From the IMG/VR virus record IMGVR_UViG_3300042549_005931, positions 186,001 to 250,000 of that record: a stretch of 64,000 bases of DNA; one strand, given 5' to 3'. The notes beneath the pieces are model-generated. The model saw nothing but the letters and a program-made list of their open reading frames with translations. It was not told the origin of the DNA and did no database searches. The position numbers and the translations under genes were made by a program. This document shows positions 1-64,000 of this stretch, piece by piece. Every line of letters starts with the position of its first letter. Positions within the stretch are counted from its first letter, which is position 1.

Positions 1-388
1 ATTTTATTTCTTCATTTATTAGAAGATAACTTCTAAATTTTAATTTCTTTGTAACACTATCAATTGATTCACCGAATTTAAATGTTAATCTTTCTTCATC
101 CGAGTCAATATCAAATTTTTCCCATGCTAAAGCAACTACACCATCTACAGCGTCAATAACTCCGAAATAATCGGAGTCTTGAACTAATTCTAACTGTAAA
201 TCTGTGTCTTTTAATAATCCCACGGTATCAACGTATTCAACGTCAGGGGATTTTGATGATACTTCTAAAGAAGCGGGAATTGTAAACCACTCATCCATGT
301 CAATCTCAGTACTTGTACTAAAAATGAACTCATACTGTTTTTGACCCTTATAATCGGAACCAATTTCGTTGACATAGATGAGGTGCAT
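1..388 (-). CDS. hypothetical protein, runs off window edge
   Basis: ATG at 388, open frame MHLIYVNEIGSDYKGQKQYEFIF... continuing to position 1; not in ORF track. Confidence 0.7.
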   Translation of the reverse strand, partial: MHLIYVNEIGSDYKGQKQYEFIFSTSTEIDMDEWFTIPASLEVSSKSPDVEYVDTVGLLKDTDLQLELVQDSDYFGVIDAVDGVVALAWEKFDIDSDEERLTFKFGESIDSVTKKLKFRSYLLINEEIK

Positions 389-391
389 TGT

Positions 392-1594
392 TTACTTAAA
401 ATATTTTGATAATGTTGTGTGAATATTATTGTTAATTTCGTTTTTAATTTCGTCTAAGTCGATTTCAACTTCATCTTCCATAATATCATCATCTTCCATT
501 ATTTCTTCATCTTCCATTATTTCTTCATCTTCCATAGATTCTTCCCCACTTAAACTTGGTGATACGTAATCTGGTTTGAAATCAAACATACTATCATCAA
601 TAGCTTCTTCATCTAAGTCAGCGTAATCATTGATGTTAAATTCGTACATTTCTTCTTCATTATCTAATCCTGATAAATCTTCCTCGTTAAAGTCTGTATA
701 TTCTTCATCAATTGATGAATTAATAAAACTTTCTAAAGCGTCCATTGGATTTGATTCTTCACCTAATTCTTCATCAGCTGCGACAGGCTCTTCTGCAGGT
801 AATTCCTCACCGCCAAGTTCTTCACCCCCAAAATTATCTTCTCCACCCTCAACTGCTCCTTGTTCTTCATCTCTTTCAAATTTTTCTGCAATGTCTTCGA
901 TATCTTCATCGTCTAATTTGTCTAAATCAACTGCGGAAATAATCATATTAAGAATGTACTTAATATCATCACTTTCCATTTTATCTTTAATATCTCTTAA
1001 TTCTTGACCTAATCTACCAGCATGTTTTTGAGCTTCTGACATATAATCAGAACGTTTTCCTTCTGAAGGTGCTTCTTCTTCACCACCCATGTCTTCACCA
1101 CCTTCCACAGGAGGTAATTCAGGTAATGGTTCTTCACCTGCAGGAGACTCACCACCCTCTGCCGGTGGCATTGGAGGTAATGCCTCATCCGCAACTGGTT
1201 CTTCAGGCATTGCAGGTACAGGTGCTGGTGCTTCAGCTTGTGCTGGCTTATCAGTTTTTAAAACATATTTTGTAGCTTCGTTAATTAACTCTTCTTGACC
1301 TTTAATTAATTCAAGACGTTTAACCGCTTCAGCATATGATGAAAACTTATTTTTGTTCTTCATGAACATTCCTCCGATATAGTCAAGAGAATTTTCATTC
1401 AATCCTCTCTTTACATAGTATCCGTCTTTTTCTTTAACGACACCATATACACCACCTGTCTTAGATTCTGCTACAACCTCAGCTTTCGATGTATTTTTTT
1501 TATTATCGGTTTTGTAGTATGCCAATTCAAGGATTCTTTTTAATTTGTCATCCCCATTGAGCTTCTCACTACCAAGTGGTTTTAAATCTGCCAT
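392..1594 (-). CDS. very acidic hypothetical protein (possible head/scaffold-associated)
   Basis: 400-aa ORF, Pro/Glu-rich linker, D/E-rich C-terminus, TATTTATA motif upstream. Confidence 0.6.
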   Translation of the reverse strand: MADLKPLGSEKLNGDDKLKRILELAYYKTDNKKNTSKAEVVAESKTGGVYGVVKEKDGYYVKRGLNENSLDYIGGMFMKNKNKFSSYAEAVKRLELIKGQEELINEATKYVLKTDKPAQAEAPAPVPAMPEEPVADEALPPMPPAEGGESPAGEEPLPELPPVEGGEDMGGEEEAPSEGKRSDYMSEAQKHAGRLGQELRDIKDKMESDDIKYILNMIISAVDLDKLDDEDIEDIAEKFERDEEQGAVEGGEDNFGGEELGGEELPAEEPVAADEELGEESNPMDALESFINSSIDEEYTDFNEEDLSGLDNEEEMYEFNINDYADLDEEAIDDSMFDFKPDYVSPSLSGEESMEDEEIMEDEEIMEDDDIMEDEVEIDLDEIKNEINNNIHTTLSKYFK

Positions 1595-1665
1595 TTTGTA
1601 TATAAATTAGATTAACTTATTCTTATCCTATAAATACATTGTAATACGGAAAAAAATAAGGTTCT

Positions 1666-2424
1666 TTATTGTGTTATGGATAATTTCTTATCCGCAACTT
1701 CACTTTTTAAATTAATTAATTTTTCTATATAACCGTTTCTACGAAGTAATTTGAAGGTTAAATTCTCATATGAGTACTCGCCACCGTCATCTAAACCACT
1801 TTGTCTAAATCTCTTTATCTTATCTTTTAATTCATCAATTTCTTCACTTACATCTTCACCATCCTTACTTTTTGAAATTAAATTGTCTATTTGGGTACCA
1901 TATTCCTCACCTTTTTCAATAATTTTTCTATCATCAATCTTGGGATTTGATTTTTCAGGTTCTACTAACCATTTATCATGTAGTACAGAATATACTCCGG
2001 AAGATAAATGTTTTTCATCCACATCCTGAACATATAGTTCTACATCATATTTTTTAATCTTGATATTATGGTTTTTATTCCAAAGATTTTTTTTAGAATC
2101 AAAAAATTCTTTTAAGATATCTAACTTATAATCTGTCTCTTTGAAATCAATTAAAATGTGTAAATCAACATCTGAATAGTCAGACCAGTTATAGTTGGCT
2201 AATGAACCCGTAAGGATAATGTCGTGTATGAAAAATTCAATACCTAAAAACTCAATAAAATCGTCAGAAATTTCTAATAAACGTTTCTTTATTTCATCAC
2301 GCATAAAAAATTCACCACCCTTTGAATCGAATATGACTCCGGATAGTGAATCTTTTGTTTTGAAAGATTTAACTATTTTCTTATCTGTAGATGTAACCTC
2401 AATTAGTTCTTCAAATAAACTCAT
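1666..2424 (-). CDS. Pol-beta superfamily nucleotidyltransferase
   Basis: GSLANYNWSDYSDVDLH = GS...DxD motif plus third acidic residue in VELYVQD. Confidence 0.75.
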   Translation of the reverse strand: MSLFEELIEVTSTDKKIVKSFKTKDSLSGVIFDSKGGEFFMRDEIKKRLLEISDDFIEFLGIEFFIHDIILTGSLANYNWSDYSDVDLHILIDFKETDYKLDILKEFFDSKKNLWNKNHNIKIKKYDVELYVQDVDEKHLSSGVYSVLHDKWLVEPEKSNPKIDDRKIIEKGEEYGTQIDNLISKSKDGEDVSEEIDELKDKIKRFRQSGLDDGGEYSYENLTFKLLRRNGYIEKLINLKSEVADKKLSITQ

Positions 2425-2666
2425 TTAACTTTTTTGTAGGTATGTTCTTTAGCGATATGTTCGTTAAAGTATTTCCCTTGAGATTCAGCTAACCTTAATT
2501 TGGTAAACTTACTCCAAGGAACTTTATTATATTCATAAATAGCACCGTTTTTAAAAGTTACCAATAAATCTTCATTTTCTGTATTGTAAGAAGCTGAAGT
2601 CAAATTTGTTGAATTGATTTCAATATCAATCAACTTACCATTAATTTTTTCAGATAAAATTGACAT
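2421..2666 (-). CDS. KTSC domain protein
   Basis: SxNLxSASYN...L.V.FKNGAIYEY..VP...AES.GKYFN pattern. Confidence 0.85.
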   Translation of the reverse strand: MSILSEKINGKLIDIEINSTNLTSASYNTENEDLLVTFKNGAIYEYNKVPWSKFTKLRLAESQGKYFNEHIAKEHTYKKVK

Positions 2667-2939
2667 ATATTATTTTTTTTTAGTACAGTGCAAATATAAC
2701 AAAAAATTTTATATTATTTACCTTTTAATTGATTTATTAATTTATCTTTTAATATATCCTTTCTTTGATTACTTTTTTCTACATTACCTGAAAACAAAGG
2801 TTCTGATGTTTTATTGTTTAATCTGTTTTGTAGAATTACATTGGACTCTTCCATATGTTTTCTTTTCATTGATTCTTTGTTCATGATATGAATTTATTAT
2901 AAATACAAATAAAAAACCCCGATTTCTCGGGGTTTCATT

Positions 2940-3305
2940 TTAACTTAAAGAAATCAACCTTTCTGACGATTTCTTTTTATTCTTTGGTAGTATAATCTCC
3001 AATACACCATTCTCAACACTACCTGAAATGTGTTTTTCATCCACATCATCAGGGATATAATAACTTTTTCTAAATGAACTAATGAATGAATACAATTTGT
3101 CGTCAGTCTCTTCTTTTTTATAAGAAATTGTTATCATACCCTCTTTTGTTGATATTGTGAGGTCATCTTTAGTTAATCCTGGTACCGCTAAATGGATTTG
3201 ATAATCCTCATCAGTCTTAGAGATTTTAGTTTGGTTATTGGTTCTCGGAGTTTCAAAAAAACTATCCAAAGTGTTAAATAATGGGTCTTTAAATAATGTA
3301 ATCAT
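2940..3305 (-). CDS. Hsp20 small heat-shock protein
   Basis: AVPGLTKDDL...SFRKSYYIPDDVD...ENGVLEIILPK alpha-crystallin motifs. Confidence 0.9.
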   Translation of the reverse strand: MITLFKDPLFNTLDSFFETPRTNNQTKISKTDEDYQIHLAVPGLTKDDLTISTKEGMITISYKKEETDDKLYSFISSFRKSYYIPDDVDEKHISGSVENGVLEIILPKNKKKSSERLISLS

Positions 3306-3473
3306 AGTTTTAAGTTTTATTAATGGTTTATTTTATATATTATTGACTACTCACTTTACAAATTATAAACCAAATGTCTAAAATTGACATTTAGACATTT
3401 TTTTAGACATTTTGACATTTATTTGGAACTTAGTATGAAATGTGTTATGTTTGTGAAATAAAATATTATAACT

Positions 3474-5495
3474 ATGTCTGTAGAATTCTTCGAAGATGGT
3501 CCAACCATCAATCCAAAGAGAACCAAAAAGGGTTCAAACACACCAATTTTAGATAATTTCTCACGAGATTTAATTAAACTTGCTGAGGAAGGTAAAATTG
3601 ACCCTATTATTGGTAGGGACAAAGAAGTGAAACGAATTGCACAAATTCTATCACGTAAAAAGAAAAACAATGCGGTAATTGTTGGTGATGCCGGTGTGGG
3701 TAAAACCGCTATTGTTGAAAAATTGGCGTTAATGATTCAAAAAGGTGAATGTCCCACAGTATTGTTAGATAAACGTATTATGTCATTGGATTTAACCTCA
3801 TTGGTTGCCGGTACAAAATATCGTGGACAATTTGAGGAAAGAATCAAAGCAATTCTTACCGAATTACAAGACGCACCTAATGTTATTGTCTTTATTGACG
3901 AATTACATACTATGGTTGGTGCCGGTAATGCAAGTGGAGCTATGGATGCTGCAAATATCATGAAACCAGCACTTGCTCGTGGTGAAATGCAATGTATTGG
4001 GGCAACAACATTCGATGAATACAAAAAACATATCGAAAAAGATGGTGCATTATCTCGTAGATTTCAAAAAGTAATACTAAAAGAGCCAAGTCAAGCAGAT
4101 ACAATTGCAATTCTTAAAAATCTACAAAATTCTTACCAAGATTTTCATAAAGTAAATTATGAAGATAATGTTATTGAAACTGTAGTTAAATTAGCCGGTC
4201 GATATATCACCGATAGACAATTTCCTGATAAAGCCATTGACGTTCTTGATGAATTAGGTGCGGAAAAACGAGTTACAAGTCAAATTCCTGAAGTTATTGA
4301 AAAATTAAAGAAGGAAGTTGAGGATATTAAAGAGAAAAAACTTGACGTAGTTAAAAAACAAAATTACGAACAAGCCGCAAAACTTCGTGATGAAGAAAGA
4401 AAGGTTAATGTTAAGTTAGACGAAGAAAAGAAAAAATGGATGGATAGTCAAAAGGATAATAGAATTCCCGTTAGTATTGATGATGTTTATTCTGTAGTTT
4501 CTGAAATGACCGGTGTCCCAATCACCAAATTGGACACAAAAGAGACGGTAAATCTATTAAATATGGAAAAAACCCTATCAGCTAAGGTAATTGGTCAAGA
4601 CGAAGCCATTAGTTCAATCTCTAAAGCCATTAGACGTAATCGTGTTGGTATTAAAGACGCAAATAAACCTATCGGTTCATTCATTTTCTTGGGTTCTACG
4701 GGGGTTGGAAAGACCTTCCTTGCTAAATCCTTAGCTGAGAACCTTTTCGGTGACCCAGATAAGATTATTCGTGTCGATATGAGTGAATATATGGAACGTC
4801 ACAACGTATCTCGTTTAATTGGTTCTCCTCCGGGATATATTGGACATGATGAAGGAGGTCAATTGACTGAAAAAGTGAAAAATAACCCATTTTCTGTGAT
4901 TTTATTTGATGAAATTGAGAAAGCACATAAAGATGTGTTCAATATCTTACTTCAAATCTTAGATGAAGGTCATTTAACCGATTCTTTTGGTCGAAAAGTT
5001 AATTTTACCAACTGTTTAATCATTATGACTTCAAATGTTGGAGCTAAAAAGGTTTCAGAGTTTGGTGGAGGTGTTGGTTTTACCACCTCATCATCAGAAA
5101 CCCAAAAATATGAGGTTAAAAAGTCCATGATTCAAAAATCATTGAAACAACAATTCAATCCAGAGTTCTTAAATCGTATTGATGACATAGTTTTGTTCAA
5201 TTCATTGAATGATGAAACATTAAAACGTATTGTTAATGTAGAATTAGGTAAATTGAACTCGAGATTAATTGAAAAGAGTTATAAAATCACATTCGAACAA
5301 AGTGTTATTGACCAAATCTTTAACCTTAACACCCAAGAAGAATATGGTGCTCGTCCTTTGAAACGTATTATTCAAAATCTTTGTGAAGATTTCTTGAGTG
5401 AACAAATTTTAATGGGTAACATAGTAGAAAACGAAGAAATTTCAATAATTTTTGAAGAAAATGAATTAAAAATTTCTAAAAATAGTGATAAATAA
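3474..5495 (+). CDS. clpC: ClpC-like AAA+ chaperone/protease ATPase lacking the N-terminal Clp-repeat domain
   Basis: two Walker A motifs (GDAGVGKT, GSTGVGKT), KYRGQFEER pore loop, UVR coil QNYEQAAKLRDEE, GVGF loop. Confidence 0.9.
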   Translation: MSVEFFEDGPTINPKRTKKGSNTPILDNFSRDLIKLAEEGKIDPIIGRDKEVKRIAQILSRKKKNNAVIVGDAGVGKTAIVEKLALMIQKGECPTVLLDKRIMSLDLTSLVAGTKYRGQFEERIKAILTELQDAPNVIVFIDELHTMVGAGNASGAMDAANIMKPALARGEMQCIGATTFDEYKKHIEKDGALSRRFQKVILKEPSQADTIAILKNLQNSYQDFHKVNYEDNVIETVVKLAGRYITDRQFPDKAIDVLDELGAEKRVTSQIPEVIEKLKKEVEDIKEKKLDVVKKQNYEQAAKLRDEERKVNVKLDEEKKKWMDSQKDNRIPVSIDDVYSVVSEMTGVPITKLDTKETVNLLNMEKTLSAKVIGQDEAISSISKAIRRNRVGIKDANKPIGSFIFLGSTGVGKTFLAKSLAENLFGDPDKIIRVDMSEYMERHNVSRLIGSPPGYIGHDEGGQLTEKVKNNPFSVILFDEIEKAHKDVFNILLQILDEGHLTDSFGRKVNFTNCLIIMTSNVGAKKVSEFGGGVGFTTSSSETQKYEVKKSMIQKSLKQQFNPEFLNRIDDIVLFNSLNDETLKRIVNVELGKLNSRLIEKSYKITFEQSVIDQIFNLNTQEEYGARPLKRIIQNLCEDFLSEQILMGNIVENEEISIIFEENELKISKNSDK

Positions 5496-5600
5496 TTGAC
5501 TTTTTGAGAAATTATATATATTTATATTCTCATAGGTTCTCTTTGTCGATTACCTTTTCGTTTTTTAAGTAAGTGGAGTTGAATCCACCGAAAGACCTTA

Positions 5601-5629
5601 AAACCCCAGCAACTCGTTGGGGTTTTTTT
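5601..5629 (+). terminator. intrinsic terminator
   Basis: AAACCCCAGC/GTTGGGGTTT hairpin followed by T run. Confidence 0.75.
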
Positions 5630-5676
5630 ATTGGATATTTTGTAGTCTGGTATTTTTTGTGTATATTTAAAAATAT

Positions 5677-5844
5677 ATGAAGAAAATAATTTTAGTTTTT
5701 GCTGTTGGTGTGATGTTCACATTGGCGGCATGTGGTTCAAAGTCTACCACAGAAGGAACAACAGACTCAGTTACAGTTGATACTACTGCAGTATCTGCAA
5801 CAGATTCCACTACAGCTCCTGCTGATAGTTCTGCAACAAAATAA
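5677..5844 (+). CDS. small Ser/Thr-rich lipoprotein
   Basis: MKKIILVFAVGVMFTLAAC lipobox, 55 aa; not in ORF track. Confidence 0.75.
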   Translation: MKKIILVFAVGVMFTLAACGSKSTTEGTTDSVTVDTTAVSATDSTTAPADSSATK

Positions 5845-5880
5845 AAATAGGCCGGTTAATAGCCGGCCATATTTTTTATT

Positions 5881-6462
5881 ATGAAAACACTATTAATATC
5901 ACTTTTTTTATTTTTATTCATTCCTTCAAGGAAGGATGTTAAAATCTTGTTTATAGGAGATAGTCTAACCTGTTATTCAAATGGTTGGCAACATACCGTA
6001 GCAAAAGGTATGGGTATGGGATATGTTAATATTTCAAAGGTCGGTAAAAGAACCGATTGGATGTTAAAAACTTTGGAAAATTATTTAGAAAACGGACCTC
6101 ATCACAATACTTTAATAATATACGGAGGAATTAATGATTCATTTGCCAGAACAAGTGAAATAACTACAATCAATAATATACAATCAATGGTTAACTTAGG
6201 TAACCTATATGAAATGGAAGTTATTGTGATTGTTGGATATGACCCAAATAAAGTTATTAAAAAAACCGTATACACAGACAATGTAACTAAAGTGTGTCGT
6301 GATAGGTATGTCAAATTACAAAACAAAATGCAAGAAAGATTATTGGGATGTAAAATCATACCCATGGATACCACGGTAACATATCAAGATTCAGGAGACG
6401 GTATTCATCTTAAATCCTCAGGACATAAAAAGTTCTCAAGTTGGGTGTTAAAAAATTTATAA
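5881..6462 (+). CDS. SGNH/GDSL hydrolase
   Basis: GDSL, GGIND and DGIH blocks; N-terminal signal. Confidence 0.85.
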   Translation: MKTLLISLFLFLFIPSRKDVKILFIGDSLTCYSNGWQHTVAKGMGMGYVNISKVGKRTDWMLKTLENYLENGPHHNTLIIYGGINDSFARTSEITTINNIQSMVNLGNLYEMEVIVIVGYDPNKVIKKTVYTDNVTKVCRDRYVKLQNKMQERLLGCKIIPMDTTVTYQDSGDGIHLKSSGHKKFSSWVLKNL

Positions 6463-6463
6463 T

Positions 6464-6883
6464 ATGTCAAAGATTAGAATTTATTTAGATGACATTAGAA
6501 CACCTATTGAAGATGGGTGGACCGTTGTTAGAAATTATGAACAATTTGTTAGTACCGTAATGTACAACGGATTGGAAAATATTAATATCATTTCGTTAGA
6601 CCACGATTTAGGAGATACGGCCATGAAAGAATGGCACACTAATGTTTATCATAACTATAAATTAGATTATAATAACATTACCGAAAAAACCGGTATGGAT
6701 TGTGCCAAATGGTTAGTTGAACAATGGATGGACGGTCAACCGGTAGTTGATGTGTTCACACATTCTGCAAACGCTATCGGTAGTGCCAATATCATGGGTT
6801 ACATCAACAATTATAGACACATCAATAGATTACCCCAAAACTGTGTAAGAGTACGTATAGAACATACAACCATAAATTTATAA
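6464..6883 (+). CDS. cyclic-phosphate-processing receiver-like domain protein
   Basis: IYLDDIR, SLDHDLG, HSAN..G motifs. Confidence 0.75.
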   Translation: MSKIRIYLDDIRTPIEDGWTVVRNYEQFVSTVMYNGLENINIISLDHDLGDTAMKEWHTNVYHNYKLDYNNITEKTGMDCAKWLVEQWMDGQPVVDVFTHSANAIGSANIMGYINNYRHINRLPQNCVRVRIEHTTINL

Positions 6884-6885
6884 TA

Positions 6886-7233
6886 ATGGAAACAATGGCA
6901 TATAAAGGAACCACCAAAACCCCATATAGAAAAATGTACATAAAAGGTAAATATGAAGATTTTACCGATTTTTACACTATCAATAAAAGACCAATATATG
7001 AAAATATTATTGAGGTTTTTAAAGGGTTTACCGGTGAAAGTAAAAAAAGAGTATTAACATTGTACATCCAAGCAATAATTCATGGTTTAGAATGGGATAC
7101 TGAATTTAAATTTAATAAATCGGATACCGTCGTTTTATCAAGAGATGTTATACCTTACTTTGAGGAAATAGAAGAATACGAAATTTGTGAGGATGTAAAA
7201 AAATTACACGAAGAGTTGACTACTAAAAAATAA
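6886..7233 (+). CDS. hypothetical protein with C-terminal UVR-like motif
   Basis: ORF ending EEYEICEDVKK. Confidence 0.6.
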   Translation: METMAYKGTTKTPYRKMYIKGKYEDFTDFYTINKRPIYENIIEVFKGFTGESKKRVLTLYIQAIIHGLEWDTEFKFNKSDTVVLSRDVIPYFEEIEEYEICEDVKKLHEELTTKK

Positions 7234-7606
7234 TTACATATATTATTAAAGTATCAGGAGAGAGGTACAATTTCAATCATATTAATTAATTAATATAAAA
7301 ATTCAGAATCCCTACGACTTTTAGTTGTGGGGATTTTTGTTTACTAATAAATAATAATTGTATTATACAAAGAACCTTTTTTAACTTATTAATAAAATCC
7401 TATTTTTCTTTGTTTTTTAATATATTTTTTGTACTTTTACAATAGTTATATTAAAAAAACACAATTATTATGATACAATTAGTATTAATCTTATTTCTTA
7501 TGTGTGGTTCATTAGGTGCCACAATTTCTAAAATGACAACCGAGTATGGTCCTAAAAGACAAAGACAACATACACAACCATTACAGGTTGATAAGGAGGT
7601 AATGTC

Positions 7607-9133
7607 TTAAAGCATCATTCTCGAACCTATCAAGAAGTTACTAAGTACAGGAGTTCCCGGTGCGGTTGAAGCATTAATTTTGTAATTGAAACTGAAACCA
7701 AACCTTTTACTTATTTTAAAATCTACAGAAGTACCCGCCAATATACCAATAGAGTTACCGTAAGATACTTGACCTGTTTTAGTGTTAACACTCATCCCCG
7801 GAGGAATTACAAATATTTGTGGTGATAATGTGAGTTTCTTACTTTGTGGATATGGTTTAGTCCAAAATACAACAGATGAATTACTCAAACTAACATCATA
7901 TCCACCTTTGGTATTTTGTAATAATAATGTAACCAAACCCAAATTATAACCATAAGTTCCCAATTTAGGATTTGGTATAATTTTAGTAAATCCACCCAAA
8001 GCCATTAAACTACCGGATAAATAAGCGGTGGTTAATGAATATGAATTAATAGAGGTTAAAGACCCCTTATCATTTAAATTCATTTTAGTAATACCACCAC
8101 TTAATGCAAATTGTTTAAGATTACTCCAAGTCATTGAATTTAATGAATAACTTTTATCCCCCATCAATGAAGAACGACTCATACCTATTGACAAAATTAC
8201 TGACCATTGGTCACTTGATGTTTGTACGGTTGATAAATCAGAAGCAATTAATAATGGATTTATTGGTGCTTGTTTTGATTCTTTTTTCTTTTCTTCCTTT
8301 TTAGATTCTTTTTTCTCCTCTTTCTTTTCTTCTTTAGATTCTTCCTTCTTTTCTTCTTTTTTAGACTCAGACTTAGATTCTTCTTTCTTTTCCTCAGATT
8401 TACTTTCAGACTTAGATTCTGATTTACTTTCCGATTTAGTTTCACTCTTAGTCTCTGATTTAGTTTCTGATGAAGAACTACTCTTATTGTCAGATGAACT
8501 TGATGATGAACTACTATTATTAGATGAAGATGACGAATTTGAAGATGGTGCAGGTGCCGATGAACTACTTGATGATGAAGCCGATGTCGTTGGTGCTGAT
8601 GGTGTTGGAGGTGGAGTTGCAGCTGATGATGCTGCACTTGAAGCTGAACTACTTGCAGCACTACTAGCTGACGATGAGGCTGCAGAACTTGCGGCAGACG
8701 AGGCGGCACTACTTGCTGCGGATGATGCCGCATTGCTAGCTGCAGAAGAAGCTGCGGAACTTGCTGCCTGAGCCGCGGCTGCACTTGCCGCTTGTGTTGC
8801 TGCTTGTTGGGCCGCGGCAGCTACTGCCTGATTAACCGTTTGTTGAACTGTTTGTTGTACAACCTGATTTGTTGGACAACCGACTGTTGAGTATGTGATG
8901 TATACGGATTGTAACCAAACTTGCATGGCGCCACTTGTTACTTCAGCCGGTGTAAACACCCTCATTTGGTCATAGAAGGAAACATAGGCGTTACCTTTTA
9001 CATAGGTTGTTGTTGCTATTTTTAGTTCCCCACTACACTTATCGATAAACGTTTGTGTAAATGTCTGTGCATCAGCTTTGGAAGCTAGACAAAATATAAA
9101 AAATACACTTAAAAAATTTCTTAACCTTTTCAA
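7607..9133 (-). CDS. secreted protein with Ala/Ser and Lys/Glu low-complexity linker and probable C-terminal beta-barrel
   Basis: signal peptide, SAAS repeats, SESK/EEKK repeats, amphipathic beta-rich C-terminus. Confidence 0.6.
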   Translation of the reverse strand: MKRLRNFLSVFFIFCLASKADAQTFTQTFIDKCSGELKIATTTYVKGNAYVSFYDQMRVFTPAEVTSGAMQVWLQSVYITYSTVGCPTNQVVQQTVQQTVNQAVAAAAQQAATQAASAAAAQAASSAASSAASNAASSAASSAASSAASSAASSSASSAASSSASSAASSAATPPPTPSAPTTSASSSSSSSAPAPSSNSSSSSNNSSSSSSSSDNKSSSSSETKSETKSETKSESKSESKSESKSEEKKEESKSESKKEEKKEESKEEKKEEKKESKKEEKKKESKQAPINPLLIASDLSTVQTSSDQWSVILSIGMSRSSLMGDKSYSLNSMTWSNLKQFALSGGITKMNLNDKGSLTSINSYSLTTAYLSGSLMALGGFTKIIPNPKLGTYGYNLGLVTLLLQNTKGGYDVSLSNSSVVFWTKPYPQSKKLTLSPQIFVIPPGMSVNTKTGQVSYGNSIGILAGTSVDFKISKRFGFSFNYKINASTAPGTPVLSNFLIGSRMML

Positions 9134-9290
9134 TCATTAATATATTACCTTATCTATGTTATTGATAATAGTGTTATTTAATTCCTCATTAAAAAAATGA
9201 GTATAAATCATAACACCATCAAAAATTAACGCACATAAAATGAATGTTAATGTTGCACCCGACAATACTTTATATAATTTTTCCATAATT

Positions 9291-10013
9291 TTATTTTGTA
9301 AAAATACCCTTCTTAATCATTCTATCTAAAATTCTTGCACATGCAATATCAAGGGCTTTCTTTGTTGATATTGAAATTGTTGATTGATTAAACTTAACGG
9401 GGTCAACTGTTGCGTCAGATAATAATGTTAATTCTCTAACTGTTTTAGCTTCACCCAATCCTGATGCACCAAATACAACACCTGTTTCCGCGTCAGTAAA
9501 TCTAACTTGTAGACCTAAACGAGTAACCATCATATTCTTAACACCATCTTTTAAATTAATAGTCTCATCTTCACTTACTGAATAATCATAACATTCAATT
9601 GTTACAAAGTATTTTGCTAAGTTAATTTTACCCCTACCATCTAACTTGTTTTCCGATATACCCGCTTGAGATGCTTGGAATTGTTTTACCATACGATTCT
9701 TAATTTCTGTTTTATCTTCAGTAAATTTAAAACGATTAAGGTTTTCCAAATATTCCATTGAAATATTGGCAACACCAAGACCAACTCTTTTTTCTTTTAA
9801 CTCAGGATACATTTCATACATCTCATCTGAGATACCACATTTTAATATTTGAATAGGGATTTGTGGTCCTTCATAGTCCATGTATTTTGAAATGTCAATT
9901 GCAGTTTCAAATGATGCTTTATATTGTTCCGTCTTTGTGGAACCCACAGTTTGAGAAACCCCCAAAAATGGTAGTAATACTACTGATATTACAATAAAAA
10001 TAAACTTCTTCAT
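9291..10013 (-). CDS. CsgG/HfaB-like secreted protein
   Basis: signal peptide; LGLQVRFTDAETGVV..ASGLGEA resembles CsgG family. Confidence 0.6.
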   Translation of the reverse strand: MKKFIFIVISVVLLPFLGVSQTVGSTKTEQYKASFETAIDISKYMDYEGPQIPIQILKCGISDEMYEMYPELKEKRVGLGVANISMEYLENLNRFKFTEDKTEIKNRMVKQFQASQAGISENKLDGRGKINLAKYFVTIECYDYSVSEDETINLKDGVKNMMVTRLGLQVRFTDAETGVVFGASGLGEAKTVRELTLLSDATVDPVKFNQSTISISTKKALDIACARILDRMIKKGIFTK

Positions 10014-10025
10014 ATTTTTTAAATT

Positions 10026-11096
10026 TTAAAACCATTTACGTGGATTCATTTTCTTTCCCACTTTTTCTAATTCCTTACCGGCCTTTTTACCTGTGTCAAC
10101 AATTGCATTACCTGTCTTTTTAGCAGCATCATCCAATGCTTTCTGAGCGGCGGCCGCCTGTTCTTTAGCAACTCTTTCAGTTTCTCTCGCAGCGTCTTCT
10201 AGGGCCTTTTGAGTTGCTGCAGCTTGTTCTTTTGCAATTCTATCGGCCTCTCTTGCTGCATTTTCAGCTTCCTCTGCCGCTTGTTTAGCTAATTTTTCAC
10301 TTTCTTCATATGCATCTACCGCAGCTTCTTGTATTGGTTTAGTATCAACACTAACACTCAAATCAATTTCAACACCCGCGATTAATGCTACTTCACCACT
10401 AATACCAACTGTAGCAACACCATCTTCCATAGTTGCACCACCCTCAACCTCACCACCAACTTGTGCTCCGATACTTACTTCAGCACCCACACTACCACCG
10501 TTACCACTTTCATCGTATGCACCTGTTGAACCGCCAGCACCCACACTAACACCAGCAATTGCTCCTGCGTGTACACTTGCTCCATCTTCACCGATTTGGG
10601 CACTTCCACCCGCATACGCTTCAGCTTCAGCACCTGCGTGACCTTCTTGTGTAATTGTAACCCCATCAACCTCAACACTAACACTAGCACCCGCTTCAAC
10701 ACTAGCACTTGCTTCCACTTCTGCGGTAACACTTGCATTACGACCATCCCATCCGGCACTTGCATTGGCGGACGCTTCGGCTTCTGCACTTACATGGGCT
10801 TCCGCTTCAATATCAACACCACCAATTGTTGTTTCGGCACTAACACCAGCTTCCGCACTAACACCAACTTCAGCAGTTGCGGCAACTGACGTATCAGTAA
10901 CTTCAACACCCGCACTTGCGTGTGCTTCAGCACTTGCTTCAGCAGTTAAAGTTATACCTTCAATTTCAGTACTTACTGAAACTTCATCCTCAACACTTAC
11001 AGTTTCTTGAGGTTCTGCGGTTATTTGACCACCACCCGTATTGAAACCAATTTCAGGTCCGTTCTCTTCGTTTTCTTGTTTTTGTTCTTCTGACAT
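10026..11096 (-). CDS. Ala/Gly/Val/Glu-rich repeat protein with C-terminal coiled coil
   Basis: alternating AEAS/AGVS beta-repeats, then KEQAAA repeats. Confidence 0.6.
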   Translation of the reverse strand: MSEEQKQENEENGPEIGFNTGGGQITAEPQETVSVEDEVSVSTEIEGITLTAEASAEAHASAGVEVTDTSVAATAEVGVSAEAGVSAETTIGGVDIEAEAHVSAEAEASANASAGWDGRNASVTAEVEASASVEAGASVSVEVDGVTITQEGHAGAEAEAYAGGSAQIGEDGASVHAGAIAGVSVGAGGSTGAYDESGNGGSVGAEVSIGAQVGGEVEGGATMEDGVATVGISGEVALIAGVEIDLSVSVDTKPIQEAAVDAYEESEKLAKQAAEEAENAAREADRIAKEQAAATQKALEDAARETERVAKEQAAAAQKALDDAAKKTGNAIVDTGKKAGKELEKVGKKMNPRKWF

Positions 11097-11154
11097 TTTT
11101 ATAATTTGTTTTACTAATAAATATCAAAAAAGGGAGAATAAATCTCCCTTCTTA

Positions 11155-11406
11155 TTAACCTTCCATTTCGTTCTCTTTCTTTTTGTGTGAGAACTTATCC
11201 AAGGTGTCGGCACCCATCCCAATGCCAGTTATCAACATCACCGCATTTACCAAATCAGGTGACGGTGCAAAATCTGCGTGAGAAAATGAATTTAATATCA
11301 TAGTCACACATAAAAATGTTGCACCTAAAAATGCGATTACCGGTTTTACTGAAATTGAACCTCTTTCATCTTTAAAGATTTCAATTACCCATTCTTTGAA
11401 TTTCAT
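11155..11406 (-). CDS. small two-TM membrane protein (holin-like)
   Basis: two hydrophobic helices, charged C-terminus. Confidence 0.5.
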   Translation of the reverse strand: MKFKEWVIEIFKDERGSISVKPVIAFLGATFLCVTMILNSFSHADFAPSPDLVNAVMLITGIGMGADTLDKFSHKKKENEMEG

Positions 11407-11435
11407 ATTATTTGTGTTTTGTGTTTGTTTATTTA

Positions 11436-12071
11436 TTATCCTTCCATATCTGTGGTATCGATATCTTTTATCTTACCACAAATTAGACATTCTTCATCAC
11501 CGTCACCATCTGAGTCACCCCATACGTGTTGACAATTACGGTGGTCAAAATATTCGTCAATTACTCCATCACCATCAAAATCTAAACCATCCATTACACC
11601 ATCACCATCCTCATCAATTTCAACACCTACTTTGGTTTGTTTTTCTTCCGATTTTGATACTGTGGGTATAAATTCAGTCTCATTTTTAAACTGTGAATTT
11701 GATATTGCCTGTGTAAACGATTCTGGTACGATTGGACTATAACTTGGTTTACTTTCACCATCTTTATCATTAGTATTTGAAAGTGATATACCATCTTCTT
11801 CGTCCATCTTCTGAACTAACATTTTATCTTTATCTGTATCTGAGAACCAATAATCTACAATCTTACCATACGAACCAATAAAGGCCCCAAGTAATAGTAA
11901 TAGTAATTCTTTCCAAGCTCCAGTAATTTCTGCTTTAAGTACAATTGCTCCACCGATACCAAATACCGTACCCATAAAGGTCAATAACACAATAAGTGTC
12001 ATGTTCCATCTACGAGTCATCATCTGGTTTAGAAGGTCTCTAAATCCCGTGTTTTCTTGTTGTTGTTCCAT
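11436..12071 (-). CDS. membrane protein with DxDGDG Ca-binding repeats
   Basis: two TM helices; DEDGDG, DFDGDG, DSDGDG motifs. Confidence 0.6.
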   Translation of the reverse strand: MEQQQENTGFRDLLNQMMTRRWNMTLIVLLTFMGTVFGIGGAIVLKAEITGAWKELLLLLLGAFIGSYGKIVDYWFSDTDKDKMLVQKMDEEDGISLSNTNDKDGESKPSYSPIVPESFTQAISNSQFKNETEFIPTVSKSEEKQTKVGVEIDEDGDGVMDGLDFDGDGVIDEYFDHRNCQHVWGDSDGDGDEECLICGKIKDIDTTDMEG

Positions 12072-12088
12072 ATTATGTTTTTATTAAA

Positions 12089-12412
12089 TTACCAAGCTGG
12101 TTCTTTTTCTTTAAACTCATCACCTTCTTTTTTCTTAGGTTTTGGTGCCGGCGCGGGTGCTCCCTGTGCCGACTGTCCACCTCCACCACCTTTGTTGATG
12201 ATTACAGTTTTACCCGCAGCTTGTTGTTGTGCTTGATTTTGGGTAATGTTTATTACAGGTGCCGCTGCAGGTGCCGCTGCCGGTTGGTCACCACCACCGA
12301 ACATTTGAGAACCTAACCAAGCTCCCCCTGCCGTTACTATCGTGCCAACTGTCCCGATTAGTGTTTTTACTAATCCTGACATTGTTCCTTCATTTTGTGA
12401 TTCTTCTGACAT
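12089..12412 (-). CDS. single-TM hypothetical protein
   Basis: ORF with N-terminal hydrophobic segment. Confidence 0.6.
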   Translation of the reverse strand: MSEESQNEGTMSGLVKTLIGTVGTIVTAGGAWLGSQMFGGGDQPAAAPAAAPVINITQNQAQQQAAGKTVIINKGGGGGQSAQGAPAPAPKPKKKEGDEFKEKEPAW

Positions 12413-12441
12413 AATCTTTTTTTTTGTTTTTTTAGTTTATT

Positions 12442-12813
12442 TTATAATTTATTAAAGTCTGCTATCCCAAGTAAGTTTCCTTCTAAATCGAATAGACCAA
12501 TTCTATAAGCCGAAGATGGTAAAGCCTTTGTGTAAATCTTTAATAGATTGTTTCCTGCTTTAATTGTTACTTCTTCTTTTGATACTGACTTATTTGCAAT
12601 GTTTAATATCTTTACTACATATGTACCGGCAGTTTCGGTTTTTACGTTCATGGCAACTTCTTCTTTTACGAATGGTGTTTCCACTTTAATTCCTACGTTA
12701 CCCATTATTTGTAATTTTTCAGTTACTTCGGTTGGTGCCGGTACTAACATATCTTCACTAGTACAGCTAATAACTGTTAAAACCACCATTAATAATCCGA
12801 TTACTTTTTTCAT
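12442..12813 (-). CDS. lipoprotein with small Ig-like domain
   Basis: VISC lipobox; paralog of next gene (shared KIYTK.LPS). Confidence 0.65.
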   Translation of the reverse strand: MKKVIGLLMVVLTVISCTSEDMLVPAPTEVTEKLQIMGNVGIKVETPFVKEEVAMNVKTETAGTYVVKILNIANKSVSKEEVTIKAGNNLLKIYTKALPSSAYRIGLFDLEGNLLGIADFNKL

Positions 12814-12829
12814 TTTTTTTTGTTTTTTT

Positions 12830-13174
12830 TTATTTTACTATTATTATTGTGTTTGCTAACTGATTATTAAAACTATCTTCTAGTTTTAAATATAAATATC
12901 TGCTAGGTAATGTTTTGGTGTAAATTTTTATTTTATTATTACCGGTAATACATTTTATTTTCTCTCTACTAATAACCTGATTAGTATTTTTATCTATCAT
13001 AGTTACAATGTACATACCTTCTTTTTCTACATTAAAACTAATTTCAGTTTTATTTGAAACTGTAGATTGCTCTATCTTAAAAACATCAATCGGTTGAGGT
13101 ATTTCTATATTCTCATTTTTACATGAAATCATACAAATTAAAAAACATAAGAATGTGATTTTAATATTTTTCAT
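12830..13174 (-). CDS. lipoprotein with small Ig-like domain
   Basis: MISC lipobox; GNN.IKIYTK.LPS shared with 12442..12813. Confidence 0.65.
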   Translation of the reverse strand: MKNIKITFLCFLICMISCKNENIEIPQPIDVFKIEQSTVSNKTEISFNVEKEGMYIVTMIDKNTNQVISREKIKCITGNNKIKIYTKTLPSRYLYLKLEDSFNNQLANTIIIVK

Positions 13175-15105
13175 TATAGGTTTTTAATTTTAAGTGTTGA
13201 ACCATTTAAATTTACCGCATCTATCCCCTCAATTGATGTTATTCCAATTGTATTTGTTATTGTTTCTTTTGGTGTAAAAATTAATTTGTATTCCGTAGTA
13301 TCATCTAATAATCCGGTTCCATTATAAATCAAAGAACCAAAGTTTATATTATTACCATTATCATTTGAAAAATTTGTAGGATTTCCGGTAGTTGTATATT
13401 CAGTATTTTCGTATTTTAAAATATCACTATCGTAATTTAATTTTAACTGAATACCTTTTACCGATTGTCCTAACGTATTTAGTTTTACATTCACCACTAC
13501 CTTACCATCAACCATTTCACTTAATACATATGTGGAAACCTCCATAGGTGTAGTTAAATTCATAGTACGATTTACACTTGCGGTAGTTTGTGTATTTTGT
13601 GCCGGCGTATGTGATAAGTTTACGTCACCCTTTAGTGATACTACAACATTATAAACGTAATCAGTTATACCGGCATCAACAGCCAATGGGTAGTTTGCCT
13701 TATATGGAACATTTATAGACACCCAATTTGATTTAGTTATACCATCAAATGTAGTTTTATTTACTAATCTAAATAAATTATCTTCACTCCAAGTTGAAAC
13801 TATGGGTGTACCACCTATTACATGTTGTAATATTCTGTACGAATCTTTTTCATTGAATACGTTATTACCATCCACATCACCATTTAAGAATTGTACACCA
13901 TTTGTAAACGAATTACTTTCAGTCCCACTTAATCCTCTATTTGCTAACTCTTGAAACGCCAAATAAGCATCACCCACAGTTAACACACTACTATAAAGAT
14001 TTGATAAAGTAGCTGACGGTAATTTGGATAGATACATAACCATATCCGTTTTACTTTTAACAAAATCACTAATGTTATTCACACTACCATTTGTACCCAA
14101 CGCTAAACCCGCAGTTGCACTAACGGCAGTTGTACCATTTGCAGTATAGTTTTTTACTGACCATTGTGATGGATTTATCCCACCACCAAAATAAAAATTA
14201 ACCTTTGATGTTGGAACATCTATGGGGTTTATTACGTTTGCCGAATAAAAGTTTGTAAATGTTTGTGAATTTGGGTTAGTCCAAGTTCCATATTCAATCA
14301 CATATGGGTTAGTCCAATTGTTTGATAAATCGTTCCATTGATTACCATTCCATTTTGTTACAGCATAATTTTCACTTCCATTAACACCATTTGGTTCACC
14401 CGGTGCCCAGTTGTTATATACGCCGGTAATATTTCCCGCCGTTTGACCATTTTGAGTTTTCATTACAGTTCCCTTTTCGGGTCCTGCATCAATTACCCAT
14501 CTACCTTCCGTTACCTCATCGGTTGCCGCAAACCATATATTAGTTTGCGGTACGTTTGCCTGAATAAACGCATCTTCATTTGCAGATGTGATTGTCACCA
14601 AATATCCTGTTTGTCCTTTGAATGTTGTTAATAAAGATGCTGCTCTTGCTCCGGTATAAGTATCACCGGGAGTTATGGGTTTGTAAAAGTGTCCATTTAT
14701 TGGATTATAATAAAATCCGGGTGGATTTATAGTAGCTGATACTGATACCTGAACACTACCCGCAGTTGCACCTGTGTTTATTTTTAAGGTGGCTAACGCC
14801 GCATTTATATTTGCTTGTGTACCGGTGAATACCAATAATGTTTTATTACCTGTAAAATTAAATCCTGATGCCGGAGTTAAACCCGTTGTTGTGGTTAAAG
14901 TAAATGATGTACCTGTTGGTGGATTAATAAATCCTATTGATGCCAATAAAATATCGGTAGAAGTAAATCCATTCAAAACAAATCCACTACACGCCTGCCC
15001 ACTTACGTTTAATTCAAACTTTTTGGGTGCAGGTTGTGTAATGGATTGTGCTATAGATATACTACTAGATAATAATATTAATATTACAACAAGTAGTTTT
15101 CTCAT
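13174..15105 (-). CDS. secreted C-type lectin + dockerin-like + cohesin-like protein
   Basis: NNWAPGEPN and WND lectin motifs; GDVDGNNVFNEKDSY dockerin-like; GIQLKLNYD cohesin-like. Confidence 0.7.
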   Translation of the reverse strand: MRKLLVVILILLSSSISIAQSITQPAPKKFELNVSGQACSGFVLNGFTSTDILLASIGFINPPTGTSFTLTTTTGLTPASGFNFTGNKTLLVFTGTQANINAALATLKINTGATAGSVQVSVSATINPPGFYYNPINGHFYKPITPGDTYTGARAASLLTTFKGQTGYLVTITSANEDAFIQANVPQTNIWFAATDEVTEGRWVIDAGPEKGTVMKTQNGQTAGNITGVYNNWAPGEPNGVNGSENYAVTKWNGNQWNDLSNNWTNPYVIEYGTWTNPNSQTFTNFYSANVINPIDVPTSKVNFYFGGGINPSQWSVKNYTANGTTAVSATAGLALGTNGSVNNISDFVKSKTDMVMYLSKLPSATLSNLYSSVLTVGDAYLAFQELANRGLSGTESNSFTNGVQFLNGDVDGNNVFNEKDSYRILQHVIGGTPIVSTWSEDNLFRLVNKTTFDGITKSNWVSINVPYKANYPLAVDAGITDYVYNVVVSLKGDVNLSHTPAQNTQTTASVNRTMNLTTPMEVSTYVLSEMVDGKVVVNVKLNTLGQSVKGIQLKLNYDSDILKYENTEYTTTGNPTNFSNDNGNNINFGSLIYNGTGLLDDTTEYKLIFTPKETITNTIGITSIEGIDAVNLNGSTLKIKNL

Positions 15106-16733
15106 TACTCTACATTTAATCCAATCTTATTTCCTTTTCCATCAACTGCATCTGCTAATTCAGTATAGAATAAACCTGCTGTATTTGTTAGTGGAACATT
15201 AGATGTGAAAGTTAATTTGTATGGTGTACCAGTTTTTATTCTAGCAGTTTTAATTTGGTCTATTGAACCAAATGTTAATCTTCCATCTTTATTAGTTGAG
15301 AAGTTAGTTATAGATGAACCCGCATCAAATGCAATACCATCCAATGTTAATTTAGAATCATCGTATTTCAAAATAACTTCTAATCCAGCTAATCCTTCTT
15401 GTGATAAATTACCCGTTAAAATAACTTTATTGTTTTCAATTTTAGATGATAAACTTAATGTTGCCGTTCCTGATAATTGATTAGCGTATATACCTTTATT
15501 TGCAACTGTTCTATTCATAGTTCCTTGTCCACCTGTACTATTTCCTGATATTGGTGAACCAGGGTTAGATGAGTGTGAGAAATCCAAATCACCACCAAAA
15601 GCGTATGAAAATAATTCTACTTGATTTGCCGAAGTTATTTTAACTACGTTGTTTGATGGTTCACCACCTACTATGTTTGGAAATGCCGATTGCTTTACCG
15701 ATATAAAATTTAATTCAGTTGCATTTTGTTTTGTTATTCTTGCTTTTGAAGATACATCTTGTCCTAAAATGTGTGCAAATAAGTAATAAGCATCATTTGT
15801 ATTAAAATCACCATCATTAAGTGTTACATTACCAATTGCCTTTTCTATTGCGGGATATTGGAATATAGATGATGTACCATTTAATCCAACATCTGTTACT
15901 GCTAAAAAGGCTCTATAGGCATCTGTTACTGTTACTACGTTATTTAAGTAACTTGCTCCAAAAGTTGGAACAATATAAACACCAAGTGTATCACCAATAT
16001 TAAATTGTTCAAAATCAACTATACCACCAGAACTTAATGGTTTTTGTGATATTGGTGCTCCAGTAAAGTTTGTACTTCCATTGGGATTTACTTTTCTTAT
16101 TTGTACGGATAGTGATGTAATATCAAAATTAGTTGGATACCCAACTTTTACTCTAAATGCTGAAACGTGCTTCACATCAGCATCTGCAAATGATAATTGA
16201 AGAACTTGAGAACCAATTGGTGTGATAGGTGCATCATTTGTTCCTGTTGCAGTTGCTAAATCTAATTTATGTATTCCTTGATAAGTTGAGTTTTCTAATA
16301 AGATAAATCTTTCAGTTGCCCACAAACCATCAATTACCGCATCTGCTCTTTGTGTTGTAAATTGCTTCGATATCCAATCGTTATCTTGTGTATAGTTCCA
16401 AGGTGTTGAAGCATATTGTGCATTCAATTCACCAACTCCAATTGATGGGTTTTGTGTGAATTTATAGTTTGGCCAAGTTGCTTCAAAATTTTGTGCGGTT
16501 TGTCCTTGTGAGAATAAAGTAGGTCCTAACTTTTGTAAGTGTTTGTTTGAGTATTGATAACGCATCCAAAGGTATCTAGGGTTTGTAGTTCCTTTGATAA
16601 TATTATATCTTACAGTAAGTGTGTCACCAACTCTGTAAGGTTTTGAATTAACCACCTCTTGATTGATGATTAATTGCCCAAATGATGTCAATGACATCAG
16701 TATTAATGAGAGAGATACTAATAGTTTTTTCAT
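15105..16733 (-). CDS. secreted dockerin-like + cohesin-like protein
   Basis: signal peptide; VTVTDAY...FNTNDAY; GLEVILKYD; paralogous C-terminal half to 13174..15105. Confidence 0.6.
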   Translation of the reverse strand: MKKLLVSLSLILMSLTSFGQLIINQEVVNSKPYRVGDTLTVRYNIIKGTTNPRYLWMRYQYSNKHLQKLGPTLFSQGQTAQNFEATWPNYKFTQNPSIGVGELNAQYASTPWNYTQDNDWISKQFTTQRADAVIDGLWATERFILLENSTYQGIHKLDLATATGTNDAPITPIGSQVLQLSFADADVKHVSAFRVKVGYPTNFDITSLSVQIRKVNPNGSTNFTGAPISQKPLSSGGIVDFEQFNIGDTLGVYIVPTFGASYLNNVVTVTDAYRAFLAVTDVGLNGTSSIFQYPAIEKAIGNVTLNDGDFNTNDAYYLFAHILGQDVSSKARITKQNATELNFISVKQSAFPNIVGGEPSNNVVKITSANQVELFSYAFGGDLDFSHSSNPGSPISGNSTGGQGTMNRTVANKGIYANQLSGTATLSLSSKIENNKVILTGNLSQEGLAGLEVILKYDDSKLTLDGIAFDAGSSITNFSTNKDGRLTFGSIDQIKTARIKTGTPYKLTFTSNVPLTNTAGLFYTELADAVDGKGNKIGLNVE

Positions 16734-17242
16734 AGTTTTTCCGTTAATTTGTTAATTAATGTTTGACATGTTTTTTTAATTGAAGACGAAAGTGCTTGTT
16801 GATTTATAGTTTCACTCGCCTCACCTGTTATTATTGTTGATGTTGAAACTTCCGAACTGGATTCTTCAGCCACATACTCTTTTATTTTCTTTCCTTCTTT
16901 GTTTTTTATTACTCCACGAATAACAACCAATGTTTCCTCAACGTCTGAGTGAAATACCGATACGTTACGTTTTGTTCTATTTACATCGAAGTATAGAATT
17001 TCTGCACTAATGACAAAATCTGCAGATTCTGAACTTTCTACAATGTCCAAATTTTTATCTTGTAAAATTTCTTGAAAAATATTCTTTACCCCGAAAGCAA
17101 AATTTCGATTGCCGGTAAACTTTCCTATTTTAATTTTATTGTCAACATTTGACACACACACAGTCTGAGCGACTGCACCAAAACCAGATATTAGCACAAA
17201 GAATGCCAGTATCAAAAAAGTGGAGAGAGGTACTTTTTTCAT
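16730..17242 (-). CDS. secreted protein, CsgG/LptE-like fold suspected
   Basis: signal peptide; first gene of the surface operon. Confidence 0.45.
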   Translation of the reverse strand: MKKVPLSTFLILAFFVLISGFGAVAQTVCVSNVDNKIKIGKFTGNRNFAFGVKNIFQEILQDKNLDIVESSESADFVISAEILYFDVNRTKRNVSVFHSDVEETLVVIRGVIKNKEGKKIKEYVAEESSSEVSTSTIITGEASETINQQALSSSIKKTCQTLINKLTEKL

Positions 17243-17337
17243 ATTCTATAAATATGTGTAAAATCATTTTAAGTACATCACATTTATGTTATATCACATA
17301 TCTCCAAAAAATATTTTAAATTATTTTTAATACTTTC

Positions 17338-17368
17338 TTGATTTTGTCAATACTTATATATACATTTG
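17338..17368 (+). promoter_or_regulatory. Bacteroidota-type promoter for leader 1/tRNA array 1
   Basis: TTG at 17338-17340 and TACATTTG (TAnnTTTG -7 element) at 17361-17368. Confidence 0.65.
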
Positions 17369-17390
17369 TAAAAATTAAATAAAACATTCA

Positions 17391-17492
17391 ATGAAACGCT
17401 TTACACATATCACGTTTACTACATTCGCAACCAAATGGTGTGCGATGGGTGAGATTGGTATGTCTCGAGGTTTCGATTGTAATATAGGATAG
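17391..17492 (+). CDS. attenuator leader peptide 1 (MKRFTHITFTTFATKWCAMGEIGMSRGFDCNIG)
   Basis: 33-codon ORF between promoter and terminator; codons match tRNA array 1; ends GGA TAG TAA. Confidence 0.8.
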   Translation: MKRFTHITFTTFATKWCAMGEIGMSRGFDCNIG

Positions 17493-17520
17493 TAAGAAAG
17501 TTTACATTAATATAATATAA

Positions 17521-17556
17521 GAACCTCGGGACAAAATCTCGGGGTTTTTTGTTTTT
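17521..17556 (+). terminator. attenuator terminator abutting tRNA-Ala
   Basis: GAACCTCGGGA-CAAAA-TCTCGGGGTT + T tract; 5' arm complementary to 17463-17473. Confidence 0.85.
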
Positions 17557-17626
17557 GGGCCGGATGTCAATGGCTGACCATCTGATTTGCAATCAGAATG
17601 AAAGGGTTCGATTCCCTACGTGTCCA
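17557..17626 (+). tRNA. tRNA-Ala(TGC)
   Basis: TCTGA-TTTGCAA-TCAGA anticodon arm, G3-U70, bulged acceptor stem. Confidence 0.8.
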
Positions 17627-17659
17627 CAGTATTAGTTCTTTGAAATCGTGGGTAAAATT

Positions 17660-17732
17660 GTCTATGTGGCGCAACGGTTAGCGCTCCGACCTGATACGTC
17701 GGCGGTTGGTGGTTCGAATCCATCCATAGACA
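17660..17732 (+). tRNA. tRNA-Ile(GAT)
   Basis: cloverleaf, loop CTGATAC. Confidence 0.92.
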
Positions 17733-17737
17733 CATTT

Positions 17738-17810
17738 GGAGACGTAGCTCAGTTGGTAGAGCACCGGCCTGAAGAGCCGGGTGTCGGTGGTTCAAATCCA
17801 CCCGTCTCCA
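17738..17810 (+). tRNA. tRNA-Phe(GAA)
   Basis: cloverleaf, loop CTGAAGA. Confidence 0.95.
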
Positions 17811-17816
17811 CATTTT

Positions 17817-17890
17817 GACCTCTTAGCTCAGTTGGTTAGAGCACCTCACTTTTAATGAGGGAGTCCCGCGTTCGAGTCGCGGAGGGGTCA
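17817..17890 (+). tRNA. tRNA-Lys(TTT)
   Basis: cloverleaf, loop CTTTTAA. Confidence 0.95.
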
Positions 17891-17895
17891 CACAC

Positions 17896-17967
17896 GCGTC
17901 TATGGTGTAATTGGCAGCATACCGGTCTCCAAAACCGGCGGTCGAGAATCGTTGTCTCGTGGACGTG
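17896..17967 (+). tRNA. tRNA-Trp(CCA)
   Basis: loop CTCCAAA; atypical T-loop ATCGTTG. Confidence 0.85.
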
Positions 17968-17972
17968 CAAAT

Positions 17973-18044
17973 AGTTCTATGGTGTAATGGATAGCACCTG
18001 ACACTACGGATGTCAAAGTTGGAGTTCGAGTCTCTATGGAACTA
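17973..18044 (+). tRNA. tRNA-Arg(ACG)
   Basis: cloverleaf, loop CTACGGA. Confidence 0.92.
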
Positions 18045-18052
18045 CGTTAAAA

Positions 18053-18127
18053 GGTGAATTGGCTGAGTGGTCAAAAGCAACGGTCTGCAAAACCGTACAA
18101 TCGTTGGTTCAAATCCAACATTCACCT
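18053..18127 (+). tRNA. tRNA-Cys(GCA)
   Basis: cloverleaf, loop CTGCAAA, U73. Confidence 0.92.
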
Positions 18128-18128
18128 C

Positions 18129-18203
18129 GGTGACTGTCGTCTAATGGTAGGACAAAGGTTTGTGGTGCCTTCAATAAGAGTTCGATTCTCTTCAGTCACA
18201 CCA
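18129..18203 (+). tRNA. tRNA-His(GTG)
   Basis: loop TTGTGGT, encoded G-1 and CCA. Confidence 0.9.
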
Positions 18204-18208
18204 TATAT

Positions 18209-18276
18209 TGCGGGGAGGAGGGTTCCCAACCAGTCTCATAAGCTGTGTTTTCCGGTTTCGACTACCGGCCCCGCAA
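18209..18276 (+). tRNA. tRNA-Met(CAT), atypical
   Basis: TGCGGGG/CCCCGCA acceptor, loop CTCATAA, shortened D-arm. Confidence 0.7.
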
Positions 18277-18340
18277 CAAAATATTTTAGATTTTTTTTAC
18301 ATATATTTTTTTATTTAAAAAACTTCTTTTATATTTGTCA

Positions 18341-18477
18341 TAAGATAATGGTTTTCACCATTCAACGGATGTCGACAATCCAGAGTGGAACCTGAAAACA
18401 TAACCCTCTGCCGAGCGCTCATAAAACTGAAGAAGCAGTCAAGAATGGAACGAAACGGGTATTCCATCATTATCTTA
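18341..18477 (+). ncRNA. unidentified structured RNA
   Basis: 12-bp closing stem TAAGATAATGGT/ATCATTATCTTA, internal stems, TATATTTG promoter just upstream. Confidence 0.55.
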
Positions 18478-18480
18478 CAG

Positions 18481-18554
18481 GCTCCCTTAGCTCAGTTGGC
18501 CGGAGCGCCTCACTTGTAATGAGGATGTCGGCGGTTCGAATCCGTCAGGGAGCT
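18481..18554 (+). tRNA. tRNA-Thr(TGT)
   Basis: cloverleaf, loop CTTGTAA. Confidence 0.95.
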
Positions 18555-18560
18555 CAACAA

Positions 18561-18701
18561 GGTTCTATAGTTGTTTAGGTCGCCCCTTAAACAATGAGTG
18601 GGTTAATGATGGTTTAGTATTACTACCCGATATTCTAGATGAAGCGTGGTAAGTGATTAAACAAGTAATTAACGAGATGGGTTCGATTCCCATTAGAGCC
18701 T
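18561..18701 (+). ncRNA. tRNA-like RNA (acceptor + T-arm, expanded interior)
   Basis: GGTTCTA/TAGAGCC acceptor, ATGGG-TTCGATT-CCCAT T-arm, no canonical anticodon arm. Confidence 0.6.
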
Positions 18702-18750
18702 CAAAACATAGGATTAATTACCCTATGTATGGATGGTTCGAAACATCCGA

Positions 18751-18824
18751 TTGATTATGGTGTAATGGTGCACGGAGACCGTAATTGGAGCTCAGGATTA
18801 AGGTTCAAGTCCTTTTTAATCAGC
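18751..18824 (+). pseudogene. degenerate tRNA
   Basis: TTGATTA/TAATCAG acceptor, TGGTGTAATGG D-arm, GGTTCAAGTCC T-arm, broken anticodon arm. Confidence 0.5.
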
Positions 18825-18829
18825 AACAA

Positions 18830-19215
18830 GTGACGACTGTGGTGTAACCCCACGGTATATGAAATCCAAAATGGTCCTGTTGAAGCCGGAATAGTCATAC
18901 AGGTCAGGAGAGAGTTAGTATAAGTTGGGAGTAATTAACCAATTGACGAAAACTAATCACCAAGAAATTGGTCATGATGTCCAACGGGGATAATAAACTT
19001 GTTAATTTGTTAATTTAAGTTCTGGTGGGTTTTATTAAATAATTTTGTTTCATTTTAAACAATTTTAGTTATAAGGAAGTTGAAGAATTGTAACCACCAA
19101 CATAGAAATTAGATTAACAAAGTTTAATTACGGGAGGTGTCTCGTATAACTAATACAATCCCCTAATAGGGACTGATGTAAGATTAAGATTCTTACGACA
19201 CCGAACGTGATTGGA
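18830..19215 (+). ncRNA. unidentified ~390-nt structured RNA
   Basis: nested long-range stems, no ORF. Confidence 0.45.
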
Positions 19216-19224
19216 TTATTAACC

Positions 19225-19299
19225 GCCCCTATCGACAAGCGGTTAAGTCACGTCCCTTTCACGGATGAGTCACGGGTTCGATTCCCGTTGGGGGTACCA
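19225..19299 (+). tRNA. tRNA-Glu(TTC)
   Basis: cloverleaf, loop CTTTCAC, CCA encoded. Confidence 0.95.
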
Positions 19300-19310
19300 A
19301 AAGTTTTATT

Positions 19311-19559
19311 ATGTTAGAACAAATATTGGAGTACTTTGGGGAAGAAGAATTTCTTAAAGCGGACGGATTCGATGAAGCCGTTATTGGTGTTGAAGAAAGT
19401 TCGATGAGACTAATCTATTCAGTTACCAAATGTCTTGAGATATTGGTTACCAATGAAGAGATGTCATTAGAAGAAGCTATTGAGTATTTTGACTTTAATG
19501 TTAGAAGTGCTTATGTAGGTGATAAAACACCCATTTGGTGTGAGGATGGTTTTATGTAA
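19311..19559 (+). CDS. hypothetical phage protein
   Basis: ADGFDEAVIG...EAIEYFDFNV...AYVG motif typical of large phages. Confidence 0.7.
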   Translation: MLEQILEYFGEEEFLKADGFDEAVIGVEESSMRLIYSVTKCLEILVTNEEMSLEEAIEYFDFNVRSAYVGDKTPIWCEDGFM

Positions 19560-19560
19560 T

Positions 19561-19749
19561 ATGAAAAAAATAATATATCTACTAATTGTAATTTTTACAT
19601 TATCCGGTTGTTTTACTTATGTAAGAGAAACTGGTAGATTTTACCCACGTAATAGAAATTTACAACCAAACCATAGAATGGGTATTAACGGTTACCATTT
19701 AAGAAATCAATATTATTTTAGACATATTCAACCATTAAAAAAAAGATAA
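19561..19749 (+). CDS. small lipoprotein
   Basis: MKKIIYLLIVIFTLSGC lipobox from ATG 19561. Confidence 0.6.
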   Translation: MKKIIYLLIVIFTLSGCFTYVRETGRFYPRNRNLQPNHRMGINGYHLRNQYYFRHIQPLKKR

Positions 19750-19791
19750 AGGATTGATTTTCAACATTTTTATATTTATAATAAAAAAGAT

Positions 19792-20139
19792 ATGTTAGAC
19801 TTAAAAGAACTTTTAATTATGCTAGGATTGGCGGTTGGTGGACCATCACACAGTCAAGATATGACTTTTTATCGACAAAAATTATCTAATGAAATGGTTT
19901 TAGAACAAAAACTAAAAGAAGAAATTAAAGCCTTAGAATATAGAAAACTTTGGGACGATGTAAATCAAAAAGAAAATGCAGATTTTGCAGTTAGGTGGTT
20001 TAAAGATAAAAAATCGGAAGATAAATTAGGTAGTTCAAAAAAAGATTTAAATAACACAAGAAAAAAAATAAAAGTATTAAAAAATATCCTTGAAAAAGAT
20101 TCATTAGATAAGGTAGTACCTCAAACTCAGGTACTTTAA
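19792..20139 (+). CDS. hypothetical coiled-coil protein
   Basis: ORF preceded by TATTTATA. Confidence 0.6.
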   Translation: MLDLKELLIMLGLAVGGPSHSQDMTFYRQKLSNEMVLEQKLKEEIKALEYRKLWDDVNQKENADFAVRWFKDKKSEDKLGSSKKDLNNTRKKIKVLKNILEKDSLDKVVPQTQVL

Positions 20140-20178
20140 TTTATTTTCGGATATTTATATATTATAAAAACAAAAATT

Positions 20179-20601
20179 ATGAAAAAATTATTATTTATTT
20201 TCGCGTTAGTTCTTGGTTGTACTTTTAGTTCAACTGCTCAAGAATTGTTTGGTTCCGCAACTAACAAAGGTATGGACGGATACTTAACTGGTGGTTACAT
20301 CAAAAAAGGATGGGGTGCCTATGTTGGTTTTAGATATGATGCTGACCCTATGGTTAGTACTAAAACAGGTAGCTTTGATAAAACTATGAAATTTGGTGTT
20401 ATTCGTATGTTTGCGAGTGAGAAAATTATGATGGGTGTGGGAATCCAACCTGTCGATAATGTTAACAAACCAAATGTTTTTATTGGTTACGCACCATTAA
20501 AATCGGAAGGATTGAAGATATGGGTTATTGGTAATTTAGTAGGTTCTAATTTTACACCAGGTCTTGGTTTAACTTATAAATTATCACAAATTAATTTTTA
20601 A
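20179..20601 (+). CDS. small outer-membrane beta-barrel-like protein
   Basis: signal peptide, Gly/aromatic beta strands, terminal Phe. Confidence 0.55.
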   Translation: MKKLLFIFALVLGCTFSSTAQELFGSATNKGMDGYLTGGYIKKGWGAYVGFRYDADPMVSTKTGSFDKTMKFGVIRMFASEKIMMGVGIQPVDNVNKPNVFIGYAPLKSEGLKIWVIGNLVGSNFTPGLGLTYKLSQINF

Positions 20602-20627
20602 AAATTTACTATTAAATAAAACTTTTG

Positions 20628-20635
20628 TATATTTG
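20628..20635 (+). promoter_or_regulatory. Bacteroidota-type -7 promoter element for leader 2
   Basis: TATATTTG 18 nt before leader ATG. Confidence 0.6.
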
Positions 20636-20653
20636 TATATACTTATTAGAAAA

Positions 20654-20758
20654 ATGAAGAATTTATTAACAACAATATCGCTTAGTTTGAACCCGTCATA
20701 TAATGATAATGGGAGAGGCGTGCAGACGTTAATAAGTTCGGACCAAATATTAGGATAG
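20654..20758 (+). CDS. attenuator leader peptide 2 (MKNLLTTISLSLNPSYNDNGRGVQTLISSDQILG)
   Basis: 34-codon ORF; codons match tRNA array 2; ends GGA TAG TAA like leader 1. Confidence 0.8.
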   Translation: MKNLLTTISLSLNPSYNDNGRGVQTLISSDQILG

Positions 20759-20781
20759 TAAATAAAAAAACTAAAATAAAG

Positions 20782-20822
20782 AAACCCGAACGACTTAAAA
20801 AATTGTTCGGGTTTTTTGTTTT
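20782..20822 (+). terminator. attenuator terminator before tRNA array 2
   Basis: AAACCCGAACGA/TTGTTCGGGTTT + T tract; 5' arm complementary to GTTCGG at 20736-20741. Confidence 0.85.
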
Positions 20823-20902
20823 AATGAAACTTTTACATATATTTGTAAAACAGTTCATCACATAGGTGGTGAAAAATGTTCTTTGACATTGTGAGAAAAA
20901 AT

Positions 20903-20987
20903 GCTCGGGTGGTGTAATGGTAGCCACGAAGGACTTAAAATCCTTTGGACAGAAATGTCCGTGCCGGTTCGAGTCCGGCCCCGAGTA
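20903..20987 (+). tRNA. tRNA-Leu(TAA)
   Basis: type II cloverleaf, loop CTTAAAA. Confidence 0.95.
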
Positions 20988-20989
20988 CA

Positions 20990-21099
20990 AATGTAATGAC
21001 TTAGAAATAAGTGACGGAACAGACGCTATGTATGAAATGGAAACTTTCGAAACTCGTATAAAAGAGTGAATTAGACACAAACCGTACAGACATTACATT
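20990..21099 (+). ncRNA. unidentified structured RNA between tRNAs
   Basis: AATGTAATG/CATTACATT closing stem, ACTTA-GAAA-TAAGT hairpin, ACGG/CCGT. Confidence 0.5.
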
Positions 21100-21104
21100 A
21101 AATT

Positions 21105-21178
21105 GGTTCCGTAGCTCAGCTGGATAGAGCAACTCTCTTCTAAAGAGTAGGTCTTTGGTTCGAATCCAAACGGAATCA
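21105..21178 (+). tRNA. tRNA-Arg(TCT)
   Basis: cloverleaf, loop CTTCTAA. Confidence 0.95.
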
Positions 21179-21183
21179 CATAT

Positions 21184-21258
21184 AGAGTAATGGGCTAATT
21201 GGTAAGCCGCTACATTTGGGTTGTAGACATCATGGGGGTTCGAGTCCCTCTTATTCTA
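21184..21258 (+). tRNA. tRNA-Pro(TGG)
   Basis: cloverleaf, loop TTTGGGT. Confidence 0.88.
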
Positions 21259-21266
21259 CATTAAAT

Positions 21267-21351
21267 GGTTTCGTTGCCGTAGTGGCCGAACGGTCCAGAC
21301 TGTTAATCTGGTGAGTAACATCCATCGTAGGTTCGAATCCTACCGAGACCG
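21267..21351 (+). tRNA. tRNA-Asn(GTT) with long variable arm
   Basis: loop CTGTTAA, G73, ~15-nt variable region. Confidence 0.85.
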
Positions 21352-21403
21352 CTTGACTTTTTCGAATATTTTATGTATTTATTGTTAACTAAAAAAATTA
21401 ATA

Positions 21404-21943
21404 ATGGGTAAGTACTTCGAAAAAATTATAGATTTAAGAAATCAAGGAAAAACATATAAGGAAATATGTGTTGAATTAAACTGTGCAATGTCAACAGTGT
21501 CATATCACTGTAAGTTAAATAAATTGGGTGGCCACACTGATAGACTGACAGATGAAGATAAGGTAGAACTTCAAAAATTATACAATGAAGTTGGCAGTTT
21601 AAAAAAAGTGGCTAAATTAAAAGGTTATGCATTTCAAACTGTTCAAAAATATGTAACAATAAAAAATAGAACAAAAAAAGTTTCAAAATCCGAAGCGGTA
21701 ATAGAATGGAGAAAAAGAACTAAGATAAAATTAGTTGAATATAAAGGTGGTAAATGTCAAATTTGTGATTACAATAAATCATTCAATGCATTACATTTCC
21801 ATCATATTAACCCAAATGAAAAAGATTTTTCAATATCAGGTAAATCATTATCATTTGACAAATTAAAAACTGAGGTTGATAAATGTATTTTAGTATGTTC
21901 AAATTGTCATTCTGAAATACATGAAGGTTTAATAACATTATAA
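21404..21943 (+). CDS. HTH + HNH homing-endonuclease-like protein
   Basis: CQIC...FHHINP...C.LVCSNCHSEIH; N-terminal HTH motifs. Confidence 0.85.
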   Translation: MGKYFEKIIDLRNQGKTYKEICVELNCAMSTVSYHCKLNKLGGHTDRLTDEDKVELQKLYNEVGSLKKVAKLKGYAFQTVQKYVTIKNRTKKVSKSEAVIEWRKRTKIKLVEYKGGKCQICDYNKSFNALHFHHINPNEKDFSISGKSLSFDKLKTEVDKCILVCSNCHSEIHEGLITL

Positions 21944-21944
21944 C

Positions 21945-22020
21945 ACCCTTATGGACAAACGGCAAAGTCACTGGTTTTAGGCACCAGGTTTTATAGGTTC
22001 GAATCCTATTAGGGGTACCA
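21945..22020 (+). tRNA. tRNA-Leu(TAG) with short variable loop
   Basis: loop TTTAGGC, 5-nt variable loop, CCA encoded. Confidence 0.85.
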
Positions 22021-22037
22021 ACTAAATTTTTAATATT

Positions 22038-22157
22038 ATGGCAGTTACATCAAAAAGAGTTGCAAAGAAAGCTAGTAAAGCTTTAAGTAGTAAAAAAACG
22101 AGTAAAACAACTAAGACTCTTGCAGGTAGTGCATTGAGACAAAGAAGAAAAAAATAG
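22038..22157 (+). CDS. small basic protein (MAVTSKRVAKKASKALSSKKTSKTTKTLAGSALRQRRKK)
   Basis: 39-aa ORF between tRNAs; not in ORF track. Confidence 0.7.
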   Translation: MAVTSKRVAKKASKALSSKKTSKTTKTLAGSALRQRRKK

Positions 22158-22162
22158 TAATT

Positions 22163-22245
22163 GGGAGTGTTGAGCAACGGTTGCTTAGCAGACTGTAAAT
22201 CTGTGGTCTACGACATTGGCGGTTCGAATCCGTCCACTCCCACCA
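22163..22245 (+). tRNA. tRNA-Tyr(GTA)
   Basis: type II, loop CTGTAAA, CCA encoded. Confidence 0.92.
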
Positions 22246-22258
22246 AAACAAAAAAACT

Positions 22259-22819
22259 ATGGAATTCATTTACAGAAGAGAAAACGTATTATCAAAAGAA
22301 CAATGTGATGAGATAATACAAAAGTTTGAAGAGTCTGATTTTAAATTGGCAGGTATTACCGCATCAGGTGTTAACGAATCTATTAAAAAATCTACAGACC
22401 TTACATTTCATCATAATACTTTAGATGATGAAAAAATTAATAATCTTTGGGGTGATACTGTTCGTAAAATTGTTCGTGATTTAAATTATCACATGAACAA
22501 ATACAAGGAGGAAAATGAATACTTGAAATTTTTTAAAATAGAGATGGATTCATTCAACATTCAAAAGTACGAACCAAATGGTGGATTTTATACTTGGCAT
22601 TGTGAAACCATTCATTGTTTAGATAGAGTTACCGCTTGGATGATATATCTTAATGATGTTGATGATGGTGGTACTGAGTTTATGAAACAAAAACACACGG
22701 AGAAAGCTGAAGCGGGTAAGTTAATTATATGGCCAGCAGATTGGACACATGCACATCGAGGTCAGGTTAGCACTACCAAAACAAAATATATTTTAACAGG
22801 TTGGTTTAGTCAAAAGTAA
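22259..22819 (+). CDS. 2OG-Fe(II) oxygenase (prolyl-hydroxylase-like)
   Basis: WHCE, YLNDVDDGGTEF, THAHRG, KYILTGW. Confidence 0.85.
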   Translation: MEFIYRRENVLSKEQCDEIIQKFEESDFKLAGITASGVNESIKKSTDLTFHHNTLDDEKINNLWGDTVRKIVRDLNYHMNKYKEENEYLKFFKIEMDSFNIQKYEPNGGFYTWHCETIHCLDRVTAWMIYLNDVDDGGTEFMKQKHTEKAEAGKLIIWPADWTHAHRGQVSTTKTKYILTGWFSQK

Positions 22820-22820
22820 T

Positions 22821-23387
22821 ATGGAATTCATTTATAGAAAAGAAAATGCATTATCATTAGATTTATGTAATGATATAATTACTAAATTTAATGAATCTAA
22901 TTTACCTGAACCGGGTGTAGTAGGAAAAGGTGTAGTTGAAGAAATAAAAAAATCGATAGATTTATCTTTCCATGCCGATTCATTAAACACTAAAGAATTA
23001 CAAGATATATGGGGTCCACCATTGGGTGAAAGTATTCCAATTATTAATTCATGTGTTCAAGAATATTGTGATAAATTTGAATATTTGAAAATGATGAGTT
23101 CATTTAAAATGGAAGCTTTTAATATTCAAAAGTATGAACCGGGTGGTGGATTTTATACTTGGCATTGTGAAGCTACTTTAAAAATAAGACGTGTTGTTGT
23201 TTGGATGGTTTATTTAAACGATGTTGACGATGGAGGAACCGAATTTATACATCAAAACCATATCGAAAAAGCGGAAGCTGGTAAATTATTGTTGTGGCCG
23301 GTTGATTGGACACATGCACATAGAGGACAAATTAGTTATACCAAAACAAAATATATTTTAACAGGTTGGTATTCTATACCCCAATAA
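22821..23387 (+). CDS. 2OG-Fe(II) oxygenase, tandem paralog
   Basis: same motifs, high identity to previous gene. Confidence 0.85.
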   Translation: MEFIYRKENALSLDLCNDIITKFNESNLPEPGVVGKGVVEEIKKSIDLSFHADSLNTKELQDIWGPPLGESIPIINSCVQEYCDKFEYLKMMSSFKMEAFNIQKYEPGGGFYTWHCEATLKIRRVVVWMVYLNDVDDGGTEFIHQNHIEKAEAGKLLLWPVDWTHAHRGQISYTKTKYILTGWYSIPQ

Positions 23388-23434
23388 TCGTTGAAATATA
23401 CGATAACAGATTTTATCGTTAGATTAAACGATAT

Positions 23435-23508
23435 GGACTTATAGCTCAGATGGTTAGAGCAGGTCGCTCATAACGACAAGGTCACAGGTTCGAGCCCTGT
23501 TTGGTCCA
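23435..23508 (+). tRNA. tRNA-Ile2(CAT, lysidine type; reads ATA)
   Basis: loop CTCATAA; GGACTTATAGCTCAG body resembles Ile2 rather than Met. Confidence 0.75.
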
Positions 23509-23588
23509 CAAAAAGTGTCTTGGTATGCTCTGACGAAAGTCAACGACAAGGTCTCGGTAGGCAGAACGCGTCTGATTCTACCCAAAAC

Positions 23589-23662
23589 AGAAGATTAGCT
23601 CAGTTGGTTAGAGCATTTGGTTTACATCCAAAGGGTCATAGGTTCGAATCCTATATCTTCTA
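23589..23662 (+). tRNA. tRNA-Val(TAC)
   Basis: cloverleaf, loop TTTACAT. Confidence 0.92.
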
Positions 23663-23729
23663 CAGAAAACTGAGATAGGATATTATTGATATGGATACAA
23701 TTCCTGATAATATTGCTACTCAGTTGATT

Positions 23730-23805
23730 GCGAAAGTAGCTCAGTTGGTAGAGCATTACCTTGCCAAGGTAAGGGTCGCGAGTTCGAATCTCGTTTTTCG
23801 CTCCA
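23730..23805 (+). tRNA. tRNA-Gly(GCC)
   Basis: cloverleaf, loop TTGCCAA, CCA encoded. Confidence 0.95.
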
Positions 23806-23919
23806 TAAGGAGCTCCCGCTTTAAGGTGAAGGACACGCGGGCGAATAACTTTCAGGGTAAGTTGTAAAAGAACTCGAAACCTTAAGTCTAGTGTGGGAGA
23901 GACTCCTACCCACACACAA

Positions 23920-23991
23920 GCGAATATAGCACAGCGGTTAGTGCTCTGGTCTTCCAAACCGGAAACGACAGTTCGAATCTGTCTATTCGCT
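23920..23991 (+). tRNA. tRNA-Gly(TCC)
   Basis: cloverleaf, loop CTTCCAA. Confidence 0.93.
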
Positions 23992-24000
23992 CTATTAATC

Positions 24001-24073
24001 GGGATTGAGGTCAAACGGTTAAGATGTCGCCCTGTCACGGCGCACGGAGCGGGTTCAACTCCCGTCAGTCCCG
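24001..24073 (+). tRNA. tRNA-Asp(GTC)
   Basis: cloverleaf, loop CTGTCAC. Confidence 0.9.
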
Positions 24074-24076
24074 CAT

Positions 24077-24147
24077 TCCTCTATGGTGTAACGGTAACAC
24101 AACTGTTTTTGGTGCAGTTATTCATGGTTCGAATCCATGTAGGGGGT
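24077..24147 (+). tRNA. tRNA-Gln(TTG)
   Basis: cloverleaf, loop TTTTGGT. Confidence 0.92.
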
Positions 24148-24150
24148 CAA

Positions 24151-24347
24151 TGAGTAAGAGATACTCAGCAGTCTTTAATCCAAGACTCATTTAAAAATGG
24201 ATAGGATAATAGACTGGACATCCTTAAACGCCAGTCTCTTGGGAATAAAGCTGGAAAATCGTCCTTGCTCCCAGTAACGATTGACTTTTTAATGAGGGAT
24301 GCCTCGCAGGTTTTTCAAACAGCTAAATAACCGAAATAACTACTCAC
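24151..24347 (+). ncRNA. unidentified ~200-nt structured RNA
   Basis: TGAGTA/TACTCA ends, GACTGG/CCAGTC hairpin, potential pseudoknot AATCGT/ACGATT. Confidence 0.55.
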
Positions 24348-24372
24348 ATATAATCTCAATGTGGGGAAACAA

Positions 24373-24454
24373 GGAGAGGTGGACAATGGTCGTTGAGCGG
24401 TCTTGAAAACCGTCGGGTGTAAAAGCTTTGCAGGTTCGAATCCTGTCCTCTCCG
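24373..24454 (+). tRNA. tRNA-Ser(TGA)
   Basis: type II, loop CTTGAAA. Confidence 0.9.
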
Positions 24455-24511
24455 CACCCTACAATCCCATGTCGGCTCGAGTGGGTGAGAGTATAGGTAT
24501 CGGGCCCTTAT

Positions 24512-24600
24512 AGAGGGTTGGGTGAGTGGCTTAAACCAGCAGTTTGCTAAACTGCGGATGGGGTTAAACCTGTCCACCGGTTCGAATCCGGTATCCTCTA
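24512..24600 (+). tRNA. tRNA-Ser(GCT)
   Basis: type II, loop TTGCTAA. Confidence 0.93.
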
Positions 24601-24614
24601 CACTATTTATATGA

Positions 24615-24809
24615 ATGATATTACAACTTAATCCAACAATACCAATTATACGTGTAAGTGACGGAATGAAAGGTTACGCATTTATGGTTATCGATTATTC
24701 TCAAGAACATGATTTATATTTCACATGTGGAATGGATGATGGTGAAATTTGGACATTAAATAACAAAGAAATTAGGTTACAAAATAACATTACGTTAAAT
24801 AGAAATTAA
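24615..24809 (+). CDS. hypothetical protein
   Basis: 64-aa ORF MILQLNPTIP... Confidence 0.7.
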   Translation: MILQLNPTIPIIRVSDGMKGYAFMVIDYSQEHDLYFTCGMDDGEIWTLNNKEIRLQNNITLNRN

Positions 24810-24812
24810 CAT

Positions 24813-24964
24813 TGTAGTGTGACGAAATTGGCAGACGTACCCTCCTGTCTCGGGGGTGTGGAACAAGAAATAGATTGATAATATTAGGGGGTAGACCACC
24901 AGCTTGCAAGCGTCATGTTATCAGTTGAATCTCCACTTGAGTGGTTCGAATCCCTCCACTACAG
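24813..24964 (+). ncRNA. tRNA-like RNA (GTC loop) with ~80-nt variable arm
   Basis: TGTAGTG/CACTACA acceptor, D-arm, CCCTC-CTGTCTC-GGGGG arm, long paired insert, GGTTCGAATCC T-arm. Confidence 0.7.
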
Positions 24965-24966
24965 CT

Positions 24967-25812
24967 ATGAAAATATTATTTATTAACGATTTCCAAGGTG
25001 TTGATTATTTAAATGATACCATATTTCACGGTGGACGAAGTCTATTTGGTGAAAATTTTGTAGAATCAAATGATGCTTGGTACATGTATGATGATATAAC
25101 ACCACACACCAAAAGTTCATTATATGGTATGGGGTTTACTATTGCAGGTAAATTAAATAGGATATCTATCGACACCACTAATATTCTTGAAAAAATTAAA
25201 GATAGGTTTTTTGATTTAATAATTTATGGTTCAGTTCATAGAAATATTTCTTATTTTGATGAAGTAATCAAATCATATAAATCAAATGAAATTGTTTTTT
25301 TAGATGGTGAAGATGAAACATATTTTAATGAAAAAATAATTGGATATGGGGTTTATTTTAAAAGAGAATTAATCAAAGAAAGAGAATGTGTTTTACCAAT
25401 AAGTTTTAGTATTCCAAAAGAATTGATTAATATTAATACATGTAAAGAAAAAGTTTTAGCAATGCCTTCATCTTATGAAACGGGATATATTTTTAATAAA
25501 GAAAATGATTATTATGAAGAATATAAAAAATCATATTTTGCATTAACAAAAAAGAAAGGCGGATGGGATTGTTTAAGACATTATGAAATATTAATGAATG
25601 GTTGTTTACCATTGTTTCATAATTTACACGAATTACCCAAAAATATAATGATTCATTGGGATAAAAATTTGTTACAAGAATGCCTCAATCTATTTTGGGA
25701 ATTCAGATTAGATGAACAAAAATACATAAATTTAAAATCTCGAGTTGTTGATAATCTCCATAATAATTTAACAACTGAAAGTATGGTTAATTATATATTA
25801 TCAAAATTATGA
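24967..25812 (+). CDS. putative glycosyltransferase
   Basis: true start ATG 24967 (MKILFINDF); KKGGWDCLRHYEI...GC.P GT-B-like motif. Confidence 0.6.
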   Translation: MKILFINDFQGVDYLNDTIFHGGRSLFGENFVESNDAWYMYDDITPHTKSSLYGMGFTIAGKLNRISIDTTNILEKIKDRFFDLIIYGSVHRNISYFDEVIKSYKSNEIVFLDGEDETYFNEKIIGYGVYFKRELIKERECVLPISFSIPKELININTCKEKVLAMPSSYETGYIFNKENDYYEEYKKSYFALTKKKGGWDCLRHYEILMNGCLPLFHNLHELPKNIMIHWDKNLLQECLNLFWEFRLDEQKYINLKSRVVDNLHNNLTTESMVNYILSKL

Positions 25813-25866
25813 TAGGACACTACAGCTAAACCATTAAAATATTAATTGATAAAATGAAAAAATAAA

Positions 25867-26328
25867 ATGAAACAATTCAAAACCCTCCATGGTAAACCGA
25901 TACCAGAGGTTGTAGAGTACATCAAGGATTACATCTCAACAAGAGAGAATGTTCAAATTCTCATCGGTTCCGACTCACAATGTTATGCTAACACAAAGAC
26001 CGTTTACGGTGTTGTTATTGCTCTTTACACTTCCGGTAAAGGTGCACATGTATTGTGTACACGTGAGACGGTTCCTATGGAGAGGAATATGAATCTTCGT
26101 TTAATGACTGAAGTTTGGAAGTCTATTGAACTTGCAGAATATCTTAGAGAAAACGGTATTCAAAAAGCCGACTTTATTGATATTGATTTAAACCCTGATA
26201 GAAAATACAAATCAAACAGTTCTTTAAGACAAGCAATTGGTTTTGTTGAGGGTATGGGTTATCAAGCAAGATGGAAACACGAAGGTGCAATTATAACATA
26301 TGCCGCTAATCATTTAGTAAGATTATGA
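25867..26328 (+). CDS. RNase H-like YkuK (DUF458) family protein
   Basis: IGSDSQ...RLMTEVWKS...IDLNP motifs. Confidence 0.75.
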   Translation: MKQFKTLHGKPIPEVVEYIKDYISTRENVQILIGSDSQCYANTKTVYGVVIALYTSGKGAHVLCTRETVPMERNMNLRLMTEVWKSIELAEYLRENGIQKADFIDIDLNPDRKYKSNSSLRQAIGFVEGMGYQARWKHEGAIITYAANHLVRL

Positions 26329-26527
26329 GCAAGGATATGGACCGTCTTAGTGAAGACAATTACAAACAACGAAATGAATCTTATATTCAGAGACTTCGAG
26401 ATGAACGTGAAGAGAAATTAAAGAAACGTTATGAAGAATTGAGAGGAACAAAACTGGAAGAAAAAAAAGAAGATAAATGATTTCGTATTTTAAAATTTTT
26501 TATTTATATTTTTAAAAAATAAGAAAT

Positions 26528-26737
26528 ATGAAATGTATCAAAAGTAAAGACGGTGAGATTCGTCGAGTGTCAGATGTAGATGCTGACAACAAAGTTAAAG
26601 TACATGGATGGAAGTTTGTACCGAAGTCTGAATGGAAATTAAACGTAAGAGGTTCGGTAAATGTTAAACAAAACGCACCGAAAGAAAAGAAAGAAAAAGT
26701 AGTTAGTGAGTACAAAGAAAAAAAATCAAAAAAATAA
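26528..26737 (+). CDS. small basic hypothetical protein
   Basis: IRRVSD...GWKFVPKSEWK. Confidence 0.65.
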   Translation: MKCIKSKDGEIRRVSDVDADNKVKVHGWKFVPKSEWKLNVRGSVNVKQNAPKEKKEKVVSEYKEKKSKK

Positions 26738-26835
26738 TTTAATATATTTTGTTTTTTAAATTTTTTTTCGTAAGTTTGTAAAAGAAATCACAACGGTGGT
26801 TTTTTAAAAGAGAAAGTTCTTTGAATTAAAGATAT

Positions 26836-27603
26836 CGGCGGTCTATAGTCGTTAAATAAACTACGAAAGTAGGATAAAGTGAATCGAAAGTTATAAACGG
26901 TTTGCGGTTTCGGTAACGGAACTCGAGTAGACAAGCAAGACATCATCTGTCCTTAGTTCCGAGGGTAACACTGTAGGAAATGGATAGGTGACTTGGCAAT
27001 CTGAGTTGTCAAGTTGAGGTGGGAACACTAATAAGAGTAACTTGTGGAACTTTACAAGAAATGGGACCTCCAATCTCACTATTGTGTTGTTCAATATCAT
27101 GGGTACCTTAAAATCGAAAGGTATGGTGAAGTACGAGTGGTGTCGTTATCATCCTTAATAAAACCCTACCAAGAGTTTTATTTTGAAGGTGTCCAAAAGT
27201 ATGGAGGTTGGGAGACTTCAGAGAGTAGTTTAGTATTCTGTTGTTCAAAAGATAATGGAGCTGGCAGACGGGCCACTACTTTCAAGATTCGGAAACAAAA
27301 AACCCTTACAATGGTGTAAATCAAAAAAAAGGAAAAGTGCTCGTCAGTCGTTGGAAACAGGTGACTACATAGTCGTGAGATGTTCACGGCCATAGAAGAC
27401 CCCAAGTCCGATATGATTTTTGAGAAAAGTTCTATATAGTGCGGCGGTATTGTATAGAGAAGAGTAACGAGAGAGTATTCAACGACTTAAGGATTGGTTA
27501 ATCTAATTGACCGTCACTGATTGGTACAGTTCAAAAGACTGTGGATAAGAGAAGAATCAATAATGTCTCTAAAGTCAATCACAAAATGGTGTAATCTCAG
27601 CCA
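26836..27603 (+). ncRNA. giant structured ncRNA, GOLLD-like
   Basis: ~770-nt purine-rich non-coding tract with many hairpins, own TAAGTTTG promoter and boxA-like site, near tRNA arrays of a phage. Confidence 0.6.
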
Positions 27604-27736
27604 AATTAAAAAGACATTTTTAGGTTTCTTGGAACCATAATAATCCAAGTGGTGGAATTAACCTTAATCGGTTGGCCCTTAGGGATGGAGAAATCTATCC
27701 CTTTTTTTATTCATTTATTTTATTTATATTTGTTTT

Positions 27737-28483
27737 ATGAGAATCGTTTGTATTTCTGACACCCATGACCTTCATCAAAAGATGACACATAAGTTACCGA
27801 AAGGTGATGTGTTAATCCATGCGGGTGATGTTAGTAATATTGGAGAACAACCCGATGTAACACGATTTATTCATTGGTTCATGAATATTGAAGGATATGA
27901 TTCTAAAATATTTATTGCCGGTAATCACGACTTTGCATTTGAGAGAATTAATGAACCACACCATAAAGGTGATTTTGAATGGTTATCTAATTTAATCAAT
28001 GAAGAAAATCTATCTCAATCTAATGTAACATATTTGGAAGATAATTTCATTACCATTGAAAGTCCTGAATTCTCAAGACCAATTAAGATTTATGGTAGTC
28101 CTTGGCAACCTGAATTTTATAATTGGGCATTTAACTTACCACGTGGTGGTGATGATATGTTTGAGAAATGGAATATGATACCCGATGATACAGATGTATT
28201 AATCACACACGGACCGGCAGAGAATGTTAGGGACTTTGTTCCTAATGGTCAAATCGTTGGTTGTGGTATGTTAAGACATCGTATTGAAACAATTAGACCG
28301 GCATTACATGTATGTGGTCACATACATTACGCATACGGTGTGTCTTTAGTTAATAGTATTATGTATGTGAATGCGGCAATATGTGATGAAAGATATTCAC
28401 CATCAAATAAACCTATTGTCATTGACCTAAAAGAAGTTGATGGCGAGATTTTAGCTTACTTAGTAGAAGATGAATCCAATTAG
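27737..28483 (+). CDS. metallophosphoesterase
   Basis: SDTH, HAGD, AGNHD, THGP, GHIH motifs. Confidence 0.9.
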   Translation: MRIVCISDTHDLHQKMTHKLPKGDVLIHAGDVSNIGEQPDVTRFIHWFMNIEGYDSKIFIAGNHDFAFERINEPHHKGDFEWLSNLINEENLSQSNVTYLEDNFITIESPEFSRPIKIYGSPWQPEFYNWAFNLPRGGDDMFEKWNMIPDDTDVLITHGPAENVRDFVPNGQIVGCGMLRHRIETIRPALHVCGHIHYAYGVSLVNSIMYVNAAICDERYSPSNKPIVIDLKEVDGEILAYLVEDESN

Positions 28484-29135
28484 TGTAGTTATCTCAACAA
28501 GAGAAATTGATAATGATTATTTGAAACATGTTAGTAAGGTGTTTTCACATCCTAAAACTGAAATCATTATTTACGAAAACCAAGGTGATTTTTCGTTACC
28601 TGAATTGTATAATAAGGGATTAAAGGATTCAAAAAATGAGGTTGTTGTGTTCATGCACGATGACCTCATCATTGAAACACCTAATTTAACCCCCAAAATC
28701 TTACGACTGTTCAACGATAATCCTGAGTATGGTATAATCGGTGTTGCCGGTACTGATAATCTCCTGAGTGGAATGTGGTGGCAAGATAGAGAATCTATGC
28801 AAGGTCAAGTCGGTCATGAACATGAAGGAAGAAAACATACCAACAAATACTCCGGTACATTTGGTGAAAACTTAAAAGAAGTTGTTGTAATTGATGGTTT
28901 GTTTATGTGTATTCATAAGGAGAGAATTAAACATAACTTCAACGAACAATTTGAAGGATTTCACTTCTACGATTTACCAATCTGTTTGGAGAATTATCTT
29001 GACGGAGTAAAAATTGGTGTAACAACCAAAATTAAATTAACACATAAGTCAATTGGTGTTACAAATAAAAAGTGGGAGAAAAATAAGTTGTTATTTGAAG
29101 CTCTATATGAGAAGAAATTACCAATTAAGATTTAA
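28470..29135 (+). CDS. glycosyltransferase (GT2-like)
   Basis: YNKGL, FMHDD, IDGLF, FHFYD motifs. Confidence 0.75.
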   Translation: MNPISVVISTREIDNDYLKHVSKVFSHPKTEIIIYENQGDFSLPELYNKGLKDSKNEVVVFMHDDLIIETPNLTPKILRLFNDNPEYGIIGVAGTDNLLSGMWWQDRESMQGQVGHEHEGRKHTNKYSGTFGENLKEVVVIDGLFMCIHKERIKHNFNEQFEGFHFYDLPICLENYLDGVKIGVTTKIKLTHKSIGVTNKKWEKNKLLFEALYEKKLPIKI

Positions 29136-29170
29136 CCCTAATAATCAAATATTTATATATAAAAAACATT

Positions 29171-29422
29171 ATGAAAAAATTAATAGAATTTATTAAAAAC
29201 CTTTTTGTTAAAGTTGATAAGATTGAACAAGAAGTAGAACAAATGGTTGAAAAAAGTAATGCTTCACCTGAAACTAAAGTTAAACTTAAAAAAGAGTTAA
29301 AGAAAATTGATGCGGTTGAAGAACAAGCTAAAGAAGCCGTTATTGACGCTGTCGAGAAAGTTGAAGTGGCAGTTGAGGTTGTAAAGAAAAAGAAACGTTA
29401 TTACAGACCAAAGAAAAAATAA
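29171..29422 (+). CDS. hypothetical protein
   Basis: 83-aa ORF after TATTTATA. Confidence 0.6.
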   Translation: MKKLIEFIKNLFVKVDKIEQEVEQMVEKSNASPETKVKLKKELKKIDAVEEQAKEAVIDAVEKVEVAVEVVKKKKRYYRPKKK

Positions 29423-29468
29423 ATTGGTATAGTAAAATATTTTACATACATTTGTAAAACATTTACAT

Positions 29469-29870
29469 GGGGATGACCGGCATTTGACTGGCGTTTGTAT
29501 TGTAAGTGGGCACGTAGTCAGACTTCATCTATGACTTAAATAAACGGTGGAAACTTTTAGACGGCAACGTTTACAAAAACATGGAAATTGCGGGTATTCT
29601 TGCAACTTCTAACGTAGCAGTAGCCTAAGGCAAACCTACAACGGGTCGACTGACATATAACCTAGGAACAGAAGTCTTCAAAGTGTGATACCACTCAGAG
29701 TGTCAAAGGTCTCGTTCAGAGTGCTACCTTAAGTGAACTCGACACAGTTATTGGTAACGATGTCAAAATAGGAACCAATTATTTGTCTATTGAGAACTAA
29801 TAGAATAAACGTGTAGTCCATTTATTATTCGGCGGACAGGACCAGGGTTCGAATCCCTGCATCTCCACCA
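29469..29870 (+). ncRNA. ssrA: tmRNA
   Basis: GGGGATGA...GAC 5' end, GGTTCGAATCCC...CTCCACCA 3' end, tag ORF GNVYKNMEIAGILATSNVAVA* at 29563-29628. Confidence 0.93.
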
Positions 29871-30093
29871 AAACAAAAACCCATCATTTGATGGGTTTTT
29901 TTATATCTTTATGTTCTCAGGTCCTATAACGACCAAAAGGTCCGAAGACCCTTTTGTCGAGATTTAAGAACACCTCCTTTTCGTTTATAAAAGTTATCGT
30001 CTAACGGCGACCAAACCAATCAGACTCTCTTATAAATATCGCAAAAAAAAGAGTTAGACGATTTATCTAACTCTTTTAATGAAAAAAATTCAA

Positions 30094-32238
30094 TTATCTT
30101 TTTTGCCAAACATAACGAGCACCCTTGTCTGTGGCAGTCACATTAGAAGGGTCATATTCCATTTTATCTAAATACCTATCAAGTTTTTGTTTTTCTGACG
30201 GTTCAAGTGCCGGACCATTATATGCTGTTCTACCAAGTACACCTGTTGCATTAAACAAACCATTCTGAACTAATGAATTATAATATGCGGCATCTGTCAT
30301 ACCTTCAGATGCCGATGCTCCCGACGCTGATGTATTTGCACTTGGTATTTTAGGAAGGTCAACCGATTTCATTTGAATTGGAGTTCTTAAGTATTTAACA
30401 TCAGCACCACCCTCAGTTGAAGTTGCTGTTTGTGCAACACTACCTTGTTTACAATCTGCCATTACTTTATCATATATAGCTTTAGTAATACCATTTTTTA
30501 CATCATGTCCCTTTTCAATTAATTTATTACGAGTATTAGGTCCAAATTTACCATCAGATGAAAGGCCTAAACATGCTTGAATCTGTGCGATTTTTTGGTC
30601 TTTACATCCGTATGTTAATGGAGTAGTTTCAATATTTACATTCGAACAATCATAATATGTTCTACGAGTGGTACTTCCACCACCTCCTGAGTTTCCGTCT
30701 CCACCACCTGGTTTTCTGTCTTTGTCCCATACAATTTTTAAATCACTTTCTTCACTTTGTTCACCAATAATGTTTACTTTTCTTGGTGATTGTTGTTGGT
30801 TAGGGTTGGTTTGTGTGGGTGTTACTGGTACAACTTTACCACTTTCAATTTGGTCAAGTAATGCAATTAATTTTTCCTTTAATCTTACCGAACCTGGTTG
30901 AGATGTATATATCATCTTTAATGTTGTACGTAAACTTGTATTTAAAAAATGTCCAGATTTTTCATAATAATGTAAAAAATCTTGAACTTTAGGACTAGTT
31001 GAATACTTAACTAATAAATTATATGCCTTTTGTAAATCACTTTGACTTACCGGAAAATCTAAAAAGTCAATCATATAATTAACATCCCTATCAACCTCAA
31101 CGTCAGATTGCTCCATTAAGTATCTTTCATTCAATACTCTTTTCACGATTTGACTCAGACTTTCATTTACTTGAGTTTTACCCATGTTTTCGTTTGTTTG
31201 AGCTTTACCAGCGGTACATGTCCATGTACCCATATCTTTATTTTGAAGATTCATTATTCTACCATTAGGATAAAATCGTAATCCACTTGGATACTTTTCA
31301 GAAGCTGGTGTAGTTACACCAACTTGTCCCGATTTTGTTGTTGAAAGTTGTGCTTGTTTATTTTTAAGCATTGATGTTAAACAAGGACCCCAATTTGTTG
31401 GGGAAGTGTCTTCTATTGGGTTTCCATTTTCATCAACAAGTACTACCGCAGTATCGTCAGTTGATTGATAGAAATAATAAAGTGCCGCTGCCCCTAATCC
31501 CACAGCTGTAAGTGTTGATAACATCTTATTATTTACAACTACTTTTTTAACTCTACCAGGGAATTTCATTAACCCTTCTTTAGTAGTTTTAAAAATACCT
31601 TTTACTGTTTTAATTACCACATTATTACCAAGACCCTTGGCAATATTTGCTCCAGTACCTGTTGTTACTTTTGCATCTTTAGCAAGTAGTTTTTGGACTT
31701 GATTAATACTAATCTTATCCATACCCGAAATTGTTTTCTGAGCGTTAGCCCATTTTGACTGCATTTTACTTGCATTTTGAAATTCCTTGGTTGCCAATGA
31801 TATATCTTTACTTGTGGCATTAGCATCTTTTGATACTTTATTAATGTTACTTTTAGCGGCCTTAACATCAGCGGAGGCTAAACCTTTAGTATTTGCTGCT
31901 GTTTCAGCTATCTGTCTTTCTATACCTTCTTGTACACTGTCCACCAATTTTTGTGCTTCGTTTTTATTAACTTTAACCAAATCATCAAACGACATTTTAT
32001 GTTTTACTCTACACGCTTCTTGTGTTAATTCCTTAAGTGATTGTGCATATTCAGGAGTTTTACGGAATGAAGCTGCGGTAAATTTCTTACCACTTTTAAC
32101 AACGTCATTTAATGCTTTATTTATTGCAGCTTCGGCTGCTGCACCAATTGTACTCTTAAAATTTTTACCAAATATTGAACTTATAAATTTTTGGAGAGCT
32201 CCTTCATTTAATAGTACTGATGTTTTATTGTTTTCCAT
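30094..32238 (-). CDS. large protein with TM segment and peptidoglycan-binding-like motif
   Basis: IQACLGLSSDGKFGPNT PG-binding motif; central TM. Confidence 0.6.
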   Translation of the reverse strand: MENNKTSVLLNEGALQKFISSIFGKNFKSTIGAAAEAAINKALNDVVKSGKKFTAASFRKTPEYAQSLKELTQEACRVKHKMSFDDLVKVNKNEAQKLVDSVQEGIERQIAETAANTKGLASADVKAAKSNINKVSKDANATSKDISLATKEFQNASKMQSKWANAQKTISGMDKISINQVQKLLAKDAKVTTGTGANIAKGLGNNVVIKTVKGIFKTTKEGLMKFPGRVKKVVVNNKMLSTLTAVGLGAAALYYFYQSTDDTAVVLVDENGNPIEDTSPTNWGPCLTSMLKNKQAQLSTTKSGQVGVTTPASEKYPSGLRFYPNGRIMNLQNKDMGTWTCTAGKAQTNENMGKTQVNESLSQIVKRVLNERYLMEQSDVEVDRDVNYMIDFLDFPVSQSDLQKAYNLLVKYSTSPKVQDFLHYYEKSGHFLNTSLRTTLKMIYTSQPGSVRLKEKLIALLDQIESGKVVPVTPTQTNPNQQQSPRKVNIIGEQSEESDLKIVWDKDRKPGGGDGNSGGGGSTTRRTYYDCSNVNIETTPLTYGCKDQKIAQIQACLGLSSDGKFGPNTRNKLIEKGHDVKNGITKAIYDKVMADCKQGSVAQTATSTEGGADVKYLRTPIQMKSVDLPKIPSANTSASGASASEGMTDAAYYNSLVQNGLFNATGVLGRTAYNGPALEPSEKQKLDRYLDKMEYDPSNVTATDKGARYVWQKR

Positions 32239-32256
32239 GTTTATATTTTTATTTTT

Positions 32257-33399
32257 TTATTTTATTCCTGCCATTTGTAGTATTAAGTCACCTTCCTCAT
32301 CTGAAAATTTAGCCTTTCCTAAACCTGTCATCTTTTGTAATTTTTGGTCAAATGATGCAATTGCTGTACCTACTTTATTCCCCTTATCAACTGTACTTAT
32401 TCCGTGTTCAACACCTTTACCCACACCATAAACCGCAACACCTGTTGCGGTTGCTTTTGCACCTTCTTTAGAGAATAATTTACTTAAGAAAGCTGAAAAT
32501 TTAGTTAATACATTATCAATAAATCCTAAAATTTTAGATATAACACCAGTCGAACTTTTTCCTAATTTTTTTGATAATGTGTTAGCTACACTTTTTAATT
32601 GACCCTTTAAAGATGGAATTTTTGTTGCCAATGATTCAAGCATCTTTACCATTGTTGGGGCGGCTTTTTTTACACCTTTTTTAGCTATTGCTGGTACCGT
32701 TTTTCTAAATGCTAAAGCCGCACCACCCGTAAAAACACACCCAATTAAATCGGCGATTAAGAAGAAAAACGGCATTTGCATTCTTCCTGGGTCTTGTGGG
32801 TCATAATCTCCAGTACCAATTTCGTATATATCTAATAGTACAACCACAAACCACACAATTGCGTTTGTCTTTGCGGCTAATATTGAAACAATAACGTCAA
32901 TTACAATACCAACACCCGTATAAAGTCCACGTCTTACCCACCTTAATGCCGGTAGAACACCCTGATTAAATACCGTTTTTGCAGTTTCTATTGCCGCAGA
33001 ACCTAATGTGGAACCAATATTTTTAATCCCTGAGGTTATTGAATCCCAAATACCTTCCGAAATAACTCCTTTGTCGGCAATCCATTCGGAAACTAATTCT
33101 TTTTTCCATACGATTGATTCCACAATATTGTTAATGTTAACTTTAACTTCCTCATTTAAAGTTTCCATTTTGGAAATTGATTCGTTAATTAGTTCATTAA
33201 AAATATATGTATGTTCCCAAATTGAACCAATTGTATTTCCGTCACCACCTGCAACAAATACATTGTCCATGATGATTACATATTTTTCATTTTCAGTCAA
33301 TACAAAATCGAACACAAAGTCTTTTGATTTTTTGGGCTCATATAAAGACCTAATTCTATCTCTTTCAGATTCCGTAATTATCATTTTTTGACGTACCAT
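32257..33399 (-). CDS. hydrophobic hypothetical (possible virion/ejected) protein
   Basis: IITESE N-terminal motif; several hydrophobic helices. Confidence 0.55.
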   Translation of the reverse strand: MVRQKMIITESERDRIRSLYEPKKSKDFVFDFVLTENEKYVIIMDNVFVAGGDGNTIGSIWEHTYIFNELINESISKMETLNEEVKVNINNIVESIVWKKELVSEWIADKGVISEGIWDSITSGIKNIGSTLGSAAIETAKTVFNQGVLPALRWVRRGLYTGVGIVIDVIVSILAAKTNAIVWFVVVLLDIYEIGTGDYDPQDPGRMQMPFFFLIADLIGCVFTGGAALAFRKTVPAIAKKGVKKAAPTMVKMLESLATKIPSLKGQLKSVANTLSKKLGKSSTGVISKILGFIDNVLTKFSAFLSKLFSKEGAKATATGVAVYGVGKGVEHGISTVDKGNKVGTAIASFDQKLQKMTGLGKAKFSDEEGDLILQMAGIK

Positions 33400-33400
33400 A

Positions 33401-33673
33401 TTATTTTAATTGATTTGCTTTACCTCTCTTTAATGTGGAACCTACAATGTCAGACCATTTAGTCACACCAATTTGATTGGCAGGACCTCTTGTAAGACCA
33501 CTTTCCCACTTACCAACTGATGGATAACCTTGACCACCAGATTGAGTACTTGATGTGCCTGCACTTGGTGTAGAAGAAACAGGTTCAGCTTCCGATTGTT
33601 CATCAATTTCTTGATTTTGAACTTCGTTTGAAAGGATTAACTTTAACTGTTTTTCGGTTATGATATATTCCAT
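33401..33673 (-). CDS. hypothetical protein
   Basis: probable start MEYIITEKQL; repeated W.SG..RG.ANQ. Confidence 0.6.
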   Translation of the reverse strand: MEYIITEKQLKLILSNEVQNQEIDEQSEAEPVSSTPSAGTSSTQSGGQGYPSVGKWESGLTRGPANQIGVTKWSDIVGSTLKRGKANQLK

Positions 33674-33746
33674 AGTTAATAAATATCGACAAATCTCTTT
33701 GTGGTTTATATAAAATATGTAATTTTGTAAAAAATATAAACATAAC

Positions 33747-34322
33747 ATGAAAAAATTACTGTTATTTTCATCATTATTACTATCAGGATGTCAAGTATAT
33801 GAGTTTCCAAACGAGACACCGAGGTTGACAGGAGGTAAATGGGTATTATCAAACTACGATATTGTTGTAATTAATTCAATATCTAATGTTACTGTTATTA
33901 AAAACGATACTGTTTGTATCAACGCATTTAATGGGCAGAGTTATGTTAGTGGAAATGTTTTGATGAAACAATTTTATAACCAAACGGCAAAAGACAGAAG
34001 ATTTGTAATTGGTAAAACAACTTGGGAATTTGACAGTAACAGTAATCACTTATATTGTGATTTTATGGATAAAAATGGTTCATTAATGCCTACACATAAT
34101 CCATATTGGGTTAACATGTCAGGATATACAAGAAATATATCAATAAGTAATGTTGAAAATGGTGGTGTAACAAATTATACGTTTGAAACAAACACTGTTG
34201 GTGTAAACCCACCTAAAATATTAAAATTATTGAGTCCCGAAATTGTAACTGATTTATATGTTGATGGTGGTAAAAGAGATAAGGGTGTGACAGTTAGAAT
34301 ACTATTAACCTTTATGAGATAA
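33747..34322 (+). CDS. lipoprotein
   Basis: LLSGC lipobox. Confidence 0.7.
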   Translation: MKKLLLFSSLLLSGCQVYEFPNETPRLTGGKWVLSNYDIVVINSISNVTVIKNDTVCINAFNGQSYVSGNVLMKQFYNQTAKDRRFVIGKTTWEFDSNSNHLYCDFMDKNGSLMPTHNPYWVNMSGYTRNISISNVENGGVTNYTFETNTVGVNPPKILKLLSPEIVTDLYVDGGKRDKGVTVRILLTFMR

Positions 34323-34323
34323 A

Positions 34324-34695
34324 TTACTCATCATATATAGTTTCATCTAACCTTGAAAACATCTTGATAAACTGACCCGCCTTAGCGTTTGCCTCGTCTT
34401 CAATCTCACCACCAATATCCGGTGGTTTTGGTCCATCTAAACGACCATCTTCAAATTGTTTGTGATGTACGAGTTCATGTGCAATACTTCTCATCACATC
34501 GACTAACGCACGATTCTTACCGTATACCTTAACGACTTTGTTTTCTTGTCTGTAATCGTAATTTGCGGTGGTTTTAAGACCATCTCTTGTTGCCTTCACT
34601 AATATCTCCGGCATATTTTTAATGTCTAACTCCTTTTTAACGAATTTAACAAATTCACTTAACTTATTTTCTTTCTTCTCGTCTAAAAAACTCAT
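34324..34695 (-). CDS. HExxH metallopeptidase-like protein
   Basis: SIAHELVHHKQ...E.EANAKAG. Confidence 0.65.
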   Translation of the reverse strand: MSFLDEKKENKLSEFVKFVKKELDIKNMPEILVKATRDGLKTTANYDYRQENKVVKVYGKNRALVDVMRSIAHELVHHKQFEDGRLDGPKPPDIGGEIEDEANAKAGQFIKMFSRLDETIYDE

Positions 34696-34765
34696 ATTAA
34701 TAAATATAGAAAAATATATAAAATGATTATACAAAAAAATAACTATATTATGTATAATTAACGAT

Positions 34766-35092
34766 ATGATAGATTGGTATACTATAGAGTACTTGTACCC
34801 TAAGGCATTTAAAGAATTTAGTAAGAAGATGTTCCCTAATGTTGGGGTATTGAGTATATCGTCATTGGAGTTTTATGATACAAAGAAATTATATCATTTC
34901 TTTGATAAGGAAGGTGTTTATATGACAATTGAAATGTATAATCCAAAACAATGGGTATTTTCCATATCATTACATAGTGGTATCGTATTAGGTCCAAGAC
35001 AAGAATCTAAAACTACAAGAGAAGAGACAGAACTTGATGGTTTTATTGAATGTTTTAAAGTTTTAGATAACTTAATTAAAGATAAAAAGTAA
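34766..35092 (+). CDS. hypothetical protein
   Basis: 108-aa ORF. Confidence 0.6.
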   Translation: MIDWYTIEYLYPKAFKEFSKKMFPNVGVLSISSLEFYDTKKLYHFFDKEGVYMTIEMYNPKQWVFSISLHSGIVLGPRQESKTTREETELDGFIECFKVLDNLIKDKK

Positions 35093-35094
35093 TT

Positions 35095-35391
35095 ATGGAT
35101 ATGTCTATTAATTTCTTATTGCAAGCAACCAGAGTATTGAACTTTGGTCATTATGACGAGGTTGAACTATCAATGACGTATAATTATATTACTGCACTTG
35201 ACAATGAGATACTAAATGATTATTTTAATACATGTACAATACTATCATATGATAATGACCTCGAATTATATATTGAGATTGTTGAAACATTAATCTTAGT
35301 GTTTGAAGAAAGAGAAGAATATGAAAAATGTGCAAAACTAAAACGTAAAAAAGAAGAATCAATAAAAATAATCAATACAAACAAAATATAA
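35095..35391 (+). CDS. hypothetical protein with UVR-like motif
   Basis: EEYEKCAKLK. Confidence 0.6.
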   Translation: MDMSINFLLQATRVLNFGHYDEVELSMTYNYITALDNEILNDYFNTCTILSYDNDLELYIEIVETLILVFEEREEYEKCAKLKRKKEESIKIINTNKI

Positions 35392-35588
35392 TATGGGTAC
35401 AATTTTTCCTTGGTTTTTTTCATTTGCATTTGTTATCACGGGTTGCATTGTTATAATGATTGTCGATTATATCACTAAAAAAAGATAAAATATAACCAAG
35501 TTATTATTTTAAATTTCTATATATTATAGCAATAATATAATAATCAATAAATAGTTTTATTATATTTATGTATATATAAAATATACAA

Positions 35589-36626
35589 ATGAAACAATCT
35601 AAAATATTGTTTATCTTAAAAATAAAACAAAATTATGGTGTCACTAACGATTATAGTATAGGACTAAGCACGGGTCTTTACAATTCAGCTCAATTTATGA
35701 ATGAAATGTTAATAGATGGTGGATTTGATTCTCAAATGGTAAGTGTTGTTGACAACAATGATATTGATAGAGAGGTAACATTACACAAACCAACCCACGT
35801 TATTATTGAGGCACTTTGGGTTGTCCCATCTAAATTCGAAGTTCTTTGCAAATTACACCCAAATGTTAAATGGGTAATTCGTTTACATAGTGAAATACCA
35901 TTTTTAGCTAACGAAGGAATGGCGATGGATTGGTTAGGTGAATATTCAAAATATGATAATGTAATAATATCATGTAACTCACCTCAAACCACTAAAGATA
36001 TTGAATTTTTTATTCGAGCCAAAACGGGTATTGATAAAAAAATTGTATTTTTACCAAATTTTTATCCACAAGAATATAAAACAAAATCATTTAATTATAA
36101 AAGTGATATAATCCATGTGGGATGTTTTGGTGCGGTTAGACCACTTAAGAATCATCTTATACAAGCGGTCGCGGCAATTAAATTTGCAGATGAATTAGGT
36201 AAAAAATTACATTTTCATATTAATTCGGATAGGATTGAACAAAAAGGAGAACCAATATTAAATAACCTATTAGGTATGTTTAATCATTTAGAACATAAAG
36301 GACATCAATTGGTACACCATGAATGGAGTGTTAGAGAAGAATTTATTCAATTATGTTCCACAATGGATATAGGTATTCAAATATCCTTTAATGAAACTTT
36401 TAATATAGTAGGGGCTGATGTGATTTCACAGGGGGTTCCGTTAGTATCATCACCAGAAATACCTTGGGCTAATTCATTATTTACCGCAAGACAAACAAAT
36501 ACGGATGATATTGTAAATTCATTATTATGTACTTACAAATACCCTAAAATTAATGTGTTATTAAATCAAAGAGGTCTTAAACAATATACAAATAAAACAA
36601 AAAAAATATGGTTTAAGTTTTTTTAA
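35589..36626 (+). CDS. glycosyltransferase (GT-B/GT4-like)
   Basis: FGAVRPLKNH, ETFNIVGAD...GVP. Confidence 0.75.
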   Translation: MKQSKILFILKIKQNYGVTNDYSIGLSTGLYNSAQFMNEMLIDGGFDSQMVSVVDNNDIDREVTLHKPTHVIIEALWVVPSKFEVLCKLHPNVKWVIRLHSEIPFLANEGMAMDWLGEYSKYDNVIISCNSPQTTKDIEFFIRAKTGIDKKIVFLPNFYPQEYKTKSFNYKSDIIHVGCFGAVRPLKNHLIQAVAAIKFADELGKKLHFHINSDRIEQKGEPILNNLLGMFNHLEHKGHQLVHHEWSVREEFIQLCSTMDIGIQISFNETFNIVGADVISQGVPLVSSPEIPWANSLFTARQTNTDDIVNSLLCTYKYPKINVLLNQRGLKQYTNKTKKIWFKFF

Positions 36627-36807
36627 CGATATTTATATAGGTAAATAATATAATATGGCATTATTAAAAATTTCTGACGAGGAACGAAATAGAATTTCGG
36701 AACAACATAAAAAACTTGAAAAACAAGTCCAACAAAATAAAGACGAATTAAAAAAAGGTTTACAACCACCTGAAAATAAAAAAACCTCCAATTAGGAGGT
36801 TTTTTTA

Positions 36808-39162
36808 TTAGTTTTCTCTACGTTCATCTCTATTATAATGTTCAAAACGATTGTGTTCGGTTGGTGTTGCCAACAATATACCAAAATTCATTTTACCTTT
36901 AACGGTGTCTTGATACATTTGAGACATCCATGTTTGTTCATATGGATGTTGCCATTTGGTATCTAAAAACATTTTCTTATTACCTTCTCTTGAAACCACT
37001 TGTGGCCAATTACAATAGTAAATTTCACCGGTTGCGTATGGTAATTGTCTATGTGACTTTATATTTTTAAATTTCTGAAATGGGGCCAAGTTAACATCAT
37101 CAGAATTTTTTATTGGTACTTCAGGGAATAATTCCGCTCTTACGTGTGCCGGAACATTATGCCAAGCCCATTGTTTTGTATTATCACCAAAAAACTCACT
37201 AAAATTCCATTTAAGAAAATCAAAGTTTTCCATCCATATAATATTCATCATGATATTATAGAAGTCATTTATTTTTCTTCTAAATCCATTTCTACAAAAC
37301 TCATCTTTACCCAAGTAAAAAAACATATCATCCTCAAAAAAGAAATGATAATCAAATTCATTTTCTTCAGCATGTTCAGCAATAAATTGTCTACCACCAC
37401 ATATACCTAAATTATCTTTTTTAATCTCAACAAATCCATATTTCTCACATAATTCTTTATACTTTTCATCAGTTGATTTATCGATTGAATTATTTAATAG
37501 GAATTTTTTTGGTTGGGTTAAAAAGTTATTATCATATATTTCAAATGAAGTGCATAATTTTTCAAATTGACTTGGAGAGTTATAAGTTAATACATATAAA
37601 GCTACATTATTCATGTTATGTTCATTAATTTTTACGTTACCACCTGATTCAACCTTAGGTGTTAAGTTATCGGTTTTTAAATTTTCAAAAAACAAACCCA
37701 ATAATCCATTATGTTCTATTTCAAAATATTGGAAATATTCCGGGTACTTGTATAGTAAAATAGTAAATAAACTTTCTTCAGTACCCATATATCCCATACC
37801 CAATGTTGTGGACATCAAATTATAATACAACTCATTAACCTTTGGTATTAAATGTTTTGGACCACCAAATATGCCGCCTCTTGCAACTTTATCTACCTCA
37901 CCGCCAGCATATTCACACATTGGAGAATATTCAAATCCATGTATTTCAACTTTACCATCATAAGGGAAAGATACAAAACTAAATTTGGAAAAATACTTGT
38001 CAATTTTTTTAATAACGTTATCATGTGAAAAATAACCTTCATGCACGGTATTGGTTAATGCACCATCAATCCAAACTAAATGTGATGAATTAAATGGGTC
38101 CATAATCATCGCATCATTTAATAAAAACATTTTTGACATAACAATTGGATTGTACATATCTAACTTTGCTTGAGTGCTTTCAACTAACCAACCAACTTGA
38201 TTATACCAATCTGGATTTGTTCTAATCTTTTGTATTTTATCATACAATTCCCCGTTATTCTTAAACCAATCTAATTCTTTAACAATAATTAAAGTGTTAT
38301 GTTCTGACCTACGTTCCTTAACAAAATCTTTATATTTTTCTTCGATGAAAATAATCATATTATCTTCAACTAACATAAGTTTCTTTAGATGGTTAAGATA
38401 GTGGTCGAATTTTCTACTCCAACCTTCAGTAAGTTCTTCTCTTTTAATATCCCATATTCCCGTCACAATTGTAGTACCGCCATAGTTAATCTCTTTTTTC
38501 GGTTCTTTCTGTGGATTTAAATTTTCAACAACACCATTCTTTTTGTATACACCTAATTGTTCACATACTTCGATAACAGTATACTCGACACCTCTTTCTT
38601 TAAATGTATCCTCAATTGCAGCTCTAACACCAGGTAAATCAAATCGTTGATAATCATGAAAACAAATATAACCTCCGTCACTAACTCTATCAAAAATTTT
38701 ATTTAAACTATCATAAATCGAATCGTAAAAGTCACCATCTAAAAATGCAAATGATATTTTTTCTGGTAATTTATCTTCAGGAACATCTTTAAACCAATCC
38801 TTATGAATAATTGGTGTTGGTATGTTATTTTGTTCAAAATTTGAGATTAGAATTTCTTCAGTACTTTTTAATGTTCCCGCTTTCCATCCAGTGTTTTCTT
38901 CCCATTTTGATAACGGAGGTAAACCCTCAAAAGAATCATAAACATATAATTTTTTTTCTGATTCCATCTCAATTAATGTCTTCATCAAATACTTTGATGA
39001 TTCCCCAACATAGCAACCAAATTCTGTAACGTCACCCTCTATGTTCTCTTCAATTGATTTAATCAAAAAACTAACTAAATTTTTTATTTGGTCATCGTTT
39101 ATTATTGATGAGTCAATTTTTTTATTTTCAAATTTTAAAATATTATCTTTTTTACTAATCAT
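36808..39162 (-). CDS. TylF/MycF methyltransferase fused to HtrL-like and GT-A glycosyltransferase domains
   Basis: EFGCYVG, DSFEGLP, LDGDFYDS; WIDG, GTEES; FFEDD. Confidence 0.75.
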   Translation of the reverse strand: MISKKDNILKFENKKIDSSIINDDQIKNLVSFLIKSIEENIEGDVTEFGCYVGESSKYLMKTLIEMESEKKLYVYDSFEGLPPLSKWEENTGWKAGTLKSTEEILISNFEQNNIPTPIIHKDWFKDVPEDKLPEKISFAFLDGDFYDSIYDSLNKIFDRVSDGGYICFHDYQRFDLPGVRAAIEDTFKERGVEYTVIEVCEQLGVYKKNGVVENLNPQKEPKKEINYGGTTIVTGIWDIKREELTEGWSRKFDHYLNHLKKLMLVEDNMIIFIEEKYKDFVKERRSEHNTLIIVKELDWFKNNGELYDKIQKIRTNPDWYNQVGWLVESTQAKLDMYNPIVMSKMFLLNDAMIMDPFNSSHLVWIDGALTNTVHEGYFSHDNVIKKIDKYFSKFSFVSFPYDGKVEIHGFEYSPMCEYAGGEVDKVARGGIFGGPKHLIPKVNELYYNLMSTTLGMGYMGTEESLFTILLYKYPEYFQYFEIEHNGLLGLFFENLKTDNLTPKVESGGNVKINEHNMNNVALYVLTYNSPSQFEKLCTSFEIYDNNFLTQPKKFLLNNSIDKSTDEKYKELCEKYGFVEIKKDNLGICGGRQFIAEHAEENEFDYHFFFEDDMFFYLGKDEFCRNGFRRKINDFYNIMMNIIWMENFDFLKWNFSEFFGDNTKQWAWHNVPAHVRAELFPEVPIKNSDDVNLAPFQKFKNIKSHRQLPYATGEIYYCNWPQVVSREGNKKMFLDTKWQHPYEQTWMSQMYQDTVKGKMNFGILLATPTEHNRFEHYNRDERREN

Positions 39163-39911
39163 ATCTCATTTTTTAATAATTCTAAATCATACGGAACATT
39201 TGTCCCATTAATTTTTTGAAATGTCACTTCTTTATTATCACTTTTGTATTCTTCCATAAATTTTAAATTTTCTTCAAGAAGATGTGACATTGTCCATCCT
39301 AATTTATGACAAAACCATCTACTCACATTCGCATTTAATGGTTCTCTATCCATTATTATTAGTCTATCATATTGTCTTGAAATAAAATACATTAAATGTT
39401 CAAAACCTTCTGGATTTGGTATTGAATAGAGATAATCAAAAAATTCAACACTGTGTAATTTCATATCTTCAAAAATATTATTTTTGTTTGTATTGGCAAA
39501 GAATATATCGGTAGACATATTAATTCTTTTGTACCATATATTACCAGCATATGCACAATTTTGATTTTCAATATTCTTTAATATTTGAATTAATTTTTTT
39601 TCGTCCAATAACCAACTATCGATGGATAGTTTTACCCATAAATTTACCCCGTTTGATTTTAGAAAATCATATCCACCTAATGTTAACTCACAATCTGCAT
39701 CCGCATAATCACATCCACTTGGGTGTCTATCATTACCTCTACCCCCATTAGGTTTATATTGACATCTAAAATCACATTCAAAATTTTCATCCGAACCATT
39801 ATAACATAATGCAACATGTGGTTTTATTATTTCATATGAATCTAATATTTTTTTTAGTTCAGGCCAATACTCCTCTCTATTATAACAAGTAATTATAAAA
39901 TTAACATTCAT
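39159..39911 (-). CDS. putative glycosyltransferase
   Basis: NFIITCYNR N-terminus; within glycan cluster. Confidence 0.5.
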   Translation of the reverse strand: MNVNFIITCYNREEYWPELKKILDSYEIIKPHVALCYNGSDENFECDFRCQYKPNGGRGNDRHPSGCDYADADCELTLGGYDFLKSNGVNLWVKLSIDSWLLDEKKLIQILKNIENQNCAYAGNIWYKRINMSTDIFFANTNKNNIFEDMKLHSVEFFDYLYSIPNPEGFEHLMYFISRQYDRLIIMDREPLNANVSRWFCHKLGWTMSHLLEENLKFMEEYKSDNKEVTFQKINGTNVPYDLELLKNEI

Positions 39912-39914
39912 ACT

Positions 39915-41432
39915 CTACAAAGGATTATTTTTAATATATTCTTCTCCATTTATTTCCGGTGTGGATTTACTTCCTCCCTGATATCTTCTTGATGCGTCGG
40001 TATGACCAACATATGGACCCTCACCTAAATTACCATATAAAAAAGTACCCCAATCATCTTTGATGTCATCCCACTTATTTTCCGATATAATTTTTCTATA
40101 TGTCGGTATCATTGTCTCCTCAACATTATGTTGACCTTGATGTATTTTACCTACACCACCATTATCGATATATAATTCAAACCACTCTTTCATTTTAGAT
40201 AATCGAAACATTGCCGGATTGTTAGACCATCTACAAACCGTAATTAAATCAACCTCACTAACTCTATTTTCTAAATCAAAAGGTGTTACGTTATTATCAA
40301 TATCTGTGGCAATATCAAACCCTCGCATGACATTATCATCTTTAGAAAACCAAACCGCATTTATAAAGTTGTGGTTATTAAACGCATCAATTAAAGATAA
40401 AAAATCAATGTTGTCCTTTTTAAGGAAAACCCAATCATGCTCTAAAAATATAAAATATGGTGTACGTATTTTTTTCACCATACTATCTAAACTATTAATT
40501 AATCCACCAAATCCGGTTGAAAGTGTTATATTAAATTCACTAATATAATCTCTGAAATATGCATTTAATCTAACCTGTTCAAGTCTAACATCAAACCCAC
40601 TCGTCTCATCATAATGGATTAAAATTTTACATTTTTTTAATTCATTAGGTAAACTATGGAATAAATATTTTAAGTAAAACATATAATTTTCAACAAAGTG
40701 ACCTGTAATAACAATTGTAACTTCTTTTTCTATTTTATTTTCCATAAAGTTTTCTTTGTAATTATCAAATAAAAATCTATGATAATTTCCTTGAATCCAT
40801 GTACTATAATCAACGGGACCTCTTGGTTGAAGAGTTGAAACAAATCCACTTGCATGGTTAATTAGTAATGGTAAAGTTGTTAATGTTTTAAATCCGTAAT
40901 TATTTAACAGGGGAAGATAATCGTCTATTGCAATGTAATCTCTTTTGTAATTGGAATTATCCAATAAAAATTGATAAGCTCTTTTCTTAATCAAATATGC
41001 CCACGCTCCCGTACTTTTATCAACCACACCTAAATTTTCGGTAATTGGTACTATAAATGATTTAGGATTACACCCAAATAAAAGTACATCCCATTCTACA
41101 TTTTCTAAATCACTTTTAACCTTTTCTATAGAGTCTTTAAAAAATGTTTTTTCTGTTTTTATTGGGAGATAACATTCATCTTCAATATTAATATCATCCT
41201 CAACAACAAATATAATTTCTAAATCTTCATCTAATGATTGTTTGAATATACCTAAATGACTTTTGGTGCAAGAAAATTGTATCATTTCATCAGTCAATGC
41301 ATCAAATCTTTCTAACCCCTCTATTTGATATTTTAAAATTAAATTTTCTATGTGTTCTTTTCTGTCAACAGATGACGATAGATTAATATAAAATCCCTTA
41401 TCGGCAAAAGTATTACCTAATATACTAAACAT
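39915..41432 (-). CDS. GT25-like + GT-A fusion glycosyltransferase
   Basis: YINL...DRK, C..SH, VEDD, GAWAY; second domain FLEHDW. Confidence 0.7.
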   Translation of the reverse strand: MFSILGNTFADKGFYINLSSSVDRKEHIENLILKYQIEGLERFDALTDEMIQFSCTKSHLGIFKQSLDEDLEIIFVVEDDINIEDECYLPIKTEKTFFKDSIEKVKSDLENVEWDVLLFGCNPKSFIVPITENLGVVDKSTGAWAYLIKKRAYQFLLDNSNYKRDYIAIDDYLPLLNNYGFKTLTTLPLLINHASGFVSTLQPRGPVDYSTWIQGNYHRFLFDNYKENFMENKIEKEVTIVITGHFVENYMFYLKYLFHSLPNELKKCKILIHYDETSGFDVRLEQVRLNAYFRDYISEFNITLSTGFGGLINSLDSMVKKIRTPYFIFLEHDWVFLKKDNIDFLSLIDAFNNHNFINAVWFSKDDNVMRGFDIATDIDNNVTPFDLENRVSEVDLITVCRWSNNPAMFRLSKMKEWFELYIDNGGVGKIHQGQHNVEETMIPTYRKIISENKWDDIKDDWGTFLYGNLGEGPYVGHTDASRRYQGGSKSTPEINGEEYIKNNPL

Positions 41433-42093
41433 ACTTTAATAGTTCTTTTTTAATTATTAATTTATTTCCCTCCTCATATTGAACTTCGGCAATGTCGTCA
41501 ATTAAAACTACCTCATCCATATTGTTAATCCGTTCAATTAAATCAGAAAACCCTCTAACTTTATCATTGTTTATATGTAGATTTATATCCTCAAATAAAA
41601 TTAAATCAGGGATAATGTTGTTATCAAAAGCCTGTAGAATAATTTCACTATCCATTCCCTCACAATCAATTTTTAAAAAATTAATTTTATCAATTTCATA
41701 TTTTTCAATGAGGTCTTTAAATGTTATTTTAGTTACAGGTATTTTATCGGTATATTCACTTTCTTCTCTAAAAAAAGAACATAACCCTCTTGAATCATCA
41801 TTTTTTGGTGTTATTAAAAAATCCTCACCTTTTTCAATGTGTATCGCCGAATTTTCGTACTTAAAATTGTTATTCGGGTAATGTTGTTGATAATTACTCA
41901 CGAGCAAATCAAATCTCTCTTTAACAGGTTCAACAAATAAACTTGACCAATTTATGTTTAATAAATTAGATAGGAAAACCTCATCTACAAAGATACCATC
42001 ATTTGCACCTATTGAAACGAATGTGAAATTTTCGTTATCACTAATGTTACTTAATATTTTTTTTAATTTTATCATATTAATATCTATCTTCAA
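41425..42093 (-). CDS. FkbM family methyltransferase
   Basis: IGANDG, VEP, KIDCEGMD. Confidence 0.85.
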   Translation of the reverse strand: MKIDINMIKLKKILSNISDNENFTFVSIGANDGIFVDEVFLSNLLNINWSSLFVEPVKERFDLLVSNYQQHYPNNNFKYENSAIHIEKGEDFLITPKNDDSRGLCSFFREESEYTDKIPVTKITFKDLIEKYEIDKINFLKIDCEGMDSEIILQAFDNNIIPDLILFEDINLHINNDKVRGFSDLIERINNMDEVVLIDDIAEVQYEEGNKLIIKKELLKYV

Positions 42094-42829
42094 ATACGTG
42101 ATGAGTCACAAAAAGTGTATCAGTATGTATTAATTTATAATCCGACATCGGTATTACAAACGATAAGTTTGATAGATATCCGGTTTTATATCCGTAAGGT
42201 TTTTCATAACCATAGTTGGCAATGAAATCCCATTTATTGAAAAAGTTTAATAAGCTTTCTTTATCTTTTCCAAAAAATAATTGATTTGTTCCATCCAAAG
42301 TGTCGTAGTCATCACCAAATTTTAAATTTAAATCATCAATATATTGTTGGTGGTAATAAAATAATTCTTGATTTGGATGTCTGTGTTTATAAACAAATCG
42401 TGCGGAAGACGTTTTAACGGTATTTGGTTCGTATAAACTCATTAAATGATTCATAACTACTTCTTTTGAAAAACCGTCTTTTATTTTAGTGTCACATTCT
42501 AAAAAATATAAACCTAAATAACCATCTTCGGCAGCCTTTCTAAGAATAAACCGTCTCAAATTCCACGGATATCTAGCCGGATATAAACCCGCCGGGTCTT
42601 CAGGTAACGGCTCATTAATTTTTGAATTTTCATTATCTTTTCTTAAATCTTCAATATCAAAAACTTTTATTAGTGGATGATTTTCATATTCACTAAATTC
42701 TTTTTTTAGATTTGTTGAGATATAAAATGGTATATCCAAACCCAATTCTAAAAATCTTTTAATATTATAATCCTTTACTCTCTTGACGTAATTAGGATAA
42801 TTGGCCTCAGTTAAAAAACAAATATTCAT
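42077..42829 (-). CDS. putative glycosyltransferase
   Basis: FLECD DxD-like motif; within glycan cluster. Confidence 0.45.
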   Translation of the reverse strand: MNICFLTEANYPNYVKRVKDYNIKRFLELGLDIPFYISTNLKKEFSEYENHPLIKVFDIEDLRKDNENSKINEPLPEDPAGLYPARYPWNLRRFILRKAAEDGYLGLYFLECDTKIKDGFSKEVVMNHLMSLYEPNTVKTSSARFVYKHRHPNQELFYYHQQYIDDLNLKFGDDYDTLDGTNQLFFGKDKESLLNFFNKWDFIANYGYEKPYGYKTGYLSNLSFVIPMSDYKLIHTDTLFVTHHVFEDRY

Positions 42830-42830
42830 A

Positions 42831-44084
42831 TTATAAAACCCCCGTTAATCTTTCTCCCCACCCATGTTTTTCAGAATGTGCCCAAACGACCCATTTATGT
42901 GGTTTTTTAACTGTATCAAAACTTCTCCAAACCTTACAATAACCATCCGGGTCGTTTTTCATCATTCTAATTTCATTAACATCGGCATCCTTTCTGTAAA
43001 TCTCAACCCCATCCTCATCTTCAAATGCGACGGCCCAAAATGTATAATCATCATGTGGTACTTGACTATAATTAATATCGATACAATGTTTGAATATTTG
43101 TGAGAATGATTTTTGATACTCATCAAAATCTTCAATTACAGGATTCGGTGCCAAATTATTTTCTAACGTATATTGTTGTACACCACGTTTTTTAAACGAT
43201 AAACCCGAATACGCTTCATATTCCGCCAATGTTCTTTTTGTACCAAAGTCATATACACCAAAATCAACATCTTTAACTTCACCGTCCATCTCAAATAATT
43301 TACGATTACGTTTATGACAATTATTATTTCTTGTTACCCAAACAGGGTCATCGTCCCATTGTTTCTTTCTACCTTTTCTTGTGTATTCATGCCAAACAAG
43401 TACTTTATGTGGGTGAAATAAATCATACCCATTAGTAAAAGCTCTAACAGCAATTGAAATTTCTTCACCATGAAAATAATACTCAGGGTCGTGAGGCACC
43501 TCAACGGTAAACTGACCTAATGTAAAACAAAAGTGTGCGGAATAGAATCTTGCCGGTACGGGTTCCGTTCTTTCTTGATAATCATCAATAGTTGCAGGAA
43601 TAAAAAATACCGCACCTTCTGGAATAAATCTATCAAAATTCATTTTCCAAGGTTGTAAAACTCTACCCGATGGGTCGTTGTCAGGGTCAAATGACGAAAC
43701 ATAACCGGTTAATAAAGGTTTCTCATGACCTTTCTTTTGGAGTTGTTTAATCATACCAATTGCCTCAACATCCCAATCTTGAATAAATCTATGATGTGAA
43801 TCTAATTGAAGTGTGTATTCTTCACCGTCATATTGTTGTTGTAATTGATTTCTCGCCCAACAAGCACCTTGACTATCTTTATAATCGATATCAATAATTT
43901 TGAATCTTTTATCTTTTTTAAACTCATCAAGATTGTCCCACTCATCTTCAGGTGAATGTTGCCAAGCAATTGAAAAAACCAATTTTTTAGGGTTTTTTGC
44001 CTTTTCAATACAATCTTTAATAGTTGGAATTAATTGAGGGTCTCTATAAGAGGCTATTTGAATAAATATTTTTCCGTTTCCCAT
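42831..44084 (-). CDS. GlcNAc-transferase, Skp1-hydroxyproline (GT60-like) family
   Basis: IFIQIASYRD, GACWAR, QLDSHHRF, FHGEE motifs. Confidence 0.8.
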   Translation of the reverse strand: MGNGKIFIQIASYRDPQLIPTIKDCIEKAKNPKKLVFSIAWQHSPEDEWDNLDEFKKDKRFKIIDIDYKDSQGACWARNQLQQQYDGEEYTLQLDSHHRFIQDWDVEAIGMIKQLQKKGHEKPLLTGYVSSFDPDNDPSGRVLQPWKMNFDRFIPEGAVFFIPATIDDYQERTEPVPARFYSAHFCFTLGQFTVEVPHDPEYYFHGEEISIAVRAFTNGYDLFHPHKVLVWHEYTRKGRKKQWDDDPVWVTRNNNCHKRNRKLFEMDGEVKDVDFGVYDFGTKRTLAEYEAYSGLSFKKRGVQQYTLENNLAPNPVIEDFDEYQKSFSQIFKHCIDINYSQVPHDDYTFWAVAFEDEDGVEIYRKDADVNEIRMMKNDPDGYCKVWRSFDTVKKPHKWVVWAHSEKHGWGERLTGVL

Positions 44085-44195
44085 GTAATGTTTTTTTTAT
44101 AATGTAGGTAAAAAAATTCATTTAATAAACCTAATGATATTTTTTTTAATAAAAATATTGTAGTATATTTGGTCGTTAAACTAAACAATAAAGGT

Positions 44196-45269
44196 ATGTC
44201 AAAACAACTTTTCGATTTCGATGATATTCTAATTCAACCGGCAGATGTGACCCGAATTGAAAGCCGTAGTGAAATTAATGCACGTTACCGTGATTATTTA
44301 CCACTCATGACCGCACCAATGGATACTGTTGTTAGTGAAGAGAACAAACGTCTATTTGATGATTTAGGTATTAGGGTTGTGTTACCAAGAATAAGTAACC
44401 CGAACGATAACTACGTTTCAAGTAGTGAATTCCTATCATATAGTTTAACTGACTTTGAAAGAATATTCTTGGATAGAACACCGGAACGTAAGTACCGCAA
44501 AATGTGTGCACTAATTGATGTGGCTAATGGCCATATGGAAAATGTATATGAGTTTGCCAAATCCGCAAAGATAAAATACGAAGATGACTTGATATTAATG
44601 GTTGGTAACGTAGCCAATCCGGATACATATTATAGATTCGCATCAATTAATGTTGATTATGTGAGAATTGGAATTGGTAATGGTGCGGGTTGTTTAACCA
44701 CACAACAGACCGGCATTGGTTACCCTATGGCATCGTTGATTGAAGAATGTGGTAATATACAAACAAAAAAATTTTACATGGGTAATTGTAATCCATATGA
44801 AACAAAAATTGTTGCTGATGGTGGATTCCAAAAATACTCTGACGTTATCAAAGCTTTAGCCTTAGGTGCTGATTATGTTATGTTGGGGTCTATATTCAAT
44901 AAAGCTTTGGAAAGTGCGGGAGAGACACAAAAAATGATTCATCACCAAATGGGTGGGTGGGAAACTATTGACCAATATAGTGATGGAGCCAAACAAATGT
45001 TAGAATCTGATATTCGTCTTAAAAAAGTGTTTAGAGGCATGAGTACCAAAGAAGTCCAACGTGATTGGGGTAAAGAGAAGTTAACAACATCAGAAGGTGT
45101 GGTTAGAGAACATAGAGTAGAATATACTTTAAGTCAATGGGTGGAGAACTTTGAAGATTATCTTAAATCGGCAATGAGTTATACCAATAAAAAAACCTTA
45201 CCGGAGTTTATCGGTAAGGTTAAATATAACTTTATTACTATGAATAGTTTAAAAAGATTCAGTAAGTAA
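44196..45269 (+). CDS. guaC: GMP reductase / IMP dehydrogenase family
   Basis: APMDTV, IDVANGH, GIGNGAGCLT, ADGG, FRGMST. Confidence 0.75.
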   Translation: MSKQLFDFDDILIQPADVTRIESRSEINARYRDYLPLMTAPMDTVVSEENKRLFDDLGIRVVLPRISNPNDNYVSSSEFLSYSLTDFERIFLDRTPERKYRKMCALIDVANGHMENVYEFAKSAKIKYEDDLILMVGNVANPDTYYRFASINVDYVRIGIGNGAGCLTTQQTGIGYPMASLIEECGNIQTKKFYMGNCNPYETKIVADGGFQKYSDVIKALALGADYVMLGSIFNKALESAGETQKMIHHQMGGWETIDQYSDGAKQMLESDIRLKKVFRGMSTKEVQRDWGKEKLTTSEGVVREHRVEYTLSQWVENFEDYLKSAMSYTNKKTLPEFIGKVKYNFITMNSLKRFSK

Positions 45270-45506
45270 TTAGATGTCGAAATCTTTTTCTTCTTGAGCA
45301 GATAATTCACCATCTCTTTTCATACCCTCTTTAATATATGTTCTAATTAATTTAGATACTTCCATACCTTTGTGTTCTGCAACCTTTTCGATTTCATTGA
45401 AATAAGCAGGTACCACTCTAAAGGTTACCATCTTAATTAATTGCTTATGTTTTGGTTGGTCTGAATGTCCGATAGGGGACGAATCATTTGATTTTTTAGA
45501 TGCCAT
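45270..45506 (-). CDS. ribbon-helix-helix-like DNA-binding protein
   Basis: MVTFRV...IEKVA...SKLIR. Confidence 0.5.
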   Translation of the reverse strand: MASKKSNDSSPIGHSDQPKHKQLIKMVTFRVVPAYFNEIEKVAEHKGMEVSKLIRTYIKEGMKRDGELSAQEEKDFDI

Positions 45507-45578
45507 TGTATTACATTTTATATATAAATATTTGATAAAGTCTTAATTATTCACTATATTAGTAAAAAAAACAAAAAT

Positions 45579-45929
45579 ATGTCAGAAGAAGCAAAAAGTA
45601 CAACAAAACAGTGTGAGGAATTGTATCCTGAAACAACATCCGAATTTAAAAAAATCTTAAAAGAACAATATGATTTGTTCTGTAGAAAACAATTAAATTA
45701 CGGACCCGATAATATTTCAGTAGGAACTCGTTGTGAGAAACCTGAAGAAATTAAATTGTCTCAAACGGGTTTGTGGTTCCGTATGAATGACAAAATACAG
45801 AGACTTAAGCAATTGGTATTATTAGGTCACGATGATACTGTTGGTGAAAGTATTCAAGATAGTTATCAAGATTTATCGGTCTACGGCATTATTGCTCAGA
45901 TTGTAAGTCGTGGTAAATGGGGAAAATAA
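45579..45929 (+). CDS. DUF1599 / nucleotide-modification-associated protein
   Basis: K..NYG, RMNDKIQRL, DSYQDLSVYGII. Confidence 0.75.
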   Translation: MSEEAKSTTKQCEELYPETTSEFKKILKEQYDLFCRKQLNYGPDNISVGTRCEKPEEIKLSQTGLWFRMNDKIQRLKQLVLLGHDDTVGESIQDSYQDLSVYGIIAQIVSRGKWGK

Positions 45930-45975
45930 TCCCCATTTATTTTTTGATGACTATTTATTGAAAACGAAAAAAAAA

Positions 45976-46329
45976 ATGAAAGTGAACATAAATCAACAAT
46001 CCTTTGTGGCATTTTTAGAAAATGTTACGGAGACTATAGTTTCAAACGTTAATGTTGAAAACTATTTTTCATTACCCCAAGATAAAAAGATGAATGTTCT
46101 TTATGTAGTTTTTAAATTAATGAAAAATTCATTAAAAGTAAGAACAAAATTTAGTGACGAAGACTTAAAAGATTTTGTTAACGTTCTTATGAAAAGTAAC
46201 GTAAACTCAGAAAATTATGAATTTGCTGCAATTCTAAAAGACATTAGTAACAATTTTGATTCAATCAATGAGGTTACTAAACCGGTTAAAAGACAAACAA
46301 GAACAATTAAGACCGGTCCTAAGGAGTAA
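45976..46329 (+). CDS. hypothetical protein with UVR-like motif
   Basis: ENYEFAAILKD. Confidence 0.55.
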   Translation: MKVNINQQSFVAFLENVTETIVSNVNVENYFSLPQDKKMNVLYVVFKLMKNSLKVRTKFSDEDLKDFVNVLMKSNVNSENYEFAAILKDISNNFDSINEVTKPVKRQTRTIKTGPKE

Positions 46330-46606
46330 TATCCTCAAATTCAACATCTTTAATTTCTCGTAAAAACAAATAAACCCCACCATATTGTGGGGTTTTTAAT
46401 AATATATCACATAACCACAAATCTTTAAGATACCTTGCGTAATCTTCTTCAATACGGTCAATCCTTATTCTCTTAAACCCTAAGTAGAGTTTACCGTTAT
46501 ATGGGAATAATTTATTGGTTAAAGTAGTTGTCATCAAATAGTCGAAACATGAGATATGTAATCCCAATTAACAATATAACAGAAATTACTACAATAATAA
46601 ACATTA

Positions 46607-47236
46607 TTACTTAAATGTAAAACCTGTTAATTTTTCTATTTGTGACACCGGTACTTCGTTATTTTCAAACCCATCTGGATTTGATAAATCATTGTTAAAT
46701 AAGTACGCATGCCATTTTCCAGCAACCTGAACTACTTTCCAACATTGTGTGGGAACCGATACCAACCCAATTTTCTTTGCTTCACCAACTGAACCACTCC
46801 ATACTCTCACTTTTGCACTAATTAATGCCCAATTTCTGGTTGCGGTTTCTAATGATTTCCAATCTCCAGCATTTAATCTATGTGTTTGTGCAACCATATT
46901 TGAGAAATAAAAACATTCATCTTGTACCGCTTGGGTTTGGCAAAGGTTGTCAGCTGCCGGCATTACATGTCCTCTATCGTATCCACTTTTTACATAGTAA
47001 ACTGCAATATTAGTTTCATCTACCAATTGTGGGTCGGGCTTAAAGTTATCCTTTCTTTTTAATGGAGTTGGACAACCTACCATCGCTTTTGTTGTTTCCC
47101 ATTGTACCAACACTGGATATCTTTTTGATTTACTGAAGTGTGTTGTGTAATTTGTGTGTTTTAAGACAACGATGTCTTGAGCAATTATACTAAAAGGTAA
47201 TATACCAATTAGTAAAAGTAACATTAGTTTTTTCAT
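46607..47236 (-). CDS. secreted DNA/RNA non-specific endonuclease (NucA-like)
   Basis: signal peptide; YDRGHVMPAAD, NMVAQ...LN.G.W..LE. Confidence 0.9.
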   Translation of the reverse strand: MKKLMLLLLIGILPFSIIAQDIVVLKHTNYTTHFSKSKRYPVLVQWETTKAMVGCPTPLKRKDNFKPDPQLVDETNIAVYYVKSGYDRGHVMPAADNLCQTQAVQDECFYFSNMVAQTHRLNAGDWKSLETATRNWALISAKVRVWSGSVGEAKKIGLVSVPTQCWKVVQVAGKWHAYLFNNDLSNPDGFENNEVPVSQIEKLTGFTFK

Positions 47237-47260
47237 AGTTTGTTTTGTTTAAAATTGTGT

Positions 47261-48070
47261 TTATAAATTTATACCCACTCCGATAATGCCATTTCTTCGT
47301 ATTGGGTCATAGTCTAGTTTAATGGTGGCATATTTGAAATCGTGTATTATACCAAATTTCATTGTCATAAAGTCCGAATTATATTTTGGGAATGTGATGT
47401 ATCCAATTCTATCTTTTCCTTGAAATCTCACTTCCTCATTTCCTAAACCCAAAGATATGTGCATTCCGTTTCTACCATATCGTTTACCGATACCTGCGTA
47501 GAATACTTTGTTAGATACCCAATCCTCAACTAATGGGAAATCAACAATATCTAAATTACCAAATGGAAAATATGACGATGAATTTTTTTGCGTTGATTGT
47601 TGATATTCCAATAATACATAGTTTACATGTCCTATTGCCAACCAACCACCAATCTGATTACCTTTTGATGTTTGTACACCAAATGCCCAACGCATTGGTT
47701 TAACACTTATAGTGTCTCTCTTACCATCTTTGTAGATACGAACTTGACCTCTTTGTCTATATCCAAAGTCATCATAGAAATAATATGGATACATGTTGTA
47801 ATATCCAAATCCATTAAACCATGGATACACACCACCCACCCAAACTTGTCTGTTACGGTAATATGGGGTATTTGGATATTCTCTATATTGTGGTGTACTT
47901 CTCCATCTACTCACACCTTCATTACGATTTGGTTGTGAGTATTCTCTATTTGATGGTACGTTTACGCTACTCCTTTGTTGTGGTGCAGTTGTTGCACCAC
48001 TTCTCCAAGAGGATACTTGTCCTAATAACAATGTTGGTAATAACAAAAATAATAATATTAATTGTTTCAT
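47261..48070 (-). CDS. secreted beta-barrel-like protein
   Basis: signal peptide, aromatic beta strands. Confidence 0.5.
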   Translation of the reverse strand: MKQLILLFLLLPTLLLGQVSSWRSGATTAPQQRSSVNVPSNREYSQPNRNEGVSRWRSTPQYREYPNTPYYRNRQVWVGGVYPWFNGFGYYNMYPYYFYDDFGYRQRGQVRIYKDGKRDTISVKPMRWAFGVQTSKGNQIGGWLAIGHVNYVLLEYQQSTQKNSSSYFPFGNLDIVDFPLVEDWVSNKVFYAGIGKRYGRNGMHISLGLGNEEVRFQGKDRIGYITFPKYNSDFMTMKFGIIHDFKYATIKLDYDPIRRNGIIGVGINL

Positions 48071-48118
48071 AGTTATAATTATTTTACAACTATAAATATC
48101 AATTAAACAATTATCTTA

Positions 48119-48886
48119 TTACGCACCCACCGCTTTACTGAATCCATTAGGACAAGTTTTAGTACATACCAAAGATGCAACAACCGGTGCAACTGCCGCT
48201 CCGATTGCAATACCAACTCCCGCAGGTGTTGCCCATAAAGCTGCCGAATCTAAACTGTAGTAAATACAATTTGATATTACATTTTTTAATAGTTGAGAAT
48301 CAACACTTCCACCAACACCGGGTATTTCTAAAAATGCGTTCGCCACTATTGAACCCATTGCGGTTGCTACCGTTGATTTGACAGCAATATCGGCAGTATA
48401 AAGAACCGGTGTTGCCATTAACGACAATGTGGTTGAAGTTGCAGCTCCCGCAGGTTGTGCGGGTGTGAATGCTGCAACACAACCCATAGAAATTGCCGCA
48501 GTTATTCCAATTGTACAAGCATTTGCATCTGCCCATTTATATGCTGACACCGCACCCGCTGCAACTATTTCAACGCCTGCCACAATTTGTTGTTCAGCTT
48601 GTTTGGATAATTGAATAAATTCGCTTTGAGTTACATCAAATCCCACCTTTGCAAATTCCTCAGTACTACTTGCAATGGTACAAGCCACGCTTTCTACTCT
48701 ATGCGCACTATCGGTGGCAAATGTTGCTGAATAATTGTATGCATCTACTACACCACCTATTGCAACGTTTATACCATCTCCTATTGGTTTAATAACTGCA
48801 TCATTAATTGGTTGAATTACGTTATCATTAATTGTATTTCCCAAATCTACAAATGCGTTTTCAATTGCTTTTCCTGCTCCGCCCAT
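48119..48886 (-). CDS. Ala-rich hydrophobic hypothetical protein
   Basis: 255-aa ORF with several hydrophobic helices and Cys. Confidence 0.55.
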   Translation of the reverse strand: MGGAGKAIENAFVDLGNTINDNVIQPINDAVIKPIGDGINVAIGGVVDAYNYSATFATDSAHRVESVACTIASSTEEFAKVGFDVTQSEFIQLSKQAEQQIVAGVEIVAAGAVSAYKWADANACTIGITAAISMGCVAAFTPAQPAGAATSTTLSLMATPVLYTADIAVKSTVATAMGSIVANAFLEIPGVGGSVDSQLLKNVISNCIYYSLDSAALWATPAGVGIAIGAAVAPVVASLVCTKTCPNGFSKAVGA

Positions 48887-48913
48887 AATTTTTGTTTTTT
48901 TTAGTTCAATAGT

Positions 48914-49222
48914 TTATTTTATTTCCATTTTCATTAAGTATAGTTCATCATTTTCAAAAAAATCTTTGAATCCAAACATTTTTGCTAATTTCTTTGCTTT
49001 TAGATTACCTTTTACAGGTGCTCCATATATTTCAGTATATCCCTCATCCTTAAAGTTTTGAAGAATACTATTATAAATATTTAACATTCTTTTAAAAAAA
49101 GAATATGACCATACCTCCTCATTAAAACTTACATGTATTGCAATTTTTGTTCTATTAAAAAGATAATCACACTCCACCAATACTTCTTCATCTTCATATA
49201 GTGTAACCCGTATCGATGTCAT
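48914..49222 (-). CDS. hypothetical (GNAT-like) protein
   Basis: N.KA.KLA..FGF motif. Confidence 0.45.
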   Translation of the reverse strand: MTSIRVTLYEDEEVLVECDYLFNRTKIAIHVSFNEEVWSYSFFKRMLNIYNSILQNFKDEGYTEIYGAPVKGNLKAKKLAKMFGFKDFFENDELYLMKMEIK

Positions 49223-49225
49223 ACA

Positions 49226-49792
49226 TTATTTTATAAGATGATTTTTGGTTATATAATTAAAAATATCTAAAGACGTTTCTTGGTTAACATTAAAATCTAT
49301 AAAATCTATGTTATTACTTACCAGCTTATGTTTTATTTCCTCGTCAATTTGTTTTGATTCGTTTAAGTCTTGGAACCTACCATTTTGGTCATAGGTTTCA
49401 TCGTTTCTATTGAGGAATATGTTTAGACTATTGTACTTCTTAAATAAGCTTAAAATGAAAGTATCATATGTTTCATCATAGAACGTTGCAGGATACTCCG
49501 GCGTATCATTATATCTTTCCTTATATACCAAACCTAATATGATTGGTGAATCAACAATTATATAATCAACTTTTCCATACAACCTACTAATGTTCCTATG
49601 TTGATTGGCCGTAATATAAAATTGGTCTTTAATTGCTGAGAAGTTTTCCTCCCAAGCAACAATCTTAGGAAACTCAAATGTTAGTTCAACATCCATGTGA
49701 TGTTTTTTCATTTCGGTAAATAAACCCGATGATTGTGTGGACTTTCCGATGCCTGGACCGCCAAAGAAATTAATTATTAAGCTCATATCCAA
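49226..49792 (-). CDS. NadR/AAA_28-like P-loop kinase
   Basis: GGPGIGKST, IVDSP, GRFQ. Confidence 0.75.
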   Translation of the reverse strand: MDMSLIINFFGGPGIGKSTQSSGLFTEMKKHHMDVELTFEFPKIVAWEENFSAIKDQFYITANQHRNISRLYGKVDYIIVDSPIILGLVYKERYNDTPEYPATFYDETYDTFILSLFKKYNSLNIFLNRNDETYDQNGRFQDLNESKQIDEEIKHKLVSNNIDFIDFNVNQETSLDIFNYITKNHLIK

Positions 49793-49851
49793 ATATATAT
49801 TTTTTTTGTGTAAATAACAATATATTTATTTATTTAAAGGTATTTATTACT

Positions 49852-50157
49852 ATGGAAAACATGTACACCGTATTATTAACCGCAGTCACAGTATTAGGCT
49901 CTGCCGGGGCTTGGAGGTTCTACGAAAGAAGAGCATTACACAAAGAAAGAGATGAAGATTTTATTCGTCATGACTGTAAAGATAGAATTTCTAAGTTAGA
50001 AGGATTATTAGAATCGGCATCAAAAGAGAAAGATGAATTACGTACAATGGTTTTAACGTTAACCAGAGAAGTTGCGGCATTAAGTGTTAAAGTTGAATAT
50101 CTAACCAAAGAAAACGAAGTATTACATAAAACAACAACAAGAACCAAAAAAGTTTAA
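49852..50157 (+). CDS. TM + coiled-coil protein
   Basis: N-terminal TM, heptad repeats. Confidence 0.6.
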   Translation: MENMYTVLLTAVTVLGSAGAWRFYERRALHKERDEDFIRHDCKDRISKLEGLLESASKEKDELRTMVLTLTREVAALSVKVEYLTKENEVLHKTTTRTKKV

Positions 50158-50723
50158 CAACTTTTGGTTAACAAATCGAATATAGTTATAATATCTTCCA
50201 AACACAAATAATTATAACATTCGGAATATCCTGAGAAGGATTCTAAAACGGGTCTGTATTTTTTTACAGACCTTTTTTTATTTAACGTATCTTTAATATC
50301 TGATTCAAGTTTTTCAGCATTTGGTGTATCAATCCTTCTCAATATAGATTCAACCACATATCCATCATAACCATATGCTTTACTGAATCTCCTCATAATA
50401 AAACGTTTTGATGTGATACCAACTTTGACAAATGTTTTACCGGTACTCTCTTCTTTAATTAATACAAGATAAAGTGATTTGGGTAACTTAGATATTTTCT
50501 TTTTCTTATCTTGTGATTTTTTTACCAACTTTAAATTAACATAATCTTTGGCCTTATCCAATGTTTTAAATTCTTTTACATCACGATATGGATTTGCAAC
50601 AACTTTCTTAAAACGTTCAATAAAGATTGTCTTACCACTATCTACTTGATATTTCACACCCTTCAATGTTTTAATCTCATAGATTGAATAATATCCAATG
50701 TTTAATAATAGTTTTTGTGACAT
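50154..50723 (-). CDS. GIY-YIG-like (T5orf172-type) nuclease domain protein
   Basis: LYLVLI...VKVGIT...RRF...E..E...GYSECY. Confidence 0.55.
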   Translation of the reverse strand: MSQKLLLNIGYYSIYEIKTLKGVKYQVDSGKTIFIERFKKVVANPYRDVKEFKTLDKAKDYVNLKLVKKSQDKKKKISKLPKSLYLVLIKEESTGKTFVKVGITSKRFIMRRFSKAYGYDGYVVESILRRIDTPNAEKLESDIKDTLNKKRSVKKYRPVLESFSGYSECYNYLCLEDIITIFDLLTKSC

Positions 50724-50799
50724 AATAATAGATATAGTATAATCAATAAATCCTTGATTTTGTAGATAAAAAAAGATATTTATTTAATATTTATGTATT

Positions 50800-52536
50800 A
50801 TGGATATTAAAAAAATCATTCGTCAATTTTTATTAGAACAAGAGGGTGAAGAGGCGGCACCACAACAACCACAGTTAACAAGACAACAAAGAGAATCATA
50901 TGACCGTTTAGCTGCAAAATGGAAACAAGAAAATCCTGAATTAAGTGATGATGAGGCAATGAAAATTTTCGTTGAGTTTAGAAAGGCATTATCCTTAATA
51001 AAAGATGAAACTCAGCCAGAAGTAAAATCATTTTTATTTCGAGGTAATGGTAAGTACACCATTAACGACTTAAGAACACCAAACAAAGTAAGTCTTCAAG
51101 ACCTATTAGATTTTTTACTTGAATTAACAAGATTCCGTATTAAACTTGGTGGTGGTGTAGACGAAAGAGCCAATTTAGAAAGACAAAGAATTGACAACAT
51201 TTTTAATGAAAAAGTTGATAGAGGAGGTACAGGTTCCATCACACCAAAAAAGATTGAAGAATCTAAAAAAATGTGGGAAGGTCAACAAAATCTTGTAATT
51301 GATGAGGGTAACTTTAGAGTATACGAAATTAATACACAACAAGACGCTCAAAGATTTGGATACTATTATCAAGAAAAACTTAGAGAATTAGTTACTTACA
51401 ATGTTGATAACCAAGTTGGTTCACTTATTGACATATATAGGTCAAAGGATGATTACGCAAATCAACCTAGAACAAGATACTCGGTAACACCTTGGTGTGT
51501 TTTTAGTAGAGGTGAAGACCAAAAAGTGAGTTACAAAAATCAAATGATTGTAAATCCAATTCGTAACATGTATACCAGTTATCGAAATGGTGCATTTTTC
51601 TATGTAGCAATTGATGAATCGAAAGATTTATTTGCACCGGGTGGCGAATATTACATTAGTACAATAATGGCAAGAAGTGATGGTGGTTTTAAAATCGCTT
51701 CAATGTATAATGGTGAATATAACGTATCACAACAAGAGTTATTAAAAATTTATCCAAAATTACAAGGTCATTTTGATTCGTTTAATTATAAACCATTTGA
51801 CCGTAACGCTGAGACTGACGAAAATGTCCCACAAAGCATAACTGACATCGTCAATGAAAATGAAGGTTCACCTAATGCTTTTTGGATGCAAACAATTGAC
51901 ACTAAAAGAGCATTTATTGAAGCTGGTGGATTTTTGAAAAATCCAAAATCGTGGGAAGCTATGAATAATGATTTGAGAAAAGAATATATAGACTCACTTC
52001 AAGACCACGATGCAAGACAAAAGATTGGTTCGGAAGAATTTATGAAGGCAATTTTCAAATCGGGTACCGCACTTAAACAAAGATTAGATAACAAATTGAA
52101 AGCCCTTGGTTTTTCAGGCATTGGTTATTTGGTTGACGACTTTATGAAAATTAATTACGGACCAGATTTTTATGGTAAGAAAAATAGTTTGATTAGAATA
52201 TACAAAAACATTCATACTAAGTTGTATGGTATCTATGATGTTAATGAGGGTACTTGGTTAAATAGAGATGGAGTTGAGTATGAAGCCGAATTTACATTAC
52301 GGTCATTACCAAAATCTGAAGATGTGTTTGATGATGAAAATGATAAAATTTATACTGTAAATGAATTTGTTTCACCAAACGCTAAGTTCTATACATTAAC
52401 TGACTTGGATGATAATGATTATAAAGTATATATACTATCTGAAAAGAAATATCGTGAATTAAAAGAAAAATTGGGTGATGACATTACACAACCTGATTTT
52501 GATACTGATACCGATATTGGTGAACAACACATATAA
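50800..52536 (+). CDS. hypothetical protein
   Basis: 578-aa ORF; WC...NMY.SYR motif shared with 57532..58485. Confidence 0.6.
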   Translation: MDIKKIIRQFLLEQEGEEAAPQQPQLTRQQRESYDRLAAKWKQENPELSDDEAMKIFVEFRKALSLIKDETQPEVKSFLFRGNGKYTINDLRTPNKVSLQDLLDFLLELTRFRIKLGGGVDERANLERQRIDNIFNEKVDRGGTGSITPKKIEESKKMWEGQQNLVIDEGNFRVYEINTQQDAQRFGYYYQEKLRELVTYNVDNQVGSLIDIYRSKDDYANQPRTRYSVTPWCVFSRGEDQKVSYKNQMIVNPIRNMYTSYRNGAFFYVAIDESKDLFAPGGEYYISTIMARSDGGFKIASMYNGEYNVSQQELLKIYPKLQGHFDSFNYKPFDRNAETDENVPQSITDIVNENEGSPNAFWMQTIDTKRAFIEAGGFLKNPKSWEAMNNDLRKEYIDSLQDHDARQKIGSEEFMKAIFKSGTALKQRLDNKLKALGFSGIGYLVDDFMKINYGPDFYGKKNSLIRIYKNIHTKLYGIYDVNEGTWLNRDGVEYEAEFTLRSLPKSEDVFDDENDKIYTVNEFVSPNAKFYTLTDLDDNDYKVYILSEKKYRELKEKLGDDITQPDFDTDTDIGEQHI

Positions 52537-52562
52537 AAAAAAGGGACATTAAGTCCCTTTTT

Positions 52563-53405
52563 TTATGCTAACAATTTATAATATTCTTTAAAGTGTTTTA
52601 TACGGTCAGCCAATCCAATTGTACCTCCGTTAACTCTTTTAGTAATCTTTGTCACAACTGCATCAGAAGAACCTTCATCTGCCATCTTATGTAACCCATT
52701 CTTAGAGAAGAACCAAGCTGCGGATAATAATGCATAACTTGATGCAACCTTGTCAGGATTTGAACATATATCTTCATTAATTGATTTACCAAATGATGTA
52801 TAGTTTTCTTTACCGGTCAATTGAATATATCCACGACCTCTAAATTTATATCCCTCTTGTGTTGGTTCGGGACCATTACCCATTCTACCACCATAAACCT
52901 TAGAAGCTATCTTCACAGGATTTCTAGCGTAAGGTGTTGCCGCAGCCTCAGTTGGAAAATATTTCTTAAACGTTCCAGTTAACCCCTTAGCTGAATAATT
53001 TAAGTTTTCTTGTGTAGCTCTAAAACCTCCCGATTCGTGTCCACATTGTGCCAAGAAATGTGCTAATCTTAATGGTGTGTTAATTGCAAATTTAGCAGCA
53101 GTGTCAGGTATCTGTGCGATAACTGCATCAGGTATATGACCACGTAACTTCTCAAGTTTTAGACCACCAGCAGATGCCACTGGTGCCGGTTCTGTAATTA
53201 GTGTTGGTGCGGATACCGTACTCTCACTAAACATTTTACCCCATGTACCATCACCAACAATACCATCAGCAGTCAATCCATGTTTAGATTGCCATTCTCT
53301 AACGGCTGCGTCAGTCTTTGGTCCAAACTTTCCTATTGGGTCTACTCCCAATTTTTGTTGGAGTTTCTTTACATCTTCTCCTTCGGAACCTAATTTTAAT
53401 AACAT
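52563..53405 (-). CDS. endolysin: PG-binding domain + GH19
   Basis: DGIVGDGTW; FLAQCGHESGGF, FRGRGYIQLTG, TKRVNGG. Confidence 0.9.
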   Translation of the reverse strand: MLLKLGSEGEDVKKLQQKLGVDPIGKFGPKTDAAVREWQSKHGLTADGIVGDGTWGKMFSESTVSAPTLITEPAPVASAGGLKLEKLRGHIPDAVIAQIPDTAAKFAINTPLRLAHFLAQCGHESGGFRATQENLNYSAKGLTGTFKKYFPTEAAATPYARNPVKIASKVYGGRMGNGPEPTQEGYKFRGRGYIQLTGKENYTSFGKSINEDICSNPDKVASSYALLSAAWFFSKNGLHKMADEGSSDAVVTKITKRVNGGTIGLADRIKHFKEYYKLLA

Positions 53406-53555
53406 ATTTGTGTTTGTTTTATAGTTTATTATATACTATAAATACTTGGAAAAAGGATTACTTTCGTTAGTCAAAGTTTTAAATGATAATAACACATTTT
53501 AAAATCTTTTTGATGATTTGTAGGATATTTATAAATTCATACCTATTTTTGTGAT

Positions 53556-54017
53556 ATGAAGAAAACAATTTTTGCATCCGCGATTGTTCTTTTTTCATTC
53601 GTATCTTTTGGTAACACATTAGATTCTTTATCGAAAAAAGACACCATTAAGAGTAAAATTGGTGAAATCAACAAGAATACCTTGTACAATCAGATTGTCG
53701 AAGCGGGTATTCAATTTCCTCAAATCGTTCTGGCTCAAGCTCTTTTAGAATCAGGACATTTTAAATCCAAACTGTTTAAGTATAATAACAATTTGTTTGG
53801 TATGCGTTTGCCCAAAGCAAGAAAGACCACAGCTATTGGAAAGAAACGTCATTACGCCGTTTATAAAGATTGGATAGGTTCAGTCGAAGATTATAAACAT
53901 TGGCAAAATAAAATCCCAAATAAACACAAGAGTTCTAAGAAGGCTTACTTGAGGTACTTAAGTCGTTATTACTCGAAATCGGGAAATTATAGTAAAAAAT
54001 TGAAAAAAATTATCTAA
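53556..54017 (+). CDS. glucosaminidase (GH73-like) domain protein
   Basis: AQALLESG...NNLFG. Confidence 0.8.
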   Translation: MKKTIFASAIVLFSFVSFGNTLDSLSKKDTIKSKIGEINKNTLYNQIVEAGIQFPQIVLAQALLESGHFKSKLFKYNNNLFGMRLPKARKTTAIGKKRHYAVYKDWIGSVEDYKHWQNKIPNKHKSSKKAYLRYLSRYYSKSGNYSKKLKKII

Positions 54018-54049
54018 TAAAAAACCCCTCATTTTGTGAGGGGTTTTTT

Positions 54050-54484
54050 TTATAAGAATCTTTTAAAATTTGCTTTTATTTTTTGAACAGATTCGTTCAT
54101 CATTTCATTCTCTTCTTCCTCATCTTCTTCTTCTTCCTTCTCATCTTCTTTTTCTTCGTCACCCATCACAGGAACTTCATTTTCTTCTTCCTCCTCATCC
54201 TCTTCTTCTTCCTCATCTTCTTTCTCTTCACTCTTACCACTTAAGATAGTACTTTTTGCTAAACTAAAAATCCCTTCAATATAGTCTGGGTCTTTGCAGT
54301 TATCAGGGAATAATTCACAATATAAATCGGCAATCTTTTCGATTGACTCGTGAGTAGATTCTTCTTTCTCTTCTTCTTCGTTAGCTTCTTTAGCAAAACC
54401 AAATCCTGCTTGTTGCTCTTGAATATTCTTTGATTTAATAATTCTTTTTAATTGTTCTTCGGTAATTTTGATTTTATTTGCCAT
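54050..54484 (-). CDS. acidic hypothetical protein, ITEEQ N-terminal motif
   Basis: ORF track. Confidence 0.6.
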   Translation of the reverse strand: MANKIKITEEQLKRIIKSKNIQEQQAGFGFAKEANEEEEKEESTHESIEKIADLYCELFPDNCKDPDYIEGIFSLAKSTILSGKSEEKEDEEEEEDEEEEENEVPVMGDEEKEDEKEEEEDEEEENEMMNESVQKIKANFKRFL

Positions 54485-54605
54485 TTTGATTTTATTATAT
54501 AAATATATGGATTTTAATAAAAAAGGGATAAGAGTAGCGAATTCTTATCCCGACACCTGAGGCCATTACTAACCCGGTCCTAAGTTGGGTCTTCAAACCC
54601 AATTA

Positions 54606-54965
54606 TCATTCGTCACCACGCCATCTTCCTGGTGCGTTTTGGTATATATCTGACATCATGTTAACATAATTTTTTTCAACCTCATCTCTATTTGTAACAC
54701 TTGCAATTAGTTTTGGAATCATATTGGAAATGTTTTCAATCGATAATTTAATACTTTCAATATATTCCTTTTCTGCCGGTGTGTATTTGCCATCTCCAAA
54801 TAACATGGTTGACGTAGCATCGGCAATATGACCATTTACCTTCTCAAGAAAAAAATTGCCTCTATATAAATTATATATTAGTTGGTTATCCTTATCGGAT
54901 AAATCTTCATTAACTAATGAGGTAGTTATTCTTTTTAATTGTTCTTCACTTATTTTGACTTTCAT
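54606..54965 (-). CDS. hypothetical protein, ISEEQ motif
   Basis: ORF track. Confidence 0.6.
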   Translation of the reverse strand: MKVKISEEQLKRITTSLVNEDLSDKDNQLIYNLYRGNFFLEKVNGHIADATSTMLFGDGKYTPAEKEYIESIKLSIENISNMIPKLIASVTNRDEVEKNYVNMMSDIYQNAPGRWRGDE

Positions 54966-54968
54966 ATC

Positions 54969-55598
54969 TTATAACTTAGGTTTTATCATATTATAAATTA
55001 ATTCACTAATATCTTCAGGGTCAGTGATTCCCGCTTTCTGTACTTTACCTTTTAACATGTTAAGATACCCCTCAAACATTTTATCGGTATAATTGTCATA
55101 ACCACCTGTATCTCTAACATTTTGGTCTGCCGGTATAACACCCATTGATTGTAGTTGTCTACATTTTCTCAATGCAAATTGGTCAGCAACATTCTCAATA
55201 TATCTTAAAAATCCAACGGCACCATCTGTTTCCAATTCACCTGTATACATATCATATATCAATTCCTTACTATATTTGTTGTATTGGTGTTGATGCGCAA
55301 TCTCATGAAAAATAACAAACATCAAATCAGCCAACGCATTTGGATTTGGTTTTAATCCATCTTCTAAAAGTCCACTTGATATTACAACTCTATTGTGTAA
55401 CGATAAACCATTTGCCATTGACATTGGTTCGAAACCAATATTCTGACATCCTGATTTTTCAATATTTGATTTAATAGTATTCCTATGTTCATCAAGTTCA
55501 GGGAATTTATTAACTATTTGGTCAATAAATAAATCCATACCACCAGTTTCCTCGTTGAGTAATTTAAAATATTGACTTTCAGTTAAAATGATATTCAT
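54969..55598 (-). CDS. HExxH metallopeptidase-like protein, LTESQ motif
   Basis: FHEIAHQHQ...ENVAD. Confidence 0.6.
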   Translation of the reverse strand: MNIILTESQYFKLLNEETGGMDLFIDQIVNKFPELDEHRNTIKSNIEKSGCQNIGFEPMSMANGLSLHNRVVISSGLLEDGLKPNPNALADLMFVIFHEIAHQHQYNKYSKELIYDMYTGELETDGAVGFLRYIENVADQFALRKCRQLQSMGVIPADQNVRDTGGYDNYTDKMFEGYLNMLKGKVQKAGITDPEDISELIYNMIKPKL

Positions 55599-56017
55599 TA
55601 CTTATGTTTTATAATTAATTCTCCCAAAACTTCTAAACGACCCACTTCTTTTTGGAATGTAGTTTGGTCCATCTCTAATGAAATACTTTTTAATGTTTCT
55701 TTAAATTCTTTTTTTGCATCATCAACATCAAACTTACCTTCTTTCGCTTTTTTATAATATGGAAATTTCACTTTAAAGTGATGATAGGTTAACATTGCCG
55801 GACCACCTTTTCTTTTTGAATTCTCAGCAATCTTTTCGGCCCCACCTAATCTTTTCTCCGCAAACTCATCAAATACTCTTGGTGAATTGTTTCTACCACA
55901 TTTATGACAAAGATACGGTTTTTTACCACCTTCAGATTTTTTCCAAGACCAACCACATTGACATTCAATATTGTCAACTTTCTCTTCAAATAATAAGTCA
56001 ATTAATTTAATTCCCAT
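55598..56017 (-). CDS. Zn-ribbon-containing hypothetical protein
   Basis: CQCGWSW...CHKCG. Confidence 0.6.
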   Translation of the reverse strand: MGIKLIDLLFEEKVDNIECQCGWSWKKSEGGKKPYLCHKCGRNNSPRVFDEFAEKRLGGAEKIAENSKRKGGPAMLTYHHFKVKFPYYKKAKEGKFDVDDAKKEFKETLKSISLEMDQTTFQKEVGRLEVLGELIIKHK

Positions 56018-56523
56018 TATACTTCAGAATCTTCGTTAAACATTAAATCATACCAAGACATCGGTAATACAACAGATATTTTAGTTTTTTTATCGTTGAC
56101 ATCGACTCTAATAAGATTATTCATACTATCACGATATTCCATACCACCAAATATACGTAACACCTCATTATAAATTTCTTCAGTAAAATCTAAACGAATA
56201 GCAAACAAATCATTGGAAGTTTCTGGTTTAATCAATTTATATCCTTGAGCTTCACCTAATTCTCTTAATTCTCTTGCCATTACCTCATCATCACCTTCAC
56301 CACCCTCAATAAATGATTGTCTTTCAGGTTCTCTAAATGATTCAGGTATATCAGTTTCACCACCACTTTTTAAGTAGTCAATTTCATCTTGAGCCATACC
56401 CTCTAACCCAACTTCATTATATTTGTCAAGTATTAAATCGTATATATGTGAATCAAAATCCTCATTGATTAATGATGAAATTCTTTTCAATTGTTCTTCT
56501 GTTAATATAATTTTCTTTCCCAT
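56017..56523 (-). CDS. hypothetical protein, LTEEQ motif
   Basis: probable start MGKKIILTEEQ. Confidence 0.6.
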   Translation of the reverse strand: MGKKIILTEEQLKRISSLINEDFDSHIYDLILDKYNEVGLEGMAQDEIDYLKSGGETDIPESFREPERQSFIEGGEGDDEVMARELRELGEAQGYKLIKPETSNDLFAIRLDFTEEIYNEVLRIFGGMEYRDSMNNLIRVDVNDKKTKISVVLPMSWYDLMFNEDSEV

Positions 56524-56539
56524 GTATATAAATACTATT

Positions 56540-57523
56540 TTATTTTGAATCTTCAGCAAATTTTGCTCTTGCACGAATAAGTCCTTGTTCTGCCGGTGTA
56601 AATTTGTTTAATGGATAATACCAATAAAATGCATATGCAAATTCCGGGTCATAATTTTTACACATATAAAAGACTTTATCACGATGAAATTCAGCTAGCT
56701 GTTTTTTTGACATTTGAGATAATACTGTTATTACGTTATCCGCTCTAAGTTTTTTAATATAAACTCCCGGATAAATATTTTTAGGTCCTTCTTTCACCAA
56801 TTTTATTATTAATTCAGTCACCAAATTAAAACCTTTACCCGAAGATTCAGGAAAATTGTCGGCATATTCAATAATCGCCTCAACTTCAACACTATTTAAG
56901 TTAGAACCTTTAGCGTCAACAATTTTATTGGCAATTATTATGGTATATTTAAATAGACCACAATAATGTAACAACGCGGTTACCGCATCATCATATGTTT
57001 CATTATGTGGATTATTTTTTAAATAATTTTCAGTATAATATCTAATTAAATAAAATCTTTTTTCATGAATATCTAACGTATCTTCTTGCCACGAGGTGAC
57101 GTTTTCTCTCATAGAGTATAATACCGCTCTCAAAATATCGGTTTTCATATTGGGGCCCAATACGTCAATTATTTTTTTACCGGTACTCACCACATCCTGT
57201 GAATTAGAAATCATTAACTCAATTAATGAAACATCACCATTTAACTTTTCACCTTTATATTTTATGAAGTTATCAATTACAGCGTCACCATGTTTTTTTA
57301 AAAGGAATAAATAAACATCTTGATAAAATGACTGAAAATTTTCATATAGTTTAGGAATTAATTCTTCGGGTAATAATTTTAGTTCATAATATTCTAAATT
57401 ACCAACAAGCACTCGTTTTCTTAAATAAGTTTTTAAAATATTTGGCGAAAGTCTTTCTACCTGATACCGAGTTAATCTTACACCACTATCCGCATATTGT
57501 CTTAATAAATCCTTATTATCCAT
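56540..57523 (-). CDS. hypothetical protein
   Basis: 327-aa ORF. Confidence 0.6.
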   Translation of the reverse strand: MDNKDLLRQYADSGVRLTRYQVERLSPNILKTYLRKRVLVGNLEYYELKLLPEELIPKLYENFQSFYQDVYLFLLKKHGDAVIDNFIKYKGEKLNGDVSLIELMISNSQDVVSTGKKIIDVLGPNMKTDILRAVLYSMRENVTSWQEDTLDIHEKRFYLIRYYTENYLKNNPHNETYDDAVTALLHYCGLFKYTIIIANKIVDAKGSNLNSVEVEAIIEYADNFPESSGKGFNLVTELIIKLVKEGPKNIYPGVYIKKLRADNVITVLSQMSKKQLAEFHRDKVFYMCKNYDPEFAYAFYWYYPLNKFTPAEQGLIRARAKFAEDSK

Positions 57524-57531
57524 TTTAGAGA

Positions 57532-58485
57532 TTATTTACCCAATAAATAATCAAATTGTTCATCGGTTAATATGTGACCACGCCCAATATATTTTGATTT
57601 ATAATCATATGGTAATTTAATAAACCATTCCAAATCTGTGTTACGAAAACCTAATAATTGTTGTTCACGTTCCTCTTCAGGTGTTTTTGGTCTATTCTGC
57701 AACAACTCATCAACAGGTACTCCCATTGATTTCAAATATTGAACATATCCATTTGCATCGTTTCCATATTCCGAAATATTACCTGTGTGATTATCGGCAT
57801 CTGTTAATAATGGACCTCTTTGTGTGTGGTCAAATACTACAATATGTAATGGGTCACTTAAATCAACCGAACCATCCTCATTTGTTTTCATCTTATTTTT
57901 GTCTACAATAAAATAAAATGTTGAAGTTTGATTATCTCTATAAGATTGATACATACTATTTCCTGGTTGACCAATACAGAAACTATATCTTTTACCCGTC
58001 AATCCACCTTGTGTATATTTTATACATCTACCAACATCAACACCATCATAAATGTCAATGTTGTTACCTGACCACATTGTTTTATCCATGGCCTCAATGT
58101 CCTCATCATCCATAGAATATGAACTTGATTTTGGTTTTTCAGCATATTTGTTTTTTTCTCCGTGGATAAATTCTGAGAATGCAATAAAATTATCATATGT
58201 ATTGTTACCAACCATTAAACGACCTTTAGAAACTTGAGCCGGCATAATTCTTTTTTTGGTAACCAATTCGTCATAATCATTCATCACATCAACAATATTA
58301 CCAAGGTCTTTATAACCACCAGCATATAATACCGCCATCAACGGGATGTTCTTTTGATTTTGAGATTGGTCATTTGCCGCAAAATAACTAATTATTTTTT
58401 CAGGTGATTCTACATTGGACTTCTTAAGATAAGCCAAACCTGTGGCTTCAGTGGCTCTTGATTCAAATAAATCTATTAATTTCAT
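57532..58485 (-). CDS. hypothetical protein
   Basis: FCI...NSMYQSYR...TFYFIVD, related to 50800..52536. Confidence 0.6.
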   Translation of the reverse strand: MKLIDLFESRATEATGLAYLKKSNVESPEKIISYFAANDQSQNQKNIPLMAVLYAGGYKDLGNIVDVMNDYDELVTKKRIMPAQVSKGRLMVGNNTYDNFIAFSEFIHGEKNKYAEKPKSSSYSMDDEDIEAMDKTMWSGNNIDIYDGVDVGRCIKYTQGGLTGKRYSFCIGQPGNSMYQSYRDNQTSTFYFIVDKNKMKTNEDGSVDLSDPLHIVVFDHTQRGPLLTDADNHTGNISEYGNDANGYVQYLKSMGVPVDELLQNRPKTPEEEREQQLLGFRNTDLEWFIKLPYDYKSKYIGRGHILTDEQFDYLLGK

Positions 58486-58497
58486 ACTATATAAATA

Positions 58498-59184
58498 TTA
58501 CACATCGAAACATTTTACGTTTCCTTCTTTATCTAATCCAAATTGTTCAAAACTTCTATCAAAATATTCAAACCTCCCCATAGTACCCTCAACACCAAGA
58601 ACACAATCACGTAGATTAATGAAAAAATCCGAAATTGATGGGTCGTACTCATTTAATTTATCAACAACCTCCCCATATTTCTTTTCATTTTTTGAACCAT
58701 CAATCAAACCAAATATACCTCTTGAAAAACCAATCTCCTCGATGGCGTTTTGTAATTTAATACACTCTTGTTTGAAACCCTTCGTATCTAATCTATCCAT
58801 AATGGCAACACCAAGGTTACTATAATATAAATTTTTATATGGTTTTACTTTATGAATTGAAACATAAAGGTTAGGATATTTGTCAAAGAATTCTTTTTCT
58901 TTAACTAAATCCTCGTAACCCCATAATTTAAAAACCAAATCAGGATTGGTGTGTGATAAATAAACTTCACGTTCCCTACCTTTACCTAATATTTTTTTTT
59001 CTCTAGTTCTAACCTCATCAAGGTCCCTTACTTCCTTATCATATTCTTTAAAACGTAAAGGATTGGACATCATTGCAGATTTAGGGAACAAACGTTTCTT
59101 TCTTGTGTTTGCAAGTGTACGACCCCTCTCGTCTAATTCAGATTCTATATGTTTAATTTGGGATTCGGTTAGTATAACTTTCAT
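58498..59184 (-). CDS. protein-kinase-like fold hypothetical protein, LTESQ motif
   Basis: LGKGREREVY...VFK and KCFD resemble kinase subdomains. Confidence 0.45.
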   Translation of the reverse strand: MKVILTESQIKHIESELDERGRTLANTRKKRLFPKSAMMSNPLRFKEYDKEVRDLDEVRTREKKILGKGREREVYLSHTNPDLVFKLWGYEDLVKEKEFFDKYPNLYVSIHKVKPYKNLYYSNLGVAIMDRLDTKGFKQECIKLQNAIEEIGFSRGIFGLIDGSKNEKKYGEVVDKLNEYDPSISDFFINLRDCVLGVEGTMGRFEYFDRSFEQFGLDKEGNVKCFDV

Positions 59185-59195
59185 ATTATTAAATA

Positions 59196-59933
59196 CTACT
59201 TATTCACCCATTTATCGATTGCACTCATATAATTCTCACCCATATGGTCCTTAATAGTTTCACCAGAAAATAATGATTTAATATAATCCCAATAATACCC
59301 TAATGTATTCTCACCCTTCTTAACATTACCATCACTATCAAGTCTCAATTGGAAATTAACATGTTGAAATCCAATGTATGGTGTATGTGTAACCAAATCA
59401 TTATTATGAACAACACGGATACTTTCTATATCACTCTTATCAAAGTTTTGTTTGAATACCTTGTTACCCACACGTGGACTACCAATTGTACAACACTCCA
59501 CATGAAATCCGTAAAATCTGTCCTTAATACTATAAGCCATCAATGTTGCAACCGCGCCACCCAAACTATGTCCACATACAACCACACTATCAACTGTGCT
59601 CATCCCCTCATTAGCTTCCCTAATTGCAGAATAAACATCTTCAGCCACCGGTTCCCAACAAGACTTAAATCCAATGTGAACCTTCTCACCCTCCTTGATA
59701 AATGGTACTTTCTGAATAGAACCATCATTCTGAAAATCTTTCTTCGATTCACTTCCTCTGAATACAACATATATTCTTCTATTCTTTATCGCAACAAACC
59801 CCTGTGTGTCCGATGGCTTGTGCTCAATCCATTTTACCAAACCTAACTTATGGTTTTCCCAATCAATGGATTCCCGTGTCTGATATGCAAGAACAGCAAG
59901 TCTCGCATTGTATTGTATTTCTTTGTTTGTCAT
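59196..59933 (-). CDS. class 3 lipase
   Basis: VFRGS, VHIGF, GHSLGG, GSPRVG, DLV. Confidence 0.9.
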   Translation of the reverse strand: MTNKEIQYNARLAVLAYQTRESIDWENHKLGLVKWIEHKPSDTQGFVAIKNRRIYVVFRGSESKKDFQNDGSIQKVPFIKEGEKVHIGFKSCWEPVAEDVYSAIREANEGMSTVDSVVVCGHSLGGAVATLMAYSIKDRFYGFHVECCTIGSPRVGNKVFKQNFDKSDIESIRVVHNNDLVTHTPYIGFQHVNFQLRLDSDGNVKKGENTLGYYWDYIKSLFSGETIKDHMGENYMSAIDKWVNK

Positions 59934-60202
59934 TTTCTTTCAATTAAATCTTCAACAAATTTATCGCGTTGTTCTCTTAGATATTTTTCTCTATCCAATA
60001 AACGTTGTCTCTCATCTTCAGTTAACTTTAATACCAAAGCTTCTTTCTCATCAATCATCTTTTTATACTCCTCAAGTTGTGATTTAAAATTCACATTCTG
60101 ATAGTACAATATCCCAACCAATAATATAATGGTAAATGATTGTTCTTTTAACTTATTAAAAAATGTATCGGTGATAGTACCACCTTTGTTTTCTGTACTC
60201 AT
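59930..60202 (-). CDS. TM + coiled-coil protein
   Basis: 90-aa ORF. Confidence 0.55.
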   Translation of the reverse strand: MSTENKGGTITDTFFNKLKEQSFTIILLVGILYYQNVNFKSQLEEYKKMIDEKEALVLKLTEDERQRLLDREKYLREQRDKFVEDLIERK

Positions 60203-60208
60203 ATTAAA

Positions 60209-60811
60209 TTATTCCTCCAATTTTAATTCCAAAATATTAATTTGTTTTTTAATTTTTTCTTTTTCTTCTTTATAATCGGCAAGATATATTTTATAATAAT
60301 CCCAAACATATTTATCATTAGGGTCCAATAATCCCTTTTCAGTTAACTCAATAGTTCTATTCAAACTATTTAACTTATCCGTTAGTTCTTTTAATTTAAT
60401 TTTTAATTTAAGTTTATCCATCCCAATTTTACGTTGCTTTTTTCTTTCTCTCTCTTCTCTTTTGGCAATTTCTTCTTCTTCATCTTCTTTTTCTACAGTA
60501 TTTAAATCAACACCATATTCGTTATATTTTTTTGGTCCATTATTATATGGTAATGGTTCAATACCATAAGAACTACCTCCCCCAAACATATAATTGTCAT
60601 ATTCATCACCATCCAATTTAAAATCAATTTCGTGACCATATTTAACCAACTCCATGTACAATTTTGGATTTTTTTCTCTTATTTCATCCATATTATCATA
60701 ATGAGCGGCATCATTCATTAAAGTCACGATATAATCATCGTCTGTTAATTGTGGGGTTGAAATCTCTGATATTACGTATTTAATTTGTGTTTCACTTAAT
60801 ATTATTTTCAT
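60209..60811 (-). CDS. hypothetical protein, LSETQ motif
   Basis: ORF track. Confidence 0.6.
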   Translation of the reverse strand: MKIILSETQIKYVISEISTPQLTDDDYIVTLMNDAAHYDNMDEIREKNPKLYMELVKYGHEIDFKLDGDEYDNYMFGGGSSYGIEPLPYNNGPKKYNEYGVDLNTVEKEDEEEEIAKREERERKKQRKIGMDKLKLKIKLKELTDKLNSLNRTIELTEKGLLDPNDKYVWDYYKIYLADYKEEKEKIKKQINILELKLEE

Positions 60812-60824
60812 AATATATAAATAC

Positions 60825-61400
60825 CTATATTTTCACATTAAAGTTTATCACACATCGAACATTCTCAGTAGGTCCACTACTCGAATGATACCGGTTACCA
60901 TTAAACACCAATACCCTACCCTTCTTTGGTGTAACCGTTTGAATTACATTTAGTTCACCGGTCCTATCACCCAATACCTTATCGAAAATATACGTATCAC
61001 CATCCGAATCATTTACGTAGTATAATACAACCAAATGTTCATATGACACATCAATATGTGGATTGTCAAATTCCTTTCTTTTGTTTAATGGGAATTGTAT
61101 AAAAGACCTACCATTACAGATATCCTTTAATGTGAAATTAAAATTATTACATACAAGTTCCGGTATCACCCTTGTCTGTGATAAAAGATAGTCATTAACA
61201 TATGGTGGATTATCTTGTTTGATGTAACAACCAATTCCCGGTGTAACATCTTTAATTCCTAATCTCTTTATTTCGTCAGGTGATAATGCAATGTCTTGAA
61301 AGAATATCCAAGGCAATGGTGATGATAAAAATAGTTGTTCCATTTTATCTTGAACGTCCAATGGAATCACATCGTCCAATATATAAATTTCATTTATCAT
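60825..61400 (-). CDS. 2OG-Fe(II) oxygenase
   Basis: PHID, YYVNDSDGDT, YHSS, RCVINFN; likely start MINEIY. Confidence 0.8.
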   Translation of the reverse strand: MINEIYILDDVIPLDVQDKMEQLFLSSPLPWIFFQDIALSPDEIKRLGIKDVTPGIGCYIKQDNPPYVNDYLLSQTRVIPELVCNNFNFTLKDICNGRSFIQFPLNKRKEFDNPHIDVSYEHLVVLYYVNDSDGDTYIFDKVLGDRTGELNVIQTVTPKKGRVLVFNGNRYHSSSGPTENVRCVINFNVKI

Positions 61401-61466
61401 AAAGAACAATATAAATAAAAAACCCCAAGTTTCCAAGGGGTTATTTTATTATACAATAATTAATTG

Positions 61467-62102
61467 TTACTTGTTCCTATTCTTTAAATACAAATTAGTA
61501 TGATATTCCATATGACTATTCAATAATTTAATATCATTTTCTACATCAGAATAAAATTTCTCCTCATCTCGTAATTCTATGGCCATTGAAGTAGGTGTAA
61601 AATTAGTGTATGGTTTAAATTTATAAAATATTCTCGTCAATGTCTTAAACGTACTTATTACATTTAACCATTTTAATAATTCCAATTTTACTTTTTCCCA
61701 TAATTCAAATTCTATGCTCTTCAGTGCAAATTCTTTTTTTATCTCACCATCATCATCTCTACGAATACGTTCAACATTCCAAAATATTTGTAATGTTAAC
61801 ATACACATTTCAATATCTTCAAATTTACTGTACCCTTTTTTTGTGGTAAATATTGGGATATCAAAAACCATTGTTACATAACCTGGATACATACTCCCTT
61901 TTTCCTCATTTTTTCCCAAAAATTGTATGTTTTTAACAAATTCTCCGTCTGAATTAGGTTCAATATCATTATCTTGGTTTATCTCAGGTTCAACATTATT
62001 ATCAACTTCAGGTTCCTCATCATCAAACCAACCGGAATTTTGTTCGTTTAAACCCATAATTTTTTTTATATGGGATAGCTCTTCGTTTAAATTAGTTTTC
62101 AT
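61467..62102 (-). CDS. hypothetical protein
   Basis: LNEELSHIKKIMGLNEQ N-terminus. Confidence 0.6.
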   Translation of the reverse strand: MKTNLNEELSHIKKIMGLNEQNSGWFDDEEPEVDNNVEPEINQDNDIEPNSDGEFVKNIQFLGKNEEKGSMYPGYVTMVFDIPIFTTKKGYSKFEDIEMCMLTLQIFWNVERIRRDDDGEIKKEFALKSIEFELWEKVKLELLKWLNVISTFKTLTRIFYKFKPYTNFTPTSMAIELRDEEKFYSDVENDIKLLNSHMEYHTNLYLKNRNK

Positions 62103-62194
62103 ATGTTTAATAAATATACCGGAACCGGTATATGTGCATAAAAAACCCCCTTGTTTCCAAGGGGTTCGTTATTTTAATTTAATGGGATTGTTTG

Positions 62195-62728
62195 TTAGCG
62201 TTCGGCACCCATTACATCCCCTTTAATTTTTTGACCTTCAATATCGGCAATAACTTTACCATCAACCTTAATGTTGAAGTATAACATCTTTGCAACATTG
62301 TTGATATTCTGTGTTAAATAACCCTGTGGTTTATTCCCAACGATTGCGTTATTGGTCAATCTTGCACCCAACGTGGTTTGTATCTTTGATATGATTGGAC
62401 CATTTATTTTAACAATGTTTGGGTCAATAAATGTGATGGTCATTGCCATAGCACCAACCGCAGGGTTCACCTCAGATTGTGTGAAAGTAATGGTTGATGT
62501 TAATTTATTTTCTAACGTATAACTTAGTTGATTATCATTATCAACCACGTAATCATATGTAAGTTTCATATAGTTAGCAAAACCTTTCCACGAATCTATT
62601 TTCATTGTTGGTTGTGCAACTGCTGTGGTTTTTGCCGGTACATTAAACTTATTACTTACCGCTTGCTCATTAATCATTCCATCAATGACCTTCTTAATTT
62701 GTTCTTCTGTGAATATATATTTTTTCAT
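62195..62728 (-). CDS. hypothetical protein, FTEEQ motif
   Basis: probable start MKKYIFTEEQ. Confidence 0.6.
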   Translation of the reverse strand: MKKYIFTEEQIKKVIDGMINEQAVSNKFNVPAKTTAVAQPTMKIDSWKGFANYMKLTYDYVVDNDNQLSYTLENKLTSTITFTQSEVNPAVGAMAMTITFIDPNIVKINGPIISKIQTTLGARLTNNAIVGNKPQGYLTQNINNVAKMLYFNIKVDGKVIADIEGQKIKGDVMGAER

Positions 62729-63069
62729 TATGCGTACATGTCGTTTGTAATAGAGTAATATAATTTTTCCCAATCTCTAACAGTTATACTATCATTAGGA
62801 TTTACAAATTGTTTGATTGTTTCTTTCAATACCTCAACCATTTTTTCTGGTGTCACATTCGAATCTTCAGTATGACCACCATCTAAATGTTCCACAATAA
62901 ACAATAATTGTTCTTGTAGATTAATACCATTTGATTTAGTTTCACTTTCCATATCAGATGAATAATCTTCGAAAGATTGTTCATTCAATCCTTTCTTATA
63001 TCCATGTGACTGATGTTGTTTAAGGATTTGTTCCCTTTCAGATTCTGTTAAATTAAAATTCTTATACAT
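62728..63069 (-). CDS. hypothetical protein, LTESE motif
   Basis: probable start MYKNFNLTESERE. Confidence 0.6.
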   Translation of the reverse strand: MYKNFNLTESEREQILKQHQSHGYKKGLNEQSFEDYSSDMESETKSNGINLQEQLLFIVEHLDGGHTEDSNVTPEKMVEVLKETIKQFVNPNDSITVRDWEKLYYSITNDMYA

Positions 63070-63152
63070 AATAAATTGTTTTCTATATAAATACCCTATA
63101 AGCATAAAAAAACCCCACCATATGGTGGGGTTTTTATCTTAAATTAAAATCT

Positions 63153-63938
63153 TTAATCGAGTGTACCGTTTTCTCTCCTTAATTCAAAGTCTTTTAATCG
63201 AGCATTTAATTTTTTTCTCTCACTGTCACGGTAGTCATCAAATGAAGCATATTTGGCATCATATGGTTCCTCTAAATTCGGGTCTCTTCTACTTTGTCTA
63301 ACCTCCTTCTCAAAAGATGCCGCATTTGGTGATTTTCTATACTTACCATATACATCATTATTGATGTGGTCTTCATATTTTTGAATGTCTTCAATTCTTC
63401 CATTCCAATCATACCATTCATTTGGTCCAAACTCCACAGCGATTCTACCGTTATAACTATTTTGAAATTTGTTGGTCATTGCAACTTTTTCTTCGTCGGT
63501 TAATTGTTTAGGTGAGTCTATTTTAATTTTAGTTAACCAAATCATACCCATACCCTCATTTAATGATTTTTTAAATCTATTAAGTATTTTTTGGATTGAT
63601 TCTTGAAGTGGCTCAAGTTCCGCCGGTTCAGGTTTAGTCACCTCTTCGTCATGTTTAATTTCTGGAGGTAAAAATTTTGTAGTAGTTACATAAGGGATTG
63701 TCTTTTCATTTGGTGATTTTATTTTATTTTTAGGATTCGCAGCATTAAACTTTTGCATGTATTGTGCGGGTGTAATTTTACCTTTTCTTTTTAAATCCCA
63801 TAAATTTGAGTTGTAATCGTTCAAATCACTTAATCTTTTGGATTCCTCGGGTGAAATTGCGTTTACTTGTTGTTCTGACACAATCCCACGTATCAATTCA
63901 ACCAATTTCGATTCTGTTAGTCTAACTATTTTTTTCAT
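63153..63938 (-). CDS. hypothetical protein, RLTES motif
   Basis: MKKIVRLTESKLVELIRGIVSEQ. Confidence 0.6.
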   Translation of the reverse strand: MKKIVRLTESKLVELIRGIVSEQQVNAISPEESKRLSDLNDYNSNLWDLKRKGKITPAQYMQKFNAANPKNKIKSPNEKTIPYVTTTKFLPPEIKHDEEVTKPEPAELEPLQESIQKILNRFKKSLNEGMGMIWLTKIKIDSPKQLTDEEKVAMTNKFQNSYNGRIAVEFGPNEWYDWNGRIEDIQKYEDHINNDVYGKYRKSPNAASFEKEVRQSRRDPNLEEPYDAKYASFDDYRDSERKKLNARLKDFELRRENGTLD

Positions 63939-64000
63939 TTTAAAAGTTTTTTATTATAAATATATTATATCATATAAAAATCCCGGTTCCGGCGTACGAG

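Follow-up and report, generated by a model that had tools for sequence, protein, structure and literature searches.

The interval 7607-17242 of the window, the 64,000-nucleotide stretch of phage DNA analyzed here, contains 11 minus-strand ORFs (P1 to P11), all co-oriented. The original prediction had described about 12 co-oriented genes; the orientation stands and the count is corrected to 11. The contig is a phage, as indicated by its terminase and T4-type major capsid protein (E 1e-63), both encoded beyond the window at contig position 174-183 kb, and by 22 tRNAs and a tmRNA. Its source is best read as a giant or jumbo T4-like phage of freshwater (lake) Bacteroidota, with Flavobacterium-type hosts. 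The genes and their features, all on the minus strand, are as follows.

P1, 16730-17242, minus strand: 170 aa, signal peptide and predicted YajG-like (Pfam Lipoprotein_16) periplasmic domain
P2, 15105-16733, minus strand: 542 aa, SPI signal peptide, then an N-terminal region without family assignment
P2 dockerin-like Ca-loop/helix segment, 15756-15944 (∼aa 264-326), minus strand
P2 C-terminal cohesin, 15108-15464 (∼aa 424-542), minus strand
P3, 13174-15105, minus strand: 643 aa, SPI signal peptide
P3 C-type lectin domain, 14299-14613 (aa 165-269), minus strand: intact EPN and WND sugar-binding motifs
P3 dockerin-like segment, 13810-13992 (∼aa 372-432), minus strand
P3 C-terminal cohesin, 13177-13539 (∼aa 523-643), minus strand
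P4, 12830-13174, minus strand: 114 aa, paralogous to P5; lipoprotein with lipobox ..ISC and a small Ig-like beta-sandwich
P5, 12442-12813, minus strand: 123 aa, lipoprotein
P6, 12089-12412, minus strand: 107 aa, acidic at the N-terminus, with a single Gly/Thr-rich TM segment and a basic tail whose last residue is Trp
P7, 11436-12071, minus strand: 211 aa, two TM segments; its juxtamembrane motif is strongly conserved (alignment A7)
P8, 11155-11406, minus strand: 83 aa, two TM segments, charged C-terminus
P9, 10026-11096, minus strand: 356 aa, acidic Ala/Glu/Ser/Val repeats, helical K/E/A-rich C-terminus
P10, 9291-10013, minus strand: 240 aa, CsgG-family, SPI signal peptide in place of a lipobox
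P11, 7607-9133, minus strand: 508 aa, TTG start, SPI signal peptide (alignments A3 and A8)
P11 Cys-bounded N-domain, 8885-9064 (aa 24-83), minus strand
P11 linker of ∼200 aa, Ser/Ala-rich then Lys/Glu-rich, 8267-8884, minus strand
P11 predicted C-terminal 12-stranded outer-membrane beta-barrel, 7610-8266 (aa 290-508), minus strand

A terminator-like hairpin (11127-11153) follows P8, so that the block is divided into at least two transcription units, a feature that counts against the envelope reading given below. Ten of the 11 genes, P9 being the exception, carry a signal peptide, lipobox or membrane segment, and these signals are conserved in orthologues, which bears out what the original prediction had said of most of the genes. 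Using a crude hydrophobicity screen, in which the P6 segment falls just under the cut-off, a signal-peptide/TM-like call was obtained for 9 of 11 cassette genes compared with 38 of 269 (14%) across the 269-kb genome (binomial ∼1e-6). Additionally, the residue pair of the Bacteroidota-specific "Bacteroidetes Q-rule" (PMC5837995), scored as a small residue then Gln at the predicted SPI cleavage site, was present in 66/70 P2, 49/53 P3, 81/92 P10 and 101/102 P11 orthologues, and in 19% of background ORFs. Synteny in other phages, which had been named as a check, was recovered: the order P1-P2-P3-P4-P5-P6-P7-(P8)-(P9)-P10-P11 is kept in more than 90 IMG/VR phage contigs (103 loci), and a reduced cassette is found in immuto, a cultured Flavobacterium phage, as well as in L106, a remote 103-kb phage contig. 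Together with the type IX secretion (T9SS) tails of relatives described below, the Bacteroidota export rules make the proposed host-envelope structure built by the phage the best-supported reading, the location of each part being a predicted one.

First, P10 is probably a CsgG-family protein without a lipid anchor, as judged from its predicted fold and distant homology. Among the cassette genes it is the best conserved, its Atlas neighbours are CsgG/HfaB, and 13 of 33 relatives match Pfam CsgG (best 1.9e-17). Alignment with E. coli CsgG by hhalign gave a probability of 93% and E 3e-7 over 227 columns; the top Foldseek matches of the AF2 model (pLDDT 80.6) were all CsgG (E 5e-7), and the model superposed on CsgG with VIA Z 12-12.7 over 167-197 aligned residues. 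The CsgG-like claim is thus upheld by profile, fold and transitive homology. P10 shares with E. coli CsgG (type VIII secretion; PDB 4uv3, 6l7a) an alpha/beta fold with two long hairpins, full-length profile homology and the Tyr-Pro of the constriction loop, with which Y69-P70 aligns (P70 invariant, Y69 in at least 90% of rows). It differs in having no N-terminal lipid Cys, a first hairpin shorter by ∼5 residues, and no conservation of the constriction Asn and Phe; CsgA and CsgB are absent, and no CsgE, CsgF or curlin-like substrate was found for P10. A lipid anchor defines CsgG. CsgG channels pass unfolded chains, and export by P10 of multidomain proteins of 540-640 aa is therefore speculative, the likeness to the CsgG channel being one of sequence and predicted fold only.

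Phage CsgG clusters have been published before, from pelagimyophages such as HTVC008M and from methylophage Melnitz (PMC7029224; PMC9004378). Their "curli operon" (csgF-csgG and neighbours) resembles the present cassette in that T4-like aquatic myophages carry, in a variable region, a CsgG-family outer-membrane protein flanked by small TM and secreted proteins; the hosts of both are without curli. However, CsgG of HTVC008M is a canonical lipoprotein (Pfam CsgG E 1.8e-54) beside CsgF and curlin-repeat proteins, whereas P10 and immuto gp017 score below the Pfam CsgG model, have no lipobox and no CsgF or curlin-like neighbours, and occur together with genes for cohesin, lectin, lipoprotein and 12-strand-barrel proteins. 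By tblastn, no connection was detected between the two groups.

Second, the C-terminal domain of P11 is confidently predicted to be a 12-stranded outer-membrane barrel, which accounts for the beta-barrel of the original prediction. The AF2 model of this domain has pLDDT 80-92; Foldseek matched it to NanC, PcoB, BrkA, EspP and FapF, VIA Z reached 17.7 for NalP, 17.1 for CymA, 16.5 for EspP and 15.0 for FapF, and its Atlas neighbours are OM-barrel families without exception. The barrel had no sequence-family match apart from a lone DUF5777 match in one orthologue. Superposition on autotransporter translocators (NalP, EspP), KdgM/NanC porins and FapF at Z 15-17.7 does not separate the 12-strand barrel classes. 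As in FapF and autotransporters, an N-terminal extension and a linker precede the barrel, but neither the linker nor the small Cys-bounded N-domain resembles the FapF coiled coil or known passengers.

Third, P2 and P3 were found to end in cohesins. P2 itself scores 17.4 bits against Pfam Cohesin, under the cut-off; 14 of 20 family members match (best 9e-7), and the P2-family profile finds cellulosomal cohesins in the PDB at E 1.6e-4, with dockerins at just E 0.1-0.7. The CsgG and cohesin folds were thus both recovered, the former from predicted structure and the latter from Pfam and PDB profiles, and the absence of both that would have spoken against the original prediction was not seen. Homology between P2 and P3 (E 2e-14) is confined to a C-terminal module of ∼280 residues, comprising the dockerin-like segment and the cohesin. 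The segment has just one canonical Ca-loop and no match to Pfam Dockerin, and its putative assignment is at motif level only. Of the paralogues with combined dockerin-like and cohesin-like modules, the cohesin therefore stands, the dockerin part does so as a motif, and paralogy is limited to the C-terminal module. The C-type lectin claim holds for P3, in which Lectin_C scored 29.9 bits (cut-off 22.6) and the lectin profile matched the lectin domains of CEL-I, MBP-A and SP-D (E 7e-7 to 1e-4). P2 and P3 diverge strongly among loci (identity 21-91%, against 77-96% for P10), and the sugar-binding heads vary, being a C-type lectin here and PA14/GLEYA or LCCL in relatives.

A close parallel to this module is the cellulosome (ScaB cohesin, PDB 4ums): the cohesin is recognisable by Pfam and PDB profile search, and the 12-residue Asp/Asn Ca-loop and helix of P2/P3 resemble a dockerin F-hand. 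Unlike the cellulosome, the module is phage-encoded in a Bacteroidota host, bears lectin or adhesin heads instead of enzymes, has a degenerate putative dockerin part, and is anchored in the phages by a T9SS tail or lipoprotein instead of an SLH domain or sortase. Since cohesin-dockerin pairs are best known from polysaccharide-degrading cellulosomes and the P3 sugar-binding site is intact, a polysaccharide-utilisation-like complex, in which glycan binders on a cohesin scaffold and outer-membrane pores feed a long jumbo-phage infection, was considered; uptake via phage CsgG has been suggested in pelagimyophages (PMC7029224). The L046 cassette holds a TonB-dependent-receptor-like protein (Plug and OMP barrel) and a 400-aa lipoprotein, a SusC/D-like pair, but this insert is limited to one lineage, the cassette has no glycoside hydrolase or inner-membrane sugar transporter, and nutrient import by a CsgG-type channel is not known, so that we regard nutrient capture as improbable. 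Lectin, Ig-like and cohesin-like domains also occur on phage fibres and capsid decorations. That the lectin and cohesin proteins are virion fibres or decorations is nevertheless very improbable, because Sec signal peptides, lipoboxes and the T9SS sorting domain send these proteins away from the cytoplasm, the site of virion assembly; in addition, PHROG structural matches are absent and the capsid and terminase genes are found outside the window.

The evidence on surface anchoring favours the envelope reading. P4 and P5 prove to be lipoproteins, as claimed, with lipoboxes conserved in 45/46 and 47/50 orthologues, respectively. In many P5 orthologues, the lipid Cys is followed by acidic residues in the form C-x-K-(D/E)2, matching the consensus of the Flavobacteriaceae lipoprotein surface-export signal (PMC5080379). 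Members of the P4/P5 family show DUF3244 (12/31) and Por_Secre_tail (10/31) matches, all sub-threshold, and hhalign gave no confirmation of a likeness to T9SS C-terminal domains (CTDs). P2 and P3 terminate at the cohesin and, unlike T9SS cargo, have no CTD, whereas the orthologous cohesin proteins of immuto, L106 and L047 end in Por_Secre_tail; immuto gp015 consists of a signal peptide, a cohesin and a T9SS CTD, nothing more. The sorting domain on these relatives points to delivery to the cell surface. The number of lipoproteins equals that of cohesin proteins (2 + 2 in 37 loci, 1 + 1 in 21), and lineages with a T9SS-CTD cohesin protein have no P4/P5-type lipoprotein, a co-variation that reflects few independent evolutionary events. 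In P2/P3 one chain carries both the dockerin-like and the cohesin part, whereas immuto has them on separate proteins (gp013/gp014 and gp015) and L106 partly so (a398), which suggests that the two parts pair. The original prediction had suggested that P2 and P3 could polymerise; the comparison among phages is explained at least as well by a cohesin that binds cognate lipoproteins or dockerin-like lectins on other proteins.

The remaining proteins are small or accessory. PF03923 is matched by 9 of 13 P1 orthologues (best E 2.2e-6), P1 itself giving weak matches only (TraT, YajG and others); P1 has no lipobox, and in many orthologues an N-terminal membrane-anchor extension replaces the signal peptide (alignment A2). 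P6 keeps the stretch VINITN..QQQ / TVII (alignment A6, including immuto gp016 and the L106 lineage); in minimal cassettes it lies directly upstream of the CsgG-like gene or overlaps it, as in immuto and L106, and no similarity to E. coli CsgF was found. The P7 C-terminal tail, with Asp-rich Ca-loop-like repeats and a Cys/His cluster, is accessory, short forms of 111-116 aa being without it. P8 has no match in PHROG or Pfam and is holin-like or Imm-like in shape only. P9, for which no export signal was found, is an accessory insert present in only 3 of 103 related loci (local GC 0.40, strong GC skew).

These proteins bear on two further explanations. Superinfection exclusion or receptor masking, in which the lectins, serine-rich P11 stalk, lipoproteins and small inner-membrane proteins would mask or change surface glycans or gliding/T9SS-dependent receptors, so that other phages or the phage's own progeny are blocked from adsorbing or injecting, is unlikely. 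Small membrane proteins and lipoproteins are the typical make-up of exclusion systems, and P8 resembles T4 Imm in size and topology, with no sequence match. The P10 fold class includes the TraT surface-exclusion lipoprotein (Z 7.9), which P1 also weakly matches together with YajG; fast-evolving sugar-binding heads fit an arms race, and the immuto cassette adjoins co-directional replication and nuclease genes. However, no component matches any known exclusion protein, and 11 genes with an outer-membrane channel far exceed the needs of known exclusion systems. Control of lysis or its timing, with P6-P8 holin, antiholin or spanin-like and P10/P11 pores permeabilising or depolarising the envelope, seems rather more doubtful, although a role in lysis or envelope depolarisation has been hypothesised for the CsgG(F) pore of Melnitz (PMC9004378). 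A holin-like topology with two TM segments is seen in P8 and in the N-terminal part of P7, and no holin is evident beside the phage's own GH19 endolysin, but this gene (window 52563-53405) is ∼35 kb from the cassette, PHROG holin/spanin matches are none, P4/P5 are folded Ig-like domains and not Pro-rich o-spanins, and a lysis module has no use for proteins with lectins, cohesins or T9SS tails. GH19 lysin genes are found within the L046 cassette and 1.9 kb upstream of the L027 one, and a lysin-like gene adjoins the L106 cassette; such lysins within or adjoining the cassette of some relatives speak for the lysis reading and count against envelope display.

We give about an even chance to the cassette encoding an envelope module with which the phage presents lectins on the Bacteroidota cells it infects, and we infer where its parts reside, what the cohesins bind, how P10/P11 might export and what the whole is for. 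All parts but P9 would be routed via the host Sec pathway: non-lipidated P10 and the P11 barrel to the outer membrane, P1 and the P11 N-domain and linker to the periplasm (or, for the N-domain, to the surface in autotransporter-like display), and P6, P7 and P8 to the inner membrane, with P4 and P5 as lipoproteins, P5 bearing the surface-export signal. The working end would be P2 and P3, with variable sugar-binding heads on a conserved dockerin-like and cohesin module. The cohesin would tie them to a surface anchor, which in relatives is a T9SS sorting domain fused to the cohesin protein and here would most likely be a cognate lipoprotein, one for each cohesin protein, and P10/P11 may be the export route for proteins without a T9SS tail. 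Adhesion, exclusion of other phages, lysis control and nutrient capture are candidate roles, as is the anti-grazing function named in the original prediction; the net effect would be a lectin-bearing coat that alters the adhesion of the infected cell or access to its surface.

Positions 7607-17242 of the window hold 11 minus-strand ORFs, which we number P1 to P11 in transcription order (P1, 16730-17242; P11, 7607-9133). The original prediction had spoken of about 12 co-oriented genes, most with signal peptides, lipoboxes or TM segments; the co-orientation and the export signals stood, and the count was corrected to 11. Signal peptides were called by simple rules, which placed SPI-type signals at the start of P1, P2, P3, P10 and P11, lipoboxes in P4 and P5, one membrane segment in P6 and two each in P7 and P8, and no export signal in P9. 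A crude hydrophobicity screen flagged 9 of the 11 cassette genes versus 38 of 269 genes across the genome. A terminator-like hairpin (window 11127-11153) directly follows P8, so the block probably comprises at least two transcription units, P1-P8 and P9-P11. Neither the Bacteroidota promoter pattern nor the T4-late TATAAATA motif was informative on expression timing, a sigma-70 promoter scan returned a count below the shuffle expectation, and none of the RNA runs searched for the cassette locus contained near-identical sequence.

The window spans bases 186001-250000 of one contig of 269,133 bp (IMG/VR virus record), which CheckV estimates to be 81% complete. Just upstream of the window, this contig encodes a large terminase and a major capsid protein of the T4 type (Pfam Gp23, E 1e-63), the window itself (∼32% GC) includes 22 tRNA genes and a tmRNA, and near-identical DNA was present in lake-water and freshwater metagenomes of 15 studies; on these grounds the source is a T4-like jumbo phage from lakes. 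The landmarks used below are:

window 7607-17242, minus strand: cassette, P1 to P11
window 17660-24601 and 29469-29870, plus strand: tRNA array, 22 genes plus tmRNA (tag peptide ends ..NVAVA), directly upstream of the cassette start
window 52563-53405: endolysin, 280 aa, PG_binding_1 plus GH19, ∼35 kb from the cassette

HNH endonuclease and 2OG-Fe(II) oxygenase genes are scattered in the tRNA array (window 21404-21943 and 22259-23387). Chaperone-type genes at window 2940-5495 encode a 673-aa Clp/ATP-dependent-protease-like AAA+ protein (phrog_4871, E 1e-240) and, on the opposite strand, an HSP20 small heat-shock protein, and both are kept adjoining the cassette in many related contigs. A plus-strand trio facing the cassette end (window 5881-7233) codes for a GDSL/SGNH hydrolase, a "cyclic-phosphate processing receiver" (cREC_REC, E 7e-22) and a 115-aa unknown protein, followed by a strong terminator hairpin at window 7305-7337. 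A glycosyltransferase/methyltransferase gene cluster occupies window 36808-44084, and its 417-aa glycosyltransferase shares 49% identity with proteins of XacN1, Xoo-sp13, CM1 and RAS14, jumbo phages of Xanthomonas and Stenotrophomonas. The endolysin is adjoined by a divergently transcribed 153-aa secreted protein, judged glucosaminidase-like by eye, and no obvious holin gene lies beside this pair (window 52563-54017).

Among orthologues, Gln follows the predicted cleavage site in 66 of 70 P2, 49 of 53 P3, 81 of 92 P10 and 101 of 102 P11 proteins, compared with 19% of background ORFs, a pattern known as the Q-rule and specific to Bacteroidota (PMC5837995). The predicted lipoproteins proved to be P4 and P5, paralogues of ∼95 mature residues that keep the lipobox in 45 of 46 and 47 of 50 orthologues, respectively, and many P5 orthologues have C-x-K-(D/E)2 behind the lipid Cys, a surface-export signal defined in Flavobacteriaceae (PMC5080379). 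The export signals of the cassette are thus kept among orthologues and obey Bacteroidota-specific rules. That the cassette proteins are virion parts is very unlikely, since they bear export signals.

P10 alone matched nothing in Pfam or among PDB sequences, and the profile of its family alignment (A1, P10 with 32 relatives) also missed CsgG among PDB sequences. Its protein-language-model neighbours are CsgG/HfaB clusters; 13 of the 33 A1 members match Pfam CsgG (PF03783; best, 1.9e-17) and six match LpoB, and the A1 profile aligned with E. coli CsgG over 227 columns (hhalign probability 93%, E 3e-7). Predicted structures (AlphaFold2) cover two cassette proteins, P10 and P11. The P10 model (pLDDT 80.6) has a long, 18-19-residue hairpin at 135-174; the top 15 Foldseek matches were all CsgG (E 5e-7), and a second structural aligner (VIA) gave Z 12-12.7 to CsgG versus 8-10 for PelC, LptE and TraT. 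The Pfam matches of relatives, the hhalign alignment and the predicted fold, which has the alpha/beta core and the two hairpins of CsgG, carry the link that direct sequence searches missed, and identify P10 as a remote member of the CsgG/HfaB family, bearing out the CsgG-like gene of the original prediction.

Compared with E. coli CsgG, the first hairpin of P10 is ∼5 residues shorter, the lipobox is missing and the constriction keeps only Tyr-Pro. P10 has no lipobox Cys but an SPI-type signal ending in ..VSQ, and a lipobox occurs in 1 of 92 phage orthologues; distant P10 relatives in A1 carry a lipobox ..GC. The constriction loop of E. coli CsgG reportedly consists of Tyr51, Asn55 and Phe56 (the account being that of Goyal et al. 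2014). The Tyr-Pro of the constriction aligns with Y69-P70 of the P10 subfamily, where P70 is invariant and Y69 occurs in at least 90% of rows; Asn and Phe stand opposite a Lys and a gap. Searches of the cassette with Pfam, NCBIfam and PHROG found no CsgE, CsgF or curlin-repeat substrate. P6 occupies the position where csgF would be; as a CsgF analogue it was rejected on sequence (P6 profile against E. coli CsgF, probability 0.1%), so that it is an analogue by position only.

P10-type proteins are among the most widespread and conserved phage proteins of lake metagenomes, and they are annotated merely as hypothetical. They gave 6394 database matches at E<=1e-3, the best 120 of these at 87-100% identity, and an exhaustive search of 50%-identity representatives with P10 yielded 206 clusters. 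P10 is by far the most conserved cassette gene (77-96% identity across loci), and identity for P2, P3, P1 and P11 ranges from about 20-45% up to 94%. That P10 is so much more conserved than its neighbours points to a strong constraint, such as an oligomeric channel or a conserved partner in the host might impose.

Alignment of P11 orthologues revealed a signal peptide, a Cys-bounded domain of ∼60-70 residues, a low-complexity linker of ∼200 residues and a beta-rich domain of ∼215 residues. The linker is Ser/Ala-rich and then Lys/Glu-rich, and is disordered in the AlphaFold2 model, in which residues 290-508 form 12 long strands (pLDDT 80-92). Structural matches were outer-membrane barrels of 12-14 strands, namely NalP (Z 17.7), CymA (17.1), OmpG (16.8), EspP (16.5), KdgM (15.3) and FapF (15.0), and these scores single out no family; Atlas neighbours of P11 were exclusively outer-membrane-barrel families. 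The P11 C-terminus is accordingly the barrel that had been expected in the cassette, by prediction a closed antiparallel outer-membrane beta-barrel of 12 strands (Z 15-17.7). None of 17 P11 orthologues matched Pfam Autotransporter or Fap. Just before strand 1 lie a short helix (276-284) and a conserved NP-x-L-x-x-SDL motif, and a long low-confidence helix is placed unreliably in the model. By analogy, the N-domain and linker may be periplasmic (FapF-like or a tether) or displayed outside (autotransporter-like). Some loci have an extra 297-aa barrel paralogue. As for P1, 9 of 13 orthologues match YajG/Lipoprotein_16 (PF03923; best, 2.2e-6), P1 itself is without a match, and a lipobox occurs in 4 of 71. 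A common origin of P1 and P10 is not supported by their profile comparison, which gave just a 25-column motif match (probability 11%).

P2 and P3 share a C-terminal module (residues 266-539 and 374-640; 26% identity, E 2e-14). Pfam Cohesin (PF00963) matched 14 of 20 P2/P3-type proteins, several above cut-off, with P2 itself at 17.4 bits, below the cut-off of 24.1, and the family profile recovered cellulosomal cohesins from the PDB at E 1.6e-4. The module thus ends in a cohesin, as had been proposed, and the claim holds at family level. Upstream of it lies a dockerin-like segment, in which one canonical 12-residue D-x-D-x-N...D Ca loop with a helix and one degenerate copy can be read from the sequence; Pfam Dockerin matched none of the 20 P2/P3-type proteins, and PDB dockerins were reached only at E 0.1-0.7. 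The expected C-type lectin was located in P3 (PF00059, 29.9 bits versus a cut-off of 22.6), where the profile matches CEL-I, mannose-binding protein and SP-D (E 7e-7) and both motifs of the Ca/sugar site are kept, EPN at about aa 237-239 and WND at about aa 257-259, as they are across alignment A11. From the EPN motif, ligands of the mannose, GlcNAc or fucose type would be expected. Relatives replace such heads with PA14, GLEYA or LCCL domains. The T9SS C-terminal domain (PF18962) is absent from the C-termini of P2 and P3 in the window. P4/P5 orthologues gave sub-threshold matches to DUF3244 and to the T9SS sorting domain; their origin as a split-off T9SS domain was rejected against two true C-terminal domains (hhalign probability 1-3%) and is kept as an idea only.

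Single IMG/VR scans returned 528 relatives with P10 and 23 loci with P2 as query. Synteny in other phages, a check suggested with the original prediction, was found: the order P1-P2-P3-P4-P5-P6-P7-(P8)-(P9)-P10-P11 is constant across the 103 loci fetched. P8 occurs in 14-17 of the related loci, varying with the search, and P9 in 3 of 103. P9 (window 10026-11096) is an acidic Ala/Glu/Ser/Val repeat protein whose local GC (0.40) and GC skew (-0.33) are unlike those of its neighbours, and it looks like a recent insert. Reduced cassettes have a single cohesin protein of ∼700 aa and a single lipoprotein. The 9.6-kb block had no megablast match in the phage collection, a PHROG search of P1-P10 matched no family, and an NCBIfam search of the cassette returned noise only. 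In a single-protein scan of GTDB genome contigs, the sole "cellular" P10 matches (84-85% identity) were two contigs, one of 2.7 kb from a Thiobacillus MAG and one of 9 kb from a Micavibrio MAG (L115/L116), which are probably mis-binned phage contigs. The neighbourhoods of distant bacterial CsgG-like relatives (Nitrospinota and one other) contained nothing cassette-like.

Inserts concentrate in the P7/P8-P10 and P10-P11 gaps and include 2OG-Fe(II) oxygenases. One IMG/VR locus (L046:5028-9766) has four extra genes between P6 and P10, encoding a GH19 lysin, a 197-aa protein resembling lysins, a TonB-dependent-receptor-like protein of 752 aa (Plug plus OMP barrel) and a lipoprotein of 400 aa; the receptor-like protein and the lipoprotein make up a phage-borne SusC/D-like pair. 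This insert is what speaks for nutrient capture as a rival function of the cassette. Lysis control is another rival: P6-P8 are holin-like, lysins adjoin the cassette in some relatives and a hypothesis of this kind exists for phage Melnitz (PMC9004378), but the endolysin of the present genome lies ∼35 kb from the cassette.

The only relatives in culture are Flavobacterium phages from the Baltic Sea, vB_FspM_immuto (160 kb). Their gene set comprises gp013 (annotated C-type lectin), gp014, gp015 (annotated cohesin), gp016 (P6), gp017 (P10, 53% identity) and the P11-like gp018, with replication and nuclease genes adjoining. A more remote phage contig (L106, 103 kb) encodes P7-like, P6-like and P11-like proteins, a cohesin protein of 629 aa and a version of P10 that is a lipoprotein (43% identity). 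At L106:6999-7454 the position of P1 is taken by a 151-aa secreted protein with an HExxH metalloprotease-like motif, and a lysin-like gene lies just upstream.

These relatives offer a comparative view of the cohesin proteins. A Por_Secre_tail was detected in those of L106 (42 bits; cut-off, 27) and of another related locus, L047 (22.6 bits). Immuto gp015 consists of a signal peptide, a cohesin and a T9SS C-terminal sorting domain and nothing else, and aligns end to end with the cohesin plus Por_Secre_tail part of the L106 protein (E 3e-24). Proteins with a T9SS tail are exported through the outer membrane of the Bacteroidota host and usually end up on its surface. Dockerin-like loops occur on proteins without cohesin in immuto (the lectin gp013, and gp014) and in L106 (a398), and are fused with cohesin in P2 and P3 of the window. 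Modules that are fused in one genome and split in another are a classic hint of joint function, and here they hint at a cohesin-dockerin-like pairing in the cassette. Furthermore, of the loci with both ends of the cassette, 37 encode two cohesin proteins along with two small lipoproteins and 21 encode one of each, and the lineages with T9SS-tailed cohesins (L047, L050, L106 and immuto) have no lipoprotein. The matching copy numbers, together with the lack of a lipoprotein where there is a T9SS tail, suggest that every cohesin protein without a tail relies on a lipoprotein of its own, which may replace the tail as an anchor or export aid. Both the split/fused and the copy-number patterns rest on few independent evolutionary events.

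P6, P10, P11 and the cohesin/lectin genes are linked in all three diverged lineages, which argues for one functional unit. In the mechanism that we consider most likely, the host Sec pathway would take out a phage-supplied set of envelope proteins, of which the P10 channel and the P11 barrel would be the outer-membrane hardware, and P1 and P6-P8 the periplasmic and inner-membrane partners. P2 and P3 would make up a lectin display unit tied through cohesin contacts to the lipoproteins P4 and P5 or, in relatives, to a T9SS-anchored cohesin. The same linkage makes P10 and P11 natural candidates for bringing the tail-less proteins to the surface, a step that is inference. The fast evolution of the sugar-binding heads suggests that they bind variable glycans. 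Such glycans would belong either to other cells or particles, which would mean adhesion or aggregation as in the "sibling capture" idea (PMC7029224), or to the host, whose receptors would be masked. Superinfection exclusion is a further rival to the display mechanism. As a whole, a virus-built multi-protein surface organelle, with a lipid-anchor-free CsgG-type channel of its own and a 12-strand barrel for export and anchoring, a cellulosome-like cohesin-dockerin scaffold tethered through the host T9SS or dedicated surface lipoproteins, and exchangeable lectin heads on display, is a tentative reading that we consider possible though rather unlikely in all its parts.

In pelagimyophages and in Melnitz, phage-encoded CsgG is known next to CsgF and curlin-like proteins, with function unproven (PMC7029224, PMC9004378). 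CsgG of Pelagibacter phage HTVC008M is canonical (Pfam E 1.8e-54), whereas the immuto genome is without any Pfam CsgG match, and tblastn did not link the pelagimyophage CsgG group with the P10/immuto group. In HTVC008M (L114:2901-7964), three small single-TM proteins (93, 93 and 41 aa) are encoded upstream of csgF-csgG, and three secreted proteins with curlin-like ..I-x-Q/N.. repeats downstream. This layout of small membrane proteins and then a channel parallels P6-P8 followed by P10, but there is no sequence similarity. Full-text literature searches found no paper joining CsgG, phage and cohesin, and none describing the cassette in immuto. P10-type genes form a second lineage among the CsgG-like genes of phages, highly divergent and highly abundant, which is set in a different cassette of cohesin, lectin and lipoprotein genes.

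The CsgG homologues of marine pelagimyophages have been an acknowledged puzzle since 2020, and here a CsgG homologue is tied to proteins with readable functions, namely lectins, cohesins, a T9SS tail and surface lipoproteins. Since immuto also has such a homologue and is in culture together with its host, Flavobacterium sp. LMO8, the question is directly testable. Possible tools include a non-lipidated CsgG-type pore and new cohesin-based pairs for Bacteroidota. Should the surface-organelle reading be true, the cassette would be the first phage-encoded cohesin-dockerin display system and would give phage-encoded CsgG homologues a concrete job. Furthermore, if infected Flavobacteriia change their stickiness, this would matter in lakes and seas for aggregation, the attachment to particles and the flux of carbon.

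Follow-up and report, generated by a model that had tools for sequence, protein, structure and literature searches.

In front of each of its two tRNA arrays, this large phage carries a short ORF that uses at least one codon for every tRNA in the array, followed by an intrinsic terminator, and the arrangement is best explained as a ribosome-mediated transcription attenuator whose regulated genes are tRNAs (probability of about 0.7). The window, a 64,000 nt stretch of IMG/VR virus record IMGVR_UViG_3300042549_005931, contains both units. The correspondence between leader codons and downstream tRNAs is real and far beyond chance, and the design recurs in relatives and in independent leader families; in contrast, translation of the leaders, the direction of the switch, and its trigger are inferred without expression data. 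No earlier description was found in the papers that could be searched.

Architecture of the two leader-array units

Both ORFs were confirmed as proposed in the first-pass annotation (window:17391-17492 with 33 codons and window:20654-20755 with 34 codons), each ending GGA-TAG-TAA and each followed by an A/T-rich spacer of about 20 nt and an intrinsic terminator (Table 1). The annotated tRNA counts, 11 and 14, were also confirmed; together, the arrays cover all 20 amino acids with no shared anticodon except CAT. However, two members of array 1 are weak calls, where the Ala-like tRNA (17557-17626) scores 32.5 bits in Rfam and the CAT-like tRNA is found only by ARAGORN at an 80% threshold. The best matches of the array 2 CAT tRNA in the E. 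coli collection are annotated tRNA-Ile.

The first-pass annotation also placed a TAnnTTTG promoter before each ORF. By count, the motif is not enriched in the window; however, the leader 1 box is conserved at a fixed distance from the start codon in 37 homologues, and TAnnTTTG is the flavobacterial sigma-A consensus (PMC9723704). The promoter-like region of leader 2 is absent, together with the ORF, from three related loci (L006, L041 and L043; L numbers denote the compared loci), and in leaderless relatives the same terminator 2 directly follows the 140-aa ORF. The element homologous to the one inside array 1 heads the shortened locus L006, which lacks leader 1.

Table 1. Coordinates of the leader-array features within the window.
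Feature	Coordinates	Strand	Description
Promoter-like region of leader 1	17335-17373	+	Bacteroidota sigma-A -7 box TACATTTG at 17361-17368; repeat family D2
Segment 1 of leader 1	17386-17402	+	Start-codon region, able to pair with segment 2 and the bases after it
Leader 1 ORF	17391-17495	+	33 codons plus TAG TAA
Segment 2 of leader 1	17461-17473	+	Antiterminator strand inside the ORF (core GTCTCG), ending 16 nt before the stop codon
Intrinsic terminator 1	17519-17556	+	17519-17549 (13 pairs; 5' arm 17520-17532, 3' arm 17537-17549), then the T-tract; abuts the first tRNA
tRNA array 1	17557-19299	+	Ala-TGC (odd), Ile-GAT, Phe, Lys, Trp, Arg-ACG, Cys, His, CAT-like (18209), Thr (18481), Glu (19225); includes unnamed structured stretches
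Promoter-like element inside array 1	18307-18343	+	Before the Thr and Glu part; D7, D11
Promoter-like region of leader 2	20605-20636	+	TATATTTG at 20628-20635
Leader 2 ORF	20654-20761	+	34 codons plus TAG TAA
Segment 2 of leader 2	20736-20742	+	Invariant GTTCGGA, a copy of the core of the terminator's 3' arm
Intrinsic terminator 2	20779-20817	+	5' arm core 20785-20791, 3' arm core 20805-20811, T-tract 20812-20817
Conserved spacer between terminator 2 and tRNA-Leu	20818-20902	+	Promoter-like TATATTTG (20838-20845), hairpin (20854-20873), element GTTCTTTGACAT... (20878-20902)
tRNA array 2	20903-24601	+	Leu-TAA, Arg-TCT, Pro, Asn, Leu-TAG, Tyr, CAT (probably Ile2), Val, Gly-GCC, Gly-TCC, Asp, Gln, Ser-TGA, Ser-GCT; interrupted by an HNH ORF and two 2OG-Fe(II) oxygenase ORFs

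Leader codons match their own arrays

Leader 1 has 24 of 32 codons served by array 1, including codons 2-19 without a break, and samples 11/11 of its tRNAs (all 10 non-CAT tRNAs), while leader 2 has 29 of 33 codons served by array 2 and samples 14/14 (all 13 non-CAT tRNAs). Compared to background fractions of 0.43 and 0.57, the binomial p-values are 2.6e-4 and 1.3e-4, the joint simulation p-values are about 1.25e-5 each, and each leader ranks first among 217 short ORFs of the window. Moreover, each leader avoids the other array's codons (Fisher p = 2.6e-7), and the isoacceptor distinctions noted in the first-pass annotation hold (CGC/CGA versus AGA, and ATC/ATT versus ATA). In a cross-table of 8 leader/array pairs, the own array is the best match for 7 leaders, although between 13% and 42% of leader codons belong to other arrays.

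Recurrence and covariation of leader and array content

About 33 leader 1 variants and 23 distinct leader 2 regions were found in relatives. In every complete related locus, all non-CAT tRNAs of the own array are sampled (10/10, 13/13, 11/11, 12/12 and so on), where the one miss is a dubious Val-GAC. Further, unrelated leader families show the same correspondence. In particular, L032:2828-2890 samples 7/7 (p = 1.6e-3), and L160:4280-4411, a 43-codon leader with all 20 amino acids, samples 22/22 before a single 23-tRNA array (p = 3e-4). The cultured Cellulophaga phages phi4:1 and phi17:2 also carry the design; phi4:1 has L233:4432-4500 (7/7) and L233:5392-5475 (9/9), with joint p of about 1e-5 each. 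In five of the leader families, the terminator abuts the first tRNA. As a negative control, small ORFs next to the tRNAs of Vibrio phage Ceto show neither enrichment nor terminators.

Leader content follows array content over deep divergence. In the window clade, array 1 has Thr and lacks Asp and Ser-TGA, and its leader 1 has 6 Thr codons with one Asp and one Ser; in contrast, in the clade of the related locus L042, array 1 has Asp and Ser-TGA and lacks Thr, and its leader 1 has 4 Asp, 4 Ser and 2 Thr. Similarly, the L154 array gained Pro and His, and its leader has P and H, which the L152 leader lacks. Over short times, however, the leaders follow the arrays only loosely and do not track recent tRNA gains and losses: L125 and L128 share a leader although Thr sits in different arrays, the L061 arrays lack Phe and Lys tRNAs yet the leader keeps F and K, and L155 and L157 keep codons for tRNAs that have been lost. 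Some relatives have arrays without any leader (L156, L159, L041, L043 and phi4:1 sub-array C).

Signs that the ORFs are translated come from their retention in more than 50 variants, from in-frame indels, and from pN/pS ratios of 0.33-0.46 for leader 1 in the homologous L042-type clade and 0.12-0.25 for leader 2 in the L042-type subtypes, the only groups scored.

Complementarity between leader and terminator

The first-pass annotation proposed that a late segment in each ORF is complementary to the terminator's 5' arm. In leader 1, the complementarity is strong, where segment 2 forms a 13-bp duplex with the 5' arm at -21.8 kcal/mol, as compared to -15.5 for the terminator (codon-shuffle p = 0.003). 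Its nucleotides are invariant, though the core is read in different frames in the two clades, indicating conservation at the RNA level. Antiterminator pairs 126-187 (GC 20, AU 11, GU 6) and 127-186 (AU 18, GC 14) covary; 86.7% of cells are paired against at most 45% when the partners are slid, and 0 of 500 shuffles reach the observed value. The terminator shows compensatory covariation at the same arm columns across 37 sequences, with 99.3% of cells paired. Segment 1 is paired in the MFE fold of the leader alone, and the homologous pairing with segment 2 is kept in 95% of cells across 37 sequences, but without covariation.

In leader 2, the complementarity is weak. Segment 2 is invariant in the 9 aligned homologues, including its synonymous positions, and matches in all 23 regions apart from the last base in one; it forms a 6-8 bp duplex with the 5' arm, with one flanking pair that covaries, but in the window alone the duplex is only 6 bp and not significant (p = 0.3).

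Proposed mechanism

In the proposed mechanism, the first two thirds of the leader act as a codon sampler, followed by segment 2, which copies the terminator's 3' arm and so can pair with the 5' arm, and by a stop codon 10-20 nt later. If all sampled codons are read quickly, the ribosome would run over segment 2 to the stop codon, segment 2 would be covered or would re-pair with the start-codon region, and the terminator would form, ending transcription before the tRNAs. If any sampled codon is read slowly because its charged tRNA is scarce, the ribosome would lag upstream, segment 2 would pair with the 5' arm as it emerges, and the polymerase would read through into the array. The result would be negative feedback that matches each sub-array's output to the decoding demand for exactly the codons it serves.

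A footprint model of leader 1 is consistent with this mechanism; the antiterminator is free for A-site codons 2-21, which is exactly the own-codon block, and blocked for codons 23-31. However, in the equilibrium model the leader 1 antiterminator also forms with no ribosome present and with the ribosome on the stop codon, and termination in the replete state therefore needs kinetic assumptions, either timing or the unproven pairing of segments 1 and 2. Moreover, the first-pass annotation's description of the leaders as gating the arrays is too strong for array 2 and for the distal part of array 1, because promoter-like elements lie downstream of the terminators, including one in the conserved 85-nt spacer before tRNA-Leu. 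The leaders may therefore only add to a basal level of transcription, and gating of array 2 may be only partial.

Alternative explanations

The same cis-device could be triggered by host defence, as suggested in the first-pass annotation, with anticodon nucleases or other tRNA-depleting systems stalling ribosomes on the leader and switching on the sub-array that replaces the damaged tRNAs. The architecture would respond to loss of any sampled tRNA, the split into sub-arrays with their own leaders allows selective induction, and phage tRNAs are proposed to counter tRNA-targeting defences (PMC10264068). This trigger remains tentative: nothing in the sequences points to a nuclease rather than ordinary supply and demand, and as the ribosome reads host and phage tRNAs alike, late-infection codon demand would act the same way.

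It is unlikely that the terminators mainly insulate the arrays from upstream transcription while the ORFs are ordinary micropeptide genes, or stabilising ORFs, whose composition drifted toward the neighbouring tRNAs. Terminator 2 does simply end the 140-aa gene in leaderless relatives, promoter-like elements follow it, and the peptide cores are conserved; but unrelated peptides in at least five families each sample all tRNAs of their own array, including Trp, Cys and His, for which a functional peptide gives no reason, and the conservation of segment 2 across two reading frames and its covariation with the terminator arm also count against this reading. A translation-independent RNA element, acting through T-box-like codon-anticodon contacts or as a nuclease entry site, is more doubtful still. 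The motifs GTCTCG, GTTCGGA and AGGATAG are conserved regardless of reading frame, but no T-box or other cis-regulatory family matches at E<=1, the sampled triplets all lie in one frame between an ATG and a stop codon, indels are in frame, and pN/pS is below 0.5. Chance resemblance, favored by nothing beyond the small size of each ORF, is refuted by the joint p-values, the ranking among short ORFs, and the recurrence in independent families and in a cultured phage.

Comparison to known systems

The leader-peptide attenuators of amino-acid operons (trpL, hisL, pheL, thrL, and the multivalent ilvGMEDA leader) combine, as inferred for the phage units, a short translated leader, an intrinsic terminator and a mutually exclusive antiterminator that uses the terminator's 5' arm, with ribosome position deciding the outcome and, here, a possible pairing of segments 1 and 2 (the pheL scheme is in PMC3082878); the thr and ilv leaders probably already sense two or three amino acids. 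In the phage units, the regulated genes are tRNAs rather than enzymes, the leader holds one to a few codons for each of 7-22 different tRNAs with isoacceptors told apart instead of a run of one codon, segment 2 lies upstream of the stop codon, and the device sits in phage genomes. Flavobacteria show leader-peptide attenuation before amino-acid operons (PMC9723704).

The pheM-pheST attenuator and T-box riboswitches share the logic that the state of the tRNA pool feeds back on genes supplying the translation apparatus. However, pheM senses one codon type and controls a synthetase, T-boxes bind uncharged tRNA directly without a ribosome, and here the tRNA genes themselves are the output. An engineered his-leader attenuator in Salmonella, a laboratory construct that tests one codon at a time, shows that such a leader reports the decoding speed of whatever codons are placed in it (PMC4046918), which is the property a natural sampler would exploit. 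Phage tRNA arrays have been viewed as codon compensation or as a counter to tRNA-targeting defences (PMC10264068), and the papers that could be searched describe no cis-regulatory leader ORF in front of them. As in other large tRNA clusters, the present arrays are found in a big, AT-rich phage, where they sit next to GOLLD RNA and a tmRNA.

Organization of the tRNA arrays and their leaders

The window is part of the 269-kb viral contig IMGVR_UViG_3300042549_005931, and its G+C content is about 33%. ARAGORN and Rfam find its tRNAs in two blocks that are separated by four small protein ORFs. Array 1 holds Ala-TGC (a weak, odd tRNA), Ile-GAT, Phe, Lys, Trp, Arg-ACG, Cys, His, a CAT-anticodon tRNA seen only at a relaxed threshold, Thr and Glu; array 2 holds Leu-TAA, Arg-TCT, Pro, Asn, Leu-TAG, Tyr, a CAT tRNA, Val, Gly-GCC, Gly-TCC, Asp, Gln, Ser-TGA and Ser-GCT. 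Together, the two arrays cover all 20 amino acids and share no anticodon except CAT. Each block is preceded by the same four elements: a TAnnTTTG box, a 33- or 34-codon ORF ending GGA-TAG-TAA, an A/T-rich spacer of about 20 nt, and an intrinsic terminator. A conserved element, GTTCTTTGA[A/C]AT..GTG.G.AAAAT, lies about 25 nt before the first canonical tRNA of both arrays and is present in all leader-2 loci; it could be a processing signal or a promoter part.

Features of the tRNA loci and their surroundings (L-numbers are other loci; other coordinates are those of the window)
Feature	Coordinates	Strand	Remarks
ClpB-like double AAA+ protein	3474-5495	+	
Leader 1 ORF	17391-17495		33 codons
(T)AGGATAG motif	17485-17492, 20751-20758; L032 about 2872-2880		3' end of three unrelated leader families, in different reading frames
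Terminator 1	17519-17556		T-tract ends at 17556; first tRNA starts at 17557
tRNAs of both arrays	17557-24601	+	
tRNA-Ala(TGC)-like gene	17557-17626	+	First gene after terminator 1; 32.5 bits
Conserved element before first canonical tRNA	17635-17659, 20878-20902		
CAT-like tRNA of array 1	18205-18280	+	
Structured or tRNA-like stretches	18561-18704, 18745-18822, 18826-19220, 24810-24970		Inside and after the arrays; 18826-19220 conserved in L006
Leader 2 ORF	20654-20761		34 codons
Terminator 2	20779-20817		
HTH+HNH endonuclease-like ORF and two tandem 2OG-Fe(II) oxygenase paralogues	21404-21943, 22259-22819, 22821-23387		Inserted between tRNAs of array 2
GOLLD RNA	27221-27603; also L029:15313-15696, L041:13605-14011, L042:14121-14529	+ (window)	280 bits; 2.6 kb downstream of array 2
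tmRNA	29469-29870	+	TACATTTG box at 29447-29454, 15 nt upstream
Glycosyl- and methyltransferase cluster	36808-44084	-	
L032 leader	L032:2828-2890		20 codons
L160 leader	L160:4280-4411		43 codons
phi4:1 leader A	L233:4432-4500		Unannotated in GenBank KC821632
phi4:1 leader B	L233:5392-5475		Inside annotated gp075
phi4:1 annotation issues	L233:4432-4500, 5356-5475, 7484-7585		Leader A unannotated; gp075 probably starts at an internal GTG; gp076 overlaps a tRNA-Ser(TGA) found by ARAGORN

The identities of some tRNAs are less certain than those of others. The tRNA-Ala-like gene has a G-U-rich acceptor stem, although its first 18 nt are identical in about 70 related contigs and it is the only Ala tRNA of the set. 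The CAT-like tRNA of array 1 has no match in E. coli and may be Met or Ile2; for this reason, ATG and ATA codons were left out of the cross-locus counts. In contrast, the CAT tRNA of array 2 best matches genes annotated tRNA-Ile, which fits the exclusive use of ATA for Ile in all leader-2 variants.

Correspondence between leader codons and tRNAs

Codons were assigned to tRNAs by standard wobble rules, with U34 reading all four codons of a family box. In leader 1, 24 of 32 codons are served by its own array, with codons 2-19 unbroken, and 11 of 11 tRNAs are sampled; in leader 2, 29 of 33 codons are served by its own array, and 14 of 14 tRNAs are sampled. The isoacceptor choices fit as well: CGC/CGA versus AGA, ATC/ATT versus ATA, TTA/TTG plus CTT, TCN plus AGT, and GGC plus GGG/GGA. 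Each leader avoids the codons of the other array. Using the codon usage of the window's 51 long ORFs as the background, the joint probability of this enrichment plus full coverage is about 1.25e-5 for each leader, while the 2x2 Fisher test gives 2.6e-7. Moreover, each leader ranks first among all 217 ATG ORFs of 25-60 codons in the window.

Related loci

A DNA search of the locus against cultured phages, both near and distant, returned only tRNA-level hits, and there is no cultured close relative of the window phage. Relatives were fetched using three anchors: the 140-aa ORF between the arrays, the first 18 nt of the odd tRNA-Ala, and a 67-aa ORF next to another array. A neighbouring 542-aa gene was uninformative as an anchor, because most relatives lack tRNAs at that position, and about half of the metagenome hits to the 18-mer were high-GC chance matches and were discarded. 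This search gave about 33 distinct leader-1 peptides and 23 distinct leader-2 regions. In every locus where both arrays are complete, every non-CAT tRNA of an array has a cognate codon in its own leader, with the single exception of a doubtful Val-GAC.

Leader 1 falls into two clades whose codon content follows the content of their arrays. In the window clade, array 1 contains Thr, while Asp and Ser-TGA are in array 2, and leader 1 has 6 Thr codons with one Asp and one Ser, both late. In the clade of the related locus L042 (about 51% identity in the neighbouring protein), array 1 contains Asp and Ser-TGA, while Thr is mostly in array 2, and leader 1 has 4 Asp, 4 Ser (three of them TCN) and 2 Thr codons.

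Unrelated leaders precede other arrays. For example, the L032 leader samples all seven tRNAs of its array (Tyr, Trp, Cys, Ser, Thr, Glu and Gln), and in L154, which has a variant of that leader, the array also holds Pro and His and the leader contains P and H. The L160 leader has all 20 amino acids and samples 22 of 22 non-CAT tRNAs of a single 23-tRNA array (p = 3e-4). The cultured Cellulophaga phage phi4:1 (L233; and phi17:2) has the same design twice, behind a repeated promoter: leader A precedes Pro, Glu, Gln, His, Leu-TAG, Leu-TAA and Arg-ACG (7/7 sampled), and leader B precedes Ala, Lys, Ile, Gly, CAT, Asp, Thr, Val, Arg-TCT, CAT and Tyr (9/9 sampled), with a joint p of about 1e-5 for each. 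In a cross-table of eight leaders against eight arrays, the own array is the best match for seven leaders, while the eighth prefers the homologous array of the window. As a negative control, the small ORFs between the tRNAs of the T5-like Vibrio phage Ceto show neither terminators nor enrichment.

However, the correspondence has limits. The same leader occurs with arrays that differ in where Thr sits (loci L125 versus L128); the L061-type arrays lack Phe and Lys tRNAs, but their leader keeps F and K; and loci L155 and L157 keep codons for tRNAs that have been lost. Several relatives (L006, L041, L043, L156 and L159) have arrays or terminators without a leader. In L006, the leader-2 terminator directly follows the 140-aa gene, and the leader-2 cassette is therefore an indel placed in front of an existing terminator.

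Evidence for reading of the leaders as codons

Translation of the leaders is inferred from sequence conservation. The ORF is intact in all variants, and length changes are in frame. The pN/pS ratio is 0.33-0.46 for the L042-clade leader 1 and 0.12-0.25 for the L042-type leader-2 subtypes, the window-type leaders not having been scored. The recurrence of the (T)AGGATAG motif is unexplained.

A candidate RNA switch

Each leader contains a copy of the core of its terminator's 3' arm (segment 2), located 10-20 nt upstream of the stop codon. The segment 2 cores are GTCTCG in leader 1, GTTCGGA in leader 2, TAGGGG in the L032 type, GGGAGG in phi4:1 A, and CTAGGGG in phi4:1 B. In the window's leader 1, the duplex of segment 2 with the terminator's 5' arm is 13 bp at -21.8 kcal/mol, which is stronger than the terminator (-15.5 kcal/mol), with a codon-shuffle p of 0.003. 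In other leaders, the duplex is 6-9 bp at -10 to -14 kcal/mol, which is weak for any single sequence; in leader 2, it is only 6-8 bp with one covarying flank, which is inconclusive on its own.

The GTCTCG core is read in different frames in the two leader-1 clades (S-R-G versus S-L-E), and it is therefore kept as RNA and not as peptide. Because of this frame difference, a MAFFT alignment of the two clades together misaligns segment 2, and covariation was counted within the 37-sequence clade only. Across these 37 aligned leaders, two antiterminator pairs covary with the terminator arm (GC 20, AU 11, GU 6; and AU 18, GC 14), 86.7% of cells are paired, against at most 45% when the partners are slid, and 0 of 500 shuffles reach the observed value. 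The terminator covaries at the same arm columns, with 99.3% of cells paired. The sequences are related and the changes may trace to only a few events, making this good support but not proof. The start-codon region can also pair with segment 2, as in the MFE folds, with 95% of cells paired but without covariation, and a conserved internal hairpin is predicted.

Inferred mechanism

A simple footprint model of the window's leader 1 shows that the antiterminator can form while the A site is on codons 2-21, which is the block made only of own-array codons, and that it is blocked on codons 23-31. However, the antiterminator also forms with no ribosome present and with the ribosome on the stop codon, so that equilibrium folding does not by itself explain termination in the replete state. 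Termination must therefore rest either on timing, with the ribosome over segment 2 when the 5' arm emerges, or on re-pairing of segment 2 with the start region. For leader 2, the model gives the classical picture. It is inferred that a delay at any sampled codon favours read-through, so that each leader sums decoding time over the codons its array serves.

Gating would be direct where the terminator abuts the first tRNA, as in the proximal part of window array 1, L032, L160 and phi4:1. It is doubtful for array 2, where a conserved 85-nt spacer with a promoter-like box intervenes, and for the Thr/Glu part of array 1, which is preceded by a promoter-like element. In L042-type loci such as L046 and L050, 50-100 nt with TTTGGCA/TGCCAAA inverted repeats ending in ...TATAAT lie between the leader-1 terminator and tRNA-Ala, and may be an operator or an extra promoter; they are absent from the window.

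A T-box riboswitch is not supported, as Rfam gives no T-box or other cis-regulatory hit in 15000-32000 at E<=1. The sequence does not distinguish between supply/demand feedback and host tRNA-targeting defence (PMC10264068) as the physiological trigger. A bolder and still doubtful reading is that these phages carry modular decoding stopwatches, in which each leader sums the decoding time of one codon for every tRNA it controls; the phage would thereby detect loss of any single tRNA species, for instance through host anticodon nucleases or phage-induced host tRNA turnover, and re-supply exactly that subset. If so, this would be the first natural attenuator whose output is tRNA, the first with more than 20 inputs, and a general regulatory principle of tRNA arrays in phages of Flavobacteriia.

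Comparison with known attenuators

The inferred device would work like the trp, his and ilv attenuators, with which it shares a conserved short ORF, codons that correspond to what the downstream genes supply, an intrinsic terminator and, for leader 1, an antiterminator segment. It differs from them in that its output is tRNA, whereas the genes regulated by all classical members encode amino-acid biosynthesis enzymes or synthetases; in that its input is 7-22 codon types, with isoacceptors told apart, and not a run of one; in that segment 2 lies upstream of the stop codon; and in that it resides in phage genomes. Full-text literature searches found no description of leader ORFs in front of phage tRNA arrays. 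A Phe-rich leader was also looked for in the 100 nt upstream of pheV in E. coli K-12, and none was found there or in the literature searched.

Phage tRNA arrays have been debated for fifty years, as codon compensation or as a counter to host defence, yet almost nothing is known about how they are regulated. A leader that samples one codon for each downstream tRNA would show that the phage measures decoding capacity codon by codon and adjusts its tRNA supply to match, widening attenuation from sensing one to three amino acids to sensing up to the full set of twenty, and from enzyme genes to the tRNAs themselves. The design also offers a simple sequence signature for finding regulated tRNA sub-operons in metagenomes, a natural multi-input sensor of translation speed of possible use in synthetic biology, and, in Cellulophaga baltica with phage phi4:1 or phi17:2, a cultured system for the question of why phages carry tRNAs.

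Host and genomic context

TAnnTTTG is the flavobacterial sigma-A box, and leader-peptide attenuation is reported for amino-acid operons of Flavobacterium (PMC9723704). The 67-aa ORF next to the L032-type arrays has cultured homologues almost only in Flavobacterium phages. The GOLLD RNA keeps its position next to the tRNA arrays in relatives, and the phage-encoded tmRNA, whose tag peptide is predicted by ARAGORN, is also present in loci L029 and L042. The structured or tRNA-like stretches have acceptor- and T-arm-like ends and long inserts, and neither Rfam nor default ARAGORN names them. Further away, the ClpB-like protein and the cluster of glycosyl- and methyltransferases are typical auxiliary genes of jumbo phages.

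Follow-up and report, generated by a model that had tools for sequence, protein, structure and literature searches.

A putative leader-peptide attenuator in front of the tRNA genes of a freshwater jumbo phage

A jumbo phage from freshwater metagenomes carries a 33-codon open reading frame (Leader 1) and an intrinsic terminator directly in front of its first set of tRNA genes, and across 87 related loci the codons in the first part of this ORF follow the anticodons of the tRNAs encoded downstream in the same locus. On this comparative evidence, the unit is most likely a ribosome-mediated transcription attenuator, similar to that of trp, that opens transcription of the tRNA genes when any of their own products is limiting, although translation of the ORF, termination at the hairpin and the response to tRNA supply are all inferred. 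The sequence analyzed here (the window) is a 64,000-nucleotide stretch, positions 186,001 to 250,000 of IMG/VR record IMGVR_UViG_3300042549_005931, and is part of a 269-kb contig (the loci denoted L001 and L038 are identical to it). The window is AT-rich, at 28-40% GC, and contains a tmRNA, a GOLLD RNA and HNH endonuclease genes located between tRNAs. Searches of GenBank phages for near and distant DNA matches yielded only tRNA matches or noise, and there is thus no cultured relative among them. The features of the two leader units are listed in Table 1.

Table 1. Features of the two leader units and their tRNA sets, in window coordinates.
Feature	Position	Strand	Description
Promoter-like element	17337-17368	+	CTTG (17337-17340), a 20-nt spacer, then TACATTTG (17361-17368); resembles the Bacteroidota -33/-7 type
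Predicted leader hairpin P1	17389-17479	+	Segment 1 pairing with segment 2; its base pairs CAAUGAAAC, which contains the start codon, with GUUUCGAUUG; proposed anti-antiterminator
Leader 1 ORF	17391-17492	+	33 codons plus TAG; translates to MKRFTHITFTTFATKWCAMGEIGMSRGFDCNIG
Sensor codons 2-20	17394-17450	+	Identity tracks the downstream tRNA genes
Segment 2	17463-17476	+	Strand that pairs with the 5' arm of the terminator; 11-nt register TCTCGAGGTTT at 17463-17473 (codons 25-28), complementary to GAACCTCGGGA at 17521-17531; 7-nt register of the family at 17470-17476
Small hairpin P2	17492-17505	+	At or just after the stop codon (GUAAG-AAAG-UUUAC)
Intrinsic terminator	17519-17556	+	13-pair stem-loop at 17519-17549; T-tract to 17556
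tRNA set 1	17557-19299	+	Ala-TGC (17557-17626), Ile-GAT, Phe, Lys, Trp, Arg-ACG, Cys, His and Met-CAT (about 18209-18277), then Thr (18481-18555) and Glu (19225-19299)
Second promoter-like motif	18330-18337		TATATTTG
Leader 2 unit	20628-20822	+	TATATTTG at 20628-20635; 34-codon ORF at 20654-20758; segment 2 GTTCGGA at 20736-20742; terminator stem at 20782-20791/20805-20814, T-tract to 20822
tRNA set 2	20903-24601	+	Leu-TAA, Arg-TCT, Pro, Asn, Leu-TAG, Tyr, Met, Val, Gly, Gly, Asp (24001-24073), Gln, Ser and Ser; an HNH gene and two oxygenase-like genes are interspersed

An earlier note, made from the sequence alone, had claimed that Leader 1 spells out the 11 tRNA species downstream and that a segment just after the sensor codons, as attenuation requires, can pair with an arm of the terminator. 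The observation was confirmed. Codons 1-19 use only M, K, R, F, T, H, I, A, W and C, and Glu is codon 21. Default ARAGORN found nine of the eleven tRNAs. The tRNA-Ala was a weak call, with an Rfam score of 32.5 bits against a cut-off of 29, and was found by ARAGORN only at a relaxed threshold, as was the tRNA-Met. However, both are conserved at the same place in relatives, and the list of 11 tRNAs is therefore right. In total, the window contains 22 tRNAs by default ARAGORN, and 25 when these two and the Asp found by Rfam are added. The note had counted 25 of 33 codons as matching; we count 26 by amino acid, or 25 if ATA is excluded because Ile-GAT does not read it. Of 777 ATG-started ORFs of at least 25 codons in the window, only this one has 19 of 19 codons in the 11-residue set, and no other reaches 17. 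Only 2 of 44,345 stop-free 19-codon windows do so. With a per-codon probability of 0.48, p^19 is about 8e-7. Under strict wobble rules, 16 of 19 codons (codons 2-20) are readable by the 11 tRNAs, against a background of 38.5% in the long ORFs of the phage (binomial 6e-5).

The unit is conserved. A search with the upstream 170-aa protein retrieved 28 loci, and the terminator pattern, which is unique in the window, was found once per contig in 56 IMG/VR viral contigs and in at least 120 metagenome contigs. In contrast, a scan of genome contigs with this pattern gave only unrelated terminators without leaders. Alignments of the relatives showed a promoter-like element (TTG, about 20 nt, TAnnTTTG), an invariant AUG context, an ORF of nearly constant length, mostly 31-33 codons, and the terminator. 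The frame is open in 39 of 41 distinct leaders, and in 0 of 41 in the other two frames, and most alignment gaps inside the ORF are 3, 6 or 9 nt. In the enlarged set, 115 of 119 distinct leaders keep an ORF. TTG and TA..TTTG are invariant or nearly invariant columns in 18 diverged relatives. The TAnnTTTG motif alone is not enriched in the window (97 found against 108 expected), so that its assignment rests on conservation and position, and a scan for sigma-70 promoters was uninformative (36 sites found against 35 expected). Searches of PHROGs and Pfam gave nothing for the leader peptides or the upstream genes.

We compared each leader with the tRNAs found downstream of its own terminator. In 37 loci, codons 2-20 are readable under strict wobble rules by the locus's own tRNAs within 2 kb in 447 of 703 cases (64%), compared to 30% expected from phage codon usage and 46% when the arrays were permuted among loci. 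None of 5000 permutations reached the observed value, and the same was true within each of the two main leader types (0 of 5000 each). In 87 loci, the match was 60% against 43% with permuted arrays, with a permutation maximum of 48%. The enrichment is confined to the first 20 codons: the positional profile peaks at codons 12-17 and falls to background from codon 23, and codons 21 onward as a group are at background (31-32%). The other two reading frames gave 27% and 24%. Asking whether a leader's own array scored best was noisy, because larger arrays read more codons whichever leader they face, and we relied on the permutations, the frame control and the comparison of the two tRNA sets described below instead. 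The match is nonetheless incomplete. Codons 2-4 are fixed by structure, while Thr, Ser, Asp, Glu and Gln codons often refer to tRNAs located 1-3 kb downstream, beyond inserted genes and promoter-like motifs, such as the second motif in the window, which is followed by a 15-codon ORF without a terminator. A few loci (L189, L140, L208 and L105) carry a type-A leader but no detected Ala, Ile, Phe or Lys tRNAs.

The tracking extends to the level of isoacceptors. Where Arg-ACG lies downstream, the ratio of CGN to AGR codons is 44:1, although AGA makes up 66% of the Arg codons in the ORFs of the phage. CTA/CTG codons occur 13 times where Leu-TAG lies within 2 kb and never in the 72 loci without it, and AGT/AGC codons go with Ser-GCT. 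The earlier note had framed the signal as specific to amino acids, but this matching suggests instead that tRNA species are what is monitored. Lineages with different arrays have correspondingly different leaders. Arrays starting Ala-Ile-Phe-Lys-Trp, followed by Arg/Cys/His, go with ..FTICSKWADER.., while arrays starting Pro-Asn-Trp-Leu-Gln go with ..SNQLNWNEQP.. on the same peptide head and tail. Tyr-Pro-Ser-Ser-Ala-Trp-Cys goes with ..ASWSYSPCSAYPAGS.., and Cys-Trp-His-Thr goes with ..TTWHQEC.., whereas its sister with Cys/Trp/Gln/Thr/Glu, in which Gln takes the place of His, has ..TWQQTCE... Locus L066 has no Thr tRNA and no Thr codon, and has Ser-GCT together with AGT codons.

A scan of the window for further small ORFs with a terminator in front of tRNAs found only Leader 1 and a second unit, Leader 2, which precedes tRNA set 2, has a different terminator, and is conserved in 14 relatives. 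In 10 phages with both units, Leader 1 codons 2-20 are readable by set 1 in 144 of 190 cases and by set 2 in 48, while Leader 2 codons are readable by set 1 in 24 cases and by set 2 in 139 of 190 (Fisher 1e-31). Since genome and codon usage are the same in both comparisons, this is a clean internal control. In most relatives, the Asp and Ser tRNAs belong to set 1, and Leader 1 contains D and S. In the window and its close relative L005/L006 (one contig, identical leader), these tRNAs belong to set 2; here, Leader 1 lacks D and S in its sensor and Leader 2 has gained D. However, Leader 2 has a conserved TAnnTTTG plus GTTCTTTGACAT between its terminator and tRNA-Leu, so array 2 may also have its own promoter.

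The Leader 1 terminator is the strongest terminator-like site in the tRNA region. All 12 consensus pairs are kept in 38-40 of 40 sequences, two of them with double compensatory changes. RNAalifold recovered only the terminator from the 40-sequence alignment, and the leader helices were therefore tested one sequence at a time and by column counts. A 7-nt segment at codons 25-27 (GUCUCGA and variants) is complementary to the 5' arm of the terminator. The seven pairs are kept in 37-40 of 40 sequences, and one of them switches between A-U (24) and G-C (12) together with the arm type. In 114 leaders, the association between heptamer and arm type is nearly complete: arm CCUCGGGAC goes with GUCUCGA (48) or GUCCCGA (6), and arm CCCUGAGAC goes with GUCUCGG (17) or GUCUCAG (14). 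A sequence's own arm binds better than the swapped arm in 38 of 40 and 88 of 106 cases. The subgroup of the window uses a register 7 nt upstream, which is exactly the 11-bp pairing pointed out in the earlier note and includes 2 G-U pairs. Its ensemble probability is 0.9 in the transcript cut after the 5' arm, and between the window and locus L007 this register shows two double compensatory changes.

Segment 2 is otherwise predicted to pair with the start-codon region (AUGAGAC with GUCUC) at the base of hairpin P1, which is part of the minimum free energy (MFE) structure of the window (z = -4.7). The same outer helix is in the MFE of 33 of 40 relatives and its outer six pairs are kept in 34-40 of 40 sequences, but this helix hardly varies, so that covariation says little. 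Hairpin P2 is also present in the MFE, and a hairpin at this place was found in relatives with 55 different stem sequences, including strand-swapped variants. Folding with a 30-nt ribosome footprint gave the antiterminator for stalls at codons 2-20 and lost it from codon 22; its probability was about 0.85 for stalls at codons 2-18 and 0 from codon 22. In the window, the probability was 0.9 and then 0, and the antiterminator was the MFE even with the full terminator present when a ribosome was placed at codon 10. Leader 2 behaved in the same way. The boundary at about codon 20-22 coincides with the point where codon-tRNA matching stops, and these two independent lines of evidence agree. With the complete terminator present, however, thermodynamics favor the terminator in 36-40 of 40 relatives even with a stalled ribosome, and the switch must therefore be kinetic, as in trp. 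Furthermore, without any ribosome, the transcript cut before the 3' arm already folds into the antiterminator in 26 of 40 relatives, leaving the untranslated default state uncertain.

Taken together, we consider it likely that Leader 1 is a leader-peptide attenuator that gates a phage tRNA operon, although the coupling of transcription and translation in Bacteroidota is not established here. In this model, a host-type promoter starts a transcript whose first 100 nt encode the peptide, and codons about 4-20, on the 5' strand and apex of P1, are a sampler of the codons read by the tRNAs encoded directly downstream. When a ribosome is held up on any of these codons because the cognate charged tRNA is scarce, P1 stays open, segment 2 pairs with the 5' arm of the terminator, and RNA polymerase reads into the tRNA genes. 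When all of these tRNAs are plentiful, the ribosome runs on to codons 22-33 and the stop, covering segment 2, and transcription ends at 17550-17556, just before tRNA-Ala. If no ribosome loads, P1 plus the terminator would be the stable state, subject to the uncertainty noted above. The result would be negative feedback on tRNA supply, with Leader 2 doing the same for the second set. Most sensor codons occur only once or twice, rather than in tandem runs, and the sensitivity to a single tRNA may be modest.

More broadly, phages of this group probably run their tRNA genes under demand control, in which a shortage of any one tRNA, whether from a codon-usage mismatch with the host or from host nucleases that cut tRNAs as a defense, opens transcription of the whole operon. 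This would be a naturally evolved sensor with many inputs, whose specificity is rewritten whenever the array gains or loses a tRNA, as in the change from His to Gln, the loss of Thr, or the move of Asp and Ser from one operon to the other. It would give phage tRNA arrays a regulatory logic and bear on why large phages carry so many tRNAs, either to supplement codons or to replace tRNAs destroyed during infection. The codons of the leader would also predict which tRNAs belong to one transcription unit, and the unit could offer a compact model for programmable sensors of tRNA availability.

We also considered the possibility that the leader is translated and does monitor the supply of the downstream tRNAs, but that the output is not premature termination; the terminated leader RNA or the peptide might act in trans, or stalling might control processing or stability of the tRNA precursor, in which case the hairpin would simply be the end of a small sentinel transcript. 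The terminated product would be a highly structured RNA of about 175 nt with conserved hairpins P1 and P2, the head and tail of the peptide are conserved as amino acids, and the promoter-like motif following Leader 2 is as expected for a separate transcription unit. However, in Leader 1 the first tRNA starts 1-14 nt after the T-tract, leaving no room for a promoter, and the covariation of segment 2 with the 5' arm has no purpose unless the terminator is being opposed. We regard this alternative as unlikely. It is more doubtful still that the ORF is an ordinary small protein gene with its own terminator, resembling the neighboring tRNAs through shared ancestry or phage codon usage. The ORF is conserved in length and partly in sequence, and phage tRNAs generally match phage codon usage, but the match exceeds the codon-usage background two-fold, is confined to codons 2-20 and to one frame, separates set 1 from set 2 within one genome, uses rare codons such as CGC and CGT rather than AGA, and changes with the array while the head and tail of the peptide stay the same. 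Neither peptide has a hit in Pfam. A ribosome-free RNA that reads anticodons directly, like a T-box, is very improbable: tRNA-responsive antitermination exists and the leader is highly structured, but the matching triplets are contiguous in one frame that begins with a conserved AUG, is kept open, and ends at a conserved stop, and most of them lie inside helices rather than in a specifier loop. Chance is refuted by the permutation tests and the two-set comparison and by the conservation of the unit in more than 100 distinct sequences with tracking codons, even though the 11 amino acids cover about 48% of random codons in the window.

Clustered tRNA genes are also transcribed as a polycistronic precursor under the known forms of control, namely promoter-level growth-rate and stringent control in bacteria and read-through from upstream promoters in the phage T4 tRNA cluster, but none of these appears to use a translated leader. 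We found no report of a leader-peptide attenuator in front of tRNA genes, although the literature searched does not cover all journals and priority cannot be excluded; if correct, this would be the first. A 2010 survey stated that leader-peptide systems were then known only in Proteobacteria and Actinobacteria, plus its own Firmicutes cases (PMC2965389). T-box riboswitches likewise perform tRNA-responsive antitermination upstream of genes that restore the supply of charged tRNA, but a T-box binds one uncharged tRNA directly through a specifier codon and the T-box motif, without a ribosome, whereas the leader has a translatable frame with many codons. A covariance model search of 16500-30500 at E <= 1 gave no match to any Rfam family within 17243-17556, including the T-box (RF00230) and the His, Leu, Thr and Trp leaders. 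In translation-speed sensing leaders of the ermC/ermB type (contrasted in PMC2965389), a short ORF also reports how well ribosomes are elongating, but these respond to drug-stalled ribosomes on a specific peptide and mostly control translation, while here codon identity covaries with the downstream tRNA genes and the output structure is a terminator.

The pheM leader of pheST and the hisS leader peptides (PMC2965389) apply leader-peptide attenuation to genes of the translation apparatus and sense charged tRNA of the matching specificity. They control aminoacyl-tRNA synthetase genes and monitor a single amino acid, whereas the unit described here would control tRNA genes themselves and monitor many. 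The architecture is that of the classical leader-peptide attenuators (general definition in PMC1183508) of amino-acid operons (trpL, hisL, leuL, thrL, ilvL and pheL of enterobacteria), in which a short leader ORF has codons cognate to what the operon supplies, and ribosome position decides which of three mutually exclusive helices (1:2, 2:3, 3:4), ending in an intrinsic terminator, is formed; in the present unit, the role of the 1:2 helix is the least certain of these. As in thrL and ilvL, more than one amino acid is represented. In contrast to these leaders, the downstream genes are tRNAs and not biosynthetic enzymes, the sensor is a mixed string of 7-13 different codon species, mostly one to three of each, rather than a tandem run, matching is at the level of the tRNA isoacceptor, and the element lies in a phage behind a promoter-like element of Bacteroidota type.

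A second leader ORF followed by a terminator precedes the second tRNA set, and the codons of this ORF match that set and not the first. Between the Leader 2 terminator and tRNA-Leu, alignment A3, which comprises Leader 2 and its relatives, showed a conserved TATATTTG followed by an invariant GTTCTTTGACAT. The TTTTTTGTTTT of the terminator could serve as the -33 element for this motif, which may represent an extra promoter for array 2. The motif ATACTTAT is conserved in the promoters of both leaders, but lies on different sides of the TAnnTTTG motif in the two. The positions of these and the other features are listed in the table.

Features in and around the tRNA region and in two Arcicella MAGs, with supporting scores
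Feature	Location	Coordinates	Score
Arg codon 3 (CGC) of Leader 1	window	17397-17399	
Motif ATACTTAT in the leader promoters	window	17350-17357 and 20641-20648	
First tRNA (Ala-TGC)	window	17557-17626	
Interrupted tRNA-like sequence	window	18561-18702	
Leader 2 unit (ORF 20654-20758)	window	20628-20822	
Possible extra promoter for array 2	window	20838-20875	
HNH endonuclease gene and two tandem paralogous genes	window	21404-21943 and 22259-23387	
tRNA called Asp-GTC by relaxed ARAGORN	window	24001-24073	Rfam, 50 bits
GOLLD RNA match	window	27221-27603	280 bits, E 1e-79
tmRNA	window	29469-29870	Rfam, 87 bits
Hairpin at the end of a chromosomal gene	L084 (Arcicella MAG)	1003-1031	
Hairpin at the end of a chromosomal gene	L095 (Arcicella MAG)	3232-3260	

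The first tRNA, Ala-TGC, scores poorly and, by our reading, has mismatches in the acceptor stem, while keeping a G3-U70 pair. It is nevertheless highly conserved in relatives, some of which have a canonical tRNA-Ala at the same place. Codon 3 of Leader 1 is the rarest Arg codon in the long ORFs of the phage (1 of 402 Arg codons), and is read by the Arg-ACG tRNA of the array. Four loci (L189, L140, L208 and L105) carry a type-A leader but have no detected Ala, Ile, Phe or Lys tRNAs after the terminator, which could reflect recent deletions, undetected tRNAs or exceptions to the rule. An additional tRNA, missed by ARAGORN at its default settings but found by Rfam, lies in set 2, a location that fits the D codon in Leader 2. 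A further tRNA-like sequence has matching acceptor halves but is interrupted by an insertion. It was called by ARAGORN only in intron mode at a relaxed threshold, so the call is weak.

The HNH endonuclease gene and the two tandem paralogous genes matching a 2OG-Fe(II) oxygenase/DNA endonuclease PHROG sit between tRNA genes, and similar insertions split the arrays at different places in relatives. A hairpin with the same stem and loop as the terminator of L007, one of the related loci, ends a chromosomal gene in two Arcicella (Bacteroidota) MAGs, with no leader and no tRNA array behind it. This is either a weak hint about the host or a coincidence.

Two known structured RNAs were also recognized in the window. 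The match to GOLLD RNA, downstream of the tRNA region, is full length. The phage also encodes a tmRNA, for which ARAGORN gives a tag peptide, and its presence is interesting next to leaders that may work by stalling ribosomes.
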